From positions 1 through 42,415 of the forward strand of contig JAVCCG010000061.1 in assembly GCA_030765605.1 (NCBI GenBank): a stretch of DNA of 42,415 nt, in the 5' to 3' direction. The stretch comes from Candidatus Alcyoniella australis (GTDB taxonomy: Bacteria > Lernaellota > Lernaellaia > JAVCCG01 > Alcyoniellaceae). The notes under the pieces were generated by a model. The model made no database searches. It was not told where the DNA came from and was given only the letters and a program-made list of their open reading frames with translations. Positions 1-42,415 of the stretch are shown one piece after another; positions within the stretch are counted from its first letter, which is position 1; every line of letters starts with the position of its first letter. The translations under genes were made by a program, and so were the position numbers.

Positions 1-304
1 ATCCGTCGGCGGCCAGCACGCGATGGCAAGGCACGAGCACCGGCAGCGGGTTGCGCCCCAGTGCGCCGCCCACCGCCCTGGCCGCTTGGGGCCTGCCCAG
101 GTCGCGGGCGATGTCGCCGTAGGTAGTTGTTGCGCCGTAGGGGATCCGCCGCGTGCGTTGCAACACGGCCGCACTGAACTCTCCGAGGCGATTAAGGTCG
201 ACCCGATAGTGCGACAGCTCGGGATTGCTCCCGCAAAAATAGGCGACCAAGTCCTCCACGAGCGGATGCCCGTGCTGGTCAAGTTCTACTTTTGGCAGGG
301 CCAC
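1..304 (-). CDS. ogt: Methylated-DNA--protein-cysteine methyltransferase (Ogt/MGMT). Partial: the C-terminus runs off the window edge. A GTG start near 304 is tentative.
   Basis: Minus-strand translation of 1-380 gives ...RVDLNRLGEFSAAVLQRTRRIPYGATTTYGDIARDLGRPQAARAVGGALGRNPLPVLVPCHRVLAADG. PCHRV is the MGMT active-site motif. TYGDIA and AARAVGxAxxxNP are the MGMT helix-turn-helix signature. No in-frame ATG was found; the frame stays open up to about 439, so GTG at 304 is a guess. Confidence 0.6.
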   Translation of the reverse strand, partial: MALPKVELDQHGHPLVEDLVAYFCGSNPELSHYRVDLNRLGEFSAAVLQRTRRIPYGATTTYGDIARDLGRPQAARAVGGALGRNPLPVLVPCHRVLAADG

Positions 305-434
305 CTCCAGCGCGATACGCGCCGCGCGCCTGGTGCGGCAGGGCAGGACGATCCGGATTATCAGTTCGCCGCGCCACGCTGCTGCGGCGAAGCCCAGGGC
401 CGTGGGAAAAACAACGGCCCGGGCGGGTGCGCGA

Positions 435-719
435 TCAATCGGCGTCGTCGTCGTCGAAATCGGCGTCGCTGGCCGAATCCGCAGCGTCGCTATCGTCGTC
501 ATCGGAATCGTCGCTCTCGACTTCCGGCAGCGGCTCCTCGGTGAACCTGACTTCCCTGATGCGCGAGGCGAACAATCTCTCTTCGGGGCTCGGCGCTTCG
601 ACCTGGTCCGCGACGCACTTCGGGCAGACCTTGTCTGGTCGGCCCAGGTCGTAGAACTTGCAGCCACACTTGTAGCATTCGTGGCGCTCGCCGTACTCGG
701 GATGGACCGGGTGAATCAT
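435..719 (-). CDS. FYDLN_acid family (TIGR02300-like) zinc-ribbon protein with an acidic C-terminal tail
   Basis: CYKCGCKFYDLG...CPKC is two CxxC pairs flanking the FYDL(N/G) motif. The C-terminus ESDDSDDDDSDAADSASDADFDDDDAD is acidic. ATG at 719 has a GGAGG 5 nt upstream on the minus strand; the track ORF 435..767 extends the N-terminus without an RBS. Confidence 0.7.
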   Translation of the reverse strand: MIHPVHPEYGERHECYKCGCKFYDLGRPDKVCPKCVADQVEAPSPEERLFASRIREVRFTEEPLPEVESDDSDDDDSDAADSASDADFDDDDAD

Positions 720-802
720 GCTTTCCTCCAAGATTCCTCTCCTCATAGAGGAGCGGGAAACTACCAAAAAGCGGATCGGCTGTCTATAAGTTACTCAGCC
801 GG

Positions 803-1687
803 TCAGTTCTTTTCCAGGTTGGCCAGATCAAAACGGTAGTAAAGCCCGGCCTGGGCAAACCAGTTGGCCGCACGATCTCCCTTATGAATCCGGCGGTTGT
901 GCTTATCATAGATGTCGAACTCGTTAAAGACGATCGCCCCGGCCTCGATGCCGAAAAACAGGTCGGCAACAATCCGCACGTCGAGAATCGGTCCCAGGCG
1001 CAGCTCGCGGCGATGGATGCGCGAGCCATCGAACGGCTGATCCTCGCTGAGCCGAAACGAGTAGCCGCGCAAGCAGCCGCGAATGCCGGGCCAGAAACGG
1101 TCGTTGATCGCAAAGCGGAAGTGGAAGCGATCGGGGATCATCAGGCTGAGCTGGACGTCCTTTGTCGGACGCCAATCGAAGCCCAGGATCGGCACCGGGC
1201 TGGGCGCCTCGTACTGGTCGGTGTACCCGCCGCCGAACATCAGGCTCAGTTCCTTGCTGTAGCTAAACAGGGCCACGCCGTAGCCGCGGAAGTAGAAGTC
1301 CTCGATCGAGATGTCGCGAAAGTCGCTGGCGATCCCCGGGTCGAAGCGCACCAGCAGCTTCCAGCGCTGGTTCAGATCAAGCAGCGTGCCCACCGAGAAC
1401 ATGGTCATCTGCAGCTGGTCCGGAAGCTGATTTCGAGAGATACGCTGGGACTGGTTGTGCCAATCGTAGTCGCGCAGCTCGTAGACCGCGCCCAGTGTGA
1501 TGAACTTGATCGGCAGGAACAGGAACGCGTCGAGCCCCTGGCTGTGGGCCTCGAGGTCGGTGTCGTAAAACGTGTCGCGGCCCAGCGTGAAGTAGTCGAC
1601 GTAGACGATGTCCAGCGCCACGGCCGGCATTGCGATCGAAATTAAAAGCGCGGCCGCGATTGCCGCGAACAGCATCTTGTGGTGCAC
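803..1687 (-). CDS. Putative secreted or outer-membrane protein (hypothetical)
   Basis: Track ORF 803..1756. An internal start gives a signal-peptide-like N-terminus, (V)HHKMLFAAIAAALLISIAMPAVALD. A GTG at 1687 is preceded by GGGAGGGG. Alternating aromatic-rich strands suggest a beta-rich protein. No family was recognised. Confidence 0.4.
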   Translation of the reverse strand: MHHKMLFAAIAAALLISIAMPAVALDIVYVDYFTLGRDTFYDTDLEAHSQGLDAFLFLPIKFITLGAVYELRDYDWHNQSQRISRNQLPDQLQMTMFSVGTLLDLNQRWKLLVRFDPGIASDFRDISIEDFYFRGYGVALFSYSKELSLMFGGGYTDQYEAPSPVPILGFDWRPTKDVQLSLMIPDRFHFRFAINDRFWPGIRGCLRGYSFRLSEDQPFDGSRIHRRELRLGPILDVRIVADLFFGIEAGAIVFNEFDIYDKHNRRIHKGDRAANWFAQAGLYYRFDLANLEKN

Positions 1688-1762
1688 TGCGCCCCTCCCG
1701 AATGCTTTTCTACGATGCTGGGGGCGTATTCTACACGGGGCGGCTATCAGCGCCAACCACCG

Positions 1763-2887
1763 TCAATTTTCAGCGACAGCGGCGTTGATCCGCGGCGAAA
1801 CAGCGGCCGCCAACTGCTGGGCGACCAGGATATTTCCCATGCGCGAAAGATGGCCGTTTTTCGGGAACAGGTAGGTCTGGTCCATCTCAAAACGGCTAAA
1901 CTCATCAAAGGTATCGACTAGCTCCACGCCCTGCTCCGCGCACAGTCGCGCGAAATATTCGCGTACCCCGGGCATGTTGGTCTTGCCCGGCAGTAGCACC
2001 AGCAACGCAATCTGCTGCTCGCGGCACAGCGCCACCGTGGCCGCGAAGATCTCGGCGTAGCGCTGCTCGTGCTGCTCGCGCTGGGCCAGCTCAAAGTTGA
2101 AGTAGCGCGTCATGTGATCATCGCCGCGCTGTTGCTGCGCCTGGCGCGCCTGGCGTACGCGCAGCTCGCGCACCCGGACCCGCACCAGGTCGAGCAGCTC
2201 GCGCACGCCGCGATAGAGCGCGGAGCGCGCCAGCAACGCACGGTGCACGCAGCGCGGGCCCAGCGAGCGACCGTCGGGCAAGGGCTTGGCGCAGTACTGG
2301 CCGCCGCGGCAAAACCCCTGACGCATGAAGTCGTACATCCCGTATAGATCGTTGGCCAACACCTGGAGCACGACCAGGTCGGGCTTTGACGCGCTGCCGC
2401 GCTGGGCGATCAACGAGAACTCGTCGCAGATCGTGTAGCCGGACACCCCGGCGTTGAGCGCCTCGACGATAAGGCGGCCCTCGAGCTGTTTATTGAGCCG
2501 GGTCTCGAGCTGTCCGGGAAAGGTGTCGTCGTTGCCCACGTACGGTCCGTAGGTGAACGAGTCGCCCACGCACAGCACGCGGTACACGCCCGTGGGCTTG
2601 GGCAGCTCCACATCGGTTGCGCGCCGCAATCCCTGGGAGTTGGTCTGCTCGCGAAACGGGAAGTTGCGGTCCATCAGCGAGATCTCGTCCACGTTGAGCC
2701 GCAGGTCGCCCAGCAACGTCACATCGGCCGCGGATCGCTCGGGGCACGGCTCGTAGGGCGAGCTGTAGAGCAACGTGCGGCAGACGATCTCACCCGCGAA
2801 CACAAACAGCAGCAGCGCGACCAGGGCAAAGGCCAAGCGCCTGGTCAGTGAGATCTTCAATGTTCGTTCGTTATCTTCGGGCGACAC
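1763..2887 (-). CDS. SGNH/GDSL-family hydrolase with an N-terminal membrane anchor
   Basis: N-terminal TM helix LAFALVALLLFVFAG. GDSL block VLCVGDSFTYGPYVG. The start codon is GTG (the complement of cac at 2885-2887). Confidence 0.55.
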   Translation of the reverse strand: MSPEDNERTLKISLTRRLAFALVALLLFVFAGEIVCRTLLYSSPYEPCPERSAADVTLLGDLRLNVDEISLMDRNFPFREQTNSQGLRRATDVELPKPTGVYRVLCVGDSFTYGPYVGNDDTFPGQLETRLNKQLEGRLIVEALNAGVSGYTICDEFSLIAQRGSASKPDLVVLQVLANDLYGMYDFMRQGFCRGGQYCAKPLPDGRSLGPRCVHRALLARSALYRGVRELLDLVRVRVRELRVRQARQAQQQRGDDHMTRYFNFELAQREQHEQRYAEIFAATVALCREQQIALLVLLPGKTNMPGVREYFARLCAEQGVELVDTFDEFSRFEMDQTYLFPKNGHLSRMGNILVAQQLAAAVSPRINAAVAEN

Positions 2888-2903
2888 CCTCGCTCCGCAA
2901 CGC

Positions 2904-2931
2904 TAGCCTGGATCATGAATGATCCAGGCTA
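2904..2931. promoter_or_regulatory. Perfect palindrome TAGCCTGGATCATGAATGATCCAGGCTA (12-bp arms, 2-bp spacer). Member of the recurring intergenic motif family. Candidate operator or hairpin.
   Basis: Read directly from the sequence. AGCCTGGATCAT / ATGATCCAGGCT are exact reverse complements. Located in the 41-nt gap between the SPFH gene stop (2929) and the SGNH gene start (2887). Confidence 0.5.
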
Positions 2932-4077
2932 AAACTTATGGCCGCAGTTGAAGCAGAACTTGGACCCCTTGTCCAACGGCGCGTTGCAGCTCGGGCAGTT
3001 CTCCGGCGGCGCGGTCTCGGCCGGGTCCTGCCCGCTCAAGGGCTTGCCGCAGTTGGGGCAGAACTTGGATCCGCCGGGCACCGGCTGCGAGCACGATGGG
3101 CAATTTTCAGTAAGCGGCTTGCCGCAACTGGGGCAGAACTTGGAGTTGGCCGGGGCCTGGCCCTTGCAGTGCGGGCAGATCACCAGCGGTGCGGCCTGAC
3201 CCTGCGCGCCCTGCTGCATCGCGCCCATCACCATTCCGGGAATCATCATTCCCATTCCAGCTCCCACGCCCAGGCCCATGCCCGCGCCCGCGGTTCCGCC
3301 TTCGCCACCCGCGCCGCCGCCCGTACCCTCGGCAGCCTTCTCCATGGCCTTGGCGGCCTTGAACTGCATGAAGCGGCCCATGTCGCCCACCGCGCCCATG
3401 CCCGCTCGCTCGTCGATCATCTTTTGCACTTCGGCCGGCGGAGTGATCGCGTTGATGAAGAAGTCGAGCAGCTCCAGTCCGTACTTGCTGAAGTCGTCGC
3501 GCAGGCGCGATTTGGAGGCCACGCCCAGCTCGTCGTAGAGCGCGGCGAGGTTGAAGATCGTGTCCACGTTCTCGCCCAAAATATCGTTGAGGCGCGAGAC
3601 GATCACGTCCTTAAGGTAGTTGTCCACATCCAGGCTCGAGTACGCGCCGCGGGTGCCCACCAGATCGTTGATCAGCAGCAGCGGATCAGCGACGCGCATG
3701 GTGTAGGCGCCGAAAGCGCGCAAGCGCACCATGCCCAACTCCGAGTCGCGGAACGGCACCGGCTCCTTGGTGCCCCACTTGAGGTTGGTGTAGACCTTCA
3801 TGTTGATGAAGTAGATTTCGATGCGGAACGGCGACTTGTTGTCGAACGGCACGCCGATCAGCTTGGCCAGCAGCGGCACGTTGAGCGTGCTCAGGGTGTG
3901 GCGTCCCGCTCCCAAGATGTCGAGGGCCTTGCCGTCGCGGAAGAACACAGCGGCCTGATTCTCGCGCACCACCAACTGGCTGCCCACGCGGGTCTCGGCG
4001 CTGCCCGACTCGGGAATGCGGTGGACAATTTCCTCTCCGCTCTCGTCGAAGTACTCGATAACGTCAAGCATCTTCAT
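2929..4077 (-). CDS. SPFH/band-7 (stomatin/prohibitin-like, COG4260-type) protein with four tandem C-terminal zinc-ribbon repeats
   Basis: The N-terminus MKMLDVIEYFDESGEEIVHRIP...VVRENQAAVFFRDGKALDILGAGRHTL is typical of the COG4260 SPFH family. A Gly/Ala/Met-rich linker follows. Then come four repeats of CPxC-x7-SKFCPxCGKPL. AAGGAG sits 10 nt upstream of the ATG at 4077. Confidence 0.75.
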   Translation of the reverse strand: MKMLDVIEYFDESGEEIVHRIPESGSAETRVGSQLVVRENQAAVFFRDGKALDILGAGRHTLSTLNVPLLAKLIGVPFDNKSPFRIEIYFINMKVYTNLKWGTKEPVPFRDSELGMVRLRAFGAYTMRVADPLLLINDLVGTRGAYSSLDVDNYLKDVIVSRLNDILGENVDTIFNLAALYDELGVASKSRLRDDFSKYGLELLDFFINAITPPAEVQKMIDERAGMGAVGDMGRFMQFKAAKAMEKAAEGTGGGAGGEGGTAGAGMGLGVGAGMGMMIPGMVMGAMQQGAQGQAAPLVICPHCKGQAPANSKFCPSCGKPLTENCPSCSQPVPGGSKFCPNCGKPLSGQDPAETAPPENCPSCNAPLDKGSKFCFNCGHKF

Positions 4078-4111
4078 CAGTCAACGTCTCCTTGGAAGAG
4101 TGTGCATCGCA

Positions 4112-4140
4112 GTAGAACCCTCATGAATCATCCAGGCTAG
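4112..4140 (+). repeat. Intergenic motif copy GTAGAACCCTCATGAATCATCCAGGCTAG
   Basis: Seen in the sequence. Overlaps the stop codon (cta at 4137-4139) of the upstream minus-strand gene. Lies 35 nt upstream of the SPFH ATG. Matches the copies at 35435, 4832 and 4677 (inverted) and the palindrome at 2904. Confidence 0.6.
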
Positions 4141-4661
4141 ATCTGGTTGAACGAGTCTTTGCGCAAACCCGCGAACTGTTCGAGCCTGTCGATCGATCCG
4201 TCGAACTCATGGATCCGATTCTTGATCTCCGGGTCGGGCAGATCGGCCTTGGCCCAGGCGTCGGCCTCGAGCACGAGCTGCTCGACCAAGTCGAGGATCT
4301 TGCGGTCGTAATCGTAGAGCGCGGCAAGCTGGGGCTCCTTGATCTTCTGCGGATCAAAGTAGCCCGAATAGCCGTAGGCCGCGAAACGGTGCGTGTCGCG
4401 TACGCGATCGAGCTTGCGCGTCAGCTTGTCCAGCAGGTCGAGCATGCTCAGCTTGCCCGACTCGACACGCTCGGATTTGATGCGCTCCAGCGCGTTCTTG
4501 ACCGCGTTGATGCGGCCCACAGTGTGCTCGCGCAGCAGCTTGTCCGCGTCGCGGAACTTCTCCTTGGCGCGATATCCGCGCAGCACGGGGATCGAGTCGG
4601 CCAACTCCTCGAATTTCTCGGCCCAACCCGTGGCCTGCACCGGACCGCTCGCATCGCTCAT
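4137..4661 (-). CDS. Hypothetical protein, possibly co-transcribed with the downstream SPFH gene
   Basis: Track ORF 4137..4685. The second ATG at 4661 (MSDASGPVQ...) has a GGAGG 5 nt upstream. The first ATG at 4685 lies inside the repeat motif and has no RBS. Predicted helical/coiled-coil. No family was recognised. Confidence 0.5.
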   Translation of the reverse strand: MSDASGPVQATGWAEKFEELADSIPVLRGYRAKEKFRDADKLLREHTVGRINAVKNALERIKSERVESGKLSMLDLLDKLTRKLDRVRDTHRFAAYGYSGYFDPQKIKEPQLAALYDYDRKILDLVEQLVLEADAWAKADLPDPEIKNRIHEFDGSIDRLEQFAGLRKDSFNQI

Positions 4662-4676
4662 CGCCGCCTCCAGACT

Positions 4677-4704
4677 AGCCCGCATTATTCATGAGGCTTC
4701 TACT
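4677..4704 (-). repeat. Intergenic motif copy in inverted orientation. Left arm of a 20-bp perfect inverted repeat.
   Basis: The plus strand reads agcccgcattattcatgaggcttctac. Its reverse complement is GTAGAAGCCTCATGAATAATGCGGGCT. Confidence 0.6.
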
Positions 4705-4831
4705 GCGGCGCACAATCTGCTCTCAACAACAGCGTCATCCTCGCCGATCCGTGCTCGACGTACTGCAGGGAGTACGCCTGCGCAGTATCGGCTCGTCTTC
4801 CTTGTTCTTGCGGCATCTTGCACGCCTCGCT

Positions 4832-4858
4832 ACGAACCCTCATGAATAATGCGGGCTG
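4832..4858 (+). repeat. Intergenic motif copy. Right arm of the 20-bp perfect inverted repeat.
   Basis: ACGAACCCTCATGAATAATGCGGGCT. The 20 nt cctcatgaataatgcgggct (4838-4857) are the exact reverse complement of 4677-4696. Confidence 0.6.
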
Positions 4859-4953
4859 ATTGTGTATATTCGCCAAGCTACCTGCCCCGCCCCACGTTGG
4901 TCAAGGTTCGCGGCGCATAGCCCCTTATCGACAATATGTCCGTGGAGATTAGT

Positions 4954-6483
4954 TTATTCAACCAATGACAATAATTCTTCACGTGCTTGCGATTGATCGA
5001 TACGCCACAGCTCGATTGCCAGGCCCGCGTCCTGAAAAACCAGCCGCTGTTCAAAGCGCAGATCGCCCACTGGCAGTCGCTGCTGATACGCGCGAAAGGC
5101 CGCGTGGTCCGTGGTGTCAAAGGCCGAGCCGGGCCGCACCTCAATACGGATCACGCTCTTGGCCTCAATGCGGGACGCTGCCGCGGCCAGGGTCGTGTCG
5201 CCCTGGAAAAACGCGTCGTCAACAACAATCAATCCTGGATCCAGATCTTGACGCAGGGCGTAAATCCGCAACAGGTCGGGCGACAGCTCGCTGAACGTGC
5301 CCGCCGCCAGCACGGGCTGTGGCCCGTCGATCCAGCCCACGGCCTGCTGAGCCGCCACGCGCACGACCTGCCGCGGGCTGTCAAGCTGATGCTCGGCCAT
5401 CGCCTGGATATAGGTTGTGAAATGCCGCATTGGCGCAACAATCGAGAGCACCAGCAGCAGGGCTATCGTGCATTGCACAACGCGCGCCCTGGAAAGCGAG
5501 AACAGCGCAGCCCAGCCCATTGCGGCCAGGGCCGGAACCAGCATCAGGAACGGAAAGGCGAAACGCGGATGATGATAAGGGTGCAGCGTACAGGCGATCA
5601 GCCCCACTGCCGCAAAGATTGTTAATTGTCGCGCGCGTCTGTTCCACACGGCCCACACCGCGCCCACCAGCGCCAGCAGGCCGGGCACTATCGAGAACGT
5701 ATAGAACGAACGCCAGGCGCGGGCGTAGAACAGCAGTCCGCTGCCATCGGCCTCCGACGTGCGGTTGCGCAGAAACTGCGCCGCGCTGATCAGCTTTTCC
5801 GGGAACGGATAGGCGAACCAGACGATCGATGCCAGTACGCTTGGCAGCGCCAAAATCAACAGTCCGCGCAATCGACGCTGTCGCAATCGGCCGTCGCACA
5901 GCACGCACAACGCTGCGCTGCAAAGGGCGATCAGACCGTAGTTGTACTTGAGCATCAACAGCGCGGCACAGGCCAGGCCCGCGGCCCACAGGTGCGGCTC
6001 GCTTTGCCGATCATCAGCATCACCGCTGAGCAACAGCACGATCAGGCATGTCAGCGCCCACGACGGAACCTCGAGCATGGCCCGCAGGCTGTAATCCACG
6101 AAGTACGGGCTGCAACAGGCGATCACCACGGCCCAGGCCCCCAGGGCCGCGCTGTTCTTGATACCGCTACGCAGCACGATCATGTAGCTCAGCGCCAGTC
6201 CCAGAAGCGCCATGGCGAACGCGCAGAGCCGCGCGCCGCAAATCGGATCGGAGCTAAAAGCGCCGGGCAGCAACAGCAGCGTGGAGAGCGGCGGCCAGGT
6301 TTGATAATTCCAGACCACGTCCAGGGCGTGGCCGCATGCGCCGCGTTCGAGCGCATCGCCGATTTCCAACGCCCGATAGATCAGCGTGGCCTCGTCCCAG
6401 TCCGGCGCAGGCAACAGATCGAGCAGGGTCAGCGGCGCCAGAGCCGTGGGGATCAGCAGTAAGATAAGGGCTGCAAATCGCAA
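4954..6483 (-). CDS. Polytopic membrane protein, GT-C fold (ArnT/PMT-like glycosyltransferase family 39/83 candidate)
   Basis: About ten predicted TM helices. An early periplasmic loop carries the DE motif (PDWDEATLIYRA), as in ArnT/PMT enzymes. A C-terminal soluble domain follows. Confidence 0.45.
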   Translation of the reverse strand: MRFAALILLLIPTALAPLTLLDLLPAPDWDEATLIYRALEIGDALERGACGHALDVVWNYQTWPPLSTLLLLPGAFSSDPICGARLCAFAMALLGLALSYMIVLRSGIKNSAALGAWAVVIACCSPYFVDYSLRAMLEVPSWALTCLIVLLLSGDADDRQSEPHLWAAGLACAALLMLKYNYGLIALCSAALCVLCDGRLRQRRLRGLLILALPSVLASIVWFAYPFPEKLISAAQFLRNRTSEADGSGLLFYARAWRSFYTFSIVPGLLALVGAVWAVWNRRARQLTIFAAVGLIACTLHPYHHPRFAFPFLMLVPALAAMGWAALFSLSRARVVQCTIALLLVLSIVAPMRHFTTYIQAMAEHQLDSPRQVVRVAAQQAVGWIDGPQPVLAAGTFSELSPDLLRIYALRQDLDPGLIVVDDAFFQGDTTLAAAASRIEAKSVIRIEVRPGSAFDTTDHAAFRAYQQRLPVGDLRFEQRLVFQDAGLAIELWRIDQSQAREELLSLVE

Positions 6484-6657
6484 TTGTGCGATCCTATTGA
6501 GTGTGAATCAACGTCGAATACACCTGAATGCAGCATATATACGGGACGCGATCCTGACAAGCCGACTGAGGTTGCCGCTGCCGGGGTCGATGACAATCGA
6601 TCAAGAGAATTGGTAGATTATGATGATCGATCATTCTTCGTTCGCCCCGGAGGTCCG

Positions 6658-8172
6658 ATGTCCAAAGCGTTGCGCCTGTTAACGGTCCTGTTGTGCTTGC
6701 TGATCCCGCTGGCGTTGGTCGCCTGCGATCAGGGCGCCGATGACGACGACGACGACCAGACCGCGGATGACGACGACCTTGACGACGACGATTTGGACGA
6801 CGACGCGGACGACGACGACGATACGCAGGACCCCGACTGGGATTTCATTGTCGACGAACAGGGGCGCGCGCTGATCTTGCACGGCTGCAACTTCGACGGC
6901 GGGGCCAAGTGGAACGCGGGCCTGCCGCCCCAAGGGGTCGAGCAGACGCAGAGCCTGTTTGGCGATTGGGGCTTCAACTTCGCGCGCTACTTAATTTTCC
7001 GGGCCGAGATCGACCCCGAGCCCGGCGTCTACAACGAGGACTATCTGGGCCAGGTCGAGACGCGGCTGGACTGGCTGGAGCAGGCCGGCATCCGCGTGGT
7101 GCTCGACATGCACCAGGACGTCTGGGGACCGGAGTTCCACAGCGGCGGCTCCGACGGCGCGCCGCCCTGGGCCACGATCACCGACGGAGTGCCGCACATC
7201 CCCTTTGCCCAGCTCCTCGGCGCCTGGGCCCTGGACTACCTCTCGCCCGCGGTGATGCGCGCCTTTGACAACTTCTGGGACTACGAGCTGCACCCCGAGC
7301 TGCAGGACCTCTACGCCGCAATGTGGGTCCACGTGGTGCAGCGCTTCAAGGATCACCCCAGCGTACTGGGCTACGACCTGATCAACGAGCCGTGGGAAGG
7401 GACCGGGATCTACAACCAGGGGCGCTTTGACCGCACCAAGTATTTCGAGTTCAACCAGCGGATGATCGACGCGATCCGCAGCGCGGACCAGGAGGGCTGG
7501 ATCTTCTACGAGCCGCGCGCCTTTGGCCCCAACCAGGGACTGCCATCGCATTTGCCCGCACTGGACGATCCGCGTCCCGGCGCGCAACGCCTGGCCTACT
7601 TCCCGCACATGTACTCGATCCTGGTCGAGCTTGAAGGCGGCTACGACCCGCTGCGCGATCCGATCCTCGAGGACTGGCCGCGCAACCGCACGATCGAGAG
7701 CGAGCTGCAGCGTGCGCCGCTGCTGGCCGGCGAATGGTCGTTGCTCACCTGGCCCGACCTGGAAAACCGCCTGCTGTTCAACGATGCGGCCCTGCGGATG
7801 TTCGAAAGCGCGACCTCGGGCTGGGCCTATTGGGATTGCGGCTCGTTCGAGCGCTCGCCGCTTGAGCTGCAAGAGCTGATCGCCTCGCCCTTTCCTCGCG
7901 CCGTGGCCGGTTGGCCCCTGGAGTACGGCTACGACCAAAGCGCGCGCGAGCTGAGCTTGACCTTTGAGGCGCGCGACAATGTCGAGGGACCGACCGAGAT
8001 CTATCTGCCGCTAAGCCGCTGCTGCCCTGACGGCTACGCAATCGAGGTCAGCGGCGTGGCGGAAGATGGCTGGCACAGCGAGTTTAACGACGATTCCCAA
8101 CTGCTCAGCATCTGGATCGATGAGACTTTTACCGAGGCCACAATCAGTATTTTTGCCGCACAGCCGCAGTAG
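6658..8172 (+). CDS. Lipoprotein: glycoside hydrolase family 5 domain, with a poly-Asp linker after the lipobox
   Basis: MSKALRLLTVLLCLLIPLALVAC is a signal peptide plus lipobox. It is followed by DQGADDDDDDQTADDDDLDDDDLDDDADDDDD. GH5 blocks: VVLDMHQDVWGPEF and GYDLINEPWEG (the NEP acid/base motif). GGAGG sits 4 nt upstream of the ATG at 6658. The track ORF begins at 6484, but the upstream residues have no signal peptide or RBS. Confidence 0.7.
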   Translation: MSKALRLLTVLLCLLIPLALVACDQGADDDDDDQTADDDDLDDDDLDDDADDDDDTQDPDWDFIVDEQGRALILHGCNFDGGAKWNAGLPPQGVEQTQSLFGDWGFNFARYLIFRAEIDPEPGVYNEDYLGQVETRLDWLEQAGIRVVLDMHQDVWGPEFHSGGSDGAPPWATITDGVPHIPFAQLLGAWALDYLSPAVMRAFDNFWDYELHPELQDLYAAMWVHVVQRFKDHPSVLGYDLINEPWEGTGIYNQGRFDRTKYFEFNQRMIDAIRSADQEGWIFYEPRAFGPNQGLPSHLPALDDPRPGAQRLAYFPHMYSILVELEGGYDPLRDPILEDWPRNRTIESELQRAPLLAGEWSLLTWPDLENRLLFNDAALRMFESATSGWAYWDCGSFERSPLELQELIASPFPRAVAGWPLEYGYDQSARELSLTFEARDNVEGPTEIYLPLSRCCPDGYAIEVSGVAEDGWHSEFNDDSQLLSIWIDETFTEATISIFAAQPQ

Positions 8173-8335
8173 CCGCCAGCCCAGGGTTACAACAAGCCGG
8201 CTGGTGTTGCCCGCTGCCAGGGTGACAATCGATCGGCAAATCGGGCACACGGTTGAAGCTCGCTTGGGAAAATTGCCTTTTGATTGGCGCAGGCGTAGCC
8301 TCAGTTGTATACATATTTCATCAGAGGTGCACGCC

Positions 8336-10018
8336 GTGAGAAAACGCTTTTTCACGTTTACCGCCCTGGCCTTCTCAGTTATCTGTGTCATCGGCATCGT
8401 GGCGTTCTGCTCTTGCGGGACTGATGATGACGACGACGCGGACGACGATGACGACGATCTTGACGACGACGCGGACGACGATGACGACGACGGTTTCCCC
8501 TGCGTCTGGGACCAGGTACGAGCAGGACATTGGGTGCATGCGGTGAACTTGCCGTGGGACAACTATGGCACCGACTTCGGAGAAAGCGCCTGGGGCTATC
8601 GCGGATTGGCAAACCAGGGGCCTGCCGGATGGCGCTGCAAACACGACGACGACAGCCAAGGGTGTGCGAGTTTGGATTGGAACGACGGGAAGCTCGTGGT
8701 GAACTTGAGCTTGAATGCCTCAGATCAGCTCAGATCGAATGCAATAACTTACTATTGTTTTGAGGAATCGGCGGCTTTGCCCTCGGAGGGGACGATCGAC
8801 CTTCGCGGAAAAACAGTTGCCGCCCAGGCAAGCTTTCCTGCCGGAAGCCAGGGGCCCTCATCCGCTCCCAACGAAGTAGTCCTCTTTCTCCAGGACATCA
8901 ACTGGAATTGGGGACAGAGCGCGCCGCAGAACATCGTGCCGGGCGACATGACGTTGAGCGTCGTGCCCGACACCCTGCCGGATTTCGATGAGACGCAGGT
9001 CCGCTGCATCGGCATCAGCATGACTACCAACGACGAGGCGCCGGATGATTACACTTATGACGGCTCCTTCACCGTCGATTACGTGCAGTCGCCGCCCGAG
9101 ATAAACTTCCCCTACGACACCGCCCATACGCGCACAGAAGATGAACTGCTGGACATCGCGGGCCTCGGGGCCACGGCGACCCGCGTATGGCTTTTCGCCG
9201 ACGGCCGATCAGGACTGGCATTCGATCCGGCCAGCGGAGAGGTCAGCGGCCTTAATCAGTTTTTTAAAGATGATTTCGACGAACTGATACGTCTGGCTGA
9301 TTCAAGCCGGCTATATCTGATCGTCGTGCTGTTTGACTTCCTGATGGGCGGCTCGTCCCCGGTGGAGGAGCCGGGAATCTTCGGCCACGCGGACCTGATC
9401 ACCGACCCGGCCAAGCGCGATTCCCTGATCGGGAATGCGCTGATCCCGCTCTTTGAGGAGTACGGCGATCGGTGCGAAATATTGTCGTGGGAACTGATGA
9501 ATGAGCCCGAATGGCTGTTGATCAACGATCCCGACCACGTGACGATCCTCGCGGGAAAGAGGCCGTCCGAGATCGCCACCGGCGGCGCGGCCACCTTCGA
9601 CCAGATGACCGAGTTTTTCAACGCTGTTCTTGAGGCATACCAGACCGCCGTGCCCGGCGGGCAACAGCTTTTCACCGTGGGAAGCGCCAGCGAACAATGG
9701 GCCGATCAGTGGTACGAGGCGCTGAACATGGATCTCGGTCAATTCCATTTCTGGAACGGTCCCGCACAGATCGACGAAGGTCTGAGCTTCGATTTCACGC
9801 CGCCGATCGCCGGCGTGCCCAACATCATGGGCGAGTTCAGCTCAGAGGCCGATTGCTGCGAAATACTGGAATCCGCCCTTGAGCTGGATTACTCGGGAGC
9901 CTGGCCCTGGGCCTATCGATCCAAGGACGAATCGAGCTTCCGCATGCTGGGCGACGATTGCCGCGAGTGCATGCAGCAGTTTGCAGAGGAACATCCCGAA
10001 ACGGTTCGCTTCGAATAG
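8336..10018 (+). CDS. Lipoprotein: second glycoside hydrolase family 5 (mannanase-like) domain, with a poly-Asp linker
   Basis: GTG at 8336 is preceded by cAGAGG. The N-terminus (V)RKRFFTFTALAFSVICVIGIVAFCSCG is followed by TDDDDDADDDDDDLDDDADDDDDD. GH5 block: ILSWELMNEPEW. Confidence 0.6.
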   Translation: MRKRFFTFTALAFSVICVIGIVAFCSCGTDDDDDADDDDDDLDDDADDDDDDGFPCVWDQVRAGHWVHAVNLPWDNYGTDFGESAWGYRGLANQGPAGWRCKHDDDSQGCASLDWNDGKLVVNLSLNASDQLRSNAITYYCFEESAALPSEGTIDLRGKTVAAQASFPAGSQGPSSAPNEVVLFLQDINWNWGQSAPQNIVPGDMTLSVVPDTLPDFDETQVRCIGISMTTNDEAPDDYTYDGSFTVDYVQSPPEINFPYDTAHTRTEDELLDIAGLGATATRVWLFADGRSGLAFDPASGEVSGLNQFFKDDFDELIRLADSSRLYLIVVLFDFLMGGSSPVEEPGIFGHADLITDPAKRDSLIGNALIPLFEEYGDRCEILSWELMNEPEWLLINDPDHVTILAGKRPSEIATGGAATFDQMTEFFNAVLEAYQTAVPGGQQLFTVGSASEQWADQWYEALNMDLGQFHFWNGPAQIDEGLSFDFTPPIAGVPNIMGEFSSEADCCEILESALELDYSGAWPWAYRSKDESSFRMLGDDCRECMQQFAEEHPETVRFE

Positions 10019-10042
10019 CAACTCGTCGCGGACCCTCTGCCG

Positions 10043-10834
10043 CTACCCCAGGGTCACGTCCAGCACCATCATCACGATGAAGCCGATCATCACGCCGAAG
10101 GTCGCCTCTTTCTCAAACCCTTTGCGGTGCGACTCGGGGATAATCTCGTCCGAGACCACGAAGAGCATGGCGCCCGCTGCGAACGCCAGTCCCCAGGGCA
10201 AAATCGGCTGAGCCACGCTGACCAGGCCCGCGCCGAACAGTCCACCCACCGGCTCCACCAGCCCGGTGAGCAGCGCGATCCCCAACGCCTGAGCCTTGGT
10301 ATAGCGCTCGGTGAGCAGCGCCAGGGCCACCACCAAACCCTCGGGCATGTTCTGCAATCCAATGCCGATGGCCAGGCTGGTGCCGTTTTGCACATCGCCC
10401 CCGCCAAAGCCCACGCCCACGGCCAGTCCCTCGGGAAAGTTGTGCAGGGTGATGGCGATGATGAACAGCCAGACGCGGCGCAGGTTGCTGCGGTCCGCGC
10501 CCTCGGGCCCTTTGATGAAATGTTCGTGGGGTAAAAAGCGGTCGGCCAACCAGAGAAACACCGCGCCCAGGCCCATGCCGCAGGCCACGATCATCGCGCC
10601 GGACACGCCCGCGCCGCCGGCCTCGATGGCAGGGATGATCAGCGAGAATGAGGTAGCCGCGAGCATTACGCCCGCGCCGAATCCGAGCATCACGTCCTGG
10701 GTTCGCTGGGAAATCCCGCGGGTGAACAGCACGGGCAACGCACCCACGCCCGTGGCCAGACCCGCCAGCAGGCTCGCCATTGCGCCCAAAACCACGATCG
10801 GCATGTCGGATAGGCCCGCGATCATCTCCTGCAT
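10043..10834 (-). CDS. zupT: ZIP-family zinc transporter
   Basis: HNFPEGLAVG and QNMPEGLVVALAL are ZIP signature motifs. About eight TM helices. Length 263 aa, typical for ZupT. Confidence 0.85.
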   Translation of the reverse strand: MQEMIAGLSDMPIVVLGAMASLLAGLATGVGALPVLFTRGISQRTQDVMLGFGAGVMLAATSFSLIIPAIEAGGAGVSGAMIVACGMGLGAVFLWLADRFLPHEHFIKGPEGADRSNLRRVWLFIIAITLHNFPEGLAVGVGFGGGDVQNGTSLAIGIGLQNMPEGLVVALALLTERYTKAQALGIALLTGLVEPVGGLFGAGLVSVAQPILPWGLAFAAGAMLFVVSDEIIPESHRKGFEKEATFGVMIGFIVMMVLDVTLG

Positions 10835-10927
10835 AATTTCCCCTCTGCAAACCTGTCTATCGTATTAGGCCAATCGATGAAAGACGCGTCCCCGGTTCGA
10901 CTGAAGAATCCCTATTAATGATCCGCT

Positions 10928-11632
10928 TCAGCCGCCGAGGATTTGCGGGTTGAACGCCAGCACCACGCTGTTGCACAGCCCGTGGTAGAGGCCCGCGCCG
11001 AATACGCTGCCCGTGCGCTTGCGCATCCAGGCGAAGGCCAGTCCGGGCACAAAGGTGGCGACCGTGGCCGGGTTGAACGTGATCGCCAAATGCGCCAGGG
11101 CGAACAGCGCGGCGCTGAGCCAGACGTCCGGCCCGATCCGAACCCCGAGCAGCGTCGGCCCGCGATGGCCCCAACGCCGGGTCAGCGGGCTCTGAATCCA
11201 GCCGCGAAAAAAAATCTCCTCGGGCACGCCGATCACCAGGATCATCAGCGTCACACCTCGCACGTAACTCCAATCGAGACGCGCGGTCACGTGGTGATCC
11301 ATGATCAACCCGAACCAGACCACGTAGAGCACAACGAACAGCGGCAGCGTGGCCAGGGCGAACAGCAGCGAGACTTTCAGATCGTCGCGCCAACGATCGA
11401 GGCGCAGGCCGAAATCCTCCGGCCGTTGGCGGCAGAGGCGTATCAGCAGCAGCGGCAGATAGATCAGCAGCACGACCTTGCCCACCGCCGCCAAATCCGC
11501 GGTGATGCCCGGCAGGCGACGTGCCGCGTTGAGCGCTAAGAAGGCCACAATCAGCGCCGCCAGGCTGGCCAGTAGTTGCCGAATGGACGGCCGTAACGCG
11601 GCCTGTTGTTCGATGGAATGCTGTCGGGACAT
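10928..11632 (-). CDS. CPBP-family (CAAX protease-like) intramembrane metalloprotease
   Basis: EEIFFRG motif 1, FALAHL motif 2 and a HGLCN-like third motif. Multi-pass membrane protein. Confidence 0.75.
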   Translation of the reverse strand: MSRQHSIEQQAALRPSIRQLLASLAALIVAFLALNAARRLPGITADLAAVGKVVLLIYLPLLLIRLCRQRPEDFGLRLDRWRDDLKVSLLFALATLPLFVVLYVVWFGLIMDHHVTARLDWSYVRGVTLMILVIGVPEEIFFRGWIQSPLTRRWGHRGPTLLGVRIGPDVWLSAALFALAHLAITFNPATVATFVPGLAFAWMRKRTGSVFGAGLYHGLCNSVVLAFNPQILGG

Positions 11633-11726
11633 TGGATCGAGTCTAGCTGCTCAAATCGCGGCCAACAAGCGCTGCGTTTGCCGATGCTTGACTATCCCCC
11701 GAGCGTCTGACAGCCTCGATCGCGTT

Positions 11727-12902
11727 GTGAAATCGCTTAAGCCGATCCTAGTCCTGGCCTTGATTGCGACGCTTGTCAGCGTTGCGGCGGCGGCCGATCA
11801 GACCGCCGCGGAGCTGCAGCGCGAGGGCGTACGCGCGGCGCGGCAGGGCGATCCGCAGCTCGGCGCACAGCTGCTCGAGCGTTGCGTCGAACTCTACCCG
11901 GACTACCGCAACCTGGACTACGTGCTCTACAACCTGGGCGACGTCTACGAGAACGAACTGTTCGATTTCGTGCGCGCATGCGACATCTATAAAGAACTGA
12001 TCGAGCGCTTCCCCTCCAGCCGTTGGGCGCTGCGCGGCCGCAACCGCCTTGAGCAACTCGAGGAGAACGACCTGTACAGCGATTCCGAGCCGCTGGCCCT
12101 GCTCAAATCGATCCGCCGCGACTACCGCGACCTGGGACGCGATCGCGTGGTCGAGCAGTACCTGACCCTGCTGCACGATTTCCCGCTGTTCAGCAAGCGC
12201 GACGAGGCGCTGTTCGGCTTGGCCCAGGAATACGAGCTGCGCGCATTGCCCGAGGACGACGAGCGCGAGTACCTCAAGGCCCTCGAGATGTACCGCCGGC
12301 TGGTGGAGGAGAAGCCGGGCAGCGATTTGGCGTTTGTCGCGCTCAAGCAATCGGGCGACATCCTGCTCGAGCTCAACCGCTTTGACGAGGCGCGGCAGGA
12401 GTATGCGCGGATGGCGTCCTATCGCGGCGAGGACGGCGCGAACGCGGCGCGGTTCCTCTCGCTGGAGGTCGACAAGTACATACGATTGCGCAACCTGTAC
12501 TTGGTCTGCCTGGGATTAATCGCCGCCCTAAGCGCACTGCTGATCAAGCGCGTGCGTTGGTCGTCCCTTGGCCGCGACCGGGTGCTGCGCGCACTGATCG
12601 AGCCGGGCCTGCTGCTGCTGGCTTCCATCGGCGGGGCCTGGTACTTGCTCTATCACGACCGCCCCGTACGCTACCTGTTTTGCATGCTGTTGCTGATGCT
12701 CGGCTTCGCTGTCACACTATTTTGTAACGCGCTGTACATCGGCACACGCCGCCTGAGTGCTATGCAGATACTGTTTCAGGCAGTGGTGGTGATGTTACTT
12801 GTAACGGCAGTGATCTACGCGGTCTTTTATGGACTGGGACTGATGTCGATTACGATTCAGACTTTGCAGTCGCACTACTACATCATCAGCAGGGGAGGCT
12901 GA
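11727..12902 (+). CDS. TPR-like repeat protein with a signal peptide and a C-terminal multi-TM domain
   Basis: The track ORF starts at 11478 but overlaps the divergent CPBP gene. GTG at 11727 gives a signal-peptide-like start, VKSLKPILVLALIATLVSVAAAADQ. The protein is helical-repeat (TPR-like) with YPDY/YNLGDVY-type repeats. Four to five C-terminal TM helices. The start position is uncertain. Confidence 0.45.
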   Translation: MKSLKPILVLALIATLVSVAAAADQTAAELQREGVRAARQGDPQLGAQLLERCVELYPDYRNLDYVLYNLGDVYENELFDFVRACDIYKELIERFPSSRWALRGRNRLEQLEENDLYSDSEPLALLKSIRRDYRDLGRDRVVEQYLTLLHDFPLFSKRDEALFGLAQEYELRALPEDDEREYLKALEMYRRLVEEKPGSDLAFVALKQSGDILLELNRFDEARQEYARMASYRGEDGANAARFLSLEVDKYIRLRNLYLVCLGLIAALSALLIKRVRWSSLGRDRVLRALIEPGLLLLASIGGAWYLLYHDRPVRYLFCMLLLMLGFAVTLFCNALYIGTRRLSAMQILFQAVVVMLLVTAVIYAVFYGLGLMSITIQTLQSHYYIISRGG

Positions 12903-12904
12903 AA

Positions 12905-13138
12905 GTGAGCAGCGCCGATCCCTTCCAGATTCCGACTCCCGAGCCGGGCATGCGTGGTCGAATACTCAAAGTCAAGATCGGGGTCAATCCCAACTCGAGT
13001 TCCCTGGGAACCGATTTGCAGGTGATCCTCTTCGGCGCTACGGCCCTGGGCCTTCTGACCACCTTCCTCTCTACGGCAATCAGAATCTGGCGCAAGCCCA
13101 AAGTGCAGCCGGAAACGGGGAAGCAAGATGGAAAATGA
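12905..13138 (+). CDS. Small (77 aa) hypothetical protein with one C-terminal TM helix, immediately upstream of the radical SAM gene
   Basis: The GTG start at 12905 is 7 nt after a GGAGG. Its stop overlaps the radical SAM ATG (ATGA). The TM segment is LQVILFGATALGLLTTFLSTAIRIW. Coding status is unverified. Confidence 0.3.
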   Translation: MSSADPFQIPTPEPGMRGRILKVKIGVNPNSSSLGTDLQVILFGATALGLLTTFLSTAIRIWRKPKVQPETGKQDGK

Positions 13139-14309
13139 GCGCAAGATCATCCCCTACCGCTTCGAGCACTTCGGCGGCATTTTGCACCTGGAGCATCCCA
13201 GCTCGCTGATCTGGGTCGACAAGGACTACATGCGTTCGCTGGGTTTCGAACACTCGCCGCTGTGGGACATCGACCGGCCCTATCTCTGCGCTCCGACCGA
13301 GGTTCACCTGAGCGTCACCGGCCGCTGCTCAGCCGGCTGCGTGGGCTGCTACATGGACGCGCGGCCCGACTTCGAGGGCGATCTGGACCTCGAGCAAATG
13401 CGCAAGGTGATCGACACCCTGGCCGACATGCGCGTGTTCCATCTGGCAATGGGCGGCGGCGAGAGTTTCGAGTGCGAACACTTCATCGAGCTGGCACGCC
13501 ACGCGCGCCAACGCGGCATGGTGCCCAACGTCACCACCAACGGCATGCTGATCGACGAACACAACGCCGAACTCTCGCGGGTCTTCGGCCAGATCAACGT
13601 CAGCGTCGACGGCGTGGAGCAGGTCTTCACCAGCTGCCGCGGACACGATGGATTCGCCCGCGCCGACCGCGCCATCAACGCGCTGCGCCGCGCCGGCTGC
13701 AGGGTGGGCATCAACACCGTGGTCTCGCGCCGCAACTTCGACCACCTGGAACAACTGATCCGCTATGCCCACGACCAGCAGGTGCTCGAGGTCGAGCTGC
13801 TGCGCTTCAAGCCCGCGGGCCGCGGCTGCGACGTGTTCAACGACTTCGACCTCACGCCGCAACAGGCGCGGGATTTCTACCCGCTGATCACCTCCCTGGC
13901 CCGGCGCCACAACGTCTGGATCAAACTCGACTGCTCGTTCACGCCGCTGGTCTGCTATCACCAGCCCGATCCGGAACGGATGGACTTCTTTGCGGTCAAC
14001 GGCTGCGAGGCGGGCAACATGCTGATGGGCGTGCGCTCCGACGGCCAGGTCTCGGCTTGCAGCTTCTCCCAAAGCGAGCCGCACGATGTGCTCAAGATGA
14101 GCAGCTGGTGGAAAGACGCCGCCTCGTTCAGCGACTTCCGCCTATGGGACAAGGCCGCGGTGCCCGAGCCCTGCGCGAGCTGCCGCTATCTGCGAATCTG
14201 CCGCGGCGGTTGCCACCCGGTGGCCCAATTCGTCTACGGCGATTTTTCCATGCCCGACCCGGGATGCCCCACGGTTCAAGAGTATATGGGCAGCCCGATC
14301 ATCCACTAA
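13128..14309 (+). CDS. Radical SAM/SPASM-domain protein (peptide-modifying-type rSAM maturase candidate)
   Basis: CSAGCVGC (CxxxCxxC) at residue 66. The C-terminal SPASM pattern is GCEAG...ACSF...EPCASCRYLRICRGGCHPVA...DPGCP. A ~60-aa N-terminal extension (YRFEHFGGILHLEHPSSLIWVDKDY) is vaguely like an RiPP-recognition element (PqqD-like). Confidence 0.8.
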   Translation: MENERKIIPYRFEHFGGILHLEHPSSLIWVDKDYMRSLGFEHSPLWDIDRPYLCAPTEVHLSVTGRCSAGCVGCYMDARPDFEGDLDLEQMRKVIDTLADMRVFHLAMGGGESFECEHFIELARHARQRGMVPNVTTNGMLIDEHNAELSRVFGQINVSVDGVEQVFTSCRGHDGFARADRAINALRRAGCRVGINTVVSRRNFDHLEQLIRYAHDQQVLEVELLRFKPAGRGCDVFNDFDLTPQQARDFYPLITSLARRHNVWIKLDCSFTPLVCYHQPDPERMDFFAVNGCEAGNMLMGVRSDGQVSACSFSQSEPHDVLKMSSWWKDAASFSDFRLWDKAAVPEPCASCRYLRICRGGCHPVAQFVYGDFSMPDPGCPTVQEYMGSPIIH

Positions 14310-14447
14310 TTTGGGCAGCTTGGAGCTGCCACAAAACACGCGAGCAAACCAAGATCGTAGCTCAACGACCTTCTCCGCGACGGAAGATGCGGGAGGCTGG
14401 TAAAGATCAATATCTTTCTTCTTTACCTCACTATCCCCGCCCATGCC

Positions 14448-14476
14448 TTGACATTCGGCAATAAAGGGTTATTTTT
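14448..14476 (+). promoter_or_regulatory. Candidate sigma70-type promoter: TTGACA, 17-nt spacer, TATTTT. Upstream of the FmdB-family gene.
   Basis: Read from the sequence: ccTTGACAttcggcaataaagggttATTTTt. GAGAGGGA RBS before the ATG at 14502. Confidence 0.35.
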
Positions 14477-14501
14477 TCCCCGGTAAGTTTGAGAGGGAAC
14501 A

Positions 14502-14861
14502 ATGCCGATATACGAATACGAATGCCAACAATGCGGAAAGCTCAGCGAGCACTGGCAGAAGACCACTGACGGCCCGCCGGAAAATTGCCCCCATTGCCAG
14601 GGTGGACCTTTGCGTAAAATAGTCAGTCTCTCGACCTTCCATCTCAAGGGAACCGGCTGGTACGTGACCGACTACGCCCGGAAAAACGGTGATGCCAAGA
14701 ACGACGCGCCTTCGCCCAAGCCAAACGGCGAGCAGTCCTCGAGCGCGGCATCATCGTCCGATGAGAGCAAACCGGCCGAGTCCAAATCCGAGAGCAAGTC
14801 CGAGAGCAAGGCTGAGACCAAAGCCGAGTCCAAGCCCAACACGTCGACCACGGACGCTTAA
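14502..14861 (+). CDS. FmdB-family zinc-ribbon protein with a low-complexity Ser/Lys/Glu-rich tail
   Basis: MPIYEYECQQCG...CPHCQG is the canonical FmdB/CxxC_CxxC_SSSS N-terminus. The tail is ESKPAESKSESKSESKAETKAESKP. Confidence 0.75.
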   Translation: MPIYEYECQQCGKLSEHWQKTTDGPPENCPHCQGGPLRKIVSLSTFHLKGTGWYVTDYARKNGDAKNDAPSPKPNGEQSSSAASSSDESKPAESKSESKSESKAETKAESKPNTSTTDA

Positions 14862-14875
14862 CGCTCCCAACACGC

Positions 14876-14904
14876 TTTACACAAACCCATCCATTCGCTA
14901 ATTT
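14876..14904 (+). promoter_or_regulatory. Candidate sigma70-type promoter: TTTACA, 17 nt, TAATTT. Upstream of gcvH.
   Basis: gcTTTACAcaaacccatccattcgcTAATTTg. About 60 nt upstream of the gcvH AAGGAG RBS. The leader is too short for a glycine riboswitch. Confidence 0.3.
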
Positions 14905-14967
14905 GTTGCCGCCACCGGCATCCTTCTTATGCGTGGCGACCCAGGTAACTTATCAAGGAGTAATCCA

Positions 14968-15357
14968 ATGGAAGTGCGCGAGGGTCTCAAGTACACCAAA
15001 GAGCACGAGTGGACCAATTACGAGGACGGCTCGGTCAGTGTCGGGATCACCGATTTCGCCCAGGATCAATTGGGCGACGTGGTGTTCGTCGAGCTGCCCA
15101 AGGTCGGCGACAAGTTCGCGGCCAATGAGGCCTTCGGCGTGGTCGAAAGCGTCAAGGCCGTGTCCGACGTCTACCCGCCGATCGCCGGAGAGATCGTTGA
15201 GGTCAACGAGGCGTTGGCCGATGCTCCGGAGACCGTCAACTCCGATCCCTACGGCGAAGGCTGGATGGTCAAGATCAAGCCCGACGACCCGGCCGAGCTC
15301 GACGCGCTGATGGACGCTGCGGCCTACGCCAGCTTCTGCGCCGAGGAACAGGGTTGA
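14968..15357 (+). CDS. gcvH: Glycine cleavage system H protein
   Basis: [15 protein letters not shown]...[13 protein letters not shown] contains the lipoyl-lysine block ESVKA. AAGGAG is 7 nt upstream of the ATG at 14968. The track ORF starts earlier at 14929. Confidence 0.9.
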
Positions 15358-15389
15358 TCCAAGTCATCTAAATTCGAGAGCTGCCCACG

Positions 15390-16733
15390 ATGCGCTACAT
15401 ACCCCATACCGAGCAAGACGTACGGTCGATGCTCGACGCCATCGGCGTCGACGGGATCGAACGACTTTTCGAGGCGATCCCCAAACAGGTCCGCCAGAGC
15501 GCCGGGCTGAACCTGCCCGAGCCGCTGGACGAACAGCAACTGGTCGGACTGCTCACCGAGCTGGCCGATCGCAACAGCTCGATGGACGAGCTGAGCTGCT
15601 TTTTGGGCGCGGGGGTCTACGACCACCACGTGCCCACGGCCATCGATCAACTGCTGCTGCGCGGGGAGTTCTTCACCGCCTACACGCCCTACCAGCCCGA
15701 GGCGGCCCAGGGCACGTTGCAGGCGATCTACGAGTATCAGACCATGGTCTGCGAGCTGACCGGCATGGACGTGGCCAACGCCTCGCTCTACGACGGGGCC
15801 AGCGCACTGGCCGAGGGCGTGCTGATGGCGGCGCGCCGCAACCGCAAGACCAAGCGTACGATCATCTCGCGCGCGGTCCATCCGGAATATCGCCAGACGG
15901 TTCAGACCTACGCCCAACATCAGGATATCGAGTTTGCGAGCCTACCCTTTGGTCCCGACGGCCGCGCCGACCTGGCGCAGCTCGAGCAGCTGCTCGAGGA
16001 TCCGGCGGCCGGCGTGGTGATCCAGCAGCCCAACGCCCTGGGCGTAATCGAGCCGCTGGACCGCATCGCGGCGTTGATCAACGGCCGGGCGCGGCTGATC
16101 GTCTGCGTGGTCGAACCGCTGAGCCTGGGTCTGCTCGAGGCGCCGGGCAAGCTGGGCGCGGACATCGTGCTCGGCGAAGGCGCGAGCTTCGGCCTCGCCC
16201 CTGGGTTCGGCGGACCGCATCTGGGATTCTTCGCCGTGCGCCAATCCGACGTGCGCGCGATGCCCGGTCGGCTGTGCGGCGCCACGTTCGACAGCGAGGG
16301 CAACCGTGGCTACGTGCTGACCTTGGCCACGCGCGAGCAGCACATCCGCCGCGAGAAAGCCACGAGCAACATCTGCACCAACCAGGCGCTGTGCGCGCTG
16401 GCAATGACGATCTACCTCACGCTGCTGGGGCCCGCTGGCCTGCAGTGCCTGGCGCAGATCAACTACTCCAAAGCCGAGCACGCCAAGTCCGCGCTCTCCG
16501 CGGTCAAGGGCTGCTCGCTGCCGTTCGCCGCGCCGACGTTCAACGAGTTCGTGCTGCGCACGCCGCATCCCGCCCAGCGGGTCGAAGCTGCCCTGCGGCA
16601 GGAGGGAATTCTCGGAGGGCTGCCGCTCGAGCGCTGGTACCCCGAATTTGAGAACTGCCTGCTGGTGGCCGCAACGGAAAAAGTCAGCGCCGAGGAGATC
16701 AGCCGCTATGTCCAAGTCCTCAACCAGTTGTGA
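15390..16733 (+). CDS. gcvPA: Glycine dehydrogenase (decarboxylating) subunit 1
   Basis: MRYIPHTEQDVRSMLDAIGV... is the typical split P-protein alpha subunit. 447 aa. Confidence 0.9.
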   Translation: MRYIPHTEQDVRSMLDAIGVDGIERLFEAIPKQVRQSAGLNLPEPLDEQQLVGLLTELADRNSSMDELSCFLGAGVYDHHVPTAIDQLLLRGEFFTAYTPYQPEAAQGTLQAIYEYQTMVCELTGMDVANASLYDGASALAEGVLMAARRNRKTKRTIISRAVHPEYRQTVQTYAQHQDIEFASLPFGPDGRADLAQLEQLLEDPAAGVVIQQPNALGVIEPLDRIAALINGRARLIVCVVEPLSLGLLEAPGKLGADIVLGEGASFGLAPGFGGPHLGFFAVRQSDVRAMPGRLCGATFDSEGNRGYVLTLATREQHIRREKATSNICTNQALCALAMTIYLTLLGPAGLQCLAQINYSKAEHAKSALSAVKGCSLPFAAPTFNEFVLRTPHPAQRVEAALRQEGILGGLPLERWYPEFENCLLVAATEKVSAEEISRYVQVLNQL

Positions 16734-18231
16734 GCTTCCGGCCGGGTTTCCCGGCACGGTCGGTCTAAAATTTAACGAGCCGCTGATCTTCGAGCGCTCG
16801 GTCCCCGGACGTATCGGCCACAGCCTGCCGGCCCTCGACGTTCCGACCGCCAACCCGGCGCTGTACGTCGAGCCCGAGCTGCTGCGCGGCGAGGCTCCGG
16901 CCCTGCCCGAGGTCAGCGAGATTGACGCGGTGCGTCACTTCCACCGCCTCTCGGGCTGGAACTACGCGGTGGACAGCGGGATGTACCCGCTGGGCTCGTG
17001 CACGATGAAGTACAACCCGCGCGTCAACGAGGCGACCTCGCGTCTGCCGGGCCTGGCCCGGCTCCACCCGCTGCAACCGGTCCAGACCGCGCAGGGCGCG
17101 CTATCGCTGATGCACGAACTTTCGTCGATGTTGGCCGAGATCAGCGGCATGCACGCGGTGACGCTGCAGCCCGCGGCCGGAGCCCACGGCGAATTCAGCG
17201 GCCTGTTGATGATCCGCGCCTATCACACCAGCCGCGGCAACCCGCGCAGCAAGGTGTTGATTCCCGATTCGGCCCACGGCACCAATCCGGCCAGCGCCGC
17301 GCTGTGCAACTACAAACCGATCGAGCTCAAGTCCGGCCCCGATGGACTGCTCGACCCGTATACCGTGGCCGCTGCGATGGACGAAGAGGTCGCCGCGCTG
17401 ATGATCACCAACCCCAACACCCTGGGGCTGTTCGAGCGCAACATCCTCGAGATCGCCAAGATCGTCCACGACAAGGGCGGGCTGATCTACTGCGACGGCG
17501 CCAACCTCAACGCCTTGATGGGCGCGGCCAAGCCCGCGCACTTCGGCGCGGATGTGCTGCACTTCAACCTGCACAAGACCTTCAGCACGCCCCACGGCGG
17601 CGGCGGACCGGGTTCGGGCCCGGTGGGCGTGGTCGAGGCGCTCGAGCCGTTCCTGCCCTCGCCCGTGGTCGTCAAGTCCCAGCGCGACGGTGCGGATTAT
17701 TACGAGCTGGATTACGACCGGCCGCAGAGCGTCGGACGGGTCAAAGCGTTTTACGGCAACTTCCTGGTGATGGTCCGCGCCTACACTTACATCCGCGAGC
17801 TCGGCGGCGAGGGCCTGACCCGCTCGACGCAGATGGCGGTGCTCAACGCCAACTACGTCAAGGAACGGCTCAAGGAAGTTTTTAGCGTGGCGCACGACGC
17901 GACCTGCATGCACGAGTGCGTGTTCTCCGAGCAAAGCCTGGTCGAGCACGGCTGCCACACCATGGACCTGGCCAAACGCCTGATCGATTACGGCTATCAT
18001 CCGCCCACGGTCTATTTCCCCTTGATCGTCAAAGGCGCGATCATGATCGAGCCCACCGAGAGCGAGAGCGTCGAGTCGCTGGAGCAGTTCATCGAGGCGA
18101 TGCTGGCGATCCAACGCGAGGCGCAGACCGACCCCGAGTTGCTGCACAGTGCACCGCACTGCACGCGACTGGGTCGCCTCGATGAGGTGCGCGCGGTCAA
18201 GGATCTCGACGTGCGTTGGACCAAACGCTGA
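16708..18231 (+). CDS. gcvPB: Glycine dehydrogenase (decarboxylating) subunit 2 (PLP-binding)
   Basis: LIFERSVPGRIGHSLP...HFNLHKTFSTPHGGGGPG (the PLP-lysine region). ATG at 16708 overlaps the gcvPA stop by 26 nt. Confidence 0.9.
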   Translation: MSKSSTSCELPAGFPGTVGLKFNEPLIFERSVPGRIGHSLPALDVPTANPALYVEPELLRGEAPALPEVSEIDAVRHFHRLSGWNYAVDSGMYPLGSCTMKYNPRVNEATSRLPGLARLHPLQPVQTAQGALSLMHELSSMLAEISGMHAVTLQPAAGAHGEFSGLLMIRAYHTSRGNPRSKVLIPDSAHGTNPASAALCNYKPIELKSGPDGLLDPYTVAAAMDEEVAALMITNPNTLGLFERNILEIAKIVHDKGGLIYCDGANLNALMGAAKPAHFGADVLHFNLHKTFSTPHGGGGPGSGPVGVVEALEPFLPSPVVVKSQRDGADYYELDYDRPQSVGRVKAFYGNFLVMVRAYTYIRELGGEGLTRSTQMAVLNANYVKERLKEVFSVAHDATCMHECVFSEQSLVEHGCHTMDLAKRLIDYGYHPPTVYFPLIVKGAIMIEPTESESVESLEQFIEAMLAIQREAQTDPELLHSAPHCTRLGRLDEVRAVKDLDVRWTKR

Positions 18232-19868
18232 CCGGTTTCGTTTTCACGGCCGAGCACTGGGCCTGCGCCTTGAGCGCATTTATCTGGATCAGCGGCACGA
18301 CCGCGCTGCTCATCACACTGCTTAACAGGACCGACGCGCGCGAACGGCGCTCGGCGTTCTTCGGGCTGCTGCTGATCTGCGCGGCGGCCTACGTCCTGCG
18401 CCTGGCCGTGATCCCGCCCTGGATCTACGAGCCCTCCGGCGACGAGGAGCGGATGATCTTCGGCCCGTTCCTCGGCCAATGGCAGGTGTCCGCGCTGCCG
18501 CAGTCCAGCGGCCTGGCCGCCGACGTCTGGGCCTGGGCCTTTGGCGCGCCGCTACGGATGATGGGGATCGCTGCCGGCCCGCGCACCCTGCCCTGGATCA
18601 ACCAGGTCGCCACCCTGCCCGCCCTGCTGCTGCTGGGCCTGGCCTGCCACCTGATGACCGACCGCCGCTCCATGGCCTGGATCTGCACCGCGGCCGCCGC
18701 CATCAGCCCGCAGCTGATGTTCTGGTCGACCAGCGCCTACGACCTGGCCCCGGCGATCCCGGCCCTGGCGGCCTGGCTGCTGTGCCTGACCGTGCTGCTC
18801 GATCAACGCCGCACCCGGCGGTCGGCGATTCTGGCCGCAATCAGCGCCGCGGGCTGCTGCGTGTGGCTGGTGCTGTGCCGCGTGGAGCTGTGGCTGCCGG
18901 TCTGCGCGCTCCCCGCGACCCTGATCCTCGCCGCATTATTCATCCGCGAACAGCGGGCCCGCCGTTTGGCCGCGGCCGCGCTGTGCATCGTCTGTCTGGC
19001 GCTGGCCGTGCTGCTGCTCTCCTCAGCCACCGAGGCACGCACCGGGACCAAGGTCTTTGCCCTGGATCAGCTGCTGCTCAATTTCGACGCCAGCCGCTGG
19101 CTCAACTCGCCCTTTGGCGGCCTGGTCCCGCTGTTCCTGTCGGCCGCGGGCTATTTGGGCATCCGCAAGCTCGGGCCGTTCCCGGTCCGTTCGGCGCTGA
19201 TCGCCTCCTCGGTCGCGGGGTTGGCCCTGTGGGCGGTCTGCCTGGCGTACGACGGCTTTGCCTCCAAGTACGCGGTCTGGACCGTGCTGCTGCTCGCGCC
19301 GCTGTGGTCCGTGGCCATGTCCTGGCCCGCGCAGATCGCGCAACGCAAGGTCCCGGCCGTCGCGCTGACGCTGCTGATCGTCACCCTTGTGGCCCTGCCG
19401 CCGCTGTTGCGCTGGGGTAGCGACGTGCGCGTCACGGCCGACTCGTTCCACGGCCATGTGCATACCAGCGACATGCTCGAAATCCCGCAGGAAGTGTTGC
19501 TCAAGCAGCTCGAGGGACAGTTGGTCTTTGCCTCGCCCGGGCTGCACGACCCCCTGCGCGAGGCCGGACTGCTTGCTGACGGGATGCTGTTCGAGGCGAT
19601 GCAGCTGGTGGGGCCGCGCCGCCTGGAGCCCGAGCGCTTGCTGCGCATCGGCGAAGAGGGGAACGCCCTGCGGCTGGTCGCGCCCTACGATCACAAGCTG
19701 ACCGCCATCGGCTGGTACGACCGGCTCTACCGCGAGCGCGCACTGTTTAACATGCGGCCCGTGGCCCGCGGCGAGCTGCTGGGGCAGCCGGTGCTGCTCT
19801 ATCGACTGGAGCTGCGCCCCGGCGCGCGCCGGGCCCTGAGCTACTCGCGGTTTAAAATCGAGATCTAG
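18216..19868 (+). CDS. Polytopic membrane protein (hypothetical). The start overlaps the gcvPB stop.
   Basis: About ten hydrophobic helices plus a C-terminal soluble region. No family was recognised. The start is uncertain. Confidence 0.4.
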   Translation: MDQTLTGFVFTAEHWACALSAFIWISGTTALLITLLNRTDARERRSAFFGLLLICAAAYVLRLAVIPPWIYEPSGDEERMIFGPFLGQWQVSALPQSSGLAADVWAWAFGAPLRMMGIAAGPRTLPWINQVATLPALLLLGLACHLMTDRRSMAWICTAAAAISPQLMFWSTSAYDLAPAIPALAAWLLCLTVLLDQRRTRRSAILAAISAAGCCVWLVLCRVELWLPVCALPATLILAALFIREQRARRLAAAALCIVCLALAVLLLSSATEARTGTKVFALDQLLLNFDASRWLNSPFGGLVPLFLSAAGYLGIRKLGPFPVRSALIASSVAGLALWAVCLAYDGFASKYAVWTVLLLAPLWSVAMSWPAQIAQRKVPAVALTLLIVTLVALPPLLRWGSDVRVTADSFHGHVHTSDMLEIPQEVLLKQLEGQLVFASPGLHDPLREAGLLADGMLFEAMQLVGPRRLEPERLLRIGEEGNALRLVAPYDHKLTAIGWYDRLYRERALFNMRPVARGELLGQPVLLYRLELRPGARRALSYSRFKIEI

Positions 19869-19869
19869 C

Positions 19870-19886
19870 CCGGCTTAGAGCCGGCA
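19870..19886. terminator. Short hairpin CCGGCT-tag-AGCCGG between convergent genes. Candidate bidirectional terminator.
   Basis: Seen in the sequence at 19870-19886. 6-bp stem, 3-nt loop. Weak T-tract. Confidence 0.25.
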
Positions 19887-19941
19887 CAAGGCTCGCGCAG
19901 AACGATCATCATTGAACAACAATCCACCCCGCGACCCAAAC

Positions 19942-22900
19942 CTAGCCGCAACAACCTGAGTCGTCGTCATCGTCGCCGTCCGAGGCGTCGTCGTCGTCAT
20001 CGTCGCCGGGTAAATCCGATACCGCGTTGGAGATGCGGCTTAAGTTCCCCTCATCGTCAGCGACACGCAGTGCCACGTGCAGCACGCCGGGGTCGGGCAC
20101 GATAAAGCTCTCGATTGATCCCGGCGGCTGAGGCGCTGCTCCGAACTCAAAGGCCTCTGCCGCGGCAAACTGTTCGACCTGCTCCAGATCGGCCGCGGGA
20201 TCGCGCGAGATGCGCACGTCATAGGACTGTGCCTGACCGCAGGTCCAATCATCTCCCGGCGCGGTGAAGGTCAGCTTGAGCCGCCTATCGCCGAGCCGTT
20301 CGAGCTGCAAGTCGGTGACGCGCGCGGGCGGCAGCGCGTCCAGGCCGTAGTATCCGCTGTTGTGCGGATCGTGGTGAAAGCGCGGCCAGTCGGCGTTCTG
20401 CTCGCCGTCAATGCAGGACGCGGCCCCGGTCTCCCAGGCGTAGAGCCAGCCCTCGTAGGTCGGCAGCAGCACCTCGAGCAGGCCATCGGCGTCGATGTCC
20501 GCGATCGCAGCGCTGCCCGTGATCCATTTCTGCGTGTACTTGGGCCAGCCCGGCGGCTGGATGCCGTCCACCGAGAACGCGTGCGCCAGGTAGCCGCTGG
20601 TCCCCAGCACCAGCTCGCGCGTGCCGTCCGCGTTGAGGTCGGCCGCGGCCGGGCTGTTGAACATCGGAAGGTCCTCCAGCTCCTCGATCAGCAGCCGCTC
20701 GTGGGGCGGGTCAACGTCGTTGGCCGCCAGCTTGGAGTTGATCAGGTTGAACCCCTCCTCGCCGATCTGCAGCACGGACAGCAGCGGGATCGAGTATTGC
20801 AGCCAGCCGTCGTTGTACAGCGAGGTGAACGCGCCGTGGGCGATGGAGGTCAGGCTGAGGCCGGTGGGCATGTACATCTCGTGGATCTTTTCGCCCGAGT
20901 AGTGCATCACCGCCGGGAACCAGCCCGGCGTGCCCAGGCCGATCCAGGCCTCGCCGTTGCCCAAGGCGATCACCGGCGAGGAGACGCCGCCCGCTGCGAA
21001 CGGCAGCGGGATCGCATCGCCCAGGGGCGCTGCGGGCGCGGCCGGCCAGTCGGGCAGAAACGTTCCCGCGGGATTGGCCCAGCCGTCGTGGTAGATCGCG
21101 TAGGCGCGGGTGGTGGCCAGCAGCCCCTCCTCGCAAATCTCGGTGGTCGCCACCACCACGGACGGATATTCGGACACGTCCGGATTCGCGTTCAGCGGAT
21201 CGAGCACACCCGCCGCCGGCGTGCTGCAAATCTGAGACGGCAGGCCGCTCCCCTCGCAGATCCGCTCGTCGCGCACGATCCCCTCGTCGCTGCGGCAGAG
21301 CACGGGCCAGCCGTAGAGCGGGTCGACCTGGCCGTTACCGTCCTGGTCCAGCGGCTTCCAAGCGTAGGCCTTCTGGTCGTTGGACGCGACCACGATCTCG
21401 AGCACGCCGTCGAGGTCGAGGTCAACGAGCACCGGCGAGCCGTAGACGCCGTTACCATGGCCAAAGGCGAGCGAGCTGGAGTTGTCCGGCGCATCGGTCT
21501 GCACCGGAAACCCGGGCAGGATCGGCGAGGGCTGGTGCAGGTTGCCGTCAGCGTGAATTGCAAACACCCGGCCCAGGGCCGTGGCGGCCACGATCTCGGG
21601 CTCGCCGTCGCCGAACAGATCGCCGATGGCCACCGAGCCGATGATCCCGTCGCTGCGCCATTGGTCGTAGCTCGAGAGGTCCACGGGGAAGCCCGCAAGC
21701 TCGGACCAGCCGGAGCCGTCAACGTCGCGGGTCAGAACGTGGACCAGGCCGTCGCCCGTGCCCATCACGATCTCGGGCAGGCCGTCGGCCGCGCCGTCGA
21801 GGTCGTAGACAATGGGCGAGAACCCGGGGGAGGCGCCGAAGTAGTACGGGAAGCCGGCGGCCAGGCCGTTCACCGGATCGTCGTCCACGTGGACCGAGAT
21901 CGACTTGCGCGCCTCGCCGCGCACCTGTTCGTCGATCCCGGCCTCGTACCACGCGCGCACGCGCAGCGAGACCTCGAAATCGTAGCGCGACTGGGGCACT
22001 CCGCGCATCTGGTCGGGCGGAAAGAGTTGGGCGATGGGCACCTGGGCAATCAGGCCCTCGATCCGCTCGTCGGACGTGCCCTGGAACACGGTCTGGTACT
22101 CATTGTCCAGCGGCTGCTTGCCGCGGGCCAGCTGCACCTCGTAGGAGAACGGATAGACCCGGGCGTCGATCTCGCCCTCGAGCTCGAAGGTCGCGCTCGC
22201 CGCGGTATCGAAGGTCTCCCACCAGCGCGGATAGGTGATGCGCACCTCGGGCGGAATGCGCGGCTCGATCCCGCGTTGCTCGTCGCCGAGCATCAGCAGC
22301 GCACGCTCGAGGTCCGGCCGGCCGTAGCCGAAGTGCTCGTCCCAGCCGGGCTGGCAGACGTTGAGCAGCGAGGCCACGGATGCGCAGTGGCTCTCGATAT
22401 CGTCCGCCGACTGGATCAGCAGCTGGAACAGCTCACCCGCGCTGAGCTCGATCCCCTGCTCCAACGCGTAGCTCTTGATCAGGGCCATGGCGCCGGTGGT
22501 GGTGCCCGTAGCGTCGGAGGTGCAGGCGGTGTCGGCGGGCACTGCCACGTGGGCGTGGGTGCCGAAGTTGGTGCAATAGGTCTCGACAAAGCCGAACGAT
22601 CCGAGGTTGAAGATCCCCACCAGGTCCACCGGGATGATCGGGAACAGCGCAGTGACCGCCACCACGTCCTCCATCGCGGCCGGAGCCCAATGGTGCATGC
22701 TCATCTCGTCGCCCTGGGGTGCGGCGATCAGCACCCCGGCGTCGTAGGCCTCCATCACCGCCCGATGCGCTTGGTCCGAATAGTTCAGGGCCACGCCGGA
22801 ATGGTTGATCACGTCCGCGCCCATCGACACCGCGTAACGCACGCCCGCGGCGAACAGGTCGTAGTTGTAGATCACCGCGTCGCCAACCCGCACCTGCATC

Positions 22901-23910
22901 ACGCGGCAGTCGGGGCAGACTCCGGGCCGATTGCCGATGCCGTTGTTGCCGCGCGCCGCGGCCAGCTCGCACATCCCGTGGCCGTGGGCCCCCTCGGGGA
23001 AGTCGTCGACCCCGAGCACCTCGTTGGTGTTGCGGAAGAAGTCCCAGCCGCTGATGTCGTCGACCAAGCCGTTTTTATCGTCGTCAACGCCGTCGGAGAA
23101 CTCGGCCAGTAGATCGCCGACGTTGATCGCGCGGTCCAGCGGCTCCACGCGCGGATCGTCGGCATAGTCGTCCACGTCAAAGCGGCCGTCGCCGTTGCAG
23201 TCGTAGTCCGCGCAGACGCCCGACGCGGTCTGCGGCAGGGGCAGCTCGCCGGAGTTGATGAACAGCGCGATGCGCAGGTCCTCGTCCTCGTAATGCTTAA
23301 GTCCGTCGTCGACCACCGCCACCAGCACATCGGGGCTGCCGGTGCTGTACTTCCAGGCGCCGGTGACGTTGATCCCCGGAATCATCCACGGCCCCTCGAC
23401 AGCAGACTCGGGCTCGATCGGGTTGAAGCCCATCAGCACGCTGGTCTCGGTGAACATTGCGAACGGATCGCCCGGATCGTAGATCGGGATCTCGAAGTCG
23501 TTGGGGATGTTGCACACGAACAATGCGCCGAAGGGGTACGCGCCGTCGAATGGATCGCCGGACGCGGAGTGCAGAGCGTTGCCCACGTGCAGCTCGATCC
23601 GCTCGCCCCAGGGCCAGGCCGCACTCGGCGTGAAGACCACTGTGTCGTTGGCGTGCACAATGCTGCTTAGTACCAGCGAGCCGGCCAGGTGCGCATCATC
23701 GCCACCCAGCGCAACGAAGAACGTCGAATCGCCCAGCGTGGCCCCTTCCAGGGAGTCGGAGAAGCGTACTGACAGCGGCGTGTCGCCCTGAACCAGCTTG
23801 CTCTGGAAGGTCGGAAACTGATCGACAATCGACAGCGCCGCGGCGCCCGAGGCGGCCAGCGCGATCGAACACAGCGCGACGAAAAGAACGGCAATCGTAC
23901 GTGACGTCAT
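19942..23910 (-). CDS. Large secreted protein (1322 aa): S8 subtilase-like peptidase domain plus FG-GAP/integrin-alpha-like beta-propeller repeats. Acidic C-terminal tail ending SGCCG.
   Basis: Signal peptide MTSRTIAVLFVALCSIALAASGAAA from the ATG at 23910. Subtilase D/H/S blocks: VAVVDDGL, HGHGMCELAAARGNNGIGNRPGVCP, ACTSDATGTTTGAMALIKS (aligns to GTSMASPHVAG). Repeated D-x-D/N-x-DG-x-x-E motifs (DLDLDGVLEIVV, DLNADGTRELVL, DIDADGLLEVLL) are FG-GAP-like. The C-terminus is DLPGDDDDDDASDGDDDDDSGCCG. Confidence 0.7.
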   Translation of the reverse strand: MTSRTIAVLFVALCSIALAASGAAALSIVDQFPTFQSKLVQGDTPLSVRFSDSLEGATLGDSTFFVALGGDDAHLAGSLVLSSIVHANDTVVFTPSAAWPWGERIELHVGNALHSASGDPFDGAYPFGALFVCNIPNDFEIPIYDPGDPFAMFTETSVLMGFNPIEPESAVEGPWMIPGINVTGAWKYSTGSPDVLVAVVDDGLKHYEDEDLRIALFINSGELPLPQTASGVCADYDCNGDGRFDVDDYADDPRVEPLDRAINVGDLLAEFSDGVDDDKNGLVDDISGWDFFRNTNEVLGVDDFPEGAHGHGMCELAAARGNNGIGNRPGVCPDCRVMQVRVGDAVIYNYDLFAAGVRYAVSMGADVINHSGVALNYSDQAHRAVMEAYDAGVLIAAPQGDEMSMHHWAPAAMEDVVAVTALFPIIPVDLVGIFNLGSFGFVETYCTNFGTHAHVAVPADTACTSDATGTTTGAMALIKSYALEQGIELSAGELFQLLIQSADDIESHCASVASLLNVCQPGWDEHFGYGRPDLERALLMLGDEQRGIEPRIPPEVRITYPRWWETFDTAASATFELEGEIDARVYPFSYEVQLARGKQPLDNEYQTVFQGTSDERIEGLIAQVPIAQLFPPDQMRGVPQSRYDFEVSLRVRAWYEAGIDEQVRGEARKSISVHVDDDPVNGLAAGFPYYFGASPGFSPIVYDLDGAADGLPEIVMGTGDGLVHVLTRDVDGSGWSELAGFPVDLSSYDQWRSDGIIGSVAIGDLFGDGEPEIVAATALGRVFAIHADGNLHQPSPILPGFPVQTDAPDNSSSLAFGHGNGVYGSPVLVDLDLDGVLEIVVASNDQKAYAWKPLDQDGNGQVDPLYGWPVLCRSDEGIVRDERICEGSGLPSQICSTPAAGVLDPLNANPDVSEYPSVVVATTEICEEGLLATTRAYAIYHDGWANPAGTFLPDWPAAPAAPLGDAIPLPFAAGGVSSPVIALGNGEAWIGLGTPGWFPAVMHYSGEKIHEMYMPTGLSLTSIAHGAFTSLYNDGWLQYSIPLLSVLQIGEEGFNLINSKLAANDVDPPHERLLIEELEDLPMFNSPAAADLNADGTRELVLGTSGYLAHAFSVDGIQPPGWPKYTQKWITGSAAIADIDADGLLEVLLPTYEGWLYAWETGAASCIDGEQNADWPRFHHDPHNSGYYGLDALPPARVTDLQLERLGDRRLKLTFTAPGDDWTCGQAQSYDVRISRDPAADLEQVEQFAAAEAFEFGAAPQPPGSIESFIVPDPGVLHVALRVADDEGNLSRISNAVSDLPGDDDDDDASDGDDDDDSGCCG

Positions 23911-24052
23911 CGTGAGCACTCCGGTCGTAATGTGGCAGGCGAGCCTATCCAAGCGGCATTTAGCCTGGATTATTTATCAAGTTTCGTCAAATATTGCGGT
24001 AGCTGAATTTGACCGCTGAACAAATCGGGAATCCACGATATGATTTAAGATC

Positions 24053-25714
24053 ATGAGCCCCAAACTATCACCACGCGAGGAGCTGATTCGGATTCAGCGC
24101 ATGCTGGTCGAGCGCTACCGCGACGACATCGAGCGCACCCTCGAGGACAGCTCGGGCCTGCTCAAGGTCTATCAGCAGGAGCACGACGCCGAGGTCGAGA
24201 GCTACGAGCGGATCTCGGGCAAGGCCGAGCTGATCTCCGAGGTGATCAACGCCGGATTGGTCTACGTCGGCGACTTTCACAGCCTGCGCGCCAGCCAAAC
24301 CACGTTCCTCAAGTTGATCCGGGAAACCGTGCGCATCCGGCCGAAAATCTGCCTGGCGCTCGAGGCGTTCAACGCCTCGGACCAGCACCACCTCGACGCC
24401 TATCTCAAACGCCGGATCAAATTTACGACACTGTTGCGGCGCGTGGACTTCGACCGCACCTGGGGCTTCGGCGCGGACGTCTACGAGTCGATCCTCGGCC
24501 TGGCGCGCGAACGCGGACTGCCCGTGGTCGGCATCAACCACAAGGTCGGCGGCAGGCACGCGCTGGTTAAACGCGACGAGGGCGCGGCGCGAATAATCGC
24601 ACGGCTGAGCAGTGAGCATCCGGAGCACATCGTCTTCGTGCTCGACGGCGAACTGCACGTGGCCGACTGCCATTTGCCCTCCAGGGTGCGCGCGCTGCTC
24701 GCGTCCCAGGGGATCGAACGCCGACGGCTGATCCTCTATCAGAACCCGGAGCAGATCTACTGGCTGATCGCCGAGCGCAAACTCGAACAGGTTGCCGACG
24801 TGGTGCGGCTCGCTGATTACCGCTACGCGCTTTTAAGCTCCACGCCGCTGGTGATGTACCAAAGCTACCTCAACTGGCTCTACGACCAACAGGAGCTGGT
24901 GCAAGGCACGCATCCGGGCTGGACCGACGGAGACAGCGTGGACTACAACTCGCAGGTTCACGATCTGGTGCAGATCATCGCCGAGTTCCTGGGAATCACC
25001 GAGGTCGCGTTGGACAACTTCAGCGTCTACTGCGTTTCGGACCTCGACTTCCTTGAGAGCATGATCAGCGAGGGATTCAACCGTGAGCAGATCGCGCAGA
25101 TCAAGCAACAGATCCTCAAACGCGAGAGCTATTTCATCGTCGGCCGCAACATCATCTACCTCGCCTCGCTGAGCGTTGACCACGCGGCCGAGGAGTCCAC
25201 GCACTACATCAACGCGCGTTGCGCCGGGCTCGATCAACGCGAACACAGCGCGCGCGAGGACTTCTACCAGCGCGTGATGCGCGAGGCCCTGGGATTTTTC
25301 GGCAGCATGGTGATCAATCCCAAACGCCAGTTTTACGACATCGACGACTTCACCGAGATGCTCAGCACGCGCGCCGAACCGACCGAGGAGCGCAACCGCG
25401 AGCTGTACCGCATCAGCCGCTACGTGCTGTTGCACAAGGAGTACGAGCGCGAATATTTGGCGGGCAGACGCCGTGCCACCAAGCGCTACAGCGCAATCTG
25501 GTCCCAGCCGTTCGACATCCACCTGGGCACGGCCCACGGCCTGGGCTACATGCTCGGGGAGCGAATGTTCCAATCCGTGGGCTGGGGGATCATCGAGCGT
25601 TCCGAGGTCAAGCGACTGTTCTTTGACGATTTCAAACGCCGCGGCAGCGCCCAACGCGCGTACATGGACCTGGTGGCGCGCCTGATCGACGCACCCTCCG
25701 CCCGCACGTTTTAA
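24053..25714 (+). CDS. ChaN-like (Tiki/TraB/GumN superfamily, Cofac_haem_bdg-type) N-terminal domain protein with an uncharacterised C-terminal half
   Basis: The pattern VYVGDFHSLRASQTTFLKLIRE...ICLALEAF...LDAYL...GLPVVGINH matches the ChaN/PF04187 layout (GEQH...ALEMF...A.N). Family assignment is from memory, not a search. Confidence 0.45.
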   Translation: MSPKLSPREELIRIQRMLVERYRDDIERTLEDSSGLLKVYQQEHDAEVESYERISGKAELISEVINAGLVYVGDFHSLRASQTTFLKLIRETVRIRPKICLALEAFNASDQHHLDAYLKRRIKFTTLLRRVDFDRTWGFGADVYESILGLARERGLPVVGINHKVGGRHALVKRDEGAARIIARLSSEHPEHIVFVLDGELHVADCHLPSRVRALLASQGIERRRLILYQNPEQIYWLIAERKLEQVADVVRLADYRYALLSSTPLVMYQSYLNWLYDQQELVQGTHPGWTDGDSVDYNSQVHDLVQIIAEFLGITEVALDNFSVYCVSDLDFLESMISEGFNREQIAQIKQQILKRESYFIVGRNIIYLASLSVDHAAEESTHYINARCAGLDQREHSAREDFYQRVMREALGFFGSMVINPKRQFYDIDDFTEMLSTRAEPTEERNRELYRISRYVLLHKEYEREYLAGRRRATKRYSAIWSQPFDIHLGTAHGLGYMLGERMFQSVGWGIIERSEVKRLFFDDFKRRGSAQRAYMDLVARLIDAPSARTF

Positions 25715-25751
25715 AGCGTCGGGATGTGAGCCGGTCGGGCAGGTCTCACCT

Positions 25752-26606
25752 TCAGTCGCTCAGCGGGCGGGCGTGATAAGAGCTTCTGACCAGCGGCGCG
25801 CAGAACGCTTGTTTGAACCCCTTGGACAGGGCGAGCTGTTGCAATTCGTCGAACTCCGCGGGCTCCCAATAGCGCTCCACCGCCAGGTTGCCCAAGCGCG
25901 GCCGCAAATACTGCCCCACGGTGATCATGTCGCAATCCACGTTACGTAGATCGTCGAGCACTGCCTCAATTTCCTCGCGCGTCTCGCCCAGCCCGACCAT
26001 CAGCCCGCTTTTAGTCGCCAGCTCCGGCCGCGCCTGTTTGGCCAGCCGCAGCACTTGCAGCGAACGCGCGTAGTCGGCCTGGGGGCGCACCCGGCCATAG
26101 AGCCGCGGCAAGGTCTCCAGGTTGTGGTTGAAGACCTCGATCGGTCCGTTGGCCACCAGCGCCACCGCCTCCTCATTACCAAGCATGTCCGGCACCAGCA
26201 CCTCGATCGTGGCCTGCGGCAGCCGCCCGCGGATCGCGCGGCACACGGCCAGGAAATGCGCGGCGCCGCCGTCGTGCAAATCGTCGCGAGTAACAGAAGT
26301 CACCACTACGTGCGTCAGCCCCATCTCAGCCGCCACCAGTGCCAGCTGCTCGGGCTCGTGTTGATCCAGGGGCAGCGGAGCGCCGTGTTCGATTGCGCAA
26401 AAGGCGCAGTTGCGCGTACAGCGATCGCCCATAATTAAAAAGGTGGCCGTGGGCTGAGCAAAGCACTCGCTGATGTTCGGACAACGCGCAGACTCGCAGA
26501 CCGTGTGCAGACCGTGACTACGTAGGATCGAGCGCAGCCGATGGACCTGCGCGCCGCGGGCCGGCGGCCGTCTGAGCCATTGCGGTTTGCGTTGCTGATC
26601 GCTCAT
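25752..26606 (-). CDS. lipA: Lipoyl synthase
   Basis: CESARCPNISEC auxiliary-cluster motif and CTRNCAFC radical SAM motif. 284 aa. Confidence 0.9.
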   Translation of the reverse strand: MSDQQRKPQWLRRPPARGAQVHRLRSILRSHGLHTVCESARCPNISECFAQPTATFLIMGDRCTRNCAFCAIEHGAPLPLDQHEPEQLALVAAEMGLTHVVVTSVTRDDLHDGGAAHFLAVCRAIRGRLPQATIEVLVPDMLGNEEAVALVANGPIEVFNHNLETLPRLYGRVRPQADYARSLQVLRLAKQARPELATKSGLMVGLGETREEIEAVLDDLRNVDCDMITVGQYLRPRLGNLAVERYWEPAEFDELQQLALSKGFKQAFCAPLVRSSYHARPLSD

Positions 26607-29044
26607 CCGATGCTCCCCAGGCCCAGCCCCTCGCCCCAGCGTTGTTTAACCAATCGCGCCAGGGGCCGGTTCTCCGCAGCCGCGAGTTGCGGGTCCTCGC
26701 GCACCAGGCGCAGCGCCTCGTCGCGTGCCAAAGAGAGCAGCTTCACGTCGCGGGCCAGGTTGGCCACACGCAGGTCGGGCAGCCCGGATTGGCGCGTGCC
26801 CAGGAACTGTCCCGGACCGCGCAACGCCAGGTCCTCCTCACTGATGCGGAAGCCGTCGGTTGTCTCGACCATCACCCGCAATCGTTGTTCCGCGTTCTCC
26901 CCCGGAGCGCCCCCCACAACCAGCAGGCAGCTCGAGGGCTGTTCGCCGCGCCCCACCCTGCCCCGCAGTTGGTGCAGTTGGGTCAGGCCGAAGCGCTCGG
27001 CGTGCTCGATCACGATCAGCGTGGCATTGGGCACGTCGATGCCGACCTCGATCACCGTGGTGCTGACCAGCACGTCGACTTTGCCCGCGACAAAGGAGCG
27101 CATCACCGACTCTTTTTTCGCGGGCTTCATCCGGCCGTGGAGCAGGCCCAGGCGCAAGCCTTTAAGCTCTTTGCGCTCCAACTGCTCGCAGGAGGCCGTG
27201 GCGTCGGCCAGGTCGGAGTCCTCGGCCGCCTCGACCAGCGGGTAGACCAAGTAGACCTGGTGACCGGCCTTAACCTCGGCGCGGATCCGGCGGTAGAGCT
27301 TGGCGCGGCCACGCTTCGTCACCAGCTCGGTCTTGATCGGCGTGCGCCCCGGCGGCATCTCGTCGAGCAGCGAGATGTCCAGGTCGCCGTAGAGCGTCAG
27401 CGCCAGGGTGCGCGGGATCGGCGTGGCGGTCATGATCAGCACGTCGGGCAGCGTCCCCTTGCCCGAGAGCGCCGCGCGCTGGCCCACGCCGAAGCGGTGC
27501 TGCTCGTCGACGATCACCAGGCCCAGCCGTTTGAACTCCACGCCCTGGCTGATCAGCGCGTGGGTGCCGATCAACAGGTGGATCAGTCCGCCGCGCAGCT
27601 CGGAGAGGATCCGCTTGCGTTCGGGTCCGCGCACCGACCCGGTGAGCAGGGCCGCGCGCAGGCCGAGTTGGGCCAGTTGGGCGCTCAGTCGCTTGGCGTG
27701 CTGCTCGGCCAGCAGCTCGGTGGGGGCCATCAGCGCGGCCTGATACCCGTTGTCGATCACGCTTAGGGCCGCAAGCGCGGCGAGGATCGTCTTGCCGCTG
27801 CCCACGTCGCCCTGGATCAGTCGATTCATCGGCACGGGCTTGCGTAGGTCACCTTGGATCTCCTCGAGTACCCGGCGTTGGGCCGCGGTAAGCACAAAGG
27901 GCTGCTGCTCGAGCAGCCTGGACGGGCTCGGGGTTTTAATTTTGAACGCGATACCCGGCCGACGCTGCAGATCGCGCTTAGACAAGGCCAGGCCCAGTCC
28001 CAGCGAGAACAGCTCATCGAAGATCAGCCGACGGTAGGCTGCGGTGGCCATGCGCCGCAGTTTCTCCGGGTCCTCGTCCTCGGGCGGAAAGTGCGCCTGC
28101 TCGATGGCCAATCCCAGATCGAGCAGCCCCAGCCGCTCGCGCAGGCGCAACGGCAGCGGGTCGGGGACCTTGCCGCGGACCTTATCCAGGGCGCTGTCGA
28201 GGATCCGGCGCAGCCGTTTCTTGGACAGGCCCTCGATCTCGGAGTAGATCGGCACGATCCGCCCATAATGCAGGCTCGGGCCAACCTCGGTCTGCTCGTC
28301 GATGGGCTCGATGTCCGGATGGTGTATCTCCAGGCCGCCGCGGAACTGCGTGGCCTCGCCGGTGACCACCAGCCGGATGCCTGGCCGCACCACCTGCGGA
28401 ATATAGGCCGGCACGTTGAACCAGGCCAGGGTCAGCTCGCCGCTGTCATCACCGGCGCGCACCTTGTACATCGGCCGGCCGCGGGCGCGCATCTTGGGCA
28501 TCGCCTCGAGCACGTTAAGCACCAGAGTCGCGCGTTCGCCGGGCTCGAGCTGCTCCACCGCGGTGATCAATCGACGGTCGTCAAATGCGCGCGGCAGCAG
28601 CATCAGCATTTGGCCCACGGTCTCGATCCCGCGTCGCGCGAGCAGCTGCGCCACCTTGGGCCCGACTCCCTTGACGAACTGGATCGACTCGTCCAGCGCA
28701 GCGGCGGATTGCGGCGCAGGTTTGGGCTGCGGCTTGACCAACACCGGCTCGGGCGCGGCCTGTATCGCCGGTGCCGATGGAGAGAGCCGATCGAGAATCC
28801 GTAGCGCCCGGCGCAGGCGCAGCATCCGCTCGTCCTGATCGAGTTTCTCCAATCCGACCAGCGACGAGGTCAGCTCGTTAAGCGCCAGTTGCACTTCGGG
28901 GTCGACCCCGCGCCTACGCAGCTCGCGCGCCTGGCGGGCGATCAGCACGTCGAGGTTGCGCACGCGCTGCGCTGCCTGGGGCGAGCTTGCCGCGTACTCC
29001 AGCGGTCGGCGGATCGCCTCGAGTGCCTTGCTAATATCGCTCAT
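26603..29044 (-). CDS. recG: ATP-dependent DNA helicase RecG
   Basis: 813 aa. Walker A GDVGSGKT, the DExH block VIVDEQHRFGV, and a wedge/OB N-terminal domain. The stop overlaps the lipA start (ATGA). Confidence 0.9.
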   Translation of the reverse strand: MSDISKALEAIRRPLEYAASSPQAAQRVRNLDVLIARQARELRRRGVDPEVQLALNELTSSLVGLEKLDQDERMLRLRRALRILDRLSPSAPAIQAAPEPVLVKPQPKPAPQSAAALDESIQFVKGVGPKVAQLLARRGIETVGQMLMLLPRAFDDRRLITAVEQLEPGERATLVLNVLEAMPKMRARGRPMYKVRAGDDSGELTLAWFNVPAYIPQVVRPGIRLVVTGEATQFRGGLEIHHPDIEPIDEQTEVGPSLHYGRIVPIYSEIEGLSKKRLRRILDSALDKVRGKVPDPLPLRLRERLGLLDLGLAIEQAHFPPEDEDPEKLRRMATAAYRRLIFDELFSLGLGLALSKRDLQRRPGIAFKIKTPSPSRLLEQQPFVLTAAQRRVLEEIQGDLRKPVPMNRLIQGDVGSGKTILAALAALSVIDNGYQAALMAPTELLAEQHAKRLSAQLAQLGLRAALLTGSVRGPERKRILSELRGGLIHLLIGTHALISQGVEFKRLGLVIVDEQHRFGVGQRAALSGKGTLPDVLIMTATPIPRTLALTLYGDLDISLLDEMPPGRTPIKTELVTKRGRAKLYRRIRAEVKAGHQVYLVYPLVEAAEDSDLADATASCEQLERKELKGLRLGLLHGRMKPAKKESVMRSFVAGKVDVLVSTTVIEVGIDVPNATLIVIEHAERFGLTQLHQLRGRVGRGEQPSSCLLVVGGAPGENAEQRLRVMVETTDGFRISEEDLALRGPGQFLGTRQSGLPDLRVANLARDVKLLSLARDEALRLVREDPQLAAAENRPLARLVKQRWGEGLGLGSIG

Positions 29045-29969
29045 CGTCCTGAATCCAGCCGTTGCTCAGACCCGCGGCGAAGAATTCCTCGCGAGCGTGC
29101 GCCAGCTCCTGGCGCGTGCACGGCCTGTCGACCCCCAGTGTACGCAGGGCGAGGTGCGCTGGAAAGTATTGGCTCATCAGCGAAACATAGATCGCCGGAT
29201 CGAGCTGCGCCAGGAACTCGAAGCAGCCGCGCTCGCCGCTAAGTCCGCCCGGCAGTACCAGATGGCGCACCAGCAGGCCACGTTGCGCAATGCCCTGCCG
29301 ATCGATCTCGAGCCGCCCTACCTGTTGCTGCATCAGTTCCAGGGCGCGGCGGTTGACCTGCACGTAGTCGACCGCGCCGCTGAGACGCAGCGCCGTTTGC
29401 GCATCGTCGTACTTGATGTCCGGCATGTAGATATCGACAATCCCGTCGAGCAGCTCCAGGGCCAACGGCGAATCAAAGCCCGAGGTGTTATAGACCAGCG
29501 GCAAGCCGAGACCCTGCTCAGCCGCAATACTCAGCGCCTCGAGGATCGCCGCAAGCTGGTGCGTCGGAGTCACCAGGTTGATGTTGTGACAGCCCTTGGA
29601 TTGCAGCCCGAGCATCTTTTGCGCGAGCTGATCCGCGCTTTGCGCGTTGCCCGTGGCGTTGTGGCTGATCGGCCAGTTCTGGCAGAACACGCAGCCCAGC
29701 GAGCAGCCGCTGAAAAAGATCGTGCCCGAGCCGTGGATCCCGCTGATCGGCGGCTCCTCGCCGCTGTGCGGCATGGCGCTGGCGATTTTCGCATCCGGTC
29801 CCGTGGCGCAACGTCCCAGCTCACCGGCCAGGCGGTCGACCCCGCAGTTATGGCCGCACAGCCCGCAGGCGCTCAACGCCTGCCGCGCCCGTTGGGCCCT
29901 GCGCTCCAGCTCTGCGGCGGGCAGCGTCAGGTAGCTGGGCACTCGTCTATTTGTAGAAGTAGAGCACAT
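29031..29969 (-). CDS. Radical SAM protein, PflX-like (COG1313, pyruvate formate-lyase activase-related)
   Basis: GCSLGCVFC (CxxxCxxC) plus an upstream CGLCGHNCGVD...GRC. The track ORF 29031..30011 starts at a TTG. ATG at 29969 is more plausible, but the start is uncertain. Confidence 0.65.
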   Translation of the reverse strand: MCSTSTNRRVPSYLTLPAAELERRAQRARQALSACGLCGHNCGVDRLAGELGRCATGPDAKIASAMPHSGEEPPISGIHGSGTIFFSGCSLGCVFCQNWPISHNATGNAQSADQLAQKMLGLQSKGCHNINLVTPTHQLAAILEALSIAAEQGLGLPLVYNTSGFDSPLALELLDGIVDIYMPDIKYDDAQTALRLSGAVDYVQVNRRALELMQQQVGRLEIDRQGIAQRGLLVRHLVLPGGLSGERGCFEFLAQLDPAIYVSLMSQYFPAHLALRTLGVDRPCTRQELAHAREEFFAAGLSNGWIQDDERY

Positions 29970-30564
29970 CCACGTGCTTGTAGCGGTCGCTCTGCAACCG
30001 CTTCTGGGCAAGTTCGGACAGCAGGTTCTCTTTGGCCTGACGTTCGAGCTTGCGATGGGCTCTGGCCCGGTTGCGGATATATCGGTTGGCGCGCATCGGG
30101 TGGAAGATCAACGCCTCGGACAAATAGTAGCACTCGCCCACCGGAATCACGCGGCCCTGGAAGATCTCCTTGCGCGCGAACCCGCGCGGCTTGGGATCGA
30201 TCACGCAGAGCTTGATGCGCTCCAGCAGGTCGCACAGCGCCACGCCCTCCGCGCCGGACTTTAGCACCTGGAACAGGCTGCGCCGCGTCTTGGTGAAACC
30301 CTCGAGCACCAATCGCTGTTCCTCGTCCTCGCCGGATCCGTACTGCTCAAAGAACAGCTCGGCCGGAGTCCGGCCGCTGTCGTTAAGCTTGCGTTCGAAA
30401 ACGTACCAGTCCAGGAAGTTGGTCAGGTGTTGCTCAAACCCGGTCTCGGATTCGGAGACTCGTCCGATCGTTGCAAAATAGCGGATGCGGGCCTCGATGA
30501 TCTCGGTTCCGAACTGCTCGCTGGAGAACTGCAACAGTCGCTCGTAATACGGGGCGATCTCCAC
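29947..30564 (-). CDS. Hypothetical protein (205 aa)
   Basis: Intact ORF between pyrC and the PflX-like gene on the same strand. No motif was recognised and it is not AMMECR1-like. GTG start. Confidence 0.45.
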   Translation of the reverse strand: MEIAPYYERLLQFSSEQFGTEIIEARIRYFATIGRVSESETGFEQHLTNFLDWYVFERKLNDSGRTPAELFFEQYGSGEDEEQRLVLEGFTKTRRSLFQVLKSGAEGVALCDLLERIKLCVIDPKPRGFARKEIFQGRVIPVGECYYLSEALIFHPMRANRYIRNRARAHRKLERQAKENLLSELAQKRLQSDRYKHVDVLYFYK

Positions 30565-30574
30565 GGTCGGCGTG

Positions 30575-31861
30575 TTATCCCGAATGTACGATCCGGCCGT
30601 TGACGATCGTGGCCTTGATTACGCCGGGCAGGCTCCAGCCGTCGAACGGCGTGTTGTGGCTGCGCGAGCGCAGGCACATCGCGTCGACGGTCCACTCCTG
30701 TTCCGGGTCAAAAACCACCACGTCGGCCGGTTGATCCACGGCGAGCGATCCGCCGGGCAGGCCCATAATGCGGGCCGGGGCGGTGGACATGCGCTGGATC
30801 AGTGTGGGCAGATCCAGCTGCCCCTGCCTCACCAGGCGCAGCATTAAGCCCAGTGCGGTCTCCAGGCCGATTACGCCGTTGGCCGCCTTGTCGAACTCGA
30901 CGATCTTCAGCCGGTCGTCGTGGGGCGCGTGGTCGGTGGCCACCGCGTCGATCGTGCCGTCGGCCAGGCCGGTGAGCACGGCGATGCGATCCTGCTCCGA
31001 GCGCAGCGGCGGCGACATCTTGCACTGGGTGTTGTAGCCGCGCACCGCCTTTTCGGTCAGCGTCAGGTGGTGCGGCGTGGCCTCGGCCGTGACCCTGACA
31101 TCGCGCGCCTTGGCCCAGCGGATCAGGTCGACCGAGCCCGCGGTGCTCACGTGGGCGATGTGGATCGGCGCGCCGGTCATCTCGGCGAGGATCAGGTTGC
31201 GCGCGACCATCGACTCCTCGGCCGCGTTGGGGATTCCGGGCAGACCCAGCTCGGTGCTGACGAACCCCTCGTTGACCTGCCCGCCCTGGCTCAGATACAT
31301 GTCCTCGCAGTGTAAGATCACCGGCATATCGAACATCGAGGCGTACTCGAGCACCAGCCGCGCGACCTGGGAATTCCTGATCTCGTTGCCGTCGTCGGAG
31401 AGCGCTACGGCACCGGCAGTCTTGAGCTCGCCGATCTCGGTCGCCGCCTCTCCGTTCTGTCCGACAGTGGCCGCGGCGATCGGGTAAACGCGCACGCCGT
31501 TGGCCTTCTGCGCCTGGGCGATGATCATCAGCGTGATCGCCTGGTTGTCGTTGACCGGATTGGTGTTGGCCATACAGCACACCGAGGTAAAGCCGCCGGC
31601 CGCCGCAGCGGCGCAGCCGGACTCGATGGTTTCCTTGTGCTCGAAACCCGGCTCGCGGAAGTGCACGTGCATATCGATCAGGCCCGGCGCGACGATGCAA
31701 CCCGTAGCGTCGATTGTCTTAACCTTGTCCATCGCGGGACGCACGCGGCTCGCCGGTTGAATCAGCGAGGCGATCCGGCCCTTCTCGATCAAGACGTCCA
31801 GCGGTTTGTCGATCCCCTGTGCGGGGTCGATTACGCGTCCGCCCTTAATCAGCAGTTTCAT
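30575..31861 (-). CDS. pyrC: Dihydroorotase
   Basis: [16 protein letters not shown]...[13 protein letters not shown]... is a class I dihydroorotase. 428 aa. Confidence 0.85.
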
Positions 31862-32783
31862 CGCCCGCGCCTCCGGTCAGCAGGTAGAGCAGCGCCATGC
31901 GTACCGCCACGCCGTTGGTCACCTGGTTGAGAATCATCGATCGCTGGCAGTCGGCGACCTCGGAGCTGATCTCGACCCCGCGGTTGATCGGCCCGGGGTG
32001 CAAAATCGTGGCGTCGGGTTTGGCGGCCTTGATTATTTCGGGGGTCAGGCCGAAGTGCCGCGCGTACTCGCGCAGGCTGGGCAACAACGCCCCGGCCTGA
32101 CGCTCAAGCTGAATGCGCAGCATCATGATTACGTCCACGCCGCTGATCGCCTTACGCACGTCGTGGAAGACCTCGACTCCCATGCGCTCGATCTGGGCCG
32201 GGATCATCGTCTTGGGCCCGCAGACCCTCACCCGCGCGCCCATCCGGGTCAGGCCGTAGATGTTCGAGCGCGCCACCCGGCTGTGGCTGATGTCGCCGAT
32301 GATCGCCACGGTCAGGCCGTTGATCCGGCCCTTGACGTCGCGAATCATCAGCATGTCCAGCAGCGCCTGGGACGGGTGCTCGTGCGCCCCGTCGCCGGCG
32401 TTGATCACGCCGCATTCGACCATCCGCGCCAGCATGTGCGGCGCGCCGGCCGAACCGTGGCGCACCACGATCAGGTCCGGCTGCATCGCCTCGATGTTCT
32501 TCATCGTGTCGATCAAGGTCTCGCCCTTGCCCACCGAACTCTGGCTGGCCGAGAAGTTGACCACGTCGGCGCTCAGTCGCTTGCCCGCGATCTCGAAGCT
32601 GGTGCGCGTGCGCGTGCTGGGCTCGTAGAACAGGTTGACCACGGTCTTACCGCGCAGGGCCGGGACCTTTTTAATTATCCGCGAGCCGAACTCCTTGAAC
32701 GAATCGGCCGTGTCGAGGATCAGCTTGATCTCATCGACGGCGATGTCCTCGAGGCCGAGCAAGTCCTTGCGGTTCAGTCGCAC
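31845..32783 (-). CDS. pyrB: Aspartate carbamoyltransferase catalytic subunit
   Basis: [19 protein letters not shown] and HPSQALLD blocks. The GTG start at 32783 gives (M)[13 protein letters not shown], matching PyrB N-termini. It is preceded by GGGAGG. The track TTG start at 32861 was rejected. Confidence 0.85.
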
Positions 32784-33346
32784 TTGGGCCTCCCGCCGAC
32801 GTTCAGGGCATGGGGAACGAGCAGCGCGCAGTCCGGCTCTCCGGGGCAGCCGATCTTGCAAAGCACTTTATCGTCGTAATCGGTCTCAAACGCGCGGCCC
32901 ACGTAGTCCGCGTGGATCGGCAGTTCGCGGTGTCCGCGGTCGATCAGCACCGCAAGCTGAATCGCGGCCGGACGCCCCAGGTCCATCAGCGCGTCCATTG
33001 CCGAGCGCACGGTGCGGCCGGTGAACAACACGTCGTCGACCAGCACCGCAATGCGGCCATCGAGGTTGAAGCCGATCTCCGTGCGAAACAGTTGCGGACG
33101 GTCGTGGCGGTCCAGGTCGTCGCGGTACAGTCCGATGTCCAGGGTGCCGAAGGGAATTTCGACTCCCTCGATCGCCCGCAGCTTGGTCGAGAGCAGGCGC
33201 ATTACCGGCTCGCCGCCGCGCAGCACGCCGACCAGCGCCAGGCGGCCGGAGCCGCGGTTGCGCTCGAGGATCTCGTGGGCGATGCGCGTGACGATGCGGT
33301 CGATCCGCTCCGCGTCCAGCAGTTGACGCTGATCTGCTTTATCCAT
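32774..33346 (-). CDS. pyrR: Bifunctional pyrimidine operon regulator / uracil phosphoribosyltransferase PyrR, with an unusual Cys-containing C-terminal extension
   Basis: [28 protein letters not shown]...[20 protein letters not shown] is the PRTase/PyrR core. ATG at 33346 with a GGGGA RBS. The C-terminal ~28 aa, [28 protein letters not shown], go beyond the normal PyrR end. Confidence 0.8.
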
Positions 33347-33494
33347 CAATTTCCCCAAGCCTGAGTCGGGCGTAGGATATCCTTGCCCGTCAACGGCCGT
33401 CAAGCTTTCGCGCTCTGGCCTATTGTAGATCGTCTGCTATGATATCCCCACATCGATATCAGCGGATAAACGTGTAGATGCAAAGGAGCTTCCG

Positions 33495-35399
33495 ATGTTG
33501 GCGTTTCGCGAAAAGCACCTGTGGCTGCTGCTGCTGGCGGCGTTGTCGTTATTGGCCCTGGTCGCGGCCGGCTGTTCGGTCGGCGACGACGACGACGACG
33601 ATGACGACGATGACGACGATGATTTCGAGCTTGACGGCAATATCGTCGCGCCGCAGATCGACCCCACGGACTGCCTGACCGACGACGCCAAAGAGGCGGT
33701 CGAACTGGCGCCGGCCTGGCTGCGCACCGAGATGATCCTCAACCTGTGCGCTTTAGCGGACGATAAGCAGGACCTGGCCGCCGAGCTGGTGCTGGGCTAT
33801 ACCGACCCCAAATACATCGACGAGCTGGCGTTTTTAGCGGCCCACGTGGGCAAGACCGACTGGAACTACCCTTCCCTGGACATCGACCTGTTCTACGACA
33901 ACGTCGTGTCGGTCTACGCCGCGGACGAGCAGCTGGACTACGTGACCCTGATCGACGAGGGCGATCCGCTGACCGACGACGACTTCTTCACCACGGCCGA
34001 ATACAGTTCCTTTGACAGCTCGGGCAAGGCCCAGACCGTGCGCGTGGATCCCTATTACTACTACTGGTTCGTGGTCCATCCGCGGCTGGAGGACGAGGGC
34101 CCGCGCTACATCGACCCCGAAACCGGCGGCAGCGCCGATCCGCCCGACGGCGTGTTCTGGCGCGACTACCTGCTCAACCACTCCGACGATCTGTGCCCGG
34201 GCACAATCGACAATCAGACCGATTTCGAGGATCCGGAAAAGACTACCTGGGTGAGCTGCTCGGTGCTCGCCGATCTGCTCGCGGGCGTGGACACGGTCTG
34301 GGAGGGAACTGACGAAACAATCGACAATGGTGCCATTGGCTTAATCAGCTACTGGATCGACGAGGCGATGTGGTTCTTCAGCTATACTCGCCGGCCGGTG
34401 CAGCCCGTGGCGATCTACTCGGGCCATGTGGGGCGTTGCGGCGAGCACGCCGACCTGACCTCCGCCGCCACGCGCGCGGCGCTGATCCCCGCGGCCAACA
34501 TCGCCTCCTATGCCAACGACCACACCTGGAACGAGTTCTACGACTTCCTCTGGGTGCAGTACGAGCCGGTCAACGACATGGTTAACGCACCCAACGCCTA
34601 CGACACCTGGGGCAACGGCACCAAGGGCGCGTACCGCACGCGCGGCGACGGCTTCGCCGAGAACGCCACGTCGCTGTACACCACAACCGGCACCCTCGAG
34701 ATCACCGTGGTCGACTCCGCAGGCAACCCGGTGGACGAAGCGGTGGTGATCGCCAGCGGCAAATATGGCGGAAGGCAGATGGACCACACCATGAGCGTCA
34801 CCGACCAGAGCGGCTTCACCAGCTTCGAGGTCGGCGACGAGAACTACGTCTACCTCGAGGTCCGCTCGCCGCTGGCCAATTTCCCCGCCGAGCAGGTGAT
34901 CAAGAAGCGCATCAATGCCGGCCAAACCTATGAGGGCCAAATCGAGCTTGATGCCGAGCTTAAGACCCTGGACATCGCGCAGCCCGAGGACTACCAGGGC
35001 GCGGGCGTGGTCACGCTCGAGGTCGGCCTGATCGACGCGGTGCGTTACGTGCGCAACCAGGGGATCGTCGGCACCAATATCTTCACTCAGTCCTACGACG
35101 ACGTGCTGCTGCCGCTGTACATGGTCGACGCGCAGAACTACGCCCTCTACCAGGACGGCGAGCAGTTCGTTGCCCACGCCCTGACCTTTGATGCCAACGG
35201 CGAGGCGCAGTTCGACCTGCCCCACGGCGGCGACTGGATGCTGTTCGTGAGCAACTACTCGGGCGTGAGCAACTACATCACCGGCGCGTTGGCAGTGCAG
35301 ATCGTCAACGCCGCCACCGACGAGGTATTCGACTCGGCGCAGGTCGAGCTGTTCCTCGAGCCGGGCGATCTGGCGCTGTTTGAATTAAACGGATTGTAG
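33495..35399 (+). CDS. Lipoprotein: transglutaminase-like cysteine-protease core domain, with a 13-Asp linker after the lipobox
   Basis: The N-terminus MLAFREKHLWLLLLAALSLLALVAAGCSVG is followed by DDDDDDDDDDDDD. Transglutaminase-like core: GRCGEHADLTSAATRAALIPAANIASYANDHTWNEFY (a Cys...His...Asp/Asn arrangement). C-terminal Ig-like / CarboxypepD_reg-like beta domain (TGTLEITVVDSAGNPVDEAVV). Confidence 0.6.
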   Translation: MLAFREKHLWLLLLAALSLLALVAAGCSVGDDDDDDDDDDDDDFELDGNIVAPQIDPTDCLTDDAKEAVELAPAWLRTEMILNLCALADDKQDLAAELVLGYTDPKYIDELAFLAAHVGKTDWNYPSLDIDLFYDNVVSVYAADEQLDYVTLIDEGDPLTDDDFFTTAEYSSFDSSGKAQTVRVDPYYYYWFVVHPRLEDEGPRYIDPETGGSADPPDGVFWRDYLLNHSDDLCPGTIDNQTDFEDPEKTTWVSCSVLADLLAGVDTVWEGTDETIDNGAIGLISYWIDEAMWFFSYTRRPVQPVAIYSGHVGRCGEHADLTSAATRAALIPAANIASYANDHTWNEFYDFLWVQYEPVNDMVNAPNAYDTWGNGTKGAYRTRGDGFAENATSLYTTTGTLEITVVDSAGNPVDEAVVIASGKYGGRQMDHTMSVTDQSGFTSFEVGDENYVYLEVRSPLANFPAEQVIKKRINAGQTYEGQIELDAELKTLDIAQPEDYQGAGVVTLEVGLIDAVRYVRNQGIVGTNIFTQSYDDVLLPLYMVDAQNYALYQDGEQFVAHALTFDANGEAQFDLPHGGDWMLFVSNYSGVSNYITGALAVQIVNAATDEVFDSAQVELFLEPGDLALFELNGL

Positions 35400-35434
35400 C
35401 GCCAAGGTTATCCTCTTTCTTGAGCGCCTCGCTG

Positions 35435-35463
35435 ACGAACCCTCATGATTAATCCAGGCTAGT
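35435..35463 (+). repeat. Intergenic motif copy GACGAACCCTCATGATTAATCCAGGCTAG, ending 3 nt before the ATG at 35466
   Basis: Seen in the sequence. A 25/27 match to the copy at 4112-4140. Confidence 0.6.
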
Positions 35464-35465
35464 CG

Positions 35466-38345
35466 ATGCATCGTATCGCCTGCTCCTTGTTACTGATCGT
35501 GCTGCTCGTGCTCGGGCTGTGCCTGCCCTCTCTGGCCTACGACTCGCGCCTTGTTTGGCGCACGTTGGAGACCGAACACTTCTACGTACACTTCCACGAT
35601 GGCGAGCGCGAGCTGGCGCTGCGTGCCGCAATCCTCGCCGAACAGGTCTTCGACATGCTCTCCGAGCAGCTTGATTGGCAGCCTTGGGGCAAGGTCCAGC
35701 TGGTAATCGCCGACGACTCGGACCGCGCCAACGGCTGGGCGAGCACCATTCCCTACAACACCGTGCGGCTCTATGCCACGGCCCCGACCTCGGATCAGCG
35801 CATCGACGAATACGGGGATTGGTTCCACGGCCTGCTGATGCACGAGATGACCCACGTGCTGCACATCGACCAGGCGCGCGGATTCAACCGGCTGTTCCGC
35901 GCGATCTTCGGCCGGGTCTACGCGGTCAACGGCATCCACCCGATTTTGCAGATCGAGGGGCTGGCCGTGCTCAAGGAGACCAGCAACACCGAGCACGGCC
36001 GCGGTCGCTCGAGCCTGACCCAGATGTATCTGCGCGCAGCGATTCTCGAGGACCGCTTCCCGAGCATCGATCAGTCCACCACGTTCTTTCTGCGCTGGCC
36101 GGGCTCGGCCGTGCCCTACCTGTTCGGCGGCGCGTTCCACGTCTACGTGGCGGACAACTACGGTGAGAATTGCTGGACGCAGATCTCGAAACGCCACTCG
36201 CGCCAAGTCTGGCCGTTTCTCTACAACAGCAACGCCGAGCGCGTAATCGGCAAGAGCCTGGTCACCCTTTGGCGCGAATGGCAGACCGTGCTGCGCTCGC
36301 GCTTTGAGCGCCAGGCCGCACAGATTCGCTCCCAGGGCCTGTACCGGGGCGAGCGCGTGACGTTCAGCGGCTACCAGACGCGCAAACCGACATTCGCCGG
36401 GCCGCGCAGCCTCTACTTTCAGCAGCGCACACCGCGCCGTAAGAACCGGATCATGCTGCTCGACCTTCAGACCAGTCGTACGAGCAAGGTGGCCCTGATC
36501 GATGGCCCGGGGGGCATGGACGCCCTGGGCAACGATCTGCTGGTCTATTCCGACGACCGCGTGTATCAGATCGACTACCTGTTCAAGGACCTGTTCCTGA
36601 TCGACCGACGGCCGCGTAGCGAACGGATCACCAGCGGCAAACGCCAACGGCTGACGCGCGGCGCGCGCCTGCTCGACCCGGCGTTCTTCAGCGACGGCAA
36701 ACGCGTGCTGGCCGTGCAGAACCGCCTGCAGTCCAAAGACCTGGTGATCTACGACCTGGAGACGCGGAGCATCGAACGCGTTAGCGACCTAAGCCCCGAG
36801 CTGGTGCAGTTCGATCGGCCCGACGTGCACACCGATGGCCGCCGCGCGGCAGTGGCCGCGTGGCACGAGCGCGGCGAACGCGACATCTATCTCTACGACT
36901 TAGAGGACCACGTTTTCACGCGACTGACATCGCATCCGGCTAAGGAGATCGACCCGCAGTTCACGCCCGACGGCGAGTTGCTGTTGTTCAGCTCGGACCG
37001 CAGCGGCGTGTACAACATCTACGCCCTGGACCTGCCTAAGCAACGGCTGTTTCAATTGACCAACGTGCTCGGCGGCGCGTTCTGGCCCAGCGTCAGCTCG
37101 GATGGCGAGCTGCTGGCCTACACCGGCTACACTGCCGACGGGTTCGACGTGTTCGTGCTCGAGCTCGACAAAGCCTGGTGGCGCGAGGTGCCCTACGAGC
37201 CGCCCGCGCCCAGCGGGCCGCCGCGCAACGGCAACCCTATCGATCTCCAGGCCGCGGCCGAGCAGTTCCCCGAGCATAAATACAGCCCGTGGCGCACGAT
37301 CTGGCCGCGCTATTGGCTGCCCGAGCTTGGCACCACGGCCGATGAAACACTGTTCGGCATCACCACCTCGGGCCGCGACGTGCTGCAGTACCACTCCTAT
37401 TCGGCCACCGCGCTCTACGGGCCGCAGAGCGAATTCCTCAGCTACTGGCTGAGCTACGCCAACCGCCAGCTGTGGCCGACGATCAGGCTCAACCAGGCGG
37501 CCTTCGCCGACTCCTACGGCAAGCTGATCCGGCTGCCCGACGGGCGCCGCCGCCAGTACTTCGAGCGCCGGATAACCGGCAGCGTAGGGGCCTACGCGCC
37601 GATCGTCGAGCACCTCGTGGCGGGCGCGAGCTATCGCATTCAACAGCGCGACAACATCACACGCATCCCCTCCGACGCGATCAACCCACCCAATACCGGG
37701 CTGTTCTCCGGCCTGGCGCTGAGCCTGAGTTTCAACAACACGCAGAGCTACGGCCGCTCGATCAGCCCCGAGCGCGGCGTGGATTTGGGACTGGGCTTCA
37801 ACTGGTGGGCCGATTGGCTGGGCTCGGATTACGACCTGCGAATCATCAGCGCCTCGGCCCGCGCCTACCAGGGGCTGTGGCTCAATCACGCCTTGGCCCT
37901 GCGATTGGTCGGCGGACTGGCCCAAGGCGACGTGCTGCGCCAACGCACTTTCCGCCTCGGCGGGTTCGGCGGCAGCGGCGCATTTGCCGTGCCTTCCGAG
38001 GGCAGCTACTTTATGCGCGGGTTCGGCGCATCGCAGTTCAAGGGTCAGCGCATCGTCGCGGGTTCGGTTGAATACCGGCTGCCGATCTGGTGGATCGACC
38101 GCGGCATCAGCACCTGGCCGATCTACTTCAAGGTCTTGCACGCCAACCTGTTCTACGACACCGGCCAAAGCTTTGATCGCCTGGACTTCAAGCCGCGCGA
38201 CCTGCACCAAGGCCTGGGCGCGGAAATCAAGCTCGATACGCGCTTGGCCTACGGCATGGCGGTCAACTTCCGTTTCGCCCTGGCACAGGGATTGGGCGAT
38301 GAGGGCGACCTGCGCTACATGTACTACCTGGGCGGCCTTTTCTAG
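35466..38345 (+). CDS. Putative outer-membrane protein (959 aa): HEXXH metallopeptidase-like N-domain, TolB-like (PD40/WD40-like) beta-propeller region, C-terminal beta-barrel ending in Phe
   Basis: Signal peptide MHRIACSLLLIVLLVLGLCLPSLA. Zinc motif LLMHEMTHVLHI, with a downstream Glu in QIEGLAV. PD40-like repeats (FSSDRSGVYNIYALDL, SSDGELLAYTGY). The C-terminus, with alternating aromatic strands ending YMYYLGGLF, looks like an outer-membrane barrel (inference). Confidence 0.55.
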   Translation: MHRIACSLLLIVLLVLGLCLPSLAYDSRLVWRTLETEHFYVHFHDGERELALRAAILAEQVFDMLSEQLDWQPWGKVQLVIADDSDRANGWASTIPYNTVRLYATAPTSDQRIDEYGDWFHGLLMHEMTHVLHIDQARGFNRLFRAIFGRVYAVNGIHPILQIEGLAVLKETSNTEHGRGRSSLTQMYLRAAILEDRFPSIDQSTTFFLRWPGSAVPYLFGGAFHVYVADNYGENCWTQISKRHSRQVWPFLYNSNAERVIGKSLVTLWREWQTVLRSRFERQAAQIRSQGLYRGERVTFSGYQTRKPTFAGPRSLYFQQRTPRRKNRIMLLDLQTSRTSKVALIDGPGGMDALGNDLLVYSDDRVYQIDYLFKDLFLIDRRPRSERITSGKRQRLTRGARLLDPAFFSDGKRVLAVQNRLQSKDLVIYDLETRSIERVSDLSPELVQFDRPDVHTDGRRAAVAAWHERGERDIYLYDLEDHVFTRLTSHPAKEIDPQFTPDGELLLFSSDRSGVYNIYALDLPKQRLFQLTNVLGGAFWPSVSSDGELLAYTGYTADGFDVFVLELDKAWWREVPYEPPAPSGPPRNGNPIDLQAAAEQFPEHKYSPWRTIWPRYWLPELGTTADETLFGITTSGRDVLQYHSYSATALYGPQSEFLSYWLSYANRQLWPTIRLNQAAFADSYGKLIRLPDGRRRQYFERRITGSVGAYAPIVEHLVAGASYRIQQRDNITRIPSDAINPPNTGLFSGLALSLSFNNTQSYGRSISPERGVDLGLGFNWWADWLGSDYDLRIISASARAYQGLWLNHALALRLVGGLAQGDVLRQRTFRLGGFGGSGAFAVPSEGSYFMRGFGASQFKGQRIVAGSVEYRLPIWWIDRGISTWPIYFKVLHANLFYDTGQSFDRLDFKPRDLHQGLGAEIKLDTRLAYGMAVNFRFALAQGLGDEGDLRYMYYLGGLF

Positions 38346-38389
38346 GGTCGATTGGCGCCGGATGATGTTGGAGACTAAAGATGATTGGA

Positions 38390-38464
38390 TGGTGCCCCAG
38401 GGAGGGATCGAACCTCCGCACCCGGCTCCGGAGGCCGATGCTCTATCCACTGAGCTACTGGGGC
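38390..38464 (-). tRNA. tRNA-Arg (anticodon CCG)
   Basis: The reverse complement gives GCCCCAGTAGCTCAGTGGATAGAGCATCGGCCTCCGGAGCCGG...GGTTCGATCCCTCCCTGGGGCACCA. The cloverleaf folds by hand. The anticodon loop is CTCCGGA. CCA is encoded. Confidence 0.85.
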
Positions 38465-38468
38465 ATGA

Positions 38469-38544
38469 TGGTGGACGGTAGCGGACTCGAACCGCCGGCC
38501 TCTGCCTTGCGAAAGCAGCGCTCTTCCAACTGAGCTAACCGCCC
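38469..38544 (-). tRNA. tRNA-Ala (anticodon CGC)
   Basis: The reverse complement gives GGGCGGTTAGCTCAGTTGGAAGAGCGCTGCTTTCGCAAGGCAG...GGTTCGAGTCCGCTACCGTCCACCA. The G3:U70 wobble is the Ala identity element. The anticodon loop is TTCGCAA. CCA is encoded. Only 4 nt separate it from tRNA-Arg. Confidence 0.85.
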
Positions 38545-38681
38545 ACTTCCGTTTCCGAGCGACCTTCCGGCCGCACGGAGGCATCTGACTAACATTTTTA
38601 CCCGGTGCGGTCAATTGGAATAGACCGTGATAAACAGAGTATCATCTTGCTCGCACTGTCCTGCGCAGACGGAGGAGCCCG

Positions 38682-39467
38682 ATGCGACGACCGGTGATCG
38701 TTTTAGCTTGCCTATTGCTGCTGCCGCTGATTCTCGGGGCCAGGCCGCTGCCCGACGCGGGCGGCGTCGAATTCTGGGCGTTTGAAACCGGGGACAAGAC
38801 CGTGGCGCTGATCGGCTGCCGCGTGCCGGGCAAGGGCCTGCTCGAATCCCAGGACTGCTCCGCACTGATTAAACCCGGCAGCGTGGTCAAGCTGCATCTG
38901 CCGGACTTCATCTGGCGCGACTTCCGCATCGAACGGCTGGTCGAGCACGAGCAGAGTTCGGGCAACAGTTTCTTCAGCGGAACCTACGTGGGAGAGGCGC
39001 GTCCGGCCGGTAATTTCAAGGTGTTGCAACCGCACAACCCGACCTACGAGAAGATCGCCTTGGAATGGGCGCGCAATCAGGGAGGCGTGGCCGACACGGT
39101 TAAAATCACGCGATTGCTGCGCTTGGACCTGGACTCCGACGGCACGGATGAAGTGCTGCTCGCCTTTGACGGCCCACAGTTCGATTACTTTTCAGAAACG
39201 CCGCAACAGTTCAGCGCGATCTTGTTGCGCAAGATCGTCGGCCCGGGCGTGCAGCAGATTGCGCTGGTGCAAAGATTCCGCGCGGCTATTCAACGCGGCG
39301 ATCTGATGTACCGCTTCGAGCTGCTCAACCTGATCGACGTGGACGGCGACGGAGTGCTCGATCCGCTGATCAGCCTAAACTACTATGAGGGACGCTCGCT
39401 GTACTTCCTGCCCGTGGCCGGTCCCAACGAGGGCAAACGCGTGTGCGGATTCTTCGAGGGAGCATAG
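38682..39467 (+). CDS. Secreted hypothetical protein with two DxDxDG-type (FG-GAP / calcium-binding-like) loops
   Basis: Signal peptide MRRPVIVLACLLLLPLILGA. Loops DLDSDGTDEVLL and DVDGDGVLDPLI. GGAGGAG RBS before the ATG at 38682. Confidence 0.5.
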   Translation: MRRPVIVLACLLLLPLILGARPLPDAGGVEFWAFETGDKTVALIGCRVPGKGLLESQDCSALIKPGSVVKLHLPDFIWRDFRIERLVEHEQSSGNSFFSGTYVGEARPAGNFKVLQPHNPTYEKIALEWARNQGGVADTVKITRLLRLDLDSDGTDEVLLAFDGPQFDYFSETPQQFSAILLRKIVGPGVQQIALVQRFRAAIQRGDLMYRFELLNLIDVDGDGVLDPLISLNYYEGRSLYFLPVAGPNEGKRVCGFFEGA

Positions 39468-39511
39468 CCTTAATTGCCTAATCCCGGCCGACCCTGAAAG
39501 AGCAACTGCGA

Positions 39512-40540
39512 ATGAACGACGTAGAAATAAAAGTAGAGTTCCCGCGCCGCGACCTGGCGCTGATCAAGGTGCCGACCCCCTTTGGCGTGGGGCGCGCCAA
39601 CTGCATTTTGATCAAGCGCGATCCGCTGACCGTGGTCGACTGCGGCACCAACACCGATCGCAGTTACTCGGCGCTGGTCCGCGGCCTGGCCCAGGCCGGT
39701 GTCGAGCCGCGCGACTTGCAACGGATCGTGATCACCCATCTGCACCTGGACCACAGCGGATTGGTGCAACGCCTGGTCGACGCCTCGGGCGCGCAGGTGC
39801 TGTGCCATCCGCGACTGATCGATCAATTCGCCGAGCTGTATGAGCACTGGAAGATCGACAACAGCCATATCGAGGCGCTTTCGCCCTACTTGGGATTGTC
39901 GCCGGAACCGGCGCGGATGCAGCGGCGGATCGCCGAAATGATCCGCAATCTGGGCTGCGAGTACGCCGACGCCCTGCCGTTGAATCCCGGGGAGTCGCTC
40001 GAGTTCGACGGCGCAAGCTGGCAGGTGCTGCACACGCCGGGCCACACCCCTTACTGTCTGAGCCTCTATGACCGCGCGGGCCGCACACTGATCAGCGGCG
40101 ATTTTTTACTGGAAAAGATCACGCCCAATCCGCTGCTGCACCGTCCGTCGGAACCCGGCGCGCTGGGATTGGACGCCCTGGTGATGATGCTCGACTCGCT
40201 GGCGAAGATCCGATCGTTGAAGATCGACAGCGTGCTGCCCGGACACGGCTCGGCCTTCGGCGATCCGCGATTGCTGATCCAAAGCCAGTTGCAACACCGT
40301 CGTCAACGCCACGGGCAACTGCTCGACGCCCTCGAGCCCGGGCCGTTGAACGCCCACGAGTTGATCGCCTGCCTGTTTCCCAATCTGCCGCCCACGGAAA
40401 TCTTCCTCGGACTCTCCGAGGTGATGGCCCACGTGGGCCTGGCCCTGCATAACAACGAGCTTTGTTGCGAGGTACGCGACGGATTGATGCTCTTCAGCCG
40501 CTCAAAGGTTGCGCCCGGGTCGTCGTTGGTTTTTCAGTAG
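39512..40540 (+). CDS. MBL-fold metallo-hydrolase
   Basis: VITHLHLDHSG (HxHxDH) plus downstream His and Asp ligands (HTPGHTP). 342 aa. Confidence 0.75.
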   Translation: MNDVEIKVEFPRRDLALIKVPTPFGVGRANCILIKRDPLTVVDCGTNTDRSYSALVRGLAQAGVEPRDLQRIVITHLHLDHSGLVQRLVDASGAQVLCHPRLIDQFAELYEHWKIDNSHIEALSPYLGLSPEPARMQRRIAEMIRNLGCEYADALPLNPGESLEFDGASWQVLHTPGHTPYCLSLYDRAGRTLISGDFLLEKITPNPLLHRPSEPGALGLDALVMMLDSLAKIRSLKIDSVLPGHGSAFGDPRLLIQSQLQHRRQRHGQLLDALEPGPLNAHELIACLFPNLPPTEIFLGLSEVMAHVGLALHNNELCCEVRDGLMLFSRSKVAPGSSLVFQ

Positions 40541-41502
40541 ATCTTGTTCTCGCGGTACCACTGGTCCGCCCGTGCCACGCTTTGCTCGAACGGACGGCAG
40601 TCATAGCCCAGCTCCTCGCGAGCCTTGTCGCAGCAGTAATACATCTCATGGGCCACGATCCGCATCTCGTCGATGCTTAAAACCGGCGAGCGGCCCAGCA
40701 GCGAAAGCACGCGCGATCCGGTAAGCAGGGCGCGGGCCGAAATCATCTTCTCGGGTGCCGTGCCGCCCACGGTGTCGGCGATGCGTCGCATAGCGTCGAT
40801 AAAGCCGATGTTCTCGCCGCCGAGAATGTAGCTCTCGCCCTTACGCCCGCTTTGCATGGCCGAGACGATCCCGGCCGCGACGTCGGCCACGTCGGCGAAG
40901 CACGATCCGCCCGGCACCCCGTAGGTCAGTTTGCTGTTGCGGATCTCGCTGATCAGGCGGCCGGTGGTCAGCTTGCTGTCGTAAGGGCCGATCATCGCCG
41001 CCGGGTTGACGATCACCGCATCGAGCCCCGCCTCCATTGCCCCGCGCACCTCGAGCTCGGCCATGTGCTTGGTGCGGAAGTAGACGATCGAGTCCAGCCA
41101 CTTTGGCCGCGGTGTGCCCTCGCAGGCCGGATGGTCGATCGTGCCCGGCCCGATGGTGCAGATCGTGCTCACGTGCACCATCCGCTGAACCCGGGCGCGA
41201 CGGCAGGCCTGAAGCACGTTGTACGTGCCGTCGCGAGCCACGCTCATCACCCTGCTCGTGTGATGGCCGCTTCGCGGCACCTCGGCCGCGGCGTGGATCA
41301 CTGCCTGCGCGCCCTCAAACGCCCGCTGCAGCGAATCAACGTCGAATAGATCAATGGTGCGCAATTCGATCGGCAGGCCGTAGATGAATTGATTGTCCGA
41401 TGTTTCGCGTTGCAGCGCGCGGACCTCGTGGCCGCGCTCCAACAATTCTCGTACAAGGCTGGCGCCGAGAAAGCCGGTTGCTCCAGTGAGTGCAACGATC
41501 AT
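40534..41502 (-). CDS. NAD(P)-dependent epimerase/dehydratase-family (extended SDR) protein
   Basis: MIVALTGATGFLGASLVRELLERGHEVRAL is a Rossmann GxxGxxG fold. The extended SDR layout has the catalytic YxxxK region (YFRTKHMAE). Confidence 0.7.
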   Translation of the reverse strand: MIVALTGATGFLGASLVRELLERGHEVRALQRETSDNQFIYGLPIELRTIDLFDVDSLQRAFEGAQAVIHAAAEVPRSGHHTSRVMSVARDGTYNVLQACRRARVQRMVHVSTICTIGPGTIDHPACEGTPRPKWLDSIVYFRTKHMAELEVRGAMEAGLDAVIVNPAAMIGPYDSKLTTGRLISEIRNSKLTYGVPGGSCFADVADVAAGIVSAMQSGRKGESYILGGENIGFIDAMRRIADTVGGTAPEKMISARALLTGSRVLSLLGRSPVLSIDEMRIVAHEMYYCCDKAREELGYDCRPFEQSVARADQWYRENKIY

Positions 41503-41584
41503 CTTTATTATTTTTTCACGAATCGGCTGCGATGCAAAATGGAAAAACAGTTGACAGCCGGTCGGTCCGGCCCAGGATAGGCTA

Positions 41585-42214
41585 ATGGATGAGCAGTTTC
41601 CCTACAGCAGGCTCCGGCAAGGGACTGAGGAGAGCAGCGATCCGCAAAGCCGATCAATGCGTGAACGCCTGCATCGAAAGCGCCGTAGCGGGCTTTACGA
41701 GCGCTACGGATTGATCTTCGAGCATTGCGGCGAGTTGCACGGCCGTAGCGTGTTGATCTGCGGCCGCGCCCTCGAGGGCTATCTGCCCGCGTTGCTCAAA
41801 TCCGGCGTGCAAAGCGTGTGCGCAATGGTCGACGACCCGGGCGAGGCCCAGCGGCTGCGCTCGACATTTGGGGGGTCGGACTGCGAGGTGCTGCTGGGCA
41901 ACGTGCTCGAGCATGGGTTCGGCACGCGGCGCTTCGACGTGGTGTTGGCCGTGGGCGCGTTCTACGAGCTGCACGATCCGCGAATGCAGTTGGCGCGGCT
42001 GTTCTCGCTGTGCTCGGGCCGAATGCTGGCCGACTTCGCCCTGCGCACGATCTGGGGCTCACCGCTGATCAAGCGGCGGCTGGACCTGCGCGGCCGCGAC
42101 CCGCTGCTGATCGACAAACGCGAGTTGGGGCTAATCGCCTGCTCATTGGAGCCGCGCCGCCTGCGCCTGATCCAGGGGCGATCGGGCCTACTGCTGCTGA
42201 TTGCGGATAAGTAG
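41585..42214 (+). CDS. Hypothetical protein, possibly a class I SAM-dependent methyltransferase-like fold
   Basis: VLICGRALEGYL (motif I-like) and RFDVVLAVGAFYELHDP (motif II/III-like). The resemblance is weak. The start is uncertain. Confidence 0.35.
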   Translation: MDEQFPYSRLRQGTEESSDPQSRSMRERLHRKRRSGLYERYGLIFEHCGELHGRSVLICGRALEGYLPALLKSGVQSVCAMVDDPGEAQRLRSTFGGSDCEVLLGNVLEHGFGTRRFDVVLAVGAFYELHDPRMQLARLFSLCSGRMLADFALRTIWGSPLIKRRLDLRGRDPLLIDKRELGLIACSLEPRRLRLIQGRSGLLLLIADK

Positions 42215-42228
42215 TAGAAACAACGACC

Positions 42229-42255
42229 CACCCCGCATCGGAAAATGGGGGGTGG
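42229..42255 (+). terminator. Candidate stem-loop CCACCCC-(loop)-GGGGTGG downstream of the 41585..42214 gene
   Basis: Seen in the sequence. 7-bp GC stem. The loop (~13 nt) is long. It is followed by an AT-rich tract but no clean U-run. Confidence 0.3.
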
Positions 42256-42257
42256 AT

Positions 42258-42279
42258 AATAATGTTGAATAACATTATT
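42258..42279. repeat. AT-rich palindrome AATAATGTT-gaat-AACATTATT (9-bp perfect arms) in an otherwise GC-rich context
   Basis: Seen in the sequence, immediately after the candidate terminator hairpin. Confidence 0.4.
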
Positions 42280-42415
42280 GGGTAGGCGCTCGGCAGAAAT
42301 CAGGTTGAGATTTTTTCGGATTGCCGGTCCGAAATACGCTGAGGTAGTTGTCTGGTTCGCACGGGGGCTTGCTCAGCGGGTTCTCAAAGGCGCCCAGTTA
42401 ATCGAGACAGGTTAA

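What the first reader, a model, noticed from the sequence alone, without database searches (positions are those of the whole stretch)
4112..4140. Recurring ~26-nt intergenic motif GAACCCTCATGA(A/T)T(A/C)AT(C/G)C(A/G)GGCT(A/G) at five or more promoter-proximal loci
Near-identical copies occur at 4112-4140, at 35435-35463, at 4832-4858, at 4677-4704 (inverted), and as a palindromised version at 2904-2931. Partial copies lie at 23961-23981 (TAGCCTGGATTATTTATC) and 10895-10915. Every full copy is intergenic and within about 60 nt of a start codon. The nearby genes encode envelope or secreted proteins: the SGNH hydrolase, the SPFH protein, its upstream partner, and the OM metallopeptidase/TolB-like protein. 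The motif has a TCATGA core and an ATCCAGGCT half-site that is palindromic in one copy. A motif this long and conserved in a 65% GC genome is unlikely by chance. It may be a regulator-binding site shared by an envelope regulon, a REP-like element, or an alternative-sigma promoter. It does not match any consensus I can name.
Basis: seen in the sequence. Interest (0 to 1): 0.8.

Follow-up and report, generated by a model that had tools for sequence, protein, structure and literature searches.

The report
Transposon end repeats, not a regulatory motif
The recurring 26-nt "motif" is the terminal inverted repeat of an IS1380-family insertion sequence, present here as one complete 177-bp miniature transposon (MITE) and several broken remnants, so it is ordinary selfish DNA rather than a shared regulatory site for envelope genes.

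Summary
Four full copies, one palindromic copy and one degenerate copy exist, against 0 expected by chance. The claimed copy at 10895-10915 is not supported.

The regulatory reading does not hold. The same 18-20 nt, CCTCATGAATAATSCRGGG followed by CTAG, occurs in more than 10 bacterial phyla. There it forms inverted pairs of discrete sizes (about 180, 215 and 245 bp). It also bounds 1.46-1.69 kb elements that encode IS1380-family DDE transposases, and named ISAzs3 and ISBdi2 have cognate ends. Flanks show a direct 4-bp duplication of YTAR, mostly CTAG.

In the window:
- 4679-4855 is a complete 177-bp MITE that folds into one long hairpin.
- 4097-4136 and 35419-35458 are solo ends.
- 2907-2928 is two abutted end tips.
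- 23964-23981 is a decayed end.

CTAG is the rarest tetranucleotide here (10 against 141 expected) and contains TAG. This explains why copies sit at stop codons and in short spacers next to starts. Orientation relative to genes is mixed. The motif is absent from 80 loci carrying orthologues of the SPFH gene (the membrane-scaffold gene next to several copies here).

Verdict: a new member of a known kind, of low interest. One side note: the MITE hairpin is kept by compensatory changes across phyla.

The parts
4679..4855 (.). Complete 177-bp MITE. It has 18-bp terminal inverted repeats at 4679-4696 (CCCGCATTATTCATGAGG) and 4838-4855 (CCTCATGAATAATGCGGG). It lies between the stop of the PMT_2-like glycosyltransferase gene (4954) and the start of the 174-aa gene (4661).
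   Evidence: Inverted pair of 177 bp (183 bp, which counts 3 flanking bases at each end), within the 180-183 bp size class seen in other genomes. A half-element HMM built from other phyla matches 4751-4857 with E=3.5e-14. It aligns end to end with MITEs of Nitrospirota, Acidobacteriota and Myxococcota. It folds as one hairpin, -102.5 kcal/mol, z=-10.25.
4675..4678 (.). CTAG flank of the MITE (target-site duplication, left). The right flank at 4856-4859 is CTGA, one mismatch.
   Evidence: Across 70 pairs the flanks are CTAG/CTAG in 30, TTAG/TTAG in 3, CTAA/CTAA in 2, and never TTAG/CTAA.
4097..4140 (+). Solo end 'A'. It comprises 22 nt of subterminal sequence, the 18-bp terminal repeat (4119-4136) and CTAG (4137-4140). 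It fills most of the 59-nt spacer between the 174-aa gene and the SPFH gene. Its CTAG supplies the TAG stop of the 174-aa gene.
   Evidence: 44-nt inverted repeat with 4675-4718, 84% complementary. Profile E=1.2e-7.
35419..35462 (+). Solo end 'D'. It comprises subterminal sequence of the same type as the right end of the MITE, the terminal repeat (35441-35458) and CTAG (35459-35462). It ends 3 nt before the ATG of the 959-aa PD40/Omp85-like gene.
   Evidence: 43-nt alignment to MITE positions 141-183. HMM match at 35419-35462, E=3.7e-5. Profile E=1.9e-7.
2903..2932 (.). Palindromic relic: CTAG + CCTGGATCAT GA ATGATCCAGG + CTAA. These are two terminal-repeat tips joined with no interior. The CTA of the right flank is the TAG stop of the SPFH gene.
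   Evidence: E=1.3e-4 and 0.26 for the two arms. That it arose by internal deletion across the TCAT(GA) microhomology shared by both repeats is inference. Shorter internally deleted pairs of 67-154 bp exist in other genomes.
23960..23981 (-). Degenerate solo end 'E' (CTTGATAAATAATCCAGG + CTAA on the minus strand). It lies in the divergent spacer between the S8 protease gene and the ChaN-like gene.
   Evidence: 4 mismatches in 21 nt. Profile E=0.028 over the tip-most 14 nt only. This is the weakest assignment.

Best explanation
The motif is the 18-bp terminal inverted repeat (5'-CCCGSATTATTCATGAGG...CCTCATGAATAATSCGGG-3') of a subgroup of IS1380-family insertion sequences, plus the 4-bp target duplication CTAG that abuts it.

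The window carries no transposase. It carries non-autonomous derivatives:
- one intact 177-bp MITE (4679-4855);
- two one-ended remnants (4097-4140 and 35419-35462);
- one relic made of two abutted repeat tips (2903-2932);
- one decayed end (23960-23981).

Proposed mechanism:
1. An IS1380-family DDE transposase encoded elsewhere binds the two terminal repeats.
2. It inserts the element at YTAR, overwhelmingly CTAG, and duplicates those 4 bp.
3. Later deletions and decay leave solo ends.

CTAG is the rarest tetranucleotide in this genome and contains TAG on both strands. Usable targets are therefore concentrated at TAG stop codons and in short intergenic spacers. That is why the copies look 'promoter-proximal'.

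What is shown: the repeats are identical to the ends of transposase-bearing elements, the duplication is direct and 4 bp long, copies are dispersed, and the MITE has a hairpin architecture.

What is inferred: mobilisation in trans, presence of a cognate transposase in this genome, the deletion origin of the solo and palindromic relics, and any effect on neighbouring genes.
For: - These span Nitrospirota, Planctomycetota, Acidobacteriota, Myxococcota, Cyanobacteria, Armatimonadota, Chloroflexia, Bacteroidota and Alpha-, Beta- and Gammaproteobacteria.
- sequence is family-specific on the inner side of the motif and unique beyond GGCT-AG. At least 12 contigs end within 70 nt inside it.
- inverted pairs fall into discrete sizes of 180-183, 214-216 and 242-246 bp. 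Full elements measure 1462-1692 bp.
- the full elements encode 448-469 aa proteins. These match Pfam DDE_Tnp_1_4 (E=1e-120 to 1e-154) and the NCBIfam transpos_IS1380 equivalog (341-400 bits, cut-off 180).
- named ISAzs3 and ISBdi2 have cognate ends flanked by CTAG.
- the flanks behave as a direct 4-bp duplication.
- a profile built from other genomes recovers the window copies at E=2e-8 to 1e-4.
- the window MITE is homologous along its whole length to MITEs of other phyla.
- CTAG occurs 10 times against 141 expected. It is the rarest tetramer, and 4 of the 10 abut a repeat tip.
- 29% of 175 element ends have a >=80-codon ORF that stops exactly in the duplication, against 16% of control frames.
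- a metagenome contig (L124) is 99.7% identical to window 3892-4857. It diverges exactly at the outer end of the MITE into an unrelated gene, which indicates a second junction of the same repeat.
Against: - No transposase gene lies in the 42 kb, and the rest of the genome could not be read.
- The window MITE's own flanks are CTAG and CTGA, not a perfect duplication.
- No empty site could be found, because no close relative exists in the collections searched. The best SPFH relative is 65% identical over a partial match and about 56% over the full length; the best relative of the 174-aa protein is about 40% identical.
- Three copies sit 3-15 nt from start codons pointing outward. IS1380-family members are known to carry outward promoters (PMC9330008), so a secondary regulatory effect is not excluded.
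Confidence: 0.93

Rival explanations
1. Exapted regulatory element. The repeats came from a transposon, but in this genome their outward-facing ends now act as promoters, 5'-UTR elements or an operator that co-regulates envelope and secreted-protein genes.
For: - Copies B, D and E, and one arm of the palindrome, point toward gene starts 3-45 nt away.
- The repeat contains an A/T-rich AATAAT stretch and an outward ATG.
- IS1380-family members ISEcp1 and ISPme1 have strong outward promoters, and truncated remnants can be fixed as promoters (PMC9330008).
- The neighbouring genes are GDSL, SPFH, PD40/Omp85 and an S8 protease.
Against: - Copies A and C, and the other arm of the palindrome, point antisense or away from genes.
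- No sigma-70 consensus promoter was found in 2700-5100 or 35300-35600.
- None of 80 SPFH-orthologue loci carries the motif, and 48 of them keep the 174-aa/SPFH pair.
- CTAG targeting suffices to explain the gene-boundary position.
- Many proteins of any genome are envelope or secreted proteins, so the functional theme is weak.
Confidence: 0.1
2. Structured RNA or terminator element. The 184-nt hairpin and the 28-nt palindrome act on the polycistronic mRNA as terminators, stabilisers or RNase III sites. On this reading that function, not transposition, is what is conserved.
For: - The element folds as one hairpin with z=-10.25.
- Interior pairs outside the terminal repeats covary across phyla. 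89.6% of cells are paired against 71.3% in shuffles, and 18 of 24 pairs carry double changes. No shuffle in 500 reached the observed value for paired cells, double changes or covariation score.
- The palindrome and copy A sit immediately after stop codons.
Against: - No Rfam family matches at E<=1.
- No T-tract terminator was found at these sites.
- Solo ends cannot fold on their own.
- The same ends bound transposase genes.
- A hairpin is a generic property of MITEs, and concerted evolution of the two arms could also produce the covariation.
Confidence: 0.05
3. A MITE of another transposon family, either IS630/Tc1-mariner (TA duplication within CTAG) or IS5 (YTAR target, 4-bp duplication), or a REP/BIME element mobilised by a RAYT transposase.
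For: CTAG/TA flanks resemble IS630 targets, and YTAR with 4 bp resembles IS5 (both from my own knowledge). The copies are intergenic and repetitive, like REPs.
Against: - All six full-length elements bounded by this repeat encode IS1380 equivalog transposases.
- TTAG/TTAG and CTAA/CTAA flanks occur, but TTAG/CTAA never does. This fits a 4-bp direct duplication, not TA plus a longer inverted repeat.
- Single units are not palindromic, and no Y1/RAYT gene is associated with them.
Confidence: 0.02

Closest known systems
ISAzs3 and ISBdi2 (IS1380 family; Azospirillum sp. B510 plasmids, Bradyrhizobium plasmids)
   Same: Cognate terminal repeats. ISAzs3 has CTAG|CCGGGAAAATTCATGAGG. ISBdi2 has CTAG|CCCGTCTTATTCGTAAGAG on both ends. 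Both are flanked by CTAG. The elements are about 1.6 kb and encode one DDE transposase that is 49-56% identical to those of the full-length elements carrying the exact window repeat.
   Different: The window has no transposase, only a 177-bp non-autonomous derivative and fragments. The host is a candidate phylum (Ca. Lernaellota), not Alphaproteobacteria.
ISEcp1 and ISPme1 (IS1380 family) and their transposable modules
   Same: Same IS family. These elements are documented to carry outward promoters, to use a single end plus surrogate ends, and to leave truncated remnants upstream of genes (PMC9330008, PMC3281130). This is a precedent for solo ends lying next to gene starts.
   Different: Their transposases are distant. 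IS1247 and ISPme1 types are about 32% identical to the query transposase, and the IS1380A and IS1247 ends examined differ in sequence. No promoter activity was shown here.
Bacterial MITEs that fold into hairpins, such as Neisseria Correia elements, ERIC and the cyanobacterial MITEs of Anabaena sp. 90 (own knowledge; PMC3542288)
   Same: They are 100-300 bp, have terminal inverted repeats, are intergenic and multi-copy, fold into long hairpins, and can alter expression of neighbouring genes.
   Different: The parent family differs. Here it is identifiable as IS1380, which makes this a 'type I' MITE. The target is CTAG, and homologous copies are shared across several phyla.
REP/BIME elements
   Same: Short repeats in intergenic regions, often in inverted pairs.
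   Different: REP units are themselves imperfect palindromes and are mobilised by RAYT (Y1) transposases. These units are not palindromic and belong to a DDE transposon.

Membership tests
IS1380-family element / derived MITE | The terminal inverted repeats are the same as those that bound IS1380-family transposase genes. | tested here: met
   Elements of 1462-1692 bp bounded by the motif encode NCBIfam transpos_IS1380 proteins (341-400 bits, cut-off 180). Named ISAzs3 and ISBdi2 have cognate ends.
IS1380-family element / derived MITE | A short non-coding unit bounded by two inverted terminal repeats. | tested here: met
   4679-4855 is 177 bp with 18-bp repeats. It is homologous over its full length to MITEs elsewhere. 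The other four window copies are fragments.
IS1380-family element / derived MITE | A direct target-site duplication of 4-5 bp. | tested here: inconclusive
   At family level the feature is met: 35 of 70 pairs have identical 4-nt flanks, including non-palindromic TTAG/TTAG and CTAA/CTAA. In the window the flanks are CTAG/CTGA for the MITE and CTAG/CTAA for the palindrome, one mismatch each.
IS1380-family element / derived MITE | Many dispersed copies with unrelated flanks in one genome. | tested here: met
   Six copies lie in the 42 kb. L124 shows the same MITE joined to a different flank. Near-identical copies at many loci occur within single MAGs, for example Planctomycetota OFTM281 and Granulosicoccaceae SRP114822_co1_72.
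IS1380-family element / derived MITE | A cognate transposase is present in the same genome. | not testable with these tools
   None lies in the window (tblastn best E=0.48).
IS1380-family element / derived MITE | Demonstrated mobility, meaning an empty versus a filled site. | not testable with these tools
   The closest SPFH relatives are 47-65% identical. The closest relative of the 174-aa protein is 40% identical. The exact SPFH protein is not on record.
Transcription-factor operator / regulon motif | Conserved upstream of orthologous genes in related genomes. | tested here: not met
   80 SPFH-orthologue loci (449 kb) gave 3 weak hits, none with CTAG flanks. 48 of the loci keep the 174-aa/SPFH pair.
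Transcription-factor operator / regulon motif | Restricted to one lineage or regulon and not associated with mobile-element genes. | tested here: not met
   The motif occurs in more than 10 phyla next to unrelated genes and bounds transposase genes.
Sigma-70 or alternative-sigma promoter | -35 and -10 elements at proper spacing, consistently oriented toward the downstream gene. | tested here: not met
   No sigma-70 consensus sites were found in 2700-5100 or 35300-35600. Of seven oriented ends, four point to gene starts and three point antisense or away. ECF-type recognition could not be tested.
REP/BIME | Each unit is a 20-40 nt imperfect palindrome, and the family is associated with a RAYT (Y1) transposase. 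| tested here: not met
   Only the 2904-2931 copy is palindromic. The associated enzyme is a DDE IS1380 transposase.
IS630/Tc1-mariner MITE | TA dinucleotide duplication and an IS630-type transposase. | tested here: not met
   The flank pattern fits a 4-bp direct repeat. The full-length partners are IS1380.

The most novel reading that the evidence does not exclude
One MITE lineage of about 175-210 bp is shared by Nitrospirota, Acidobacteriota, Myxococcota and Ca. Lernaellota. It has distinct, conserved left and right subterminal sequences and a whole-element hairpin maintained by compensatory substitutions. On this reading, selection acts on the hairpin as single-stranded DNA during transposition or as RNA. 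In Ca. Alcyoniella, retained ends that now make up entire intergenic spacers have been exapted as promoters or 5'-UTRs of several envelope genes.
Probability: 0.12. Interest if true: 0.5.

Novelty: new member of a known kind. Interest (0 to 1): 0.2.

Why it matters
The main value is as a correction. A long, conserved, gene-proximal motif in a high-GC genome looks like a regulon signal, but here it is transposon debris. Regulon or promoter inference in this candidate phylum should mask it.

It also gives a clean example of target choice creating an apparent functional association. The target CTAG is the rarest tetranucleotide in the window and overlaps TAG stop codons, which places copies at gene boundaries.

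The cross-phylum MITE lineage with a covarying hairpin is a modest lead for people who study MITE biology and IS1380 transposition.

Tried and rejected
- **ECF or sigma-70 promoter reading** (GAAC as -35, AATAAT as -10). Rejected because of mixed orientation, no consensus promoter, and the presence of the motif at transposon ends.
- **IS630-type MITE** (TA within CTAG). Rejected by the flank statistics and the IS1380 partners.
- **Known RNA family.** None found at gathering threshold over the whole window, or at E<=1 over 2800-5000.
- **Transposase in the window.** None.
- **Empty-site test.** The metagenome scan with the SPFH protein returned only relatives 47-65% identical. Homologues of the 174-aa protein are at most 42% identical. 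The exact SPFH protein is not on record. No orthologous empty site could therefore be compared.
- **Literal search for the repeat sequence in papers.** No hits.
- **Subterminal homology left of the palindrome.** A possible extension at 2853-2903 appeared in a pairwise alignment (score 21) but was not supported by the HMM. It is not claimed.
- **The 10895-10915 'partial copy'.** Not supported.
- **Canonical IS1380A and IS1247 ends.** They do not resemble this repeat, so the repeat marks a subgroup (ISAzs3/ISBdi2-like), not the whole family.

Full report
**1. The observation**

Reading 2700-5100, 35340-35560 and 23880-24120 and pattern searches confirm these copies:
- Four full copies, at 4115-4139(+), 4676-4700(-), 4834-4858(+) and 35437-35461(+).
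- A perfect palindrome at 2904-2931, TAGCCTGGATCAT-GA-ATGATCCAGGCTA.
- A degenerate copy at 23961-23981(-).

None of 100 dinucleotide-preserving shuffles gave a single match to the 25-nt pattern. The claimed partial copy at 10895-10915 is not recovered by a profile even at E<=50.

4097-4140 and 4675-4718 form a 44-nt inverted repeat, 84% complementary. 4834-4858 and 35437-35461 also share upstream sequence, CGCCTCGCT(G)ACGAAC.

**2. Gene context**

Pfam assignments:
- 1763-2887(-): GDSL hydrolase.
- 2929-4077(-): SPFH/Band_7 domain with C-terminal zinc ribbons.
- 4137-4661(-): a 174-aa protein with no family match.
- 4954-6483(-): a weak PMT_2-like membrane glycosyltransferase.
- 35466-38345(+): PD40/Omp85-like.
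- 19942-23952(-): S8 subtilase with FG-GAP repeats.

The four genes at 1763-6483 are co-directional. Read on their strand, the copies alternate in orientation. The TAG stop codons of the 174-aa gene (4137-4139) and the SPFH gene (2929-2931) lie inside the CTA(G) that ends the motif. Of seven oriented ends, four point toward a nearby start codon and three point antisense or away. A directional promoter or operator would not behave this way.

**3. Where else the motif occurs**

By record title these come from Nitrospirota, Planctomycetota, Acidobacteriota, Myxococcota, Cyanobacteria, Armatimonadota, Chloroflexia, Bacteroidota, Ca. Auribacterota and Alpha-, Beta- and Gammaproteobacteria, among others.

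- Oriented alignments show sequence that is conserved within a genome on one side of the motif and unique beyond GGCT-AG on the other.
- At least 12 contigs end within 70 nt inside the conserved side. Repeats that break assemblies behave like this.
- Allowing mismatches, copies form inverted pairs with the GGCTAG ends outward and with discrete lengths of 180-183, 214-216, 242-246 and 254-261 bp. The window pair at 4676-4858 belongs to the first class.
- Six pairs are 1462-1692 bp apart.

**4. The long elements are insertion sequences**

Each long element carries one ORF of 448-469 aa (L048 has a disrupted copy). These proteins match Pfam DDE_Tnp_1_4 at E=1e-120 to 1e-154 and the NCBIfam equivalog transpos_IS1380 at 341-400 bits against a cut-off of 180.

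tblastn against plasmids finds annotated relatives:
- ISAzs3 has ends CTAG|CCGGGAAAATTCATGAGG...CCTGGTGAATAAAGGCGG|CTAG.
- ISBdi2 has CTAG|CCCGTCTTATTCGTAAGAG on both ends.
- IS1380A and IS1247 have different ends, so the motif marks a subgroup of the family.

**5. The target site**

For 70 inverted pairs, the 4 nt outside the 18-bp repeats are CTAG/CTAG in 30, TTAG/TTAG in 3 and CTAA/CTAA in 2. They are never TTAG/CTAA. The flank is therefore a direct 4-bp duplication of YTAR, not an extension of the inverted repeat. From my own knowledge, the IS1380 family makes 4-5 bp duplications and has ends beginning CC. The Paracoccus survey lists IS1247 with a 5-bp duplication (PMC3281130).

**6. Anatomy in the window**

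- 4679-4855 is a complete 177-bp MITE flanked by CTAG and CTGA.
  - A half-element HMM built only from other phyla matches 4751-4857 at E=3.5e-14.
  - It aligns end to end with MITEs of Nitrospirota, Thermoanaerobaculia, Vicinamibacteria and Myxococcota. Both its distinct left (CTTCTACTGC) and right (CTCGCKACGAAC) subterminal sequences are conserved.
  - It folds into a single hairpin of -102.5 kcal/mol, z=-10.25.
- 4097-4140 is a solo left-type end with a 44-nt match.
- 35419-35462 is a solo right-type end with a 43-nt match.
- 2903-2932 is CTAG + two 10-nt repeat tips joined by GA + CTAA. I infer that it arose by deletion of the interior across the TCAT(GA) microhomology present in both repeats. 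Pairs of 67-154 bp in other genomes show that internally deleted derivatives are common.
- 23960-23981 is a decayed end (E=0.028).
- No transposase is encoded in the window.

**7. Why the copies sit at gene boundaries**

CTAG is the rarest tetranucleotide in the window. It occurs 10 times, against 141 expected from base composition and 53 from a Markov estimate. Four of the ten abut a repeat tip.

CTAG carries TAG on both strands. Across 175 distinct element ends, 29% have an open frame of at least 80 codons that stops exactly in the duplication, against 16% of control frames. That is an odds ratio of about 2. The two control frames per end are not fully independent.

A published survey reports IS1380 over-represented between co-directional genes (PMC9208149).

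**8. Tests of the regulatory reading**

- No sigma-70 consensus promoter is found in 2700-5100 or 35300-35600.
- No Rfam family matches.
- 80 metagenome loci encode SPFH orthologues that are 47-65% identical. 48 of them keep a co-oriented homologue of the 174-aa protein upstream. In 449 kb they contain only three weak matches, with 3-4 mismatches and no CTAG flanks. The motif is therefore not a conserved cis-element of this operon.
- An outward promoter cannot be excluded. ISEcp1 and ISPme1 of the same family have one, and truncated remnants can persist as promoters (PMC9330008). I give this secondary role about 10%.

**9. Source and evidence for more copies**

The 174-aa protein is recorded as a hypothetical protein (P9M14_06700) of the MAG Candidatus Alcyoniella australis on a 42,415-bp contig, which is the whole window. 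The organism belongs to phylum Ca. Lernaellota (FEN-1099) and comes from Ace Lake, Antarctica (PMC9324843).

The same protein also lies on a 1706-bp ENA contig, L124. That contig is 99.7% identical to window 3892-4857 but diverges exactly at the outer end of the MITE. The flank there is TTAG, followed by a Zincin_1 gene whose called ATG lies inside the repeat. Whether this is a real rearrangement or an assembly join, it implies a second, near-identical MITE copy at another locus.

**10. Side finding**

On the MAFFT alignment of 15 homologous MITEs, RNAalifold finds 22 of 41 pairs with compensatory changes. Restricting the count to the 24 pairs outside the terminal repeats gives:

| Measure | Observed | Control |
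|---|---|---|
| Cells paired | 89.6% | 71.3% in shuffles |
| Pairs with changes on both sides | 18 | 11.0 in shuffles |
| Covariation score | 0.496 | 0.195 in shuffles |
| Cells paired, partner slid 1-3 columns | | 31-39% |

No shuffle in 500 reached the observed value for any of these three measures.

The hairpin is thus maintained as the lineage diverges across phyla. This could reflect selection on a single-stranded DNA or RNA structure, or concerted evolution of the two arms. I could not tell which.

**11. Verdict**

The feature is an IS1380-family MITE and its remnants in a candidate phylum: a new member of a known kind, of low interest apart from the covarying hairpin. Confidence is 0.93.

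Noticed in passing
window 4679-4855; alignment A1 (L005, L009, L015, L022, L028, L058, L065, L076, L082, L094, L101, L107, L118): Homologous MITEs from at least four phyla keep a whole-element hairpin by compensatory substitutions outside the terminal repeats. 18 of 24 interior pairs carry double changes, and 89.6% of cells are paired against 71.3% in shuffles. The apex stem varies: CATCCT/AGGATG, CATAGT/ACTATG, CGTAGT/ACTACG and CGTACT/AGTACG.
   Followed up: partly
L124 1-1706 versus window 3892-4857: A metagenome contig (ENA ERZ27316021 k141_38166) is 99.7% identical to the window up to the outer end of the MITE. It then continues into an unrelated Zincin_1 gene. This is either a second junction or a repeat-mediated assembly join. 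Three substitutions lie in the terminal repeat there.
   Followed up: partly
window 4683-4685 and L124 747-749: The terminal repeat carries an outward-reading ATG (AATAATGCGGGCTAG). The mechanical ORF 4137-4685 and the called Zincin_1 gene of L124 both start at it. For the 174-aa gene, a better start with a GGAGG Shine-Dalgarno sequence is at 4661.
   Followed up: no
window, whole: CTAG is the rarest tetranucleotide: 10 occurrences against 141 expected from composition. TTAG and CTAA are also among the rarest four.
   Followed up: yes
window 19865-19890: CTAG directly after the stop of ORF 18216-19868 is followed by CCCGGCTTAGAGCCGG, a short hairpin that begins like the repeat tip (CCCGG). It could be a terminator or a very decayed relic. 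The profile score is insignificant (E=32).
   Followed up: no
window 6714-6838, 8422-8513, 19953-20008, 33578-33648, 439-526: (GAC/GAT)n-rich repeats lie in several ORFs on both strands. If they are in the coding frame, they would give poly-Asp low-complexity stretches in several large predicted proteins.
   Followed up: no
window 2936-3144: Three copies of a 29-nt repeat (GGCTTGCCGCAGTTGGGGCAGAACTTGGA) lie inside the 3' part of the SPFH gene. They correspond to its repeated C-terminal zinc-ribbon modules.
   Followed up: no
window 38393-38544 (-): Two adjacent tRNA genes are the only Rfam matches in the window.
   Followed up: no
L013 137-317 and neighbouring bases: In a Planctomycetota MAG, two elements abut tip to tip and share a single CTAG (…CCGGGCTAGCCCGGG…). 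This suggests repeated insertion at the same target.
   Followed up: no

What the first reader, a model, noticed from the sequence alone, without database searches (positions are those of the whole stretch)
4677..4858. 20-bp perfect inverted repeat around a 141-nt segment, immediately upstream of the RBS of the 4137..4661 gene
AGCCCGCATTATTCATGAGG (4677-4696) and CCTCATGAATAATGCGGGCT (4838-4857) are exact reverse complements. They are two inverted copies of the intergenic motif. On the minus-strand mRNA they would close a 20-bp stem ending about 5 nt before the GGAGG Shine-Dalgarno of the hypothetical gene that precedes the SPFH gene. The enclosed 141 nt contain nested short palindromes (CGTACTgcagggAGTACG; ACTGCAG...CTGCGCAGT). 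The region is either a large structured 5' leader (riboregulator, thermosensor or processing site) or a small MITE-like insertion carrying motif-family terminal inverted repeats. In either case the first ATG of the track ORF (4685) lies inside the repeat and is probably not the real start.
Basis: seen in the sequence. Interest (0 to 1): 0.75.

Follow-up and report, generated by a model that had tools for sequence, protein, structure and literature searches.

The report
Small IS1380-type transposon remnant (MITE)
The inverted repeat marks the two ends of a 177-bp non-coding "hitch-hiker" transposon (a MITE) that uses the end sequences of IS1380-family insertion sequences and landed just upstream of a gene; it is a mobile-DNA insertion, not a regulator made for that gene.

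Summary
4677-4696 and 4838-4857 are exact reverse complements, and the whole unit folds into one long hairpin. It is not a leader specific to this gene. The 20-mer is the terminal inverted repeat of a repeat family found here in 6 firmly supported phyla (a seventh rests on one short contig). I recovered 115 distinct complete units. They have sharp boundaries, unrelated flanks, CC..GG termini and CTAG on both sides. A lon-thiL junction in Nitrospiraceae exists both filled and empty, and the empty site has a single CTAG. A metagenome scan found 16 units of 1.4-1.7 kb with the same termini. Each encodes an IS1380-family DDE transposase. The window unit (4679-4855, minus orientation) is therefore a MITE of IS1380 type, presumably moved in trans. 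An 85%-identical sibling with unrelated flanks confirms its boundaries. The window holds at least five more fragments of the family. Distant orthologues of the downstream gene lack the unit, Rfam has no match, and the family shows no orientation bias towards host genes. One point is unexplained: the fold-back, a central hairpin and asymmetric subterminal motifs are conserved with compensatory changes across phyla. I rate it ordinary to mildly interesting.

The parts
4679..4855 (-). Complete 177-bp non-autonomous element (MITE) with termini 5'-CCCGC...GCGGG-3'. Its 'L' end (GAGGGTTCGTAGCGA) is at 4855 and its 'R' end (GCAGTAGAAGCC) at 4679, so it points the same way as the flanking genes.
   Evidence: nhmmer with the family profile gives E = 2.8e-30 over model positions 1-179 on the minus strand. 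The sibling copy L173 is 84.6% identical, and the similarity stops exactly at the termini.
4679..4696 (+). Terminal inverted repeat at the R end (CCCGCATTATTCATGAGG). It contains the spurious ATG at 4685-4683 on the minus strand.
   Evidence: The same 18-mer ends 16 IS1380-family elements.
4838..4855 (-). Terminal inverted repeat at the L end (CCCGCATTATTCATGAGG read on the minus strand).
4675..4678 (.). Flanking CTAG, the copy of the target site on the R-end side.
   Evidence: Sequence. Family statistic: 58 of 115 units have CTAG on both sides.
4856..4859 (.). Flanking CTGA, a degenerate second copy of the target site on the L-end side.
   Evidence: Sequence. 50 of 115 family members also have unequal flanks.
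4757..4778 (-). Apical hairpin of the element (GGCGUACU-CCCUGC-AGUACGUC on the minus strand). This is the family-wide central hairpin.
   Evidence: Folds. Compensatory changes across phyla at alignment columns 82-89/96-103.
4667..4671 (-). Shine-Dalgarno GGAGG of the downstream gene. It lies 5 nt after the element's flank and outside the hairpin.
   Evidence: Sequence.
4137..4661 (-). Hypothetical gene (174 aa, no Pfam domain) whose upstream region received the insertion. It is paired with the SPFH/zinc-ribbon gene at 2929-4077 in distant relatives too.
4095..4140 (+). Solo R-end fragment of the same family (about 42 nt) plus its CTAG. The TAG of that CTAG is the stop codon of gene 4137-4661.
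   Evidence: nhmmer matches model positions 147-179 with E = 1.4e-4.
2903..2932 (-). 22-nt mini-palindrome CCTGGATCATTCATGATCCAGG, made of two family tips fused at TCATGA. It is flanked by TTAG/CTAG and sits directly after the SPFH stop codon.
   Evidence: (arms of 13 nt, 100% complementary).
35421..35462 (-). Solo L-end fragment plus CTAG, 5 nt upstream of the ATG at 35466.
   Evidence: nhmmer matches model positions 1-38 with E = 1e-4.
23961..24040 (+). Decayed copy of about 80 nt (TAGCCTGGATT ... AATCCACGATA).

Best explanation
The 20-bp inverted repeat is the pair of terminal inverted repeats of a 177-bp miniature inverted-repeat transposable element (MITE). The element carries the end sequences of a clade of IS1380-family insertion sequences (5'-CCCGSATTATTCATGAGG ... 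CCTCATGAATAATSCGGG-3'). It has no gene of its own. It is presumably cut out and pasted by an IS1380-type DDE transposase supplied in trans, which recognises the ~18-bp termini and inserts at CTAG-like sites with a 4-bp duplication. This copy landed at a CTAG 11 nt upstream of the start codon of gene 4137-4661. That places it in the gap between the gene and the upstream glycosyltransferase gene, and it leaves the Shine-Dalgarno sequence free. Shown here: family membership, boundaries, target-site signature, insertion polymorphism elsewhere in the family, and the existence of autonomous partners with the same ends. Inferred: that those transposases move the short elements, and that this genome has or had one. 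If transcription reads through from upstream, the mRNA carries a very stable hairpin (about -100 kcal/mol) just before the ribosome-binding site. By analogy with Correia elements this could be bound or cut by RNase III and change transcript stability, but nothing here shows that it does.
For: (1) A degenerate 24-mer of the terminus gave 79 loci in species-representative genomes, against about 0.1 expected by chance. Several genomes hold many copies. (2) The copies have sharp common boundaries and unrelated flanks, and most are 170-215 nt long. (3) Flanks: of 115 non-redundant complete units, 58 have CTAG on both sides and 7 have equal non-CTAG 4-mers (CTAA x4, TTAG x3). Adjacent elements share one site. 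(4) Filled versus empty site: at the lon-thiL junction, L027 and L083 read ...CAC-CTAG[element]CTAG-GATATC. The 91%-identical lon loci L086 and L087 read ...CAC-TAG-CATGCC with a single CTAG. (5) Sixteen units of 1.43-1.70 kb are bounded by the same 18-mer in inverted orientation and flanked by CTAG. Each encodes a 442-475 aa protein matching NCBIfam NF033539 'IS1380 family transposase' (310-412 bits, cut-off 180) and Pfam DDE_Tnp_1_4. These transposases are only 29-82% identical to each other, so the terminus is a clade-wide feature. (6) IS1380 and piggyBac are described as sharing 4-bp target duplications and 5'-CC..GG-3' termini (PMC10045372), and both features are seen here. (7) For the window copy, nhmmer gives E = 2.8e-30. 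The sibling L173 is 84.6% identical with unrelated flanks. (8) At least five further fragments of the family lie in the same 42 kb. (9) The unit is not tied to the gene. Orthologous loci L080-L082 lack it, and the family shows no orientation bias and no copy inside a gene.
Against: The window copy itself has an imperfect target duplication (CTAG / CTGA). No empty site from a close relative of this organism was available. No IS1380 transposase lies in the 42-kb window, and the rest of this genome could not be searched, so mobilisation in trans in this host is inferred. The short elements share only the terminal ~18-24 nt with the autonomous copies found, so they are not simple deletion derivatives of those particular elements. 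Half of the family's flanks are unequal, and the mismatches concentrate at the outer positions of the 4-mer. This would also fit a 2-bp TA duplication.
Confidence: 0.88

Rival explanations
1. A gene-specific structured 5' leader (riboswitch, thermosensor, processing site) that evolved to control gene 4137-4661 and the SPFH operon.
For: The hairpin is very stable (z = -7.6) and ends 5 nt before the Shine-Dalgarno sequence. It lies on the same strand as the gene, and no promoter-like site is predicted between it and the start codon.
Against: The same element occurs in more than 100 unrelated contexts in 6 phyla. It shows no orientation bias relative to neighbouring genes. Orthologous gene pairs in L080-L082 have no such sequence. 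There is no Rfam match even at E <= 10. The SD and the start codon are not sequestered by the fold.
Confidence: 0.03
2. A Correia/Stowaway-like MITE moved by an IS630/Tc1-mariner transposase, with a TA duplication. In this reading the element is GCCCGC...GCGGGC.
For: The flanks read cTA...TAg, and adjacent elements share one TA. Mismatches between the two flanking 4-mers concentrate at the outer bases: 23 single mismatches at positions 1 and 4 against 7 at the central TA.
Against: Every autonomous element found with these termini (16 of 16) encodes an IS1380-family transposase, and none encodes an IS630-type one. When the base next to CCC/GGG deviates, the far flank carries the same base in 9 of 11 cases, including two autonomous copies (CTAA/CTAA and TTAG/TTAG). 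This is what a 4-bp duplication predicts. CC..GG termini are the IS1380/piggyBac hallmark.
Confidence: 0.05
3. A REPIN-like or other single-strand hairpin element, moved by a domesticated HUH (RAYT-type) enzyme, or a host-exapted structured RNA family in which the transposon-like ends are incidental.
For: The whole-length fold-back is preserved by compensatory changes. In the Nitrospiraceae class 16 pairs carry double changes against 4.4 +/- 1.5 in shuffles, and at most 4 in slid controls. The central hairpin covaries across phyla. One strand folds better in 55 of 55 copies. The subterminal motifs are asymmetric and conserved.
Against: No gene recurs next to the elements; the largest shared family is generic response regulators, in 5 of 79 loci. 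The elements have a target duplication and an empty site, which RAYT/REPIN and IS200-type elements lack. There is no orientation bias to transcription units. The G.U excess over A.C is modest (672 vs 513), and the favoured strand is simply G-rich.
Confidence: 0.04

Closest known systems
IS1380-family insertion sequences (IS1380, IS1247, ISEcp1), prokaryotic relatives of eukaryotic piggyBac
   Same: Both have termini 5'-CC...GG-3', short terminal inverted repeats (about 15-20 bp) and a 4-bp duplication of a palindromic target (CTAG here, TTAA for piggyBac). Autonomous copies of about 1.65 kb with one DDE transposase gene carry exactly the termini of the window element (PMC10045372; PMC3281130 lists IS1247 at 1672 bp with IR 16/13).
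   Different: The window element is 177 bp with no gene. Beyond the terminal ~18-24 nt it shares nothing with the autonomous copies found. Some family members such as IS1247 and ISEcp1 make 5-bp duplications (PMC3281130; ISEcp1 from my own knowledge).
Correia repeat-enclosed elements (CREE/NEMIS) of Neisseria
   Same: Both are 100-200-bp non-coding elements with terminal inverted repeats and a target duplication. They sit in intergenic regions, often just 5' of genes, and have length variants made by internal deletion. When transcribed, their ends pair into an mRNA hairpin, which in Neisseria is bound or cut by RNase III (PMC2649163, PMC10969869).
   Different: Correia elements are confined to one genus, have no known transposase, carry promoters and an IHF site, and pair only at the ends. 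The present family spans 6 or more phyla, has identifiable IS1380 partners and folds along its whole length. No sigma-70-like promoter was predicted in the window copy.
REPINs / REP elements with RAYT transposases
   Same: Both have two inverted halves forming a long hairpin, solo halves as decay products, and compensatory evolution of the stem.
   Different: REPINs have no target duplication and are tied to a single-copy RAYT gene flanked by REPs. Here there is a CTAG duplication, an empty site and no associated gene.

Membership tests
MITE derived from or mobilised by the IS1380 family | Terminal inverted repeats identical to those of autonomous elements that encode an IS1380-family transposase | tested here: met
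   16 elements of 1.43-1.70 kb end in CCCGSATTATTCATGAGG on both sides and encode NF033539 / PF13701 proteins. The window arms are the same 18-mer.
MITE derived from or mobilised by the IS1380 family | 5'-CC...GG-3' termini (IS1380/piggyBac hallmark, PMC10045372) | tested here: met
   The window element reads CCCGC...GCGGG (4679-4855), as does the whole family.
MITE derived from or mobilised by the IS1380 family | 4-bp target-site duplication | tested here: inconclusive
   At family level, 65 of 115 units have identical 4-mers (58 CTAG, 7 others), and the empty site has one CTAG. The window copy has CTAG / CTGA, which is degenerate. A 2-bp TA duplication cannot be strictly excluded, because CTAG is a palindrome.
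MITE derived from or mobilised by the IS1380 family | Small size, no transposase gene | tested here: met
   The element is 177 bp. Its only ORF is a 47-codon frame that is not conserved in the family. tblastn with 17 transposases finds nothing in the window.
MITE derived from or mobilised by the IS1380 family | Many copies with unrelated flanks; presence/absence polymorphism | tested here: met
   115 non-redundant complete units were found. The sibling L173 has unrelated flanks. The lon-thiL junction is filled in L027 and L083 and empty in L086 and L087. Polymorphism at the window locus itself was not testable.
MITE derived from or mobilised by the IS1380 family | Actual mobilisation by the transposase | not testable with these tools
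   This needs a transposition or binding assay.
cis-regulatory RNA leader (riboswitch / thermosensor) | Conserved association with a gene family and a fixed orientation upstream of it | tested here: not met
   The unit is absent in orthologous loci L080-L082. The four orientation classes count 15/13/13/12.
cis-regulatory RNA leader (riboswitch / thermosensor) | Match to a curated RNA family | tested here: not met
   Rfam 15 gave only two tRNAs for the whole window at gathering threshold. For 4000-5100 at E <= 10 it gave only a chance miRNA hit.
IS630/Tc1-mariner-type MITE (Correia-like) | TA duplication and partner transposase of IS630 type | tested here: not met
   The partner transposases are IS1380-type. 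Matching non-canonical 4-mers favour a 4-bp duplication.
REPIN / RAYT system | No target duplication; a RAYT gene flanked by the repeats | tested here: not met
   A duplication and an empty site were seen. No gene recurs next to the elements.

The most novel reading that the evidence does not exclude
The short elements may be one horizontally spread lineage rather than independent deletion products of local IS copies. In this reading, selection on one strand keeps their whole-length fold-back, their central G.U-containing hairpin and their asymmetric subterminal motifs across at least 6 phyla. That would mean the hairpin itself is functional. It could act as a single-stranded DNA or cruciform intermediate that IS1380/piggyBac-type transposases need for short substrates. 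Alternatively it could act as an RNA, for example a processed hairpin or an antisense regulator of the transposase. In the window it would then set the processing and stability of the transcript of the SPFH gene cluster.
Probability: 0.15. Interest if true: 0.55.

Novelty: new member of a known kind. Interest (0 to 1): 0.3.

Why it matters
For this window, the result removes a candidate riboregulator and corrects a gene start: 4661, not 4685. It also explains the recurring 'intergenic motif', which consists of IS1380-type transposon ends, solo ends and a fused mini-palindrome. These pieces sit at CTAG sites, several of which double as TAG stop codons. More generally, I found no published description of this MITE family. 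It links short hairpin repeats in Nitrospirota, Acidobacteriota, Planctomycetota, Thermodesulfobacteriota, Pseudomonadota and Lernaellota to one clade of IS1380 transposases. A census of 1.4 million prokaryotic MITEs found about 98% of clusters confined to one genus at 95% identity (PMC11602168), so a family recognisable across phyla is unusual, though not a new principle. The outward-facing ATG in the terminal repeat is a recurrent cause of over-extended ORF calls.

Tried and rejected
- Rfam, for the whole window at gathering threshold and for 4000-5100 at E <= 10, gave nothing relevant.
- The sigma-70 promoter and intrinsic terminator scan of 4000-5100 found no promoter and no terminator in or next to the element. 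I therefore did not claim an outward promoter, although IS1380 members such as ISEcp1 are known for one (my own knowledge).
- Plasmid, phage and viral-contig searches with the element or its terminus found no match.
- A literature search for the sequence itself had no hit.
- An exact look-up of the SPFH protein found nothing on record.
- I tested for a small protein encoded in the element. Many Nitrospiraceae and Desulfarculales copies have a 25-codon ORF running from the ATG of the repeat to a TGA in the apical loop. The peptide is not conserved, the changes are compensatory in the stem rather than synonymous, and the window copy lacks that stop. I rejected this as a by-product.
- I looked for a G.U-wobble signature of a functional RNA strand. 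The L->R strand folds better in 55 of 55 copies, but G.U-type mismatches exceed A.C-type only 672 to 513, and that strand is G-rich. I judged this not decisive.
- Orientation bias to host genes: none.
- A recurrent neighbouring gene such as a RAYT-like enzyme: none.
- The 79 genome loci held no autonomous partner. This was because the search pattern included MITE-specific bases after the repeat. A shorter pattern in metagenomes found the partners.
- I first read the flanks as an IS630-type TA duplication and revised this after the IS1380 partners appeared.
- No empty site was found among the already fetched loci by flank BLAST. One was then obtained through lon homologues.

Full report
**The observation**

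The two 20-mers at 4677-4696 and 4838-4857 are exact reverse complements. The repeat runs to 24 nt with one mismatch. The motif is not unique to this spot. With up to 3 mismatches it occurs four times in the window, against none in 100 shuffles. A looser search adds a mini-palindrome at 2904-2931 and a decayed copy at 23961-24040.

The 216 nt around the repeat fold into one long imperfect hairpin. As RNA, the minus strand gives -105 kcal/mol (z = -7.6) and the plus strand -83.7 (z = -5.0). As single-stranded DNA the fold gives -54.9 (z = -8.4).

On the minus strand the 3' arm ends 5 nt before GGAGG (4671-4667), which precedes the ATG at 4661. The longer ORF starting at 4685 begins inside the repeat. 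The deposited protein for this contig is the 174-aa version that starts at 4661. That same search identifies the contig as a MAG of Candidatus Alcyoniella australis, phylum Candidatus Lernaellota.

**It is a repeat family, not a local structure**

The four window copies resemble each other for about 45 nt, well beyond the 20-mer. I scanned one genome per species (GTDB representatives) with a degenerate 24-mer of the terminus. This returned 79 loci where about 0.1 would be expected by chance.

Most loci are from Nitrospiraceae, with up to 17 copies in one MAG. Others come from:
- Acidobacteriota (Thermoanaerobaculia)
- Planctomycetota
- Desulfarculales (Thermodesulfobacteriota)
- Gammaproteobacteria
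- one small Verrucomicrobiota contig

Taxonomy was checked.

Aligned on the motif, the copies share a knife-sharp boundary, and the sequence outside it is unrelated. Pairing inward-facing termini gave 65 complete units, mostly 174-211 nt. The window unit is one of them. A family profile scores it at E = 2.8e-30 on the minus strand. The same profile recognises the copies at 35421-35459 and 4105-4137 as a solo 'L' end and a solo 'R' end.

**It is not tied to the gene**

The two ends of the element are not equivalent. One end reads GAGGGTTCGTnnCGA and the other GCAGTAGAAGCC, and this holds across phyla, so each copy can be oriented. Relative to the nearest predicted genes, the four possible arrangements occur 15, 13, 13 and 12 times. 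No copy lies inside a gene.

The gene pair 'hypothetical + SPFH/double zinc ribbon' is conserved in three distant metagenomic relatives (33-42% identity). Their upstream regions contain no trace of the motif. Rfam has no match. No gene family recurs next to the elements. This rules out a dedicated leader and a RAYT-like companion gene.

**Evidence of mobility**

The flanks read CTA on one side and TAG on the other, and two adjacent elements share a single site. For a direct test I used the copy between lon and thiL in a Nitrospiraceae MAG (L027) and fetched the loci of lon homologues.
- A 98%-identical locus (L083) has the element at the same place.
- Two 91%-identical loci (L086, L087) have no element. 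There the lon stop codon, within a single CTAG, runs directly into the thiL start.
- Another 91% lineage (L084, L085) carries a decayed copy.

So the element is an insertion at CTAG, and the site is repeated on both sides of it.

**The autonomous partner**

The genome scan had found only short elements, because my pattern included bases specific to them. These included pairs of inward-facing termini 1.4-1.7 kb apart.

In all, 17 long units were found. Sixteen of them encode a single 442-475-aa protein:
- It matches NCBIfam NF033539 'IS1380 family transposase' at 310-412 bits (cut-off 180).
- It matches Pfam DDE_Tnp_1_4 at E down to 9e-135. Two of the sixteen were confirmed by tblastn.

These transposases are only 29-82% identical to one another. 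Yet all the elements end in CCCG(G/C)ATTATTCATGAGG and are flanked by CTAG.

The literature describes IS1380 and its eukaryotic relative piggyBac as sharing 4-bp target duplications and 5'-CC..GG-3' termini (PMC10045372). IS1247 of this family is 1672 bp with 16/13-bp inverted repeats (PMC3281130). Read that way, the window element is 4679-4855 (CCCGC...GCGGG). It is flanked by CTAG (4675-4678) and by a degenerate CTGA (4856-4859).

**Flank statistics**

Among the 115 non-redundant complete units, 58 have CTAG on both sides and 7 have identical non-CTAG 4-mers: CTAA/CTAA four times and TTAG/TTAG three times. Two of those seven are autonomous copies. The other 50 units have unequal flanks.

When the base next to the element deviates from CTAG, the far flank shows the same base in 9 of 11 cases. 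This is what a 4-bp duplication predicts. The mismatches in the unequal pairs cluster at the outer positions, so a 2-bp TA duplication is not strictly excluded. I regard 4 bp as more likely.

**The window copy in particular**

A sibling of the same subfamily (L173) is 84.6% identical over 182 nt. Its flanks are unrelated, and the similarity stops exactly at the termini. It folds as well as the window copy (-100.9 vs -100.1 kcal/mol) despite 28 differences. Three base pairs changed on both sides and six changed in a wobble-compatible way.

No IS1380 transposase is encoded in the window.

The neighbouring intergenic gaps of the same gene cluster also hold family debris, each at a CTAG whose TAG is the stop codon of the upstream gene:
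- a solo end at 4095-4140
- a 22-nt fusion of two tips at 2903-2932

The fusion is the expected product of deletion between the TCATGA present in both arms.

**Likely effect here**

No promoter-like or terminator-like site is predicted between the upstream glycosyltransferase gene (4954-6483) and the start at 4661. The element is therefore probably transcribed as part of a longer mRNA. It is oriented so that its more stable strand is the RNA, and the ribosome-binding site stays unpaired.

In Neisseria, Correia elements in such positions form hairpins that RNase III binds or cleaves, which changes expression (PMC2649163, PMC10969869). The same could happen here. This is analogy, not evidence.

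**What remains unexplained**

The short elements share only about 18-24 nt with the autonomous copies. Among themselves, across phyla, they nevertheless keep the asymmetric subterminal motifs. They also keep a central hairpin, GGCRTNCT-loop-AGNAYGTYGA, with clear compensatory changes (A-U 15 / G-C 11; A-U 14 / C-G 12).

Within the Nitrospiraceae class:
- 97.4% of pair cells are standard pairs.
- 16 pairs carry changes on both sides, against 4.4 +/- 1.5 in shuffles (0 of 500 reach the observed value) and at most 4 in slid controls.
- Two positions are conserved G.U pairs.
- The consensus fold is -87 kcal/mol on one strand and -57 on the other.

This could reflect selection on a single-stranded form, either DNA or RNA. 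It could reflect templated repair within a palindrome. It could also be partly composition, since that strand is G-rich and G.U-type mismatches exceed A.C-type only 672 to 513. I could not decide between these.

**Verdict**

It is a MITE, specifically one with IS1380-family ends. I found no published description of this family, so it is a new member of a known kind. Its breadth across phyla is unusual, given that MITE clusters are overwhelmingly genus-specific at high identity (PMC11602168). The mechanism class is familiar, so interest is modest.

Noticed in passing
window 2903-2932: A 22-nt perfect mini-palindrome, CCTGGATCATTCATGATCCAGG, is flanked by TTAG/CTAG and sits directly after the SPFH gene's TAG stop. 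It looks like two transposon tips fused at their shared TCATGA, i.e. a hairpin-deletion product of a full element.
   Followed up: partly
window 4683-4685; also L022, L027, L041, L054, L060, L065, L074, L079: The terminal repeat carries an outward-facing ATG (AATAATGCGGG). In about 9 of 53 loci the longest ORF of the neighbouring gene starts 7 nt inside the element. This is a recurrent source of over-extended gene calls.
   Followed up: partly
window 4137-4140, 2929-2932; about 14 of 53 family loci (distance 0): The TAG of the CTAG target often is the stop codon of the adjacent gene. C-TAG stop codons therefore act as landing sites, and the elements pile up immediately 3' of genes.
   Followed up: partly
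L002, L004, L012 and other Nitrospiraceae copies; L058, L062, L066: A 25-codon ORF runs from the ATG in the terminal repeat to a TGA in the apical loop (MRVRDETAETP...GRHP*). It has the same length in several subfamilies, but the peptide sequence is not conserved, and the window copy lacks it.
   Followed up: yes
L008, L020 2716-3061, L023 4019-4321, L026 5942-6320, L046: Longer variants (300-380 nt) of the Nitrospiraceae element carry an extra internal module (...GCGAAGAATAATGAGG...). It may be a nested second repeat.
   Followed up: no
L198 4563-5433: An 871-bp unit has family termini and CTAG flanks but no recognisable transposase. It may be an internally deleted intermediate between the IS and the MITE.
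   Followed up: no
window 6484-8172, 8066-10018, 33495-35399: Three predicted secreted proteins have long runs of aspartate (DDDDDD...) right after the signal peptide or lipobox region.
   Followed up: no
window 38393-38544 (minus strand): Two adjacent tRNA genes are the only Rfam matches in the window.
   Followed up: no

What the first reader, a model, noticed from the sequence alone, without database searches (positions are those of the whole stretch)
6658..10018. Tandem GH5 lipoproteins carrying poly-Asp runs immediately after the lipobox cysteine
The two adjacent GH5 proteins begin ...LALVAC-DQGA-DDDDDD... and ...VAFCSCG-T-DDDDDADDDDDDLDDDADDDDDD. A third lipoprotein at 33495 has 13 consecutive Asp after AAGC-SVG. 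In E. coli a single Asp at +2 causes inner-membrane retention. In Bacteroidetes a short acidic patch right after the lipidated Cys acts as a lipoprotein export signal for surface exposure. Here the acidic stretch is extreme (5-13 Asp, 30-45 aa D-rich linkers). It is attached to polysaccharide-degrading and transglutaminase-like domains that would be expected to act outside the cell. This looks like a lineage-specific sorting or tethering device. Plausible roles are surface export, a Ca2+/Mg2+-binding spacer, or S-layer/LPS anchoring.
Basis: partly seen in the sequence, partly recalled or inferred. Interest (0 to 1): 0.7.

Follow-up and report, generated by a model that had tools for sequence, protein, structure and literature searches.

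The report
Poly-aspartate tethers on bacterial lipoproteins
Three secreted enzymes of an uncultured Antarctic-lake bacterium are joined to their lipid anchor by floppy, highly negatively charged strings of aspartate, a design used by most lipoproteins sampled from this lineage and not described in the literature I could search.

Summary
Genes 6658-8172, 8336-10018 and 33495-35399 each encode a lipoprotein-type signal peptide, a Cys, then an Asp-rich stretch of 16-37 residues. Eight Asp runs of 5 or more occur in the window against 0.013 expected. The window comes from a Candidatus Alcyoniella australis MAG (phylum Lernaellota).

In 11 related loci, 32 of 42 lipobox proteins carry such a stretch, against 1 of 122 other proteins (p=4e-24). 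In other phyla the figure is 1 of 35. The linkers are 63% Asp, almost free of Lys/Arg, predicted disordered and hypervariable. They grow by tandem duplication, including a perfect 33-bp repeat in gene 2.

The best reading is an anchor-proximal polyanionic disordered tether. A surface-export signal is possible but unproven. A metagenome scan found short C-G-D6 patches widely, including on ABC substrate-binding lipoproteins, so only the extreme form is lineage-typical.

One related feature turned up. Non-lipobox secreted proteins of the same lineage end in poly-Asp followed by GCGC or GCCG and the stop codon. In Myxococcota orthologs that position holds a full MYXO-CTERM tag. A myxosortase-family protease gene lies at 10928-11632.

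I rate this a new variant of a known kind.

The parts
6658..8172 (+). Gene 1: a GH5 (endoglycoceramidase-like) lipoprotein of 504 aa, with a GH5 catalytic domain and a GH5 C-terminal domain.
   Evidence: Pfam PF00150 at 82 bits and PF18564 at 46 bits. NCBIfam EndGlycCerase E=9e-37, below its cutoff. It is 100% identical to an NCBI protein of a Ca. Alcyoniella australis MAG.
6658..6726 (+). Gene 1 lipoprotein signal peptide, ending in lipobox L-V-A-C (Cys codon 6724-6726).
   Evidence: Read from the sequence. Orthologs keep a lipobox at the same place.
6727..6837 (+). Gene 1 poly-Asp tether, 37 aa with 26 Asp. It ends just before the conserved DWxF start of the GH5 domain.
   Evidence: A 15-bp tandem array of 3.9 copies lies at 6765-6819. 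The codons are 20 GAC and 5 GAT.
8336..10018 (+). Gene 2: a GH5 beta-mannanase-like lipoprotein of 560 aa counted from GTG 8336, with an inserted beta-sandwich (galactose-binding-like) module.
   Evidence: PDB phmmer hits 4oou, 3vup and 2c0h at E 1e-8 to 1e-10. The AF2 model has pLDDT 85. Foldseek places GH5 mannanases first at E about 1e-15. N389-E390-P391 are invariant and E500 is nearly invariant. Homologs hit Pfam Mann_GBD_bact and Cellulase.
8336..8416 (+). Gene 2 signal peptide with a non-canonical lipobox F-C-S-C (Cys codon 8414-8416). The NCBI annotation starts 38 codons upstream and so hides it.
   Evidence: P0121 is 598 aa; homolog N-termini match the short start. AGAGGTG lies 8 nt upstream of the GTG.
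8417..8491 (+). Gene 2 poly-Asp tether, 25 aa with 20 Asp, containing a perfect 33-bp tandem duplication.
   Evidence: TRF finds period 33 at 8428-8490, 1.9 copies, 100% match. pLDDT is below 50 for residues 26-50.
33495..35399 (+). Gene 3: a lipoprotein of 634 aa with a transglutaminase-core domain and Ig-like domains.
   Evidence: Pfam Transglut_core at 29.8 bits against a cutoff of 23. Homolog survey.
33576..33623 (+). Gene 3 tether, S-V-G followed by 13 consecutive Asp, lying after lipobox A-A-G-C (Cys codon 33573-33575).
   Evidence: A 9-bp unit GACGACGAT is repeated 4.2 times. The closest homologs P0150 and P0175 also have poly-D, and P0151 has G8 at the same place.
19942..23910 (-). Subtilase (S8) / FG-GAP protein with an ordinary (non-lipobox) signal peptide and a C-terminal poly-Asp tail.
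   Evidence: Pfam Peptidase_S8, FG-GAP_3 and Big_5. N-terminus. The NCBI protein P0300 is 1322 aa.
19945..20004 (-). C-terminal tail DDDDDDASDGDDDDDSGCCG followed by the stop codon. It is the mirror image of the N-terminal design and looks like a truncated MYXO-CTERM signature.
   Evidence: About 30 close homologs end in poly-D plus GCGC or GCCG. Myxococcota homologs end in GCGC plus a TM helix plus RRRR, and two of those tails pass TIGR03901.
10928..11632 (-). Myxosortase-family CPBP (Rce1-like) glutamic intramembrane protease, 0.9 kb downstream of gene 2.
   Evidence: NCBIfam MrtP E=3e-38, MrtX 1e-34, MrtC 1e-32, and Mrt_core 98.8 bits against a cutoff of 100. The motifs EEIFFR, FALAH and HGLCN are intact.

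Best explanation
The three proteins are Sec-exported, signal-peptidase-II-type lipoproteins. In each, the Cys that is expected to be lipidated is joined to the folded enzyme domain by an intrinsically disordered, polyanionic tether made almost entirely of aspartate.

This is a lineage-wide design of Lernaellota-type bacteria, not a property of the enzyme families. The tether grows and shrinks by tandem duplication of GAC/GAT-rich units. Its sequence and length drift fast, while three things are conserved: its position (starting 1-4 residues after the Cys), its composition (about 63% Asp, almost no Lys/Arg, little Glu) and its disorder. Selection therefore appears to act on bulk physical properties.

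Inferred function: the tether keeps the catalytic domain on a long, charge-extended leash that cannot stick to the anionic membrane. It may also supply the long disordered N-terminal segment that outer-membrane lipoproteins need for trafficking in E. coli.

The same poly-Asp module sits immediately upstream of a C-terminal GCGC/GCCG motif in non-lipobox secreted proteins. In orthologs from other lineages that position holds a MYXO-CTERM anchor. Poly-Asp is therefore specifically Cys-anchor-proximal at either end of a protein, which ties it to membrane anchoring or display rather than to generic domain linking.

Shown here: the anatomy, the statistics, the predicted disorder, the duplication mechanism and the lineage distribution. 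Inferred: lipidation, cellular location and the physical role.
For: Anatomy and non-randomness.

Source organism.

Lineage rather than family trait, shown in three unrelated families:
- The closest GH5 homologs all have a lipobox followed by a variable poly-D stretch, whereas homologs below about 50% identity have short non-acidic linkers.
- Among gene 2 homologs only the Alcyoniella copy has poly-D.
- Among gene 3 homologs only the closest ones have it, and one has poly-Gly in its place.

Survey: 32/42 lipobox proteins against 0/41 and 1/81 non-lipobox proteins in 11 loci (Fisher p=4e-24). Without the GH5 genes that brought each locus in, p=3e-17. In other phyla the figure is 1/35 (p=9e-12).

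Linker statistics.

Tandem duplications.

Disorder: pLDDT below 50 over the linker in an otherwise confident model.

The lineage's lipobox proteins that lack poly-D include an NMT1-type substrate-binding protein, a MlaD-like protein, a TPR protein and an alpha/beta hydrolase. This matches the E. coli pattern in which inner-membrane lipoproteins lack long linkers (bioRxiv 10.1101/2021.01.05.425367, read).

C-terminal counterpart.
Against: - No experimental localisation or lipidation data exist for any of these proteins.
- The loci were sampled around GH5 or subtilase genes, so the 76% figure is not a whole-genome estimate. The rest of the Alcyoniella genome could not be retrieved.
- The Ca. Lernaella stagnicola ortholog of gene 2 is a lipoprotein without poly-D, so the tether is dispensable for that enzyme.
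- Poly-D also occurs occasionally inside proteins: L037 15021-17633 at residue 393, and near the end of L002 15564-16724 without any Cys.
- A pure spacer role does not explain why Asp is so strongly preferred over Glu, Ser or Gly.
Confidence: 0.55

Rival explanations
1. The poly-Asp stretch is a sorting signal. It would be recognised, like the Bacteroidota lipoprotein export signal (LES), by a machinery that flips or exports lipid-anchored proteins to the cell surface. The same signal would then serve both N-terminal lipoproteins and proteins anchored through the C-terminal GCGC motif.
For: - The start of the linker is positionally stereotyped: C-G-D-D-D-D in 17/32 linkers, with the first Asp at +2 to +5 in 29/32.
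- The carriers are mainly enzymes for polymeric substrates: GH5, GH31, GH92, pectin acetylesterase and PI-PLC.
- Gene 2 orthologs elsewhere carry T9SS sorting domains or dockerins, so the family works outside the cell.
- Lipobox proteins expected to face the periplasm or the inner membrane (a substrate-binding protein, MlaD-like, TPR) lack poly-D.
- Poly-D also precedes the truncated MYXO-CTERM motif, and MYXO-CTERM is an experimentally shown cell-surface tag (PMC11980579).
- The LES depends on position and net negative charge (PMC5080379).
Against: - Short C-G-D6-9 patches occur on ABC substrate-binding lipoproteins that act at the cytoplasmic membrane, many with Tat-type signals on high-GC contigs. 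The motif is therefore not a general surface signal.
- A signal needs only a few residues, not 25-80.
- The Lernaella ortholog of gene 2 lacks it.
- GH31 and GH92 are exo-acting enzymes that are periplasmic in many systems (my own knowledge).
- No export machinery has been identified.
Confidence: 0.2
2. The linkers are a neutral by-product. GAC/GAT triplet arrays expand by replication slippage and are simply tolerated in linkers that only need to be disordered. On this view poly-Asp has no role beyond that of any flexible linker.
For: - Perfect and near-perfect tandem duplications occur in all three linkers.
- Length and sequence are hypervariable among orthologs.
- Other lineages put Gly-, Ser-, Thr- or Pro-rich linkers, or poly-Gly, at the same place.
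Against: - Slippage alone does not explain why the arrays sit almost only next to Cys anchor points (32/42 against 1/122).
- It does not explain why they are always in the Asp reading frame.
- It does not explain why Lys/Arg are excluded (0.5%).
- The trait persists in low-GC relatives, where the codons and the interspersed residues (Asn) differ.
Confidence: 0.1
3. The poly-Asp stretch is a divalent-cation or mineral-binding module. It would bridge via Ca2+/Mg2+ to LPS or an S-layer, or bind carbonate or sulfide mineral surfaces, and so hold the enzymes at the cell surface or on particles.
For: - The composition resembles Asp-rich Ca-binding and biomineralisation proteins. Only such papers came up for the Asp-rich search terms.
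- Asp is preferred over Glu 30-fold.
- The C-terminal version couples poly-Asp to thiol-rich ends such as GCGC and CCGNCENSSCCGCC.
Against: - There is no direct evidence.
- Relatives come from very different habitats, a saline Antarctic lake and a freshwater fen MAG among them.
- This reading is compatible with the tether explanation, not exclusive of it.
Confidence: 0.1
4. The acidic stretch is a Lol-avoidance signal, an exaggerated E. coli '+2 Asp' rule. It would retain the enzymes in the inner membrane, facing the periplasm.
For: - Gene 1 has Asp at +2 (C-D-Q), as do 6 of 32 linkers.
- A Lol-like cluster (LolA-like TP_0789 family, two MacB/FtsX permeases and an ABC ATPase) exists on a contig of the poly-D lineage (L034 1576-5575).
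- Short Asp patches occur on substrate-binding proteins that stay at the cytoplasmic membrane.
Against: - The +2 residue is Gly in 17/32 linkers, and genes 2 and 3 have Gly and Ser there.
- The +2 rule is specific to enterobacteria (my own knowledge).
- In E. coli the inner-membrane lipoproteins are the ones that lack long disordered linkers.
- The lineage's own substrate-binding and MlaD-like lipoproteins lack poly-D.
Confidence: 0.05

Closest known systems
Intrinsically disordered N-terminal linkers of E. coli outer-membrane lipoproteins (El Rayes et al., bioRxiv 10.1101/2021.01.05.425367)
   Same: Both are disordered segments longer than about 22 residues lying between the lipidated Cys (plus sorting positions) and the globular domain. 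In E. coli length and disorder matter and sequence does not, and inner-membrane lipoproteins mostly lack such linkers. Here the linkers are likewise disordered, variable in sequence, and absent from a substrate-binding and a MlaD-like lipoprotein.
   Different: The E. coli linkers have mixed composition. Here the linker is a near-homopolymer of Asp (63% Asp, net charge about -25 to -50), is produced by tandem duplication, and is used by about three quarters of the sampled lipobox proteins.
Bacteroidota lipoprotein export signal, LES (Lauber et al. 2016, PMC5080379)
   Same: Both are a negatively charged patch directly after the lipidated Cys of glycan-degrading lipoproteins. For the LES, position and net charge are critical.
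   Different: The LES is 3-4 residues, K-(D/E)2 or Q-A-(D/E)2, in a different phylum, and its function has been shown experimentally. Here there are 16-80 residues, almost only Asp, mostly with Gly at +2, and no functional data. Short Asp patches also occur on non-surface substrate-binding proteins.
MYXO-CTERM / myxosortase sorting system (Haft 2023, bioRxiv 10.1101/2023.06.07.544157; PMC11980579). This comparison concerns the C-terminal poly-D tails.
   Same: The same GCGC-type Cys signature sits at the same position of orthologous subtilase/FG-GAP proteins. A myxosortase-family CPBP protease gene is present in the window. An intrinsically disordered region precedes the tag in M. xanthus as well.
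   Different: The tails here stop 0-2 residues after the Cys motif. No transmembrane helix and no Arg cluster follow in any reading frame, there is no TIGR03901 hit, and a poly-Asp stretch precedes the motif.
Tether peptides of Borrelia surface lipoproteins (my own knowledge, not checked here)
   Same: Both are disordered N-terminal tethers of lipoproteins that influence surface display.
   Different: The Borrelia tethers are short and of mixed sequence, and acidic substitutions there can cause retention. They are not homopolymeric.

Membership tests
Bacterial lipoprotein (signal peptidase II substrate; PROSITE PS51257-type rule) | A positively charged n-region, an uncharged hydrophobic h-region, and a lipobox with Cys at about position 15-35 | tested here: met
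   Gene 1 has K3/R6 and L-V-A-C23. Gene 3 has R5/K7 and A-A-G-C27. Gene 2 has R2/K3/R4 and F-C-S-C27, which is non-canonical at -3/-2 but within the permissive pattern. The rule is quoted from my own knowledge.
Bacterial lipoprotein (signal peptidase II substrate; PROSITE PS51257-type rule) | Diacylglyceryl modification by Lgt and cleavage by LspA | not testable with these tools
   Requires mass spectrometry or globomycin sensitivity.
Glycoside hydrolase family 5 | A match to the GH5 profile above its curated threshold | tested here: met
   Gene 1: PF00150 at 82.2 bits (cutoff 23.5) and PF18564 at 45.6 bits.
Glycoside hydrolase family 5 | Gene 2: a profile match, the (beta/alpha)8 fold, and the two catalytic Glu residues (NEP acid/base and the nucleophile) | tested here: inconclusive
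   There is no Pfam or NCBIfam hit. PDB GH5_10-type mannanases match at E about 1e-9 by sequence and about 1e-15 by fold. N389-E390-P391 are invariant and E500 is nearly invariant. Homologs P0142 and P0146 hit PF00150. The fold and motifs are met and the profile is not.
Bacteroidota lipoprotein export signal (LES) | K-(D/E)2 or Q-A-(D/E)2 at +2 to +5 of a Bacteroidota lipoprotein | tested here: not met
   The organism belongs to Lernaellota. The +2 to +5 residues are D-Q-G-A, G-T-D-D and S-V-G-D. The consensus is taken from PMC5080379.
Bacteroidota lipoprotein export signal (LES) | The signal is sufficient to expose a periplasmic lipoprotein on the cell surface | not testable with these tools
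   Requires a reporter fusion and surface labelling.
E. coli Lol-avoidance signal | Asp at +2, with a suitable +3 residue | tested here: not met
   Only gene 1 has Asp at +2. Across the lineage, +2 is Gly in 17/32 linkers and Asp in 6/32.
Disordered N-terminal linker of outer-membrane lipoproteins | A disordered segment longer than 22 residues between the Cys and the globular domain | tested here: met
   Gene 1 has 37 aa. Gene 2 has 25 aa with pLDDT below 50. The median across 32 linkers is 43 aa. Gene 3 has only 16 Asp-rich residues and is borderline.
MYXO-CTERM sorting tag (TIGR03901), tested for the subtilase tail | A signature motif with an invariant Cys (generic GCGC) | tested here: met
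   The tail ends ...SGCCG-stop. About 30 homologs end in GCGC or GCCG.
MYXO-CTERM sorting tag (TIGR03901), tested for the subtilase tail | A transmembrane helix and an Arg-rich cluster after the Cys motif, and an HMM match | tested here: not met
   The stop codon follows directly, and no TM helix or Arg cluster lies downstream in any frame. There is no TIGR03901 hit, whereas Myxococcota homolog tails score 25.4 and 22.7 bits against a cutoff of 20.
Myxosortase (CPBP family), tested for window 10928-11632 | A match to the Mrt_core model, and the EExxxR, FxxxH and HxxxN motifs | tested here: inconclusive
   Mrt_core scores 98.8 bits against a cutoff of 100. MrtP, MrtX and MrtC give E 1e-33 to 1e-38 but fall below their cutoffs. 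All three motifs are present.

The most novel reading that the evidence does not exclude
In Lernaellota-type bacteria, poly-aspartate next to a modified cysteine is a shared display determinant for two classes of surface-anchored proteins. One class is the N-terminal lipoproteins (lipobox Cys followed by poly-Asp). The other is a previously undescribed C-terminal tag, poly-Asp followed by GCGC or GCCG at the very end of the protein, with no transmembrane helix. That tag would have evolved from MYXO-CTERM and would be handled, in a CaaX-like manner, by a myxosortase-family (Rce1-like) protease and an unknown lipid transferase.
Probability: 0.15. Interest if true: 0.85.

Novelty: new variant of a known kind. 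Interest (0 to 1): 0.6.

Why it matters
How lipoproteins reach and are held at the cell surface is understood for only a few model phyla. In E. coli it involves Lol together with disordered linkers, in Bacteroidota the LES, and in Borrelia tether peptides.

Here an uncultivated phylum uses one simple and extreme solution, a homopolymeric Asp tether, on most of its sampled lipoproteins. It appears to use the same module beside a truncated MYXO-CTERM cysteine motif at the other end of other secreted proteins.

This offers three things:
1. A clean sequence marker for predicting the anchored exo-enzyme repertoire of these polymer degraders directly from MAGs.
2. A natural experiment on whether charge or disorder drives lipoprotein trafficking.
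3. A candidate new C-terminal anchoring tag, testable with the E. coli co-expression assay already established for myxosortase.

There is also a practical point. Annotation pipelines mis-place start codons, as for gene 2, and mask low-complexity sequence, so these signal peptides and tethers are easily missed.

Tried and rejected
Retrieval of the source genome:
1. Exact-protein look-ups for gene 1 and for two Alcyoniella subtilase paralogs are not on record.
2. The genome-contig scan did not return the source MAG. A whole-genome lipoprotein census was therefore impossible, and I used 11 related loci instead.

Exclusions from the counts:
3. L005 was excluded, because its very high GC made my simple gene caller pick wrong frames. 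Only its one clear ORF is mentioned.

Explanations considered and rejected:
4. Halophilic 'acidic proteome' adaptation. Background Asp is an ordinary 6.4%, the runs are confined to linkers, and relatives include a freshwater-fen MAG.
5. A tandem gene duplication carrying the linker along. Genes 1 and 2 are not detectably similar.
6. The acidic tail of the small ORF at 441-737(-) as a counter-example. It belongs to the FYDLN_acid family, whose acidic tail is a family trait.
7. A frameshifted or read-through transmembrane segment after the C-terminal Cys motifs. None is present in any frame in 8 cases.

Searches that found nothing:
8. Four literature searches for poly-Asp, Asp-rich or acidic-linker lipoproteins found nothing relevant.
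9. The paper describing the organism does not mention lipoproteins or acidic linkers.
10. NCBIfam has no model matching either the N-terminal or the C-terminal poly-Asp module.

Full report
**1. The observation**

The window encodes three proteins with a lipoprotein-type signal peptide whose Cys is followed at once by an aspartate homopolymer-like stretch.

- Gene 1 (ATG 6658 to 8172) reads MSKALRLLTVLLCLLIPLALVAC|DQGADDDDDDQTADDDDLDDDDLDDDADDDDDTQDPD.
- Gene 2 (GTG 8336 to 10018) reads (M)RKRFFTFTALAFSVICVIGIVAFCSC|GTDDDDDADDDDDDLDDDADDDDDD.
- Gene 3 (33495 to 35399) reads ...LLALVAAGC|SVG followed by 13 Asp.

In the 31 window proteins (13,095 residues) the background Asp frequency is 6.4%. 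That predicts 0.013 runs of five or more Asp. Eight are present, all in these three N-termini and in one C-terminal tail.

**2. What the proteins are**

- Gene 1 is a bona fide GH5 enzyme with the GH5 C-terminal domain and is endoglycoceramidase-like.
- Gene 2 has no Pfam or NCBIfam hit, so calling it GH5 needed checking.
  - It matches solved GH5 beta-mannanases by sequence: 4oou, 3vup, 5y6t and 2c0h at E 1e-8 to 1e-10.
  - A confident AlphaFold model (pLDDT 85.4, pTM 0.83) has the same enzymes as its best structural matches at E about 1e-15.
  - The NEP acid/base motif (N389-E390-P391) and the GEF nucleophile (E500) are conserved.
  - A beta-sandwich of about 150 residues is inserted, and in homologs it is recognised as Mann_GBD_bact.
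- Genes 1 and 2 are not duplicates of each other (BLASTP E=0.09).
- Gene 3 has a transglutaminase core and Ig-like domains.
- The NCBI annotation starts gene 2 38 codons too far upstream (P0121 is 598 aa). Homolog N-termini and an AGAGGTG box support GTG 8336 as the start.

**3. Source organism and literature**

Gene 1 is 100% identical to a protein of a Candidatus Alcyoniella australis MAG, on a contig of 42,415 bp. The organism belongs to the phylum Candidatus Lernaellota. The paper that describes it does not mention lipoproteins or acidic linkers.

**4. A trait of the lineage, not of the enzyme family**

- For GH5, every close homolog (about 48-61% identity; one is from Ca. Lernaella stagnicola and several are MAGs labelled 'Deltaproteobacteria') has a lipobox followed by a poly-Asp stretch of different length and sequence. 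More distant homologs keep a signal peptide or lipobox but have short, non-acidic linkers.
- For gene 2, only the Alcyoniella copy has poly-Asp. The Lernaella ortholog is a lipoprotein without it. Homologs elsewhere carry Gly/Ser linkers, T9SS sorting domains, a dockerin or fn3 domains. That marks the family as extracellular.
- For gene 3, a search of 1.84 billion representative proteins showed poly-Asp only in the closest homologs (P0150, P0175). P0151 has eight Gly at the same place.

**5. Association with the lipobox**

I assembled 11 loci of the poly-Asp lineage: the window, L002, L003, L009, L032 and L034-L039, 164 proteins in all. The threshold was at least 10 Asp in the 40 residues after the Cys.

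| Protein class | Meeting the threshold |
|---|---|
| Lipobox proteins, poly-Asp lineage | 32 of 42 |
| Other signal-peptide or TM-like N-termini, same loci | 0 of 41 |
| Remaining proteins, same loci | 1 of 81 |
| Lipobox proteins, 22 loci from other phyla | 1 of 35 |

- Lipobox against non-lipobox within the lineage gives Fisher p=4e-24.
- Without the GH5 genes that brought each locus in, p=3e-17.
- Lineage against other phyla gives p=9e-12.

Carriers include GH5, GH31, GH92, pectin acetylesterase, PI-PLC, PHP, He_PIG and DUF4382 proteins. Non-carriers include an NMT1-type substrate-binding protein, a MlaD-like protein, a TPR protein, an alpha/beta hydrolase and a Big_5 protein. The sample is biased toward neighbourhoods of GH5 and subtilase genes and is not a genome census.

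**6. Anatomy and evolution of the linker**

Across 32 linkers:
- The median length is 43 residues and the maximum is 80.
- The composition is 63% Asp, 8% Asn, 2% Glu and 0.5% Lys+Arg.
- The +2 residue is Gly in 17 linkers.
- The first Asp is at +3 in 17 linkers and at +2 in 6.

At the DNA level the linkers are young tandem arrays:
- a perfect 33-bp duplication in gene 2 (8428-8490);
- a 15-bp unit repeated 3.9 times in gene 1;
- a 9-bp unit repeated 4.2 times in gene 3.

The gene 2 linker is the only long segment of that protein with pLDDT below 50. Position, composition and disorder are conserved, while sequence and length are not.

**7. How widespread the motif is**

- Of 124 matches, 63 lie directly after a lipoprotein-type signal peptide. 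Only 8 lie in other long ORFs, and the rest are not in substantial ORFs.
- 46 of the 63 have just a short D6-9 patch followed by a Gly/Ser/Thr/Ala linker.
- Most of the matches I tabulated individually (48 lipobox-context matches) are on contigs of 64-77% GC, and several have twin-arginine signals.
- All six I tested are ABC substrate-binding proteins: OpuAC, SBP_bac_5, Peripla_BP_4, Peripla_BP_6, PBP_like_2 and Bmp.
- A few low-GC gut contigs look like a Bacteroidota LES.
- Nine of the 63 are of the extreme type.

A short Asp patch after the lipidated Cys is thus a common design in several phyla. It occurs on proteins that work at the cytoplasmic membrane, so it cannot be read in general as an outer-surface export signal. 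What is peculiar to the Lernaellota type is that the whole tether is poly-Asp and that most sampled lipoproteins have it.

**8. A mirror image at the C-terminus**

The window's subtilase/FG-GAP protein (19942-23910, minus strand) has an ordinary signal peptide and ends ...GDDDDDDASDGDDDDDSGCCG-stop.

- Other non-lipobox secreted proteins in the lineage end the same way:
  - PKD/BNR protein: ...DDDDNGACGC
  - beta-helix protein: ...DDDNDDDAGCGC
  - choice-of-anchor J proteins: ...CCGNCENSSCCGCC and ...CGCCL
  - a second protein in L038: ...DDDDKGCCGL
  - the Lernaella subtilase: ...DTGCGC
- In 1.39 Mb of held DNA there are 10 such tails, all on contigs of the poly-Asp type.
- No transmembrane or Arg-rich segment follows in any reading frame.
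- Among 120 subtilase homologs:
  - Myxococcota members end in a canonical MYXO-CTERM tag (GGCGC, then a TM helix, then RRRR). Two such tails pass TIGR03901.
  - Six homologs of 49-56% identity have GCGCS followed by a TM helix and no poly-Asp.
  - About 30 Lernaellota-type homologs have poly-Asp followed by GCGC or GCCG and the stop.
- The generic MYXO-CTERM signature is GCGC. Its Cys is proposed to be lipidated before cleavage by myxosortase, and the tag directs proteins to the cell surface.
- The window encodes a myxosortase-family CPBP protease at 10928-11632. Its EExxxR, FxxxH and HxxxN motifs are intact, and its Mrt_core score is 98.8 bits against a cutoff of 100.

The tails fail the MYXO-CTERM membership test, because they have no TM helix, no Arg cluster and no HMM hit. 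They are nevertheless positionally homologous to it.

**9. Interpretation**

Poly-Asp in this lineage is found almost only next to a Cys anchor point, at either end of secreted proteins.

The best-supported reading is an anchor-proximal, polyanionic, disordered tether selected for bulk properties. It parallels the long disordered linkers that E. coli outer-membrane lipoproteins need and that its inner-membrane lipoproteins lack.

Whether it additionally acts as a surface-export signal, as the Bacteroidota LES does, is open.
- In favour: the stereotyped C-G-D start, the enzyme classes that carry it, the extracellular modules of orthologs, and the link to MYXO-CTERM.
- Against: the same short patch on substrate-binding proteins elsewhere, the excessive length, and the Lernaella ortholog that lacks it.

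Neutral repeat expansion, cation or mineral binding, and inner-membrane retention are less likely but not excluded.

**10. Novelty**

Four literature searches found no description of poly-Asp lipoprotein tethers. A survey of low-complexity domains notes that D-rich classes are enriched in many archaea but not in bacteria.

I classify the finding as a new variant of a known kind: a disordered lipoprotein tether, or an acidic post-Cys patch. The C-terminal poly-Asp-GCGC tail is a possibly new sorting tag that deserves its own study.

Noticed in passing
window 19945-20004 (-); also L035 4192-5946, L036 18854-21400, L037 11550-12308, L038 13613-17659 and 17625-19358, L039 11540-12334, L040 10001-14077, L121: Secreted proteins with an ordinary (non-lipobox) signal peptide end in poly-Asp followed by GCGC, GCCG or CGCC and the stop codon, with no TM helix. 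In orthologous subtilases of Myxococcota the same position holds a full MYXO-CTERM tag. This may be a truncated, CaaX-like C-terminal anchoring tag.
   Followed up: partly
window 10928-11632 (-): A CPBP (Rce1-like) intramembrane protease of the myxosortase family lies 0.9 kb from the GH5 pair. Its motifs are intact, and Mrt_core scores 98.8 bits against a cutoff of 100. Its substrates in this genome are unknown.
   Followed up: partly
window 8222-8335 (+): The public annotation of gene 2 (598 aa) starts 38 codons upstream of the likely GTG start. This hides the signal peptide, and the protein is labelled 'hypothetical'.
   Followed up: yes
window 8336-10018 (+), residues about 95-260: Gene 2 belongs to a GH5 mannanase-like family that no Pfam or NCBIfam model detects. 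A galactose-binding-like beta-sandwich is inserted after the first barrel strand. Homologs carry T9SS tails, a dockerin or fn3 domains.
   Followed up: partly
L041-L160 (metagenome contigs): A short C-G-D6-9 patch directly after the lipobox Cys is common on ABC substrate-binding lipoproteins of high-GC contigs, several of which have twin-arginine signal peptides. It is followed by Gly/Ser/Thr/Ala linkers.
   Followed up: partly
L034 1576-5575: A Lol-like cluster on a contig of the poly-Asp lineage: a LolA-like TP_0789-family protein, two MacB_PCD/FtsX permeases and an ABC ATPase.
   Followed up: no
L039 4680-6755: A fusion of an ABC-2 permease and a CPBP protease lies 3 kb upstream of the GH5 ortholog.
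   Followed up: no
window 441-737 (-): A small zinc-ribbon protein of the FYDLN_acid family with an Asp/Ser-rich tail. This is a family trait unrelated to the lipoprotein linkers.
   Followed up: yes
window 35466-38345 (+): A 959-aa protein combines PD40 (WD40-like) repeats with a weak Omp85-type barrel match, immediately downstream of gene 3. It may be an outer-membrane partner.
   Followed up: no
window 4954-6483 (-) and 18216-19868 (+): Two multi-pass membrane proteins. The first has weak PMT/GT39-like matches and sits directly upstream of gene 1 on the opposite strand. Whether the secreted proteins are glycosylated is unknown.
   Followed up: no
window 14775-14834 (+): A 12-bp tandem repeat (GCCGAGACCAAA, 4.9 copies) lies upstream of gcvH, in a weakly coding ORF.
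   Followed up: no
L005 529-1005 (-): A small secreted protein consists almost only of an ordinary signal peptide, about 25 copies of a DDDAT-like unit, and a GGCNCSK end.
   Followed up: no

What the first reader, a model, noticed from the sequence alone, without database searches (positions are those of the whole stretch)
11727..14861. Radical SAM/SPASM enzyme with an RRE-like N-terminal extension, flanked by a small TM-peptide ORF and a 4-Cys FmdB-family zinc-ribbon protein
SPASM-type rSAMs are typically peptide maturases for thioether, C-C or epimerisation chemistry. Here the enzyme carries a ~60-aa N-terminal extension (…YRFEHFGGILHLEHPSSLIWVDKDY…). It is translationally coupled (ATGA overlap) to a 77-aa ORF encoding a peptide with one TM helix. 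It is followed by a small protein with two CxxC pairs and a low-complexity SK/E tail, and preceded by a TPR membrane protein. Either small protein could be the substrate. The FmdB-family protein is Cys-bearing, as are sactipeptide- and ranthipeptide-type precursors. This may be an uncharacterised RiPP-like or protein-modification cassette, not a sulfatase-maturase type enzyme. No sulfatase gene is nearby.
Basis: partly seen in the sequence, partly recalled or inferred. Interest (0 to 1): 0.65.

Follow-up and report, generated by a model that had tools for sequence, protein, structure and literature searches.

The report
Radical-SAM enzyme with membrane micro-protein partner
A radical-SAM/SPASM enzyme sits in a three-gene module, conserved across more than ten bacterial phyla, with a tiny membrane protein carrying an invariant "NPNSSS" motif and a TPR membrane protein; the module appears undescribed and probably installs an unknown modification on the tiny protein, while the neighbouring zinc-ribbon gene is only a bystander.

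Summary
All the ORFs are real and lie at the stated coordinates. The window comes from the anaerobe Ca. Alcyoniella australis (phylum Lernaellota).

**The partners.**
- The 77-aa ORF is the real partner. Homologues lie next to the enzyme in 67–68 of about 80 loci from more than ten phyla.
- These homologues share an invariant GxNPNSSSxG motif just ahead of one TM helix. No Pfam, NCBIfam or literature entry matches it.
- The upstream protein, with a TPR domain and four TM helices, co-occurs in 54 of 81 loci.
- The FmdB zinc-ribbon gene is adjacent only in the nearest relative and in none of 80 other loci. It also has its own promoter-like site, so it is not part of the module.
- The micro-protein has no conserved Cys, so thioether (sacti- or ranthipeptide) chemistry is excluded.

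**Best reading (about 0.5):** the enzyme modifies the NPNSSS loop of the membrane micro-protein, which then works with the TPR membrane partner in the envelope. This is a new variant of a known kind. The chemistry is unknown.

The parts
11727..12902 (+). TPR membrane protein (391 aa): N-terminal signal-like segment, ~220-aa TPR region and C-terminal TM helices. Conserved partner ('TPR-4TM').
   Evidence: Pfam TPR_6, TPR_14, TPR_19 and YfiO hits. Hydropathy finds the N-terminal segment and three C-terminal helices above threshold, with a fourth read by eye. Homologues fall in clusters c4, c6 and c9, which are mutually homologous (hhalign probability 99%), and occur in 54/81 loci. No conserved polar TM residues were seen.
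12905..13138 (+). Small membrane protein (77 aa from GTG 12905; possible alternative start at ATG 12950, giving 62 aa). It is the proposed substrate or partner of the rSAM enzyme.
   Evidence: ORF and Shine-Dalgarno sequence. Homologues occur in 68/81 loci, mostly directly adjacent to the rSAM gene on the same strand. At least 4563 database clusters exist, and every name a source gives among the listed hits is a variant of 'hypothetical protein' apart from one stray JGI 'CcdC' label. NCBI calls the 77-aa form. The closest relative also has a ~16-aa non-conserved N-terminal extension with no internal Met.
12956..13009 (+). Conserved N-terminal motif G-R-I-L-K-V-K-I-G-V-N-P-N-S-S-S-L-G (family consensus G(R/K)(I/V)L(K/R)(V/I)KxG(Y)NPNSSS(I/L)G)
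   Evidence: In 78 family members, G, N, N, S, S and S are invariant, and P and the final G are present in 77/78. There is no Pfam or NCBIfam match and the string 'NPNSSS' occurs in no paper searched.
13016..13081 (+). Single hydrophobic TM helix of the small protein (LQVILFGATALGLLTTFLSTAI)
   Evidence: The mean Kyte-Doolittle score of the TM core across the family is 2.13. The helix starts a median of 5 residues after the motif. Both flanks are basic, so the topology is ambiguous.
13128..14309 (+). Radical SAM/SPASM enzyme (393 aa), an unclassified family
13128..13292 (+). Conserved N-terminal extension (residues 1-55): a three-stranded beta-sheet plus two short helices, possibly a truncated RRE-like docking domain
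13326..13349 (+). CX3CX2C radical-SAM cluster motif (C67, C71, C74)
   Evidence: Invariant in alignment A1.
13932..14267 (+). SPASM auxiliary-cluster region with eight invariant Cys (C269, C293, C311, C349, C352, C358, C362, C380)
   Evidence: Invariant columns in alignment A1. It aligns with the PqqE SPASM region.
10928..11632 (-). Divergently transcribed CPBP/Rce1-like intramembrane protease (myxosortase-like, below cutoffs). Possible lineage-specific accessory.
   Evidence: PF02517 hit; best NCBIfam hit is MrtP at 132 bits against a cutoff of 250. It occupies the same position in only 6/81 loci, all among the window's close relatives.

Best explanation
The region encodes a conserved three-gene, membrane-associated protein-modification module. 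It has three components:
1. A cytoplasmic radical SAM/SPASM enzyme of the PqqE/MftC/SuiB structural type, carrying three Fe-S clusters.
2. A 60-80-aa single-pass membrane micro-protein. Its N-terminal segment carries a basic strand (G-R/K-I-L-K-V-K) followed by an invariant G-x-N-P-N-S-S-S-x-G loop about 5 residues before the TM helix.
3. A partner protein with a signal peptide, a TPR domain inferred to be periplasmic, and four TM helices.

Proposed mechanism:
- The enzyme's conserved ~55-residue N-terminal beta-sheet domain docks the basic strand of the micro-protein.
- The 5'-deoxyadenosyl radical abstracts a hydrogen from an Asn or Ser residue of the NPNSSS loop.
- The two auxiliary clusters complete an oxidative step. 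This could be a cross-link, a Ser oxidation or an epimerisation, but not a Cys thioether.
- The modified micro-protein then functions in the membrane together with the TPR-4TM scaffold. In other phyla the module sits inside envelope or metal-related islands.

Shown here: the genes, motifs and fold, their co-conservation, and the exclusion of FmdB. Inferred: docking, the substrate identity of the micro-protein, the chemistry and the physiological role.
For: **Enzyme family**
- It is distinct from all curated families.
- PqqE is the closest solved sequence, at 3.6e-28.
- All eight SPASM Cys and the CX3CX2C motif are invariant.

**Link to the micro-protein**
- Homologues are found in 66/80 loci by tblastn, 67/80 by motif scan and 68/81 by ORF clustering.
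- 33 gene pairs lie within -28 to +100 nt of each other, many with 3-4-nt overlaps.
- Gene order is permuted between clades (TPR-small-rSAM, small-TPR-rSAM, rSAM-small-TPR), yet the trio is retained.
- Loci that lack the small gene are scattered across the rSAM tree rather than grouped.
- Sampling in the reverse direction, from the small protein, finds the rSAM adjacent in 5 of 6 contigs; the sixth lies at a contig end.

**Conservation pattern**
- Conservation is concentrated in about 20 N-terminal residues, with invariant G, N, N, S, S, S. The TM helix and tail vary freely. This is the pattern expected of a recognition-plus-modification site.
- The enzyme's N-terminal extension is conserved family-wide. 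Its best weak structural matches include leader-binding RRE proteins.
- TPR-4TM homologues occur in 54/81 loci.

**Host**
- The host is a strict anaerobe (PMC9324843).
Against: - There is no direct evidence of binding or modification.
- The micro-protein has no conserved Cys or aromatic residue. Tyr before NPN is present in only 58/78 members, and the window has Val. No known SPASM chemistry therefore maps onto it.
- Both TM flanks are basic, so it is not certain that the motif faces the cytoplasm where the enzyme is.
- Some loci carry two small/TPR-4TM pairs but only one rSAM. This pattern also fits a structural or adaptor role.
- 11 of 81 loci have neither partner within 6 kb.
Confidence: 0.5

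Rival explanations
1. The micro-protein is not a substrate. It is a membrane tether or adaptor that, with the TPR-4TM protein, recruits the rSAM enzyme to the membrane. The true substrate would be another molecule, such as a co-localised envelope protein (for example the purple-acid-phosphatase-like metallophosphoesterase), the TPR-4TM protein itself, or a lipid or cofactor.
For: - In 28/81 loci a PAP-like metallophosphoesterase is nearby. HupE/UreJ, TonB-dependent receptor, redoxin and CcdA-like genes also recur.
- Some islands hold two small/TPR-4TM pairs per rSAM.
- The micro-protein lacks the Cys or aromatic residues used by known SPASM cross-linkers.
- The N-extension is not a canonical RRE.
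Against: - The window and all type-A loci lack PAP, HupE and TonB genes, yet keep the trio. Those proteins therefore cannot be the universal substrate.
- The invariant polar NPNSSS loop is unusual for a mere anchor.
- The closest folds are peptide maturases.
- The TPR-4TM family is poorly conserved and has no invariant site.
Confidence: 0.27
2. One reading: the Cys-bearing FmdB zinc-ribbon protein is the substrate, through sacti- or ranthipeptide-like thioether formation.
For: FmdB is adjacent in the window and in the closest relative, L084. It has two CxxC pairs.
Against: - FmdB is absent from all 80 more distant loci, by both tblastn and motif search.
- In the relative, the entire FmdB-gcvH-gcvP synteny is retained, so the adjacency reflects recent common ancestry.
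- A 192-nt gap containing a sigma-70-like promoter match at 14448-14475 separates FmdB from the rSAM gene.
- FmdB is a ubiquitous zinc-ribbon family (TIGR02605).
Confidence: 0.02
3. The enzyme is a cofactor or protein maturase of a known type (AhbC/AhbD/NirJ heme maturase, anSME, PqqE, MftC or GeoRSP), and its small neighbours are coincidental.
For: There are partial NCBIfam similarities: MftC 153 bits, GeoRSP 128, NirJ1 116 and AhbC 115. anSME and PqqE are among the top fold hits.
Against: - Every score is far below its curated cutoff.
- No heme, PQQ, mycofactocin or sulfatase genes were found in the window ORFs scanned or among the recurrent neighbours.
- The conserved neighbours are the micro-protein and the TPR-4TM protein.
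Confidence: 0.05

Closest known systems
PqqE/PqqA/PqqD (PQQ biosynthesis) and MftC/MftA/MftB (mycofactocin)
   Same: These are the closest by sequence: the PqqE structure 6c8v at 3.6e-28 and the MftC model as the best NCBIfam hit. Both are SPASM rSAM enzymes acting on a small, ribosomally made peptide encoded next door and recognised through a PqqD-type domain.
   Different: Scores are far below the family cutoffs (153 against 265, and 79 against 381). There are no PqqB/C/D/F or MftB/D/E/F genes. The partner here has a TM helix, lacks the Glu/Tyr pair or the C-terminal GVY, and carries NPNSSS instead. The docking domain is a fused, truncated ~55-aa element with no PqqD sequence signal.
SuiB (streptide Lys-Trp cross-linking rSAM, PDB 5v1q)
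   Different: Sequence identity is only 17%. SuiB's RRE is a full ~100-aa winged helix. Its substrate is a soluble, secreted quorum-sensing-regulated peptide with Lys and Trp. Here there is no conserved Lys/Trp pair, and the substrate candidate is membrane-anchored.
QhpD/QhpC (quinohemoprotein amine dehydrogenase gamma-subunit maturation; from my own knowledge, not tested here)
   Same: This is a functional analogy. A SPASM rSAM modifies a small protein that is a subunit of an envelope enzyme complex rather than a secreted natural product.
   Different: QhpD makes Cys thioethers and QhpC is Cys-rich and soluble. The micro-protein here has no conserved Cys and has a TM helix. No amine dehydrogenase genes are present.
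Anaerobic sulfatase-maturating enzyme (anSME)
   Different: No sulfatase or (C/S)xPxR motif is present, and no anSME model appears among the 25 NCBIfam hits listed of 59. The family has an extra conserved N-terminal domain.

Membership tests
Radical SAM superfamily | CX3CX2C motif binding the SAM-cleaving [4Fe-4S] cluster within a partial TIM barrel | tested here: met
   PF04055 scores 60.3 bits against a cutoff of 29.5. C67, C71 and C74 are invariant. The predicted barrel superposes on SuiB, SkfB and anSME.
SPASM subfamily | C-terminal seven-Cys pattern CX9-15GX4C … CX2CX5CX3C … C, binding two auxiliary clusters | tested here: met
   C293-X12-G306-X4-C311, C349-X2-C352-X5-C358-X3-C362 and C380, plus C269, are all invariant. 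The region aligns to the PqqE SPASM region. The Pfam SPASM model itself did not hit at E<=0.01.
RRE / PqqD-like leader-recognition domain | An ~85-aa winged helix-turn-helix (three beta-strands plus three helices) detectable by PqqD-type profiles | tested here: inconclusive
RRE / PqqD-like leader-recognition domain | Binds the precursor's leader as an added beta-strand | not testable with these tools
A binding assay or AF-multimer run is needed.
RiPP-type precursor/maturase pair | A small ORF adjacent to the maturase, co-conserved with it, with a conserved recognition or core segment | tested here: met
   Present in 68/81 loci, with the invariant GxNPNSSSxG motif. The reverse sampling, from the small protein, finds the rSAM in 5 of 6 contigs.
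RiPP-type precursor/maturase pair | Leader-cleaving protease and exporter; product released as a peptide | tested here: not met
   No conserved protease or ABC exporter was found. A CPBP protease occurs in only 6/81 loci. The candidate keeps a TM helix in all members.
Sactipeptide / ranthipeptide maturases | Cys donors in the precursor for thioether bridges | tested here: not met
   Only 16 of 78 micro-proteins contain any Cys, and none is conserved. AlbA scores 47 bits against a cutoff of 850, and StsB 90 against 625.
MftC (TIGR03962), PqqE (TIGR02109), GeoRSP rSAM (TIGR04303) | Score above the curated equivalog cutoff | tested here: not met
   153 bits against 265, 78.6 against 381 and 128 against 400.
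Heme maturases AhbC / AhbD / NirJ | Score above the equivalog cutoff and a tetrapyrrole gene context | tested here: not met
   Scores of 97-116 bits against cutoffs of 500-650. No tetrapyrrole genes were found in the neighbourhoods.
anSME | A sulfatase partner with a (C/S)xPxR motif, and an anSME model hit | tested here: not met
   There is no anSME hit among the 25 NCBIfam hits listed of 59, and no sulfatase in the window ORFs scanned.
FmdB-family zinc ribbon (for the 119-aa ORF) | TIGR02605 / PF09723 above cutoff, with CxxC…CxxC | tested here: met
   68.8 bits against 31.3, and 58.2 against 34.4. The ORF is a member of that family but is not linked to the rSAM family.

The most novel reading that the evidence does not exclude
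The trio defines a previously unrecognised, phylogenetically broad post-translational modification system, found in at least ten phyla of mostly anaerobic bacteria. In this reading, a SPASM radical-SAM enzyme performs new, non-Cys chemistry on an Asn/Ser-only loop (NPNSSS) of a membrane-anchored micro-protein. The product would be a modified membrane subunit or cofactor-bearing subunit that works with a periplasmic TPR scaffold in envelope or metal-related machinery, which in other phyla includes PAP-like phosphoesterases, HupE/UreJ proteins and TonB-dependent receptors. It would not be a secreted RiPP.
Probability: 0.35. Interest if true: 0.8.

Novelty: new variant of a known kind. Interest (0 to 1): 0.6.

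Why it matters
Radical-SAM/SPASM enzymes are a main source of new peptide chemistry. Almost all characterised examples act on soluble peptides through Cys, aromatic or Lys/Glu residues.

This case differs in several ways:
- The family occurs in at least 350 species-level genomes across many phyla.
- It is locked to a micro-protein family of thousands of members that no database names.
- The only invariant residues of that micro-protein are Gly, Asn, Pro and Ser, next to a TM helix.

If the micro-protein is the substrate, the chemistry must be new for this enzyme class, and the product would be a modified membrane protein rather than a natural product.

The finding also assigns a testable role to two large 'hypothetical' families, the NPNSSS micro-protein and the TPR-4TM protein. 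It gives a concrete peptide for in-vitro work (GRILKVKIGVNPNSSSLG) and a cultured host that carries the module (Geomesophilobacter sediminis Red875).

Tried and rejected
1. **FmdB as a cassette member: rejected.** There were no hits in 80 loci by tblastn or by an N-terminal motif regex. The gene has its own promoter-like site. It is retained only in the nearest relative, together with gcvH and gcvP.
3. **PqqD/RRE sequence signal in the N-extension: none found**, even at E<=10.
4. **Pfam and NCBIfam scans of four micro-proteins and of the TPR-4TM proteins:** nothing meaningful.
5. **Literature searches:** 'NPNSSS', rSAM + SPASM + TPR, rSAM + HupE + metallophosphoesterase + TonB, and SPASM + transmembrane + precursor found no description of this family.
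6. **Natural fusions of micro-protein and rSAM:** none among six of the longer homologues.
7. **Riboswitch or other RNA in the 192-nt rSAM-FmdB spacer:** Rfam found only two tRNAs, about 24 kb away.
8. **A second module or PAP/HupE genes elsewhere in the window:** none.
9. **Conserved catalytic-looking residues in the TPR-4TM membrane domain:** none.
10. **The afdb50 fold library** was unavailable.
11. **Known maturase readings** (sulfatase maturase, heme maturase, PqqE, MftC, GeoRSP): rejected on curated cutoffs and gene context.


Full report
**Origin of the window.** The window derives from a MAG of Candidatus Alcyoniella australis; the rSAM protein is a 100% match to an NCBI entry from a 42,415-bp contig. 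The organism belongs to phylum Ca. Lernaellota (FEN-1099). It is a strict anaerobe from the anoxic zone of Ace Lake, Antarctica (PMC9324843).

**Observation check.**
- A TPR/membrane protein at 11727-12902.
- A 77-aa ORF at 12905-13138, with a GTG start and a GGAGG sequence 6 nt upstream. It begins 2 nt after the TPR gene's stop codon.
- A 393-aa radical SAM ORF at 13128-14309.
- After a 192-nt gap, a 119-aa FmdB-family zinc ribbon at 14502-14861.
- Then gcvH, gcvPA and gcvPB.

One detail is wrong. The small ORF overlaps the rSAM start by 11 nt (ATGGAAAATGA). The ATG within the visible 'ATGA' is out of frame with the rSAM gene. NCBI annotates the 77-aa form as a hypothetical protein. The closest relative's small protein also has a ~16-residue non-conserved N-terminal extension with no internal Met, which supports the upstream start.

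**The enzyme.**
- Pfam sees only Radical_SAM and Fer4_12.
- NCBIfam lists 59 partial hits, all far below curated cutoffs: MftC 153 against 265, GeoRSP 128 against 400, NirJ1 116 against 650, AhbC 115 against 650 and PqqE 79 against 381. The family is therefore uncurated.
- In an alignment of 23 homologues, CX3CX2C (C67/C71/C74) and eight C-terminal Cys are invariant. These match the SPASM pattern: C293-X12-G-X4-C311, C349-X2-C-X5-C-X3-C362 and C380, plus C269.
- A profile search of PDB sequences gives PqqE (6c8v) as the best hit at 3.6e-28, aligned across the core and the SPASM region.
- The AF2 model is confident, with pLDDT 93.

**Neighbourhood conservation, the decisive test.**
- A genome scan found 350 loci encoding relatives, of which 80 were retrieved. 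They come from Myxococcota, Thermodesulfobacteriota, Planctomycetota, Acidobacteriota, Bdellovibrionota, Elusimicrobia, Fibrobacterota, Bacteroidota, Spirochaetales, Nitrospirota, Ca. Raymondbacteria, a Clostridia MAG and the cultured Geomesophilobacter sediminis.
- tblastn with the window's proteins finds the 77-aa ORF in 66 of the 80 loci. It finds the TPR protein in 20 and the CPBP protease in 5. FmdB, gcvH, gcvP and ZupT are found in none.
- A motif scan finds G.N[PA]NSS ORFs in 67/80 loci.
- ORF clustering gives the small protein in 68/81 loci.
- The three TPR-membrane clusters (c4, c6, c9) are mutually homologous (hhalign probability 99%). They share the same signal-TPR-4TM architecture and occur in 54/81 loci. 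Both partners are present in 52 loci.
- In 33 loci the small gene lies within -28 to +100 nt of the rSAM start, often with 3-4-nt overlaps.
- Gene order is permuted between clades, but the trio persists.
- Loci lacking the small gene are scattered through the rSAM tree, and the architecture types follow rSAM clades.
- Sampling from the small-protein side finds the rSAM adjacent in 5 of 6 contigs; the sixth is at a contig end.

**The micro-protein family.**
- In 78 members the consensus is G(R/K)(I/V)L(K/R)(V/I)KxG(Y)NPNSSS(I/L)G.
- G, N, N, S, S and S are invariant, and P and the final G are present in 77/78.
- One TM helix follows about 5 residues later, then a variable charged tail.
- Only 16 of 78 members contain any Cys, and none is conserved. 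The Tyr before NPN is present in 58/78; the window has Val.
- Both TM flanks are basic, so the topology is ambiguous.
- No Pfam or NCBIfam model matches, and the string 'NPNSSS' occurs in no paper searched.
- A profile search finds at least 4563 clusters; the listed hits are 58-107 aa, and every name a source gives is a variant of 'hypothetical protein' apart from one stray JGI 'CcdC' label.

**FmdB.** It is a genuine FmdB-family zinc ribbon, but it is absent from all 80 distant loci. It is adjacent only in the closest relative (68% identical rSAM), where the whole FmdB-gcvH-gcvP block is syntenic. In the window it is preceded by a sigma-70-like match, TTGACA-16-TATTTT at 14448-14475. I conclude it is a bystander.

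**Wider context in other phyla.**
- Type B loci (Planctomycetota, Bacteroidota, Spirochaetes) run: TPR-4TM, a lipoprotein, small protein 1, a redoxin, a PAP-like metallophosphoesterase fused to glutaredoxin-like and CcdA-like membrane domains, small protein 2, TPR-4TM, rSAM, and a DUF2950-like protein.
- Type C loci (Geobacterales, Acidobacteriota, Nitrospirota) run: a pentapeptide protein, a PAP-like metallophosphoesterase, a PEP-CTERM protein of family NF038129, TPR-4TM, small protein, rSAM, HupE/UreJ_2 and a TonB-dependent receptor. One locus adds ExbBD/TonB.
- Some islands hold two PAP/TPR-4TM/small modules with one rSAM.
- The window (type A) has only the trio plus a divergent CPBP protease, which is shared by 6/81 loci. 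No PAP or HupE gene occurs anywhere in its 42 kb.
- The TPR-4TM family is poorly conserved and has no invariant polar membrane residues, which suggests a scaffold rather than an enzyme.

**Interpretation.** The best-supported reading is a conserved protein-modification module. The cytoplasmic SPASM enzyme recognises the basic strand of the micro-protein through its N-terminal sheet and modifies the NPNSSS loop. The modified micro-protein then acts with the TPR-4TM partner in the envelope.
- Established here: co-conservation, the motifs, the fold, the distinctness from curated families and the exclusion of FmdB.
- Inferred: docking, substrate identity, chemistry and physiology.
- Thioether chemistry is excluded because no Cys is conserved. 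Candidate chemistries are C-C, C-O or C-N cross-linking, Ser oxidation, or epimerisation.
- The main rival (about 0.27) is that the micro-protein is an adaptor and the substrate lies elsewhere.
- Readings as a known cofactor or sulfatase maturase, or with FmdB as substrate, are unlikely.

**Comparison with known systems.** The module works most like PqqE/PqqA or MftC/MftA (closest by sequence) and SuiB (closest by fold). Conceptually it resembles QhpD/QhpC, where a SPASM enzyme matures a small protein subunit; that comparison is from my own knowledge. It is a member of none of these families, because all curated cutoffs are missed and the partner is different.

**Novelty and score.** I found no description of this family in Pfam, NCBIfam release 20 or the paper library. 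Novelty: a new variant of a known kind. Interest: 0.6.

Noticed in passing
window 14502-14861 (+), promoter-like site at 14448-14475: The FmdB-family zinc-ribbon gene has its own sigma-70-like promoter match (TTGACA-16-TATTTT, 10 of 12 positions). It sits directly upstream of gcvH (14929-15357), gcvPA (15390-16733) and gcvPB (16648-18231). The same FmdB-gcvH-gcvP order is kept in the closest relative, L084. It may therefore belong with the glycine-cleavage genes rather than with the rSAM.
   Followed up: partly
window 10928-11632 (-) and 10043-10834 (-): A CPBP/Rce1-like intramembrane protease resembles myxosortases (MrtP 132 bits, MrtX 120, all below cutoff). It is transcribed divergently from the TPR gene and followed by a ZupT-like ZIP metal transporter. 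The protease is shared by only 6/81 loci, and ZupT by none.
   Followed up: partly
L045:2128-4437, L056:2061-4379, L087:5701-8001: An unusual ~770-aa fusion occurs in Planctomycetota- and Bacteroidota-type loci. It combines a signal peptide, a purple-acid-phosphatase-like metallophosphoesterase, a glutaredoxin-like CxxC domain and a multi-TM CcdA/DsbD-like domain. It is preceded by a TlpA-like redoxin and flanked by two NPNSSS micro-protein genes.
   Followed up: partly
L082 (1-14213): Two tandem modules (PAP-like phosphoesterase, NF038129 PEP-CTERM protein, TPR-4TM, NPNSSS micro-protein) are present, but only the second is followed by the rSAM. One enzyme may therefore serve several micro-proteins, or the micro-protein and TPR pair may have a role independent of the enzyme.
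   Followed up: no
L036, L016, L081, L083, L086: In Geobacterales-, Acidobacteriota- and Nitrospirota-type loci, the trio is followed by a HupE/UreJ_2 protein with a ~340-aa N-terminal extension and by TonB-dependent receptors. L083 also has ExbB/ExbD/TonB. This suggests a link to metal or nutrient uptake.
   Followed up: partly
window 8066-10018 (+): A 650-aa ORF with a long poly-Asp/Ala-Asp low-complexity stretch has no Pfam hit at E<=1e-5. It lies next to a GH5 cellulase-family gene at 6484-8172.
   Followed up: no
window 25752-26606 (-): A second radical SAM gene in the window looks like lipoyl synthase (Radical_SAM plus LIAS_N). This fits the nearby glycine-cleavage H protein and is unrelated to the finding.
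   Followed up: no
window 38390-38544 (-): Two adjacent tRNA genes, tRNA-Arg(CCG) and tRNA-Ala(CGC), are the only Rfam or ARAGORN hits in the window.
   Followed up: yes
L023, L028, L051, L058: In a small Polyangia/Myxococcales group, the ORF clustering shows a second rSAM-cluster ORF about 4 kb from the first and no micro-protein within 6 kb. This may be a paralogous arrangement or a displaced partner gene.
   Followed up: no

What the first reader, a model, noticed from the sequence alone, without database searches (positions are those of the whole stretch)
19942..23910. 1322-aa S8 subtilase plus FG-GAP propeller protein ending in a poly-Asp ...SGCCG tail
The protein combines an apparently intact subtilase triad with integrin-like FG-GAP repeats. 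Its last 25 residues are DLPGDDDDDDASDGDDDDDSGCCG. An acidic tail capped by a Cys-Cys-Gly end is not a sorting signal I recognise (it is not PEP-CTERM, LPXTG, T9SS-CTD or GlyGly-CTERM). The same acidic-run theme appears on the lipoproteins and on the FYDLN_acid protein in this window. The Cys pair could be a lipidation, metal-binding or crosslinking site.
Basis: partly seen in the sequence, partly recalled or inferred. Interest (0 to 1): 0.6.

Follow-up and report, generated by a model that had tools for sequence, protein, structure and literature searches.

The report
Poly-Asp Cys-capped C-terminal sorting tag
The odd poly-aspartate ...GCCG end of this secreted protease is one copy of a tag carried by many unrelated secreted proteins in its candidate phylum, and it looks like a shortened, helix-less relative of the myxobacterial MYXO-CTERM surface-anchoring signal, which no searched model library or paper describes.

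Summary
Window 19942-23910 (-) encodes a 1322-aa secreted protein (Big_5, S8, FG-GAP propeller) ending DLPGDDDDDDASDGDDDDDSGCCG. The source is the MAG Candidatus Alcyoniella australis (Lernaellota, also called FEN-1099).

The tail is not a one-off:
- 36 of 44 orthologs end in an acidic run plus CxC or CC, with 0-4 residues after the last Cys.
- Seven orthologs instead carry GCGC, a transmembrane helix and basic residues. Distant Myxococcota homologs carry true MYXO-CTERM.
Over 100 hits came from nine MAGs, two of them named FEN-1099.
- Tagged proteins belong to many unrelated families, and 84 of 97 have signal peptides.
- The GCCG-stop form recurs in metagenomes.
- No helix lies beyond the stop codon.

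The window also encodes a myxosortase-like CPBP protease (10928-11632) and three lipoproteins with poly-Asp directly after the lipobox Cys, a mirror image of the tag.

Best reading: a helix-less variant of Cys-containing C-terminal sorting signals. I infer that the terminal Cys is lipidated and poly-Asp acts as a tether. This chemistry is unproven.

No NCBIfam or Pfam model and no paper I found describes the tag.

The parts
19942..23910 (-). Gene for the 1322-aa secreted Big_5 / S8 subtilase / FG-GAP propeller protein, stop codon included
   Evidence: ORF list. Pfam hits. 100% identical to NCBI protein P0001 from Ca. Alcyoniella australis.
23833..23910 (-). N-terminal signal peptide (MTSRTIAVLFVALCSIALAASGAAAL). 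It is type-I-like and has no canonical lipobox.
   Evidence: Read from the sequence. Assigned by eye and by a hydrophobicity heuristic, not by a dedicated predictor.
22381..23331 (-). Peptidase S8 domain (about residues 194-510), with D201, H309 and S465, and Asp401 at the oxyanion position
   Evidence: Pfam and NCBIfam hits. Alignment to PDB subtilases. Column conservation in 49 homologs.
20401..21813 (-). FG-GAP/VCBS beta-propeller region (about residues 700-1170). The boundaries are approximate.
   Evidence: Pfam FG-GAP_3 at residues 1091-1148, plus weak propeller hits.
19957..20016 (-). Acidic linker DLPGDDDDDDASDGDDDDDS. It is short here; the median in tagged proteins of related MAGs is 47 residues.
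   Evidence: Sequence. Tail statistics: 56% Asp, quartiles 38/47/68 residues.
19945..19956 (-). Terminal Cys motif GCCG, directly followed by TAG at 19942-19944
   Evidence: Sequence. Two Cys are kept within the last 7 residues in all 36 short-form orthologs. The GCCG-stop form recurs on other secreted proteins in metagenomes.
10928..11632 (-). 234-aa myxosortase-like CPBP (Rce1-type) intramembrane glutamic protease. It is the candidate processing enzyme for Cys-containing C-terminal signals in this genome.
   Evidence: NCBIfam scores: Mrt_core 98.8 bits (cutoff 100), MrtX 120, MrtP 132, MrtC 113, all below their equivalog cutoffs. EExxxR, FxxxH and HxxxN motifs are invariant. The AlphaFold model (pLDDT 86) has MmRce1 4CAD as its only real PDB match.
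33495..35399 (+). Lipoprotein (transglutaminase-like) with lipobox VAAGC, then SVG and 13 Asp. This is the N-terminal mirror image of the C-terminal tag.
   Evidence: Sequence. Pfam.
6658..8172 (+). GH5 lipoprotein with lipobox LVAC, then DQGA and poly-Asp blocks
   Evidence: Translation. Pfam Cellulase.
8336..10018 (+). Probable lipoprotein (…IVAFCSC, then GT and poly-Asp blocks). The GTG start was chosen by eye.
   Evidence: ORF translation.

Best explanation
The tail is a C-terminal sorting and anchoring tag for Sec-exported proteins. It is a helix-less derivative of the MYXO-CTERM class of Cys-containing signals.

Shown here:
- The tag consists of a poly-Asp linker plus a GCGC, GCCG or CCGxx end.
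- It caps many unrelated signal-peptide-bearing proteins in Lernaellota-type MAGs.
- It sits where orthologs carry GCGC plus a transmembrane helix plus basic residues.
- A myxosortase-family CPBP protease is encoded in the window.

Inferred, not shown:
1. After export, one or both terminal Cys thiols receive a lipid, possibly from Lgt or an Lgt paralog. This matches what is proposed for MYXO-CTERM.
2. Any residues after the last Cys (G here; GS, GSD or GLSQ elsewhere) may be trimmed by the CPBP protease, in the way Rce1 trims CAAX.
3. Forms ending exactly at ...GCGC correspond to the predicted mature, post-cleavage end of MYXO-CTERM proteins and would need no cleavage.
4. The poly-Asp stretch is an extended anionic tether, or a surface-export determinant, next to the lipidated Cys. 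It would play the same role as in this phylum's N-terminal lipoproteins (Cys-Gly-poly-Asp).

Net result: hydrolases and propeller proteins are displayed on the cell surface, held by their C-terminus.
For: 1. Conservation. 36 of 44 orthologs at 40-56% identity end in an acidic run plus CxC or CC, with 0-4 residues after the last Cys. Linker length and sequence vary freely.

2. Positional homology with tripartite signals.
- Seven orthologs carry GCGC(SQ), a spacer, a transmembrane helix and basic residues at the same place.
- A distant homolog, P0061, hits TIGR03901 MYXO-CTERM at 31.6 bits.
- An NJ tree built without the tail intermixes long and short forms, implying at least about four switches. 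The long-form clade P0002/3/6/12 is sister to the window protein.

3. Proteome-wide use.
127 tagged ORFs of at least 150 aa came from nine MAGs, two of them named FEN-1099.
- Hits elsewhere were short junk ORFs.
- About 19 GCCG-stop tags turned up in metagenomes.

4. Cargo.
- 84 of 97 full-length tagged ORFs, and 9 of 9 full-length GCCG-tagged ORFs, have signal peptides by my heuristic.
- Families include Kelch, PKD, BNR, and peptidases C25, M14, S8 and C1.
- Some match families named myxosortase-dependent M36 and MXAN_6640.

5. Real ends. There is no hidden helix after the stop, and all three stop codons are used.

6. Co-occurrence. The same MAGs hold a few long forms, including poly-Asp + GCGGCG + helix + RREGK hybrids.

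7. A myxosortase-like CPBP gene lies in the window.

8. Mirror image. 20 of 46 lipobox ORFs in these loci and the window have poly-Asp right after the lipobox Cys.

9. CPBP homologs in two other MAGs sit in ileS-lspA-lgt-CPBP operons.

10. Published model. The MYXO-CTERM Cys is thought to be lipidated, with Lgt the leading candidate, then cleaved distal to the Cys by MrtX (PMC11980579; bioRxiv 10.1101/2023.06.07.544157).
Against: - No chemistry was observed. Lipidation has not been demonstrated even for MYXO-CTERM itself.
- Without a transmembrane helix, nothing obvious holds the exported C-terminus at the inner membrane for a membrane-bound transferase. Lgt normally needs a lipobox inside a membrane-embedded signal peptide.
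- I could not establish whether the MAGs that use GCGC-stop encode the CPBP protease. There were no hits in the 850 kb of fetched loci, and the homolog list could not be matched to those MAGs.
- In the window the CPBP gene is 8.3 kb away, among housekeeping genes, with no lgt nearby.
- In Alcyoniella itself only two tagged proteins were seen, this one and its paralog P0039. The proteome-wide evidence comes from related MAGs.
- The ileS-lspA-lgt-CPBP MAGs (JACOUP, JACPIZ) were not shown to carry the tag.
- Signal peptides and lipoboxes were called with my own simple heuristics.
Confidence: 0.5

Rival explanations
1. The tag attaches proteins through thiol or metal chemistry, with no lipid. The terminal Cys pair would form disulfide, thioether or metal-bridged links to an envelope or S-layer partner, or to metal-sulfide particles. 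Poly-Asp would bind Ca2+ or Mg2+ or mineral surfaces.
For: - Paired Cys (CxC or CC) are classic metal and disulfide motifs.
- Poly-Asp is a known cation and mineral binder (general knowledge).
- The organism lives in anoxic lake water (PMC9324843).
- The lack of a helix is no obstacle to this mechanism.
Against: - It does not explain why orthologs swap the tail for GCGC plus helix plus basic residues.
- It does not explain why some orthologous families end in a single Cys (GGCA, GGCS).
- It does not explain the mirror-image Cys-Gly-poly-Asp lipoproteins.
- Stable disulfides are unlikely for a strict anaerobe (inference).
Confidence: 0.17
2. The tag is a pure recognition signal for an outer-membrane export route, such as a T2SS-like or unknown translocon. 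It would be read, and possibly clipped, without covalent anchoring, so the cargo is released.
For: - Cargo are typical secreted hydrolases.
- MYXO-CTERM proteins depend on the T2SS (PMC11980579).
- Acidic residues next to a lipidated Cys act as a surface-export signal in Bacteroidetes lipoproteins (PMC5080379).
Against: - Conservation of Cys specifically, at the extreme end, points to chemistry on the thiol rather than to a charge signal alone.
- Interchange with helix-anchored forms suggests an anchoring role.
Confidence: 0.13
3. Poly-Asp mainly serves the enzymes themselves, for example as a Ca2+ reservoir, a solubility brush or a pro-region-like inhibitor. The terminal Cys motif would be a relic of a lost MYXO-CTERM signal with no current role.
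For: - The acidic linkers vary greatly in length.
- The helix and Arg parts have clearly been lost.
Against: - A relic would decay. Instead, 133 of 141 acidic-tailed ORFs in the loci keep a Cys within the last 8 residues, and all 36 short-form orthologs keep two.
- The same end caps many unrelated families.
Confidence: 0.05

Closest known systems
MYXO-CTERM sorting signal (TIGR03901) with myxosortases MrtX, MrtC and MrtP (Myxococcota, Bradymonadales)
   Same: - A signature motif with an essential Cys, commonly GCGC, at the C-terminus of signal-peptide-bearing surface proteins.
- Dozens of cargo proteins per genome, drawn from many families.
- An unlinked housekeeping CPBP protease.
- Orthologs of the window protein carry a GCGC + helix + basic tripartite tail, and distant homologs carry bona fide MYXO-CTERM.
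   Different: - There is no transmembrane helix and no Arg cluster. The protein ends 0-4 residues after the Cys.
- A long poly-Asp linker precedes the motif.
- There is no TIGR03901 hit.
- The host phylum is Lernaellota/FEN-1099, outside the reported range of Myxococcota and Bradymonadales.
- The CPBP enzyme scores below every Mrt equivalog cutoff.
Eukaryotic CAAX and Rab C-terminal Cys motifs (CAAX, CC, CXC, CCX, CCXX, CCXXX) processed by Rce1
   Same: - One or two Cys lie within the last five residues, with no helix.
- The observed set of endings (CxC, CC + 1-4 residues) resembles the Rab motif repertoire. That comparison is from my own knowledge.
- A CPBP/Rce1-family protease is present, which in eukaryotes trims residues after the lipidated Cys.
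   Different: - Cargo here are exported through Sec, so any modification would be extracytoplasmic.
- No prenyltransferase was looked for or found.
- The upstream context is poly-Asp, not a polybasic or hypervariable region.
- This is an analogy only.
Bacterial N-terminal lipoproteins (Lgt/LspA pathway) with acidic post-Cys signals, such as the Bacteroidetes lipoprotein export signal K-(D/E)2
   Same: - A Cys next to a run of acidic residues at a protein terminus.
- In these MAGs lipoproteins read Cys-Gly-poly-Asp, and the tag reads poly-Asp-Gly-Cys.
- lgt and lspA sit beside CPBP homologs in two MAGs.
- Acidic residues after the lipid-Cys drive surface exposure in Bacteroidetes (PMC5080379).
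   Different: - The tag is at the opposite terminus, with no lipobox and no signal-peptide helix next to the Cys.
- The target protein itself has a type-I-like signal peptide.
Other tripartite C-terminal signals (GlyGly-CTERM/rhombosortase, PEP-CTERM/exosortase, PGF-CTERM/archaeosortase, JDVT-, Synerg- and CGP-CTERM)
   Same: They share the same logic: a short C-terminal tag found on many secreted proteins, matched with a dedicated membrane protease.
   Different: - All of them need a helix and a basic cluster, which are absent here.
- Their motifs are absent from the tail, and there are no HMM hits.

Membership tests
MYXO-CTERM sorting domain (TIGR03901) | Signature motif with an invariant Cys (often GCGC) close to the C-terminus | tested here: met
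   The window protein ends in GCCG. 26 of 36 short-form orthologs have CxC and 10 have CC. The motif definition comes from Haft 2023.
MYXO-CTERM sorting domain (TIGR03901) | Hydrophobic transmembrane helix following the motif | tested here: not met
   The stop codon falls one residue after the Cys pair. In-frame sequence beyond the stop is no more hydrophobic than the other frames across 126 tagged genes.
MYXO-CTERM sorting domain (TIGR03901) | Arg-rich cluster at the extreme C-terminus | tested here: not met
   The tail has no basic residues.
MYXO-CTERM sorting domain (TIGR03901) | HMM score at or above the curated cutoff (20 bits) | tested here: not met
   The tail gave no hit at E<=1. The control P0061 scored 31.6 bits. 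The whole protein gave no sorting-domain hit.
MYXO-CTERM sorting domain (TIGR03901) | Cargo have N-terminal signal peptides, with many cargo proteins per genome | tested here: met
   The window protein has a signal peptide. 84 of 97 tagged ORFs have one, and lower-bound counts in related MAGs run from 5 to 30 tagged ORFs each. In Alcyoniella itself only two examples were seen.
Myxosortase family (NF040914 Mrt_core; MrtX/MrtC/MrtP) - for ORF 10928-11632 | CPBP catalytic motifs EExxxR, FxxxH and HxxxN, and an Rce1-like fold | tested here: met
   The motifs are invariant in the alignment. The model has pLDDT 86.4, and its top PDB match is MmRce1 4CAD with probability 1.00 and TM-score 0.52.
Myxosortase family (NF040914 Mrt_core; MrtX/MrtC/MrtP) - for ORF 10928-11632 | Score above the curated cutoffs of the Mrt models | tested here: inconclusive
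   Scores against cutoffs: Mrt_core 98.8 vs 100, MrtX 120 vs 180, MrtP 132 vs 250, MrtC 113 vs 195. Mrt models are the best-scoring families, but none reaches its threshold.
Myxosortase family (NF040914 Mrt_core; MrtX/MrtC/MrtP) - for ORF 10928-11632 | Co-occurrence of enzyme and signal across genomes | not testable with these tools
tblastn on the fetched loci found nothing.
CAAX / Rab prenylation motifs | Cys within the last 4-5 residues of a cytosolic protein, modified by a soluble prenyltransferase | tested here: not met
   The Cys position fits, but the cargo carry Sec signal peptides. A prenyltransferase was not searched for.
Bacterial lipoprotein (Lgt/LspA substrate) | Lipobox [LVI][ASTVI][GAS]C at the end of the signal peptide | tested here: not met
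   The target's signal peptide has ...FVALCSIALAASGAAAL, which is not a canonical lipobox. Three other window genes do have one.
Peptidase S8 (subtilase) | Pfam PF00082 above its gathering score, with an Asp/His/Ser triad | tested here: met
   The Pfam score is 51.6 bits against 21.8. D201, H309 and S465 are invariant in 49 homologs. The oxyanion residue is Asp401 rather than Asn.

The most novel reading that the evidence does not exclude
Lernaellota, and perhaps a few other lineages, run a previously unrecognised bacterial C-terminal protein-lipidation pathway that needs no membrane-spanning signal. A free ...Asp(n)-Gly-Cys-x-Cys carboxy terminus of an already exported, soluble protein would be lipidated in the periplasm, in the way CAAX and Rab ends are lipidated in the eukaryotic cytosol. 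It would optionally be trimmed by an Rce1-type CPBP protease and then displayed on the cell surface on a poly-Asp tether. This would be a genetically pre-cleaved form of MYXO-CTERM. It would uncouple Cys modification from helix-dependent recognition.
Probability: 0.3. Interest if true: 0.85.

Novelty: new variant of a known kind. Interest (0 to 1): 0.72.

Why it matters
- C-terminal sorting signals (LPXTG, PEP-CTERM, PGF-CTERM, GlyGly-CTERM, MYXO-CTERM) all share a motif, a helix and a basic cluster. A tag that keeps only the Cys motif yet is used on dozens of proteins per genome challenges the assumption that the helix is needed for recognition.
- The enzyme that modifies the MYXO-CTERM cysteine is still unknown (PMC11980579). 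A natural helix-less substrate set gives a direct way to test whether Cys modification is independent of cleavage. So do the lspA-lgt-CPBP operons noticed here, which bear on whether Lgt is the enzyme.
- The tag extends myxosortase-type biology outside Myxococcota and Bradymonadales.
- In practice, an HMM or regular expression for the tag would annotate the surface proteome of an uncultured phylum inferred to degrade proteins and polysaccharides in anoxic waters.

Tried and rejected
- Readthrough, or a hidden helix beyond the stop codon, was rejected. In-frame downstream hydrophobicity equals that of the other frames. Stop usage is TGA 84, TAA 27 and TAG 16, so selenocysteine or a recoded stop is not involved.
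- Chance or low-complexity artefact was rejected. Viral contigs gave only 3 junk hits. Hits outside the nine MAGs were ORFs of 10-47 aa in all but two cases.
- A T1SS/RTX-type acidic C-terminal signal was rejected, because the cargo have N-terminal signal peptides.
- No existing model covers the tail. NCBIfam on the tail, and NCBIfam and Pfam on 53 tagged proteins, gave no tail-specific family.
- Literature searches found no description. I searched for MYXO-CTERM and myxosortase, for Lernaellota, for a C-terminal cysteine with poly-aspartate, and for lipobox with aspartate-rich.
- Linking the CPBP protease to the GCGC-stop MAGs failed. tblastn on the fetched loci found nothing.
- Fetching more of the Alcyoniella genome failed. 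The paralog P0039 is not on record, and no Ace Lake contig was identified among the metagenome hits.

Full report
**1. Observation**

The minus-strand ORF 19942..23910 encodes 1322 aa. It is identical to NCBI's "S8 family serine peptidase" of the MAG Candidatus Alcyoniella australis, on a contig of 42,415 nt, which is the window itself. That organism belongs to Ca. Lernaellota, also called FEN-1099, and comes from the anoxic zone of Ace Lake (PMC9324843).

- Pfam finds Peptidase_S8, FG-GAP_3 and a near-threshold Big_5.
- D201, H309 and S465 are invariant in 49 homologs. The oxyanion position is an invariant Asp.
- The N-terminus is a type-I-like signal peptide.
- The protein ends DLPGDDDDDDASDGDDDDDSGCCG, then TAG.

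**2. The tail is conserved and alternates with a tripartite signal**

Among 44 orthologs at 39-56% identity:
- 36 end in an acidic run plus CxC (26) or CC (10).
- The number of residues after the last Cys is 0 (20 proteins), 1 (4), 2 (8), 3 (2) or 4 (2).
- Seven orthologs instead have GCGC(SQ), a spacer, a transmembrane helix and basic residues. They carry only 2-6 acidic residues in their last 60, against 9-38 in the short forms.
- One ortholog is truncated.

More distant homologs at about 30% identity, many labelled Myxococcales, carry classical MYXO-CTERM. One of these, P0061, hits TIGR03901 at 31.6 bits.

A neighbour-joining tree built without the tail intermixes long and short forms. The long-form clade P0002/3/6/12 is sister to the window protein, and P0013/P0017 are nested among short forms. 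The two forms are therefore evolutionarily interchangeable.

GCGC is the published MYXO-CTERM signature motif. MrtX is proposed to cut distal to the lipidated Cys. A protein ending ...GCGC is exactly that predicted mature end.

**3. The tag is proteome-wide in related genomes**

The DNA pattern for DDDxGCGC-stop gave three junk hits in viral contigs.
- 127 ORFs of at least 150 aa with an acidic tail plus a Cys end came from nine MAGs. Lower-bound counts are DAIMDW 30, DAIPLW 27, DAINPV 17, CAZEDX 16, JAOSJX 13, CAXXWT 7, CAZPJD 7, JACKCT 5 and CAYSHR 5.
- Two of these MAGs are named FEN-1099.
- Hits in other taxa were short junk ORFs.
- Neighbouring ORFs revealed further end variants: GGCA, GGCS, GCCGC, GCGCGC, CGCGG, GCCG and GCCGL.
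- Linkers are 56% Asp, with a median length of 47 residues.
- In these loci, 133 acidic-tailed ORFs have a Cys in the last 8 residues and only 8 do not.

The GCCG-stop form of the window protein recurs on about 19 long ORFs in JGI and ENA metagenomes, ten of them in Ga0272444.

**4. Cargo**

- 84 of 97 full-length tagged ORFs, and 9 of 9 GCCG-tagged ones, have obvious signal peptides by my heuristic.
- Pfam on 53 tagged proteins shows Kelch, PKD and BNR/sortilin propellers, peptidases C25, M14, S8 and C1, FG-GAP and SBBP.
- NCBIfam hits include families named myxosortase-dependent M36 and MXAN_6640.
- No model matches the tail itself.

**5. Controls**

- No helix is hidden beyond the stop codon, and all three stop codons are used.
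- The same MAGs also contain a few tripartite tails. L084 has GGCGG + helix + RRKK. L097 has two adjacent genes with poly-Asp + GCGGCG + helix + RREGK.

**6. Candidate machinery**

Window ORF 10928-11632 (-) is a CPBP protease.
- Its best NCBIfam matches are the myxosortase models: Mrt_core 98.8 against a cutoff of 100, MrtX 120, MrtP 132 and MrtC 113. All are below cutoff.
- The catalytic motifs are intact.
- The model resembles only MmRce1 among PDB structures.
- Its neighbours are housekeeping genes. This matches the published observation that myxosortases are unlinked to their substrates.

Two homologs of this CPBP, in MAGs JACOUP and JACPIZ, sit in ileS-lspA-lgt-CPBP-rluD operons. JACOUP has a second lgt 4.6 kb upstream. 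Lgt is the leading published candidate for lipidating the MYXO-CTERM Cys.

**7. Mirror image**

Three window lipoproteins have poly-Asp right after the lipobox Cys: 6658-8172, 8336-10018 and 33495-35399. The same is true of 20 of 46 lipobox ORFs across the loci and window. N-termini read Cys-Gly-Asp(n) and the tag reads Asp(n)-Gly-Cys. Acidic residues next to the lipid-Cys act as a surface-export signal in Bacteroidetes (PMC5080379).

**8. Interpretation**

Best supported: this is a helix-less variant of Cys-containing C-terminal sorting signals, with poly-Asp as a tether.

Lipidation of the Cys, CPBP trimming of trailing residues and surface display are all inferred. The main difficulty is how a C-terminus without a helix would be presented to a membrane enzyme. 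I also could not test whether the enzyme and the tag co-occur across genomes.

Rivals are thiol or metal attachment, a pure export signal, and a relic motif.

**9. Novelty**

The MYXO-CTERM papers define the signal as tripartite and restricted to Myxococcota and Bradymonadales. The Lernaellota paper does not mention the tail. No library model covers it. I rate it a new variant of a known kind.

Noticed in passing
L126:8675-10666 (JACOUP010000008.1); L202:828-2738 (JACPIZ010000139.1); also L127 and L128: Homologs of the window's CPBP protease (27-33% identity) lie in an apparent ileS-lspA-lgt-CPBP-rluD operon, with the CPBP start overlapping the lgt end. JACOUP has a second lgt 4.6 kb upstream. 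This is genomic support for the published guess that Lgt lipidates the Cys of myxosortase substrates.
   Followed up: partly
window 6658-8172, 8336-10018, 33495-35399 (+): Three lipoproteins (two of them GH5-like, one transglutaminase-like) have long poly-Asp blocks immediately after the lipobox Cys. The same holds for 20 of 46 lipobox ORFs across related MAG loci and the window.
   Followed up: yes
L097 (CAZPJD010000140.1), two adjacent + strand ORFs of 161 and 174 aa: These are hybrid tails: poly-Asp, then GCGGCG, then a spacer, a transmembrane helix and RREGK. They show both tag styles combined in one genome that also uses the short form.
   Followed up: partly
window 19942-23910, residue 401: The subtilase oxyanion-hole position is an invariant Asp rather than Asn across 49 homologs. 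From memory, proprotein convertase PC2 has the same substitution.
   Followed up: partly
window 435-767 (-): This is a FYDLN_acid family protein with a zinc-ribbon N-terminus and an acidic tail. I saw no signal-peptide-like N-terminus and no terminal Cys, so it is probably unrelated to the tag even though it shares the acidic theme.
   Followed up: partly
window 18216-19868 (+): A 550-aa polytopic membrane protein converges on the 3' end of the tagged gene. Its only hit is a weak one to a putative glycosyltransferase family (LA_3751/LA_3752, 18 bits), and it has no Pfam hit.
   Followed up: no
window 24053-25714 (+): A 553-aa protein with a ChaN/Tiki-type (Cofac_haem_bdg) domain is divergently placed next to the tagged gene. 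Its function is unknown.
   Followed up: no
P0045 (956 aa, NCBI MAG 'Deltaproteobacteria bacterium'): This ortholog ends in an Arg/Thr/Ser-rich stretch that looks like a poly-Asp (GAY)n tract read out of frame, so a frameshift or assembly error in the acidic linker is likely.
   Followed up: no
L207:12352-15180 (-) (Ga0120401_1001684): In a long-form lineage, a neighbouring C1-peptidase/FG-GAP protein ends in a helix plus RRK but has no GCGC-type motif just before the helix. It may be a different C-terminal signal.
   Followed up: no
L024:5894-7222 (+), L043, L196:429-1811 (-): One orthologous protein family ends in ...GGCA, ...GGCS or ...GCCG in different lineages. This suggests that a single terminal Cys can suffice.
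   Followed up: partly
window 38390-38544 (-): There is a tandem pair of tRNA genes, tRNA-Arg(CCG) and tRNA-Ala(CGC).
   Followed up: no
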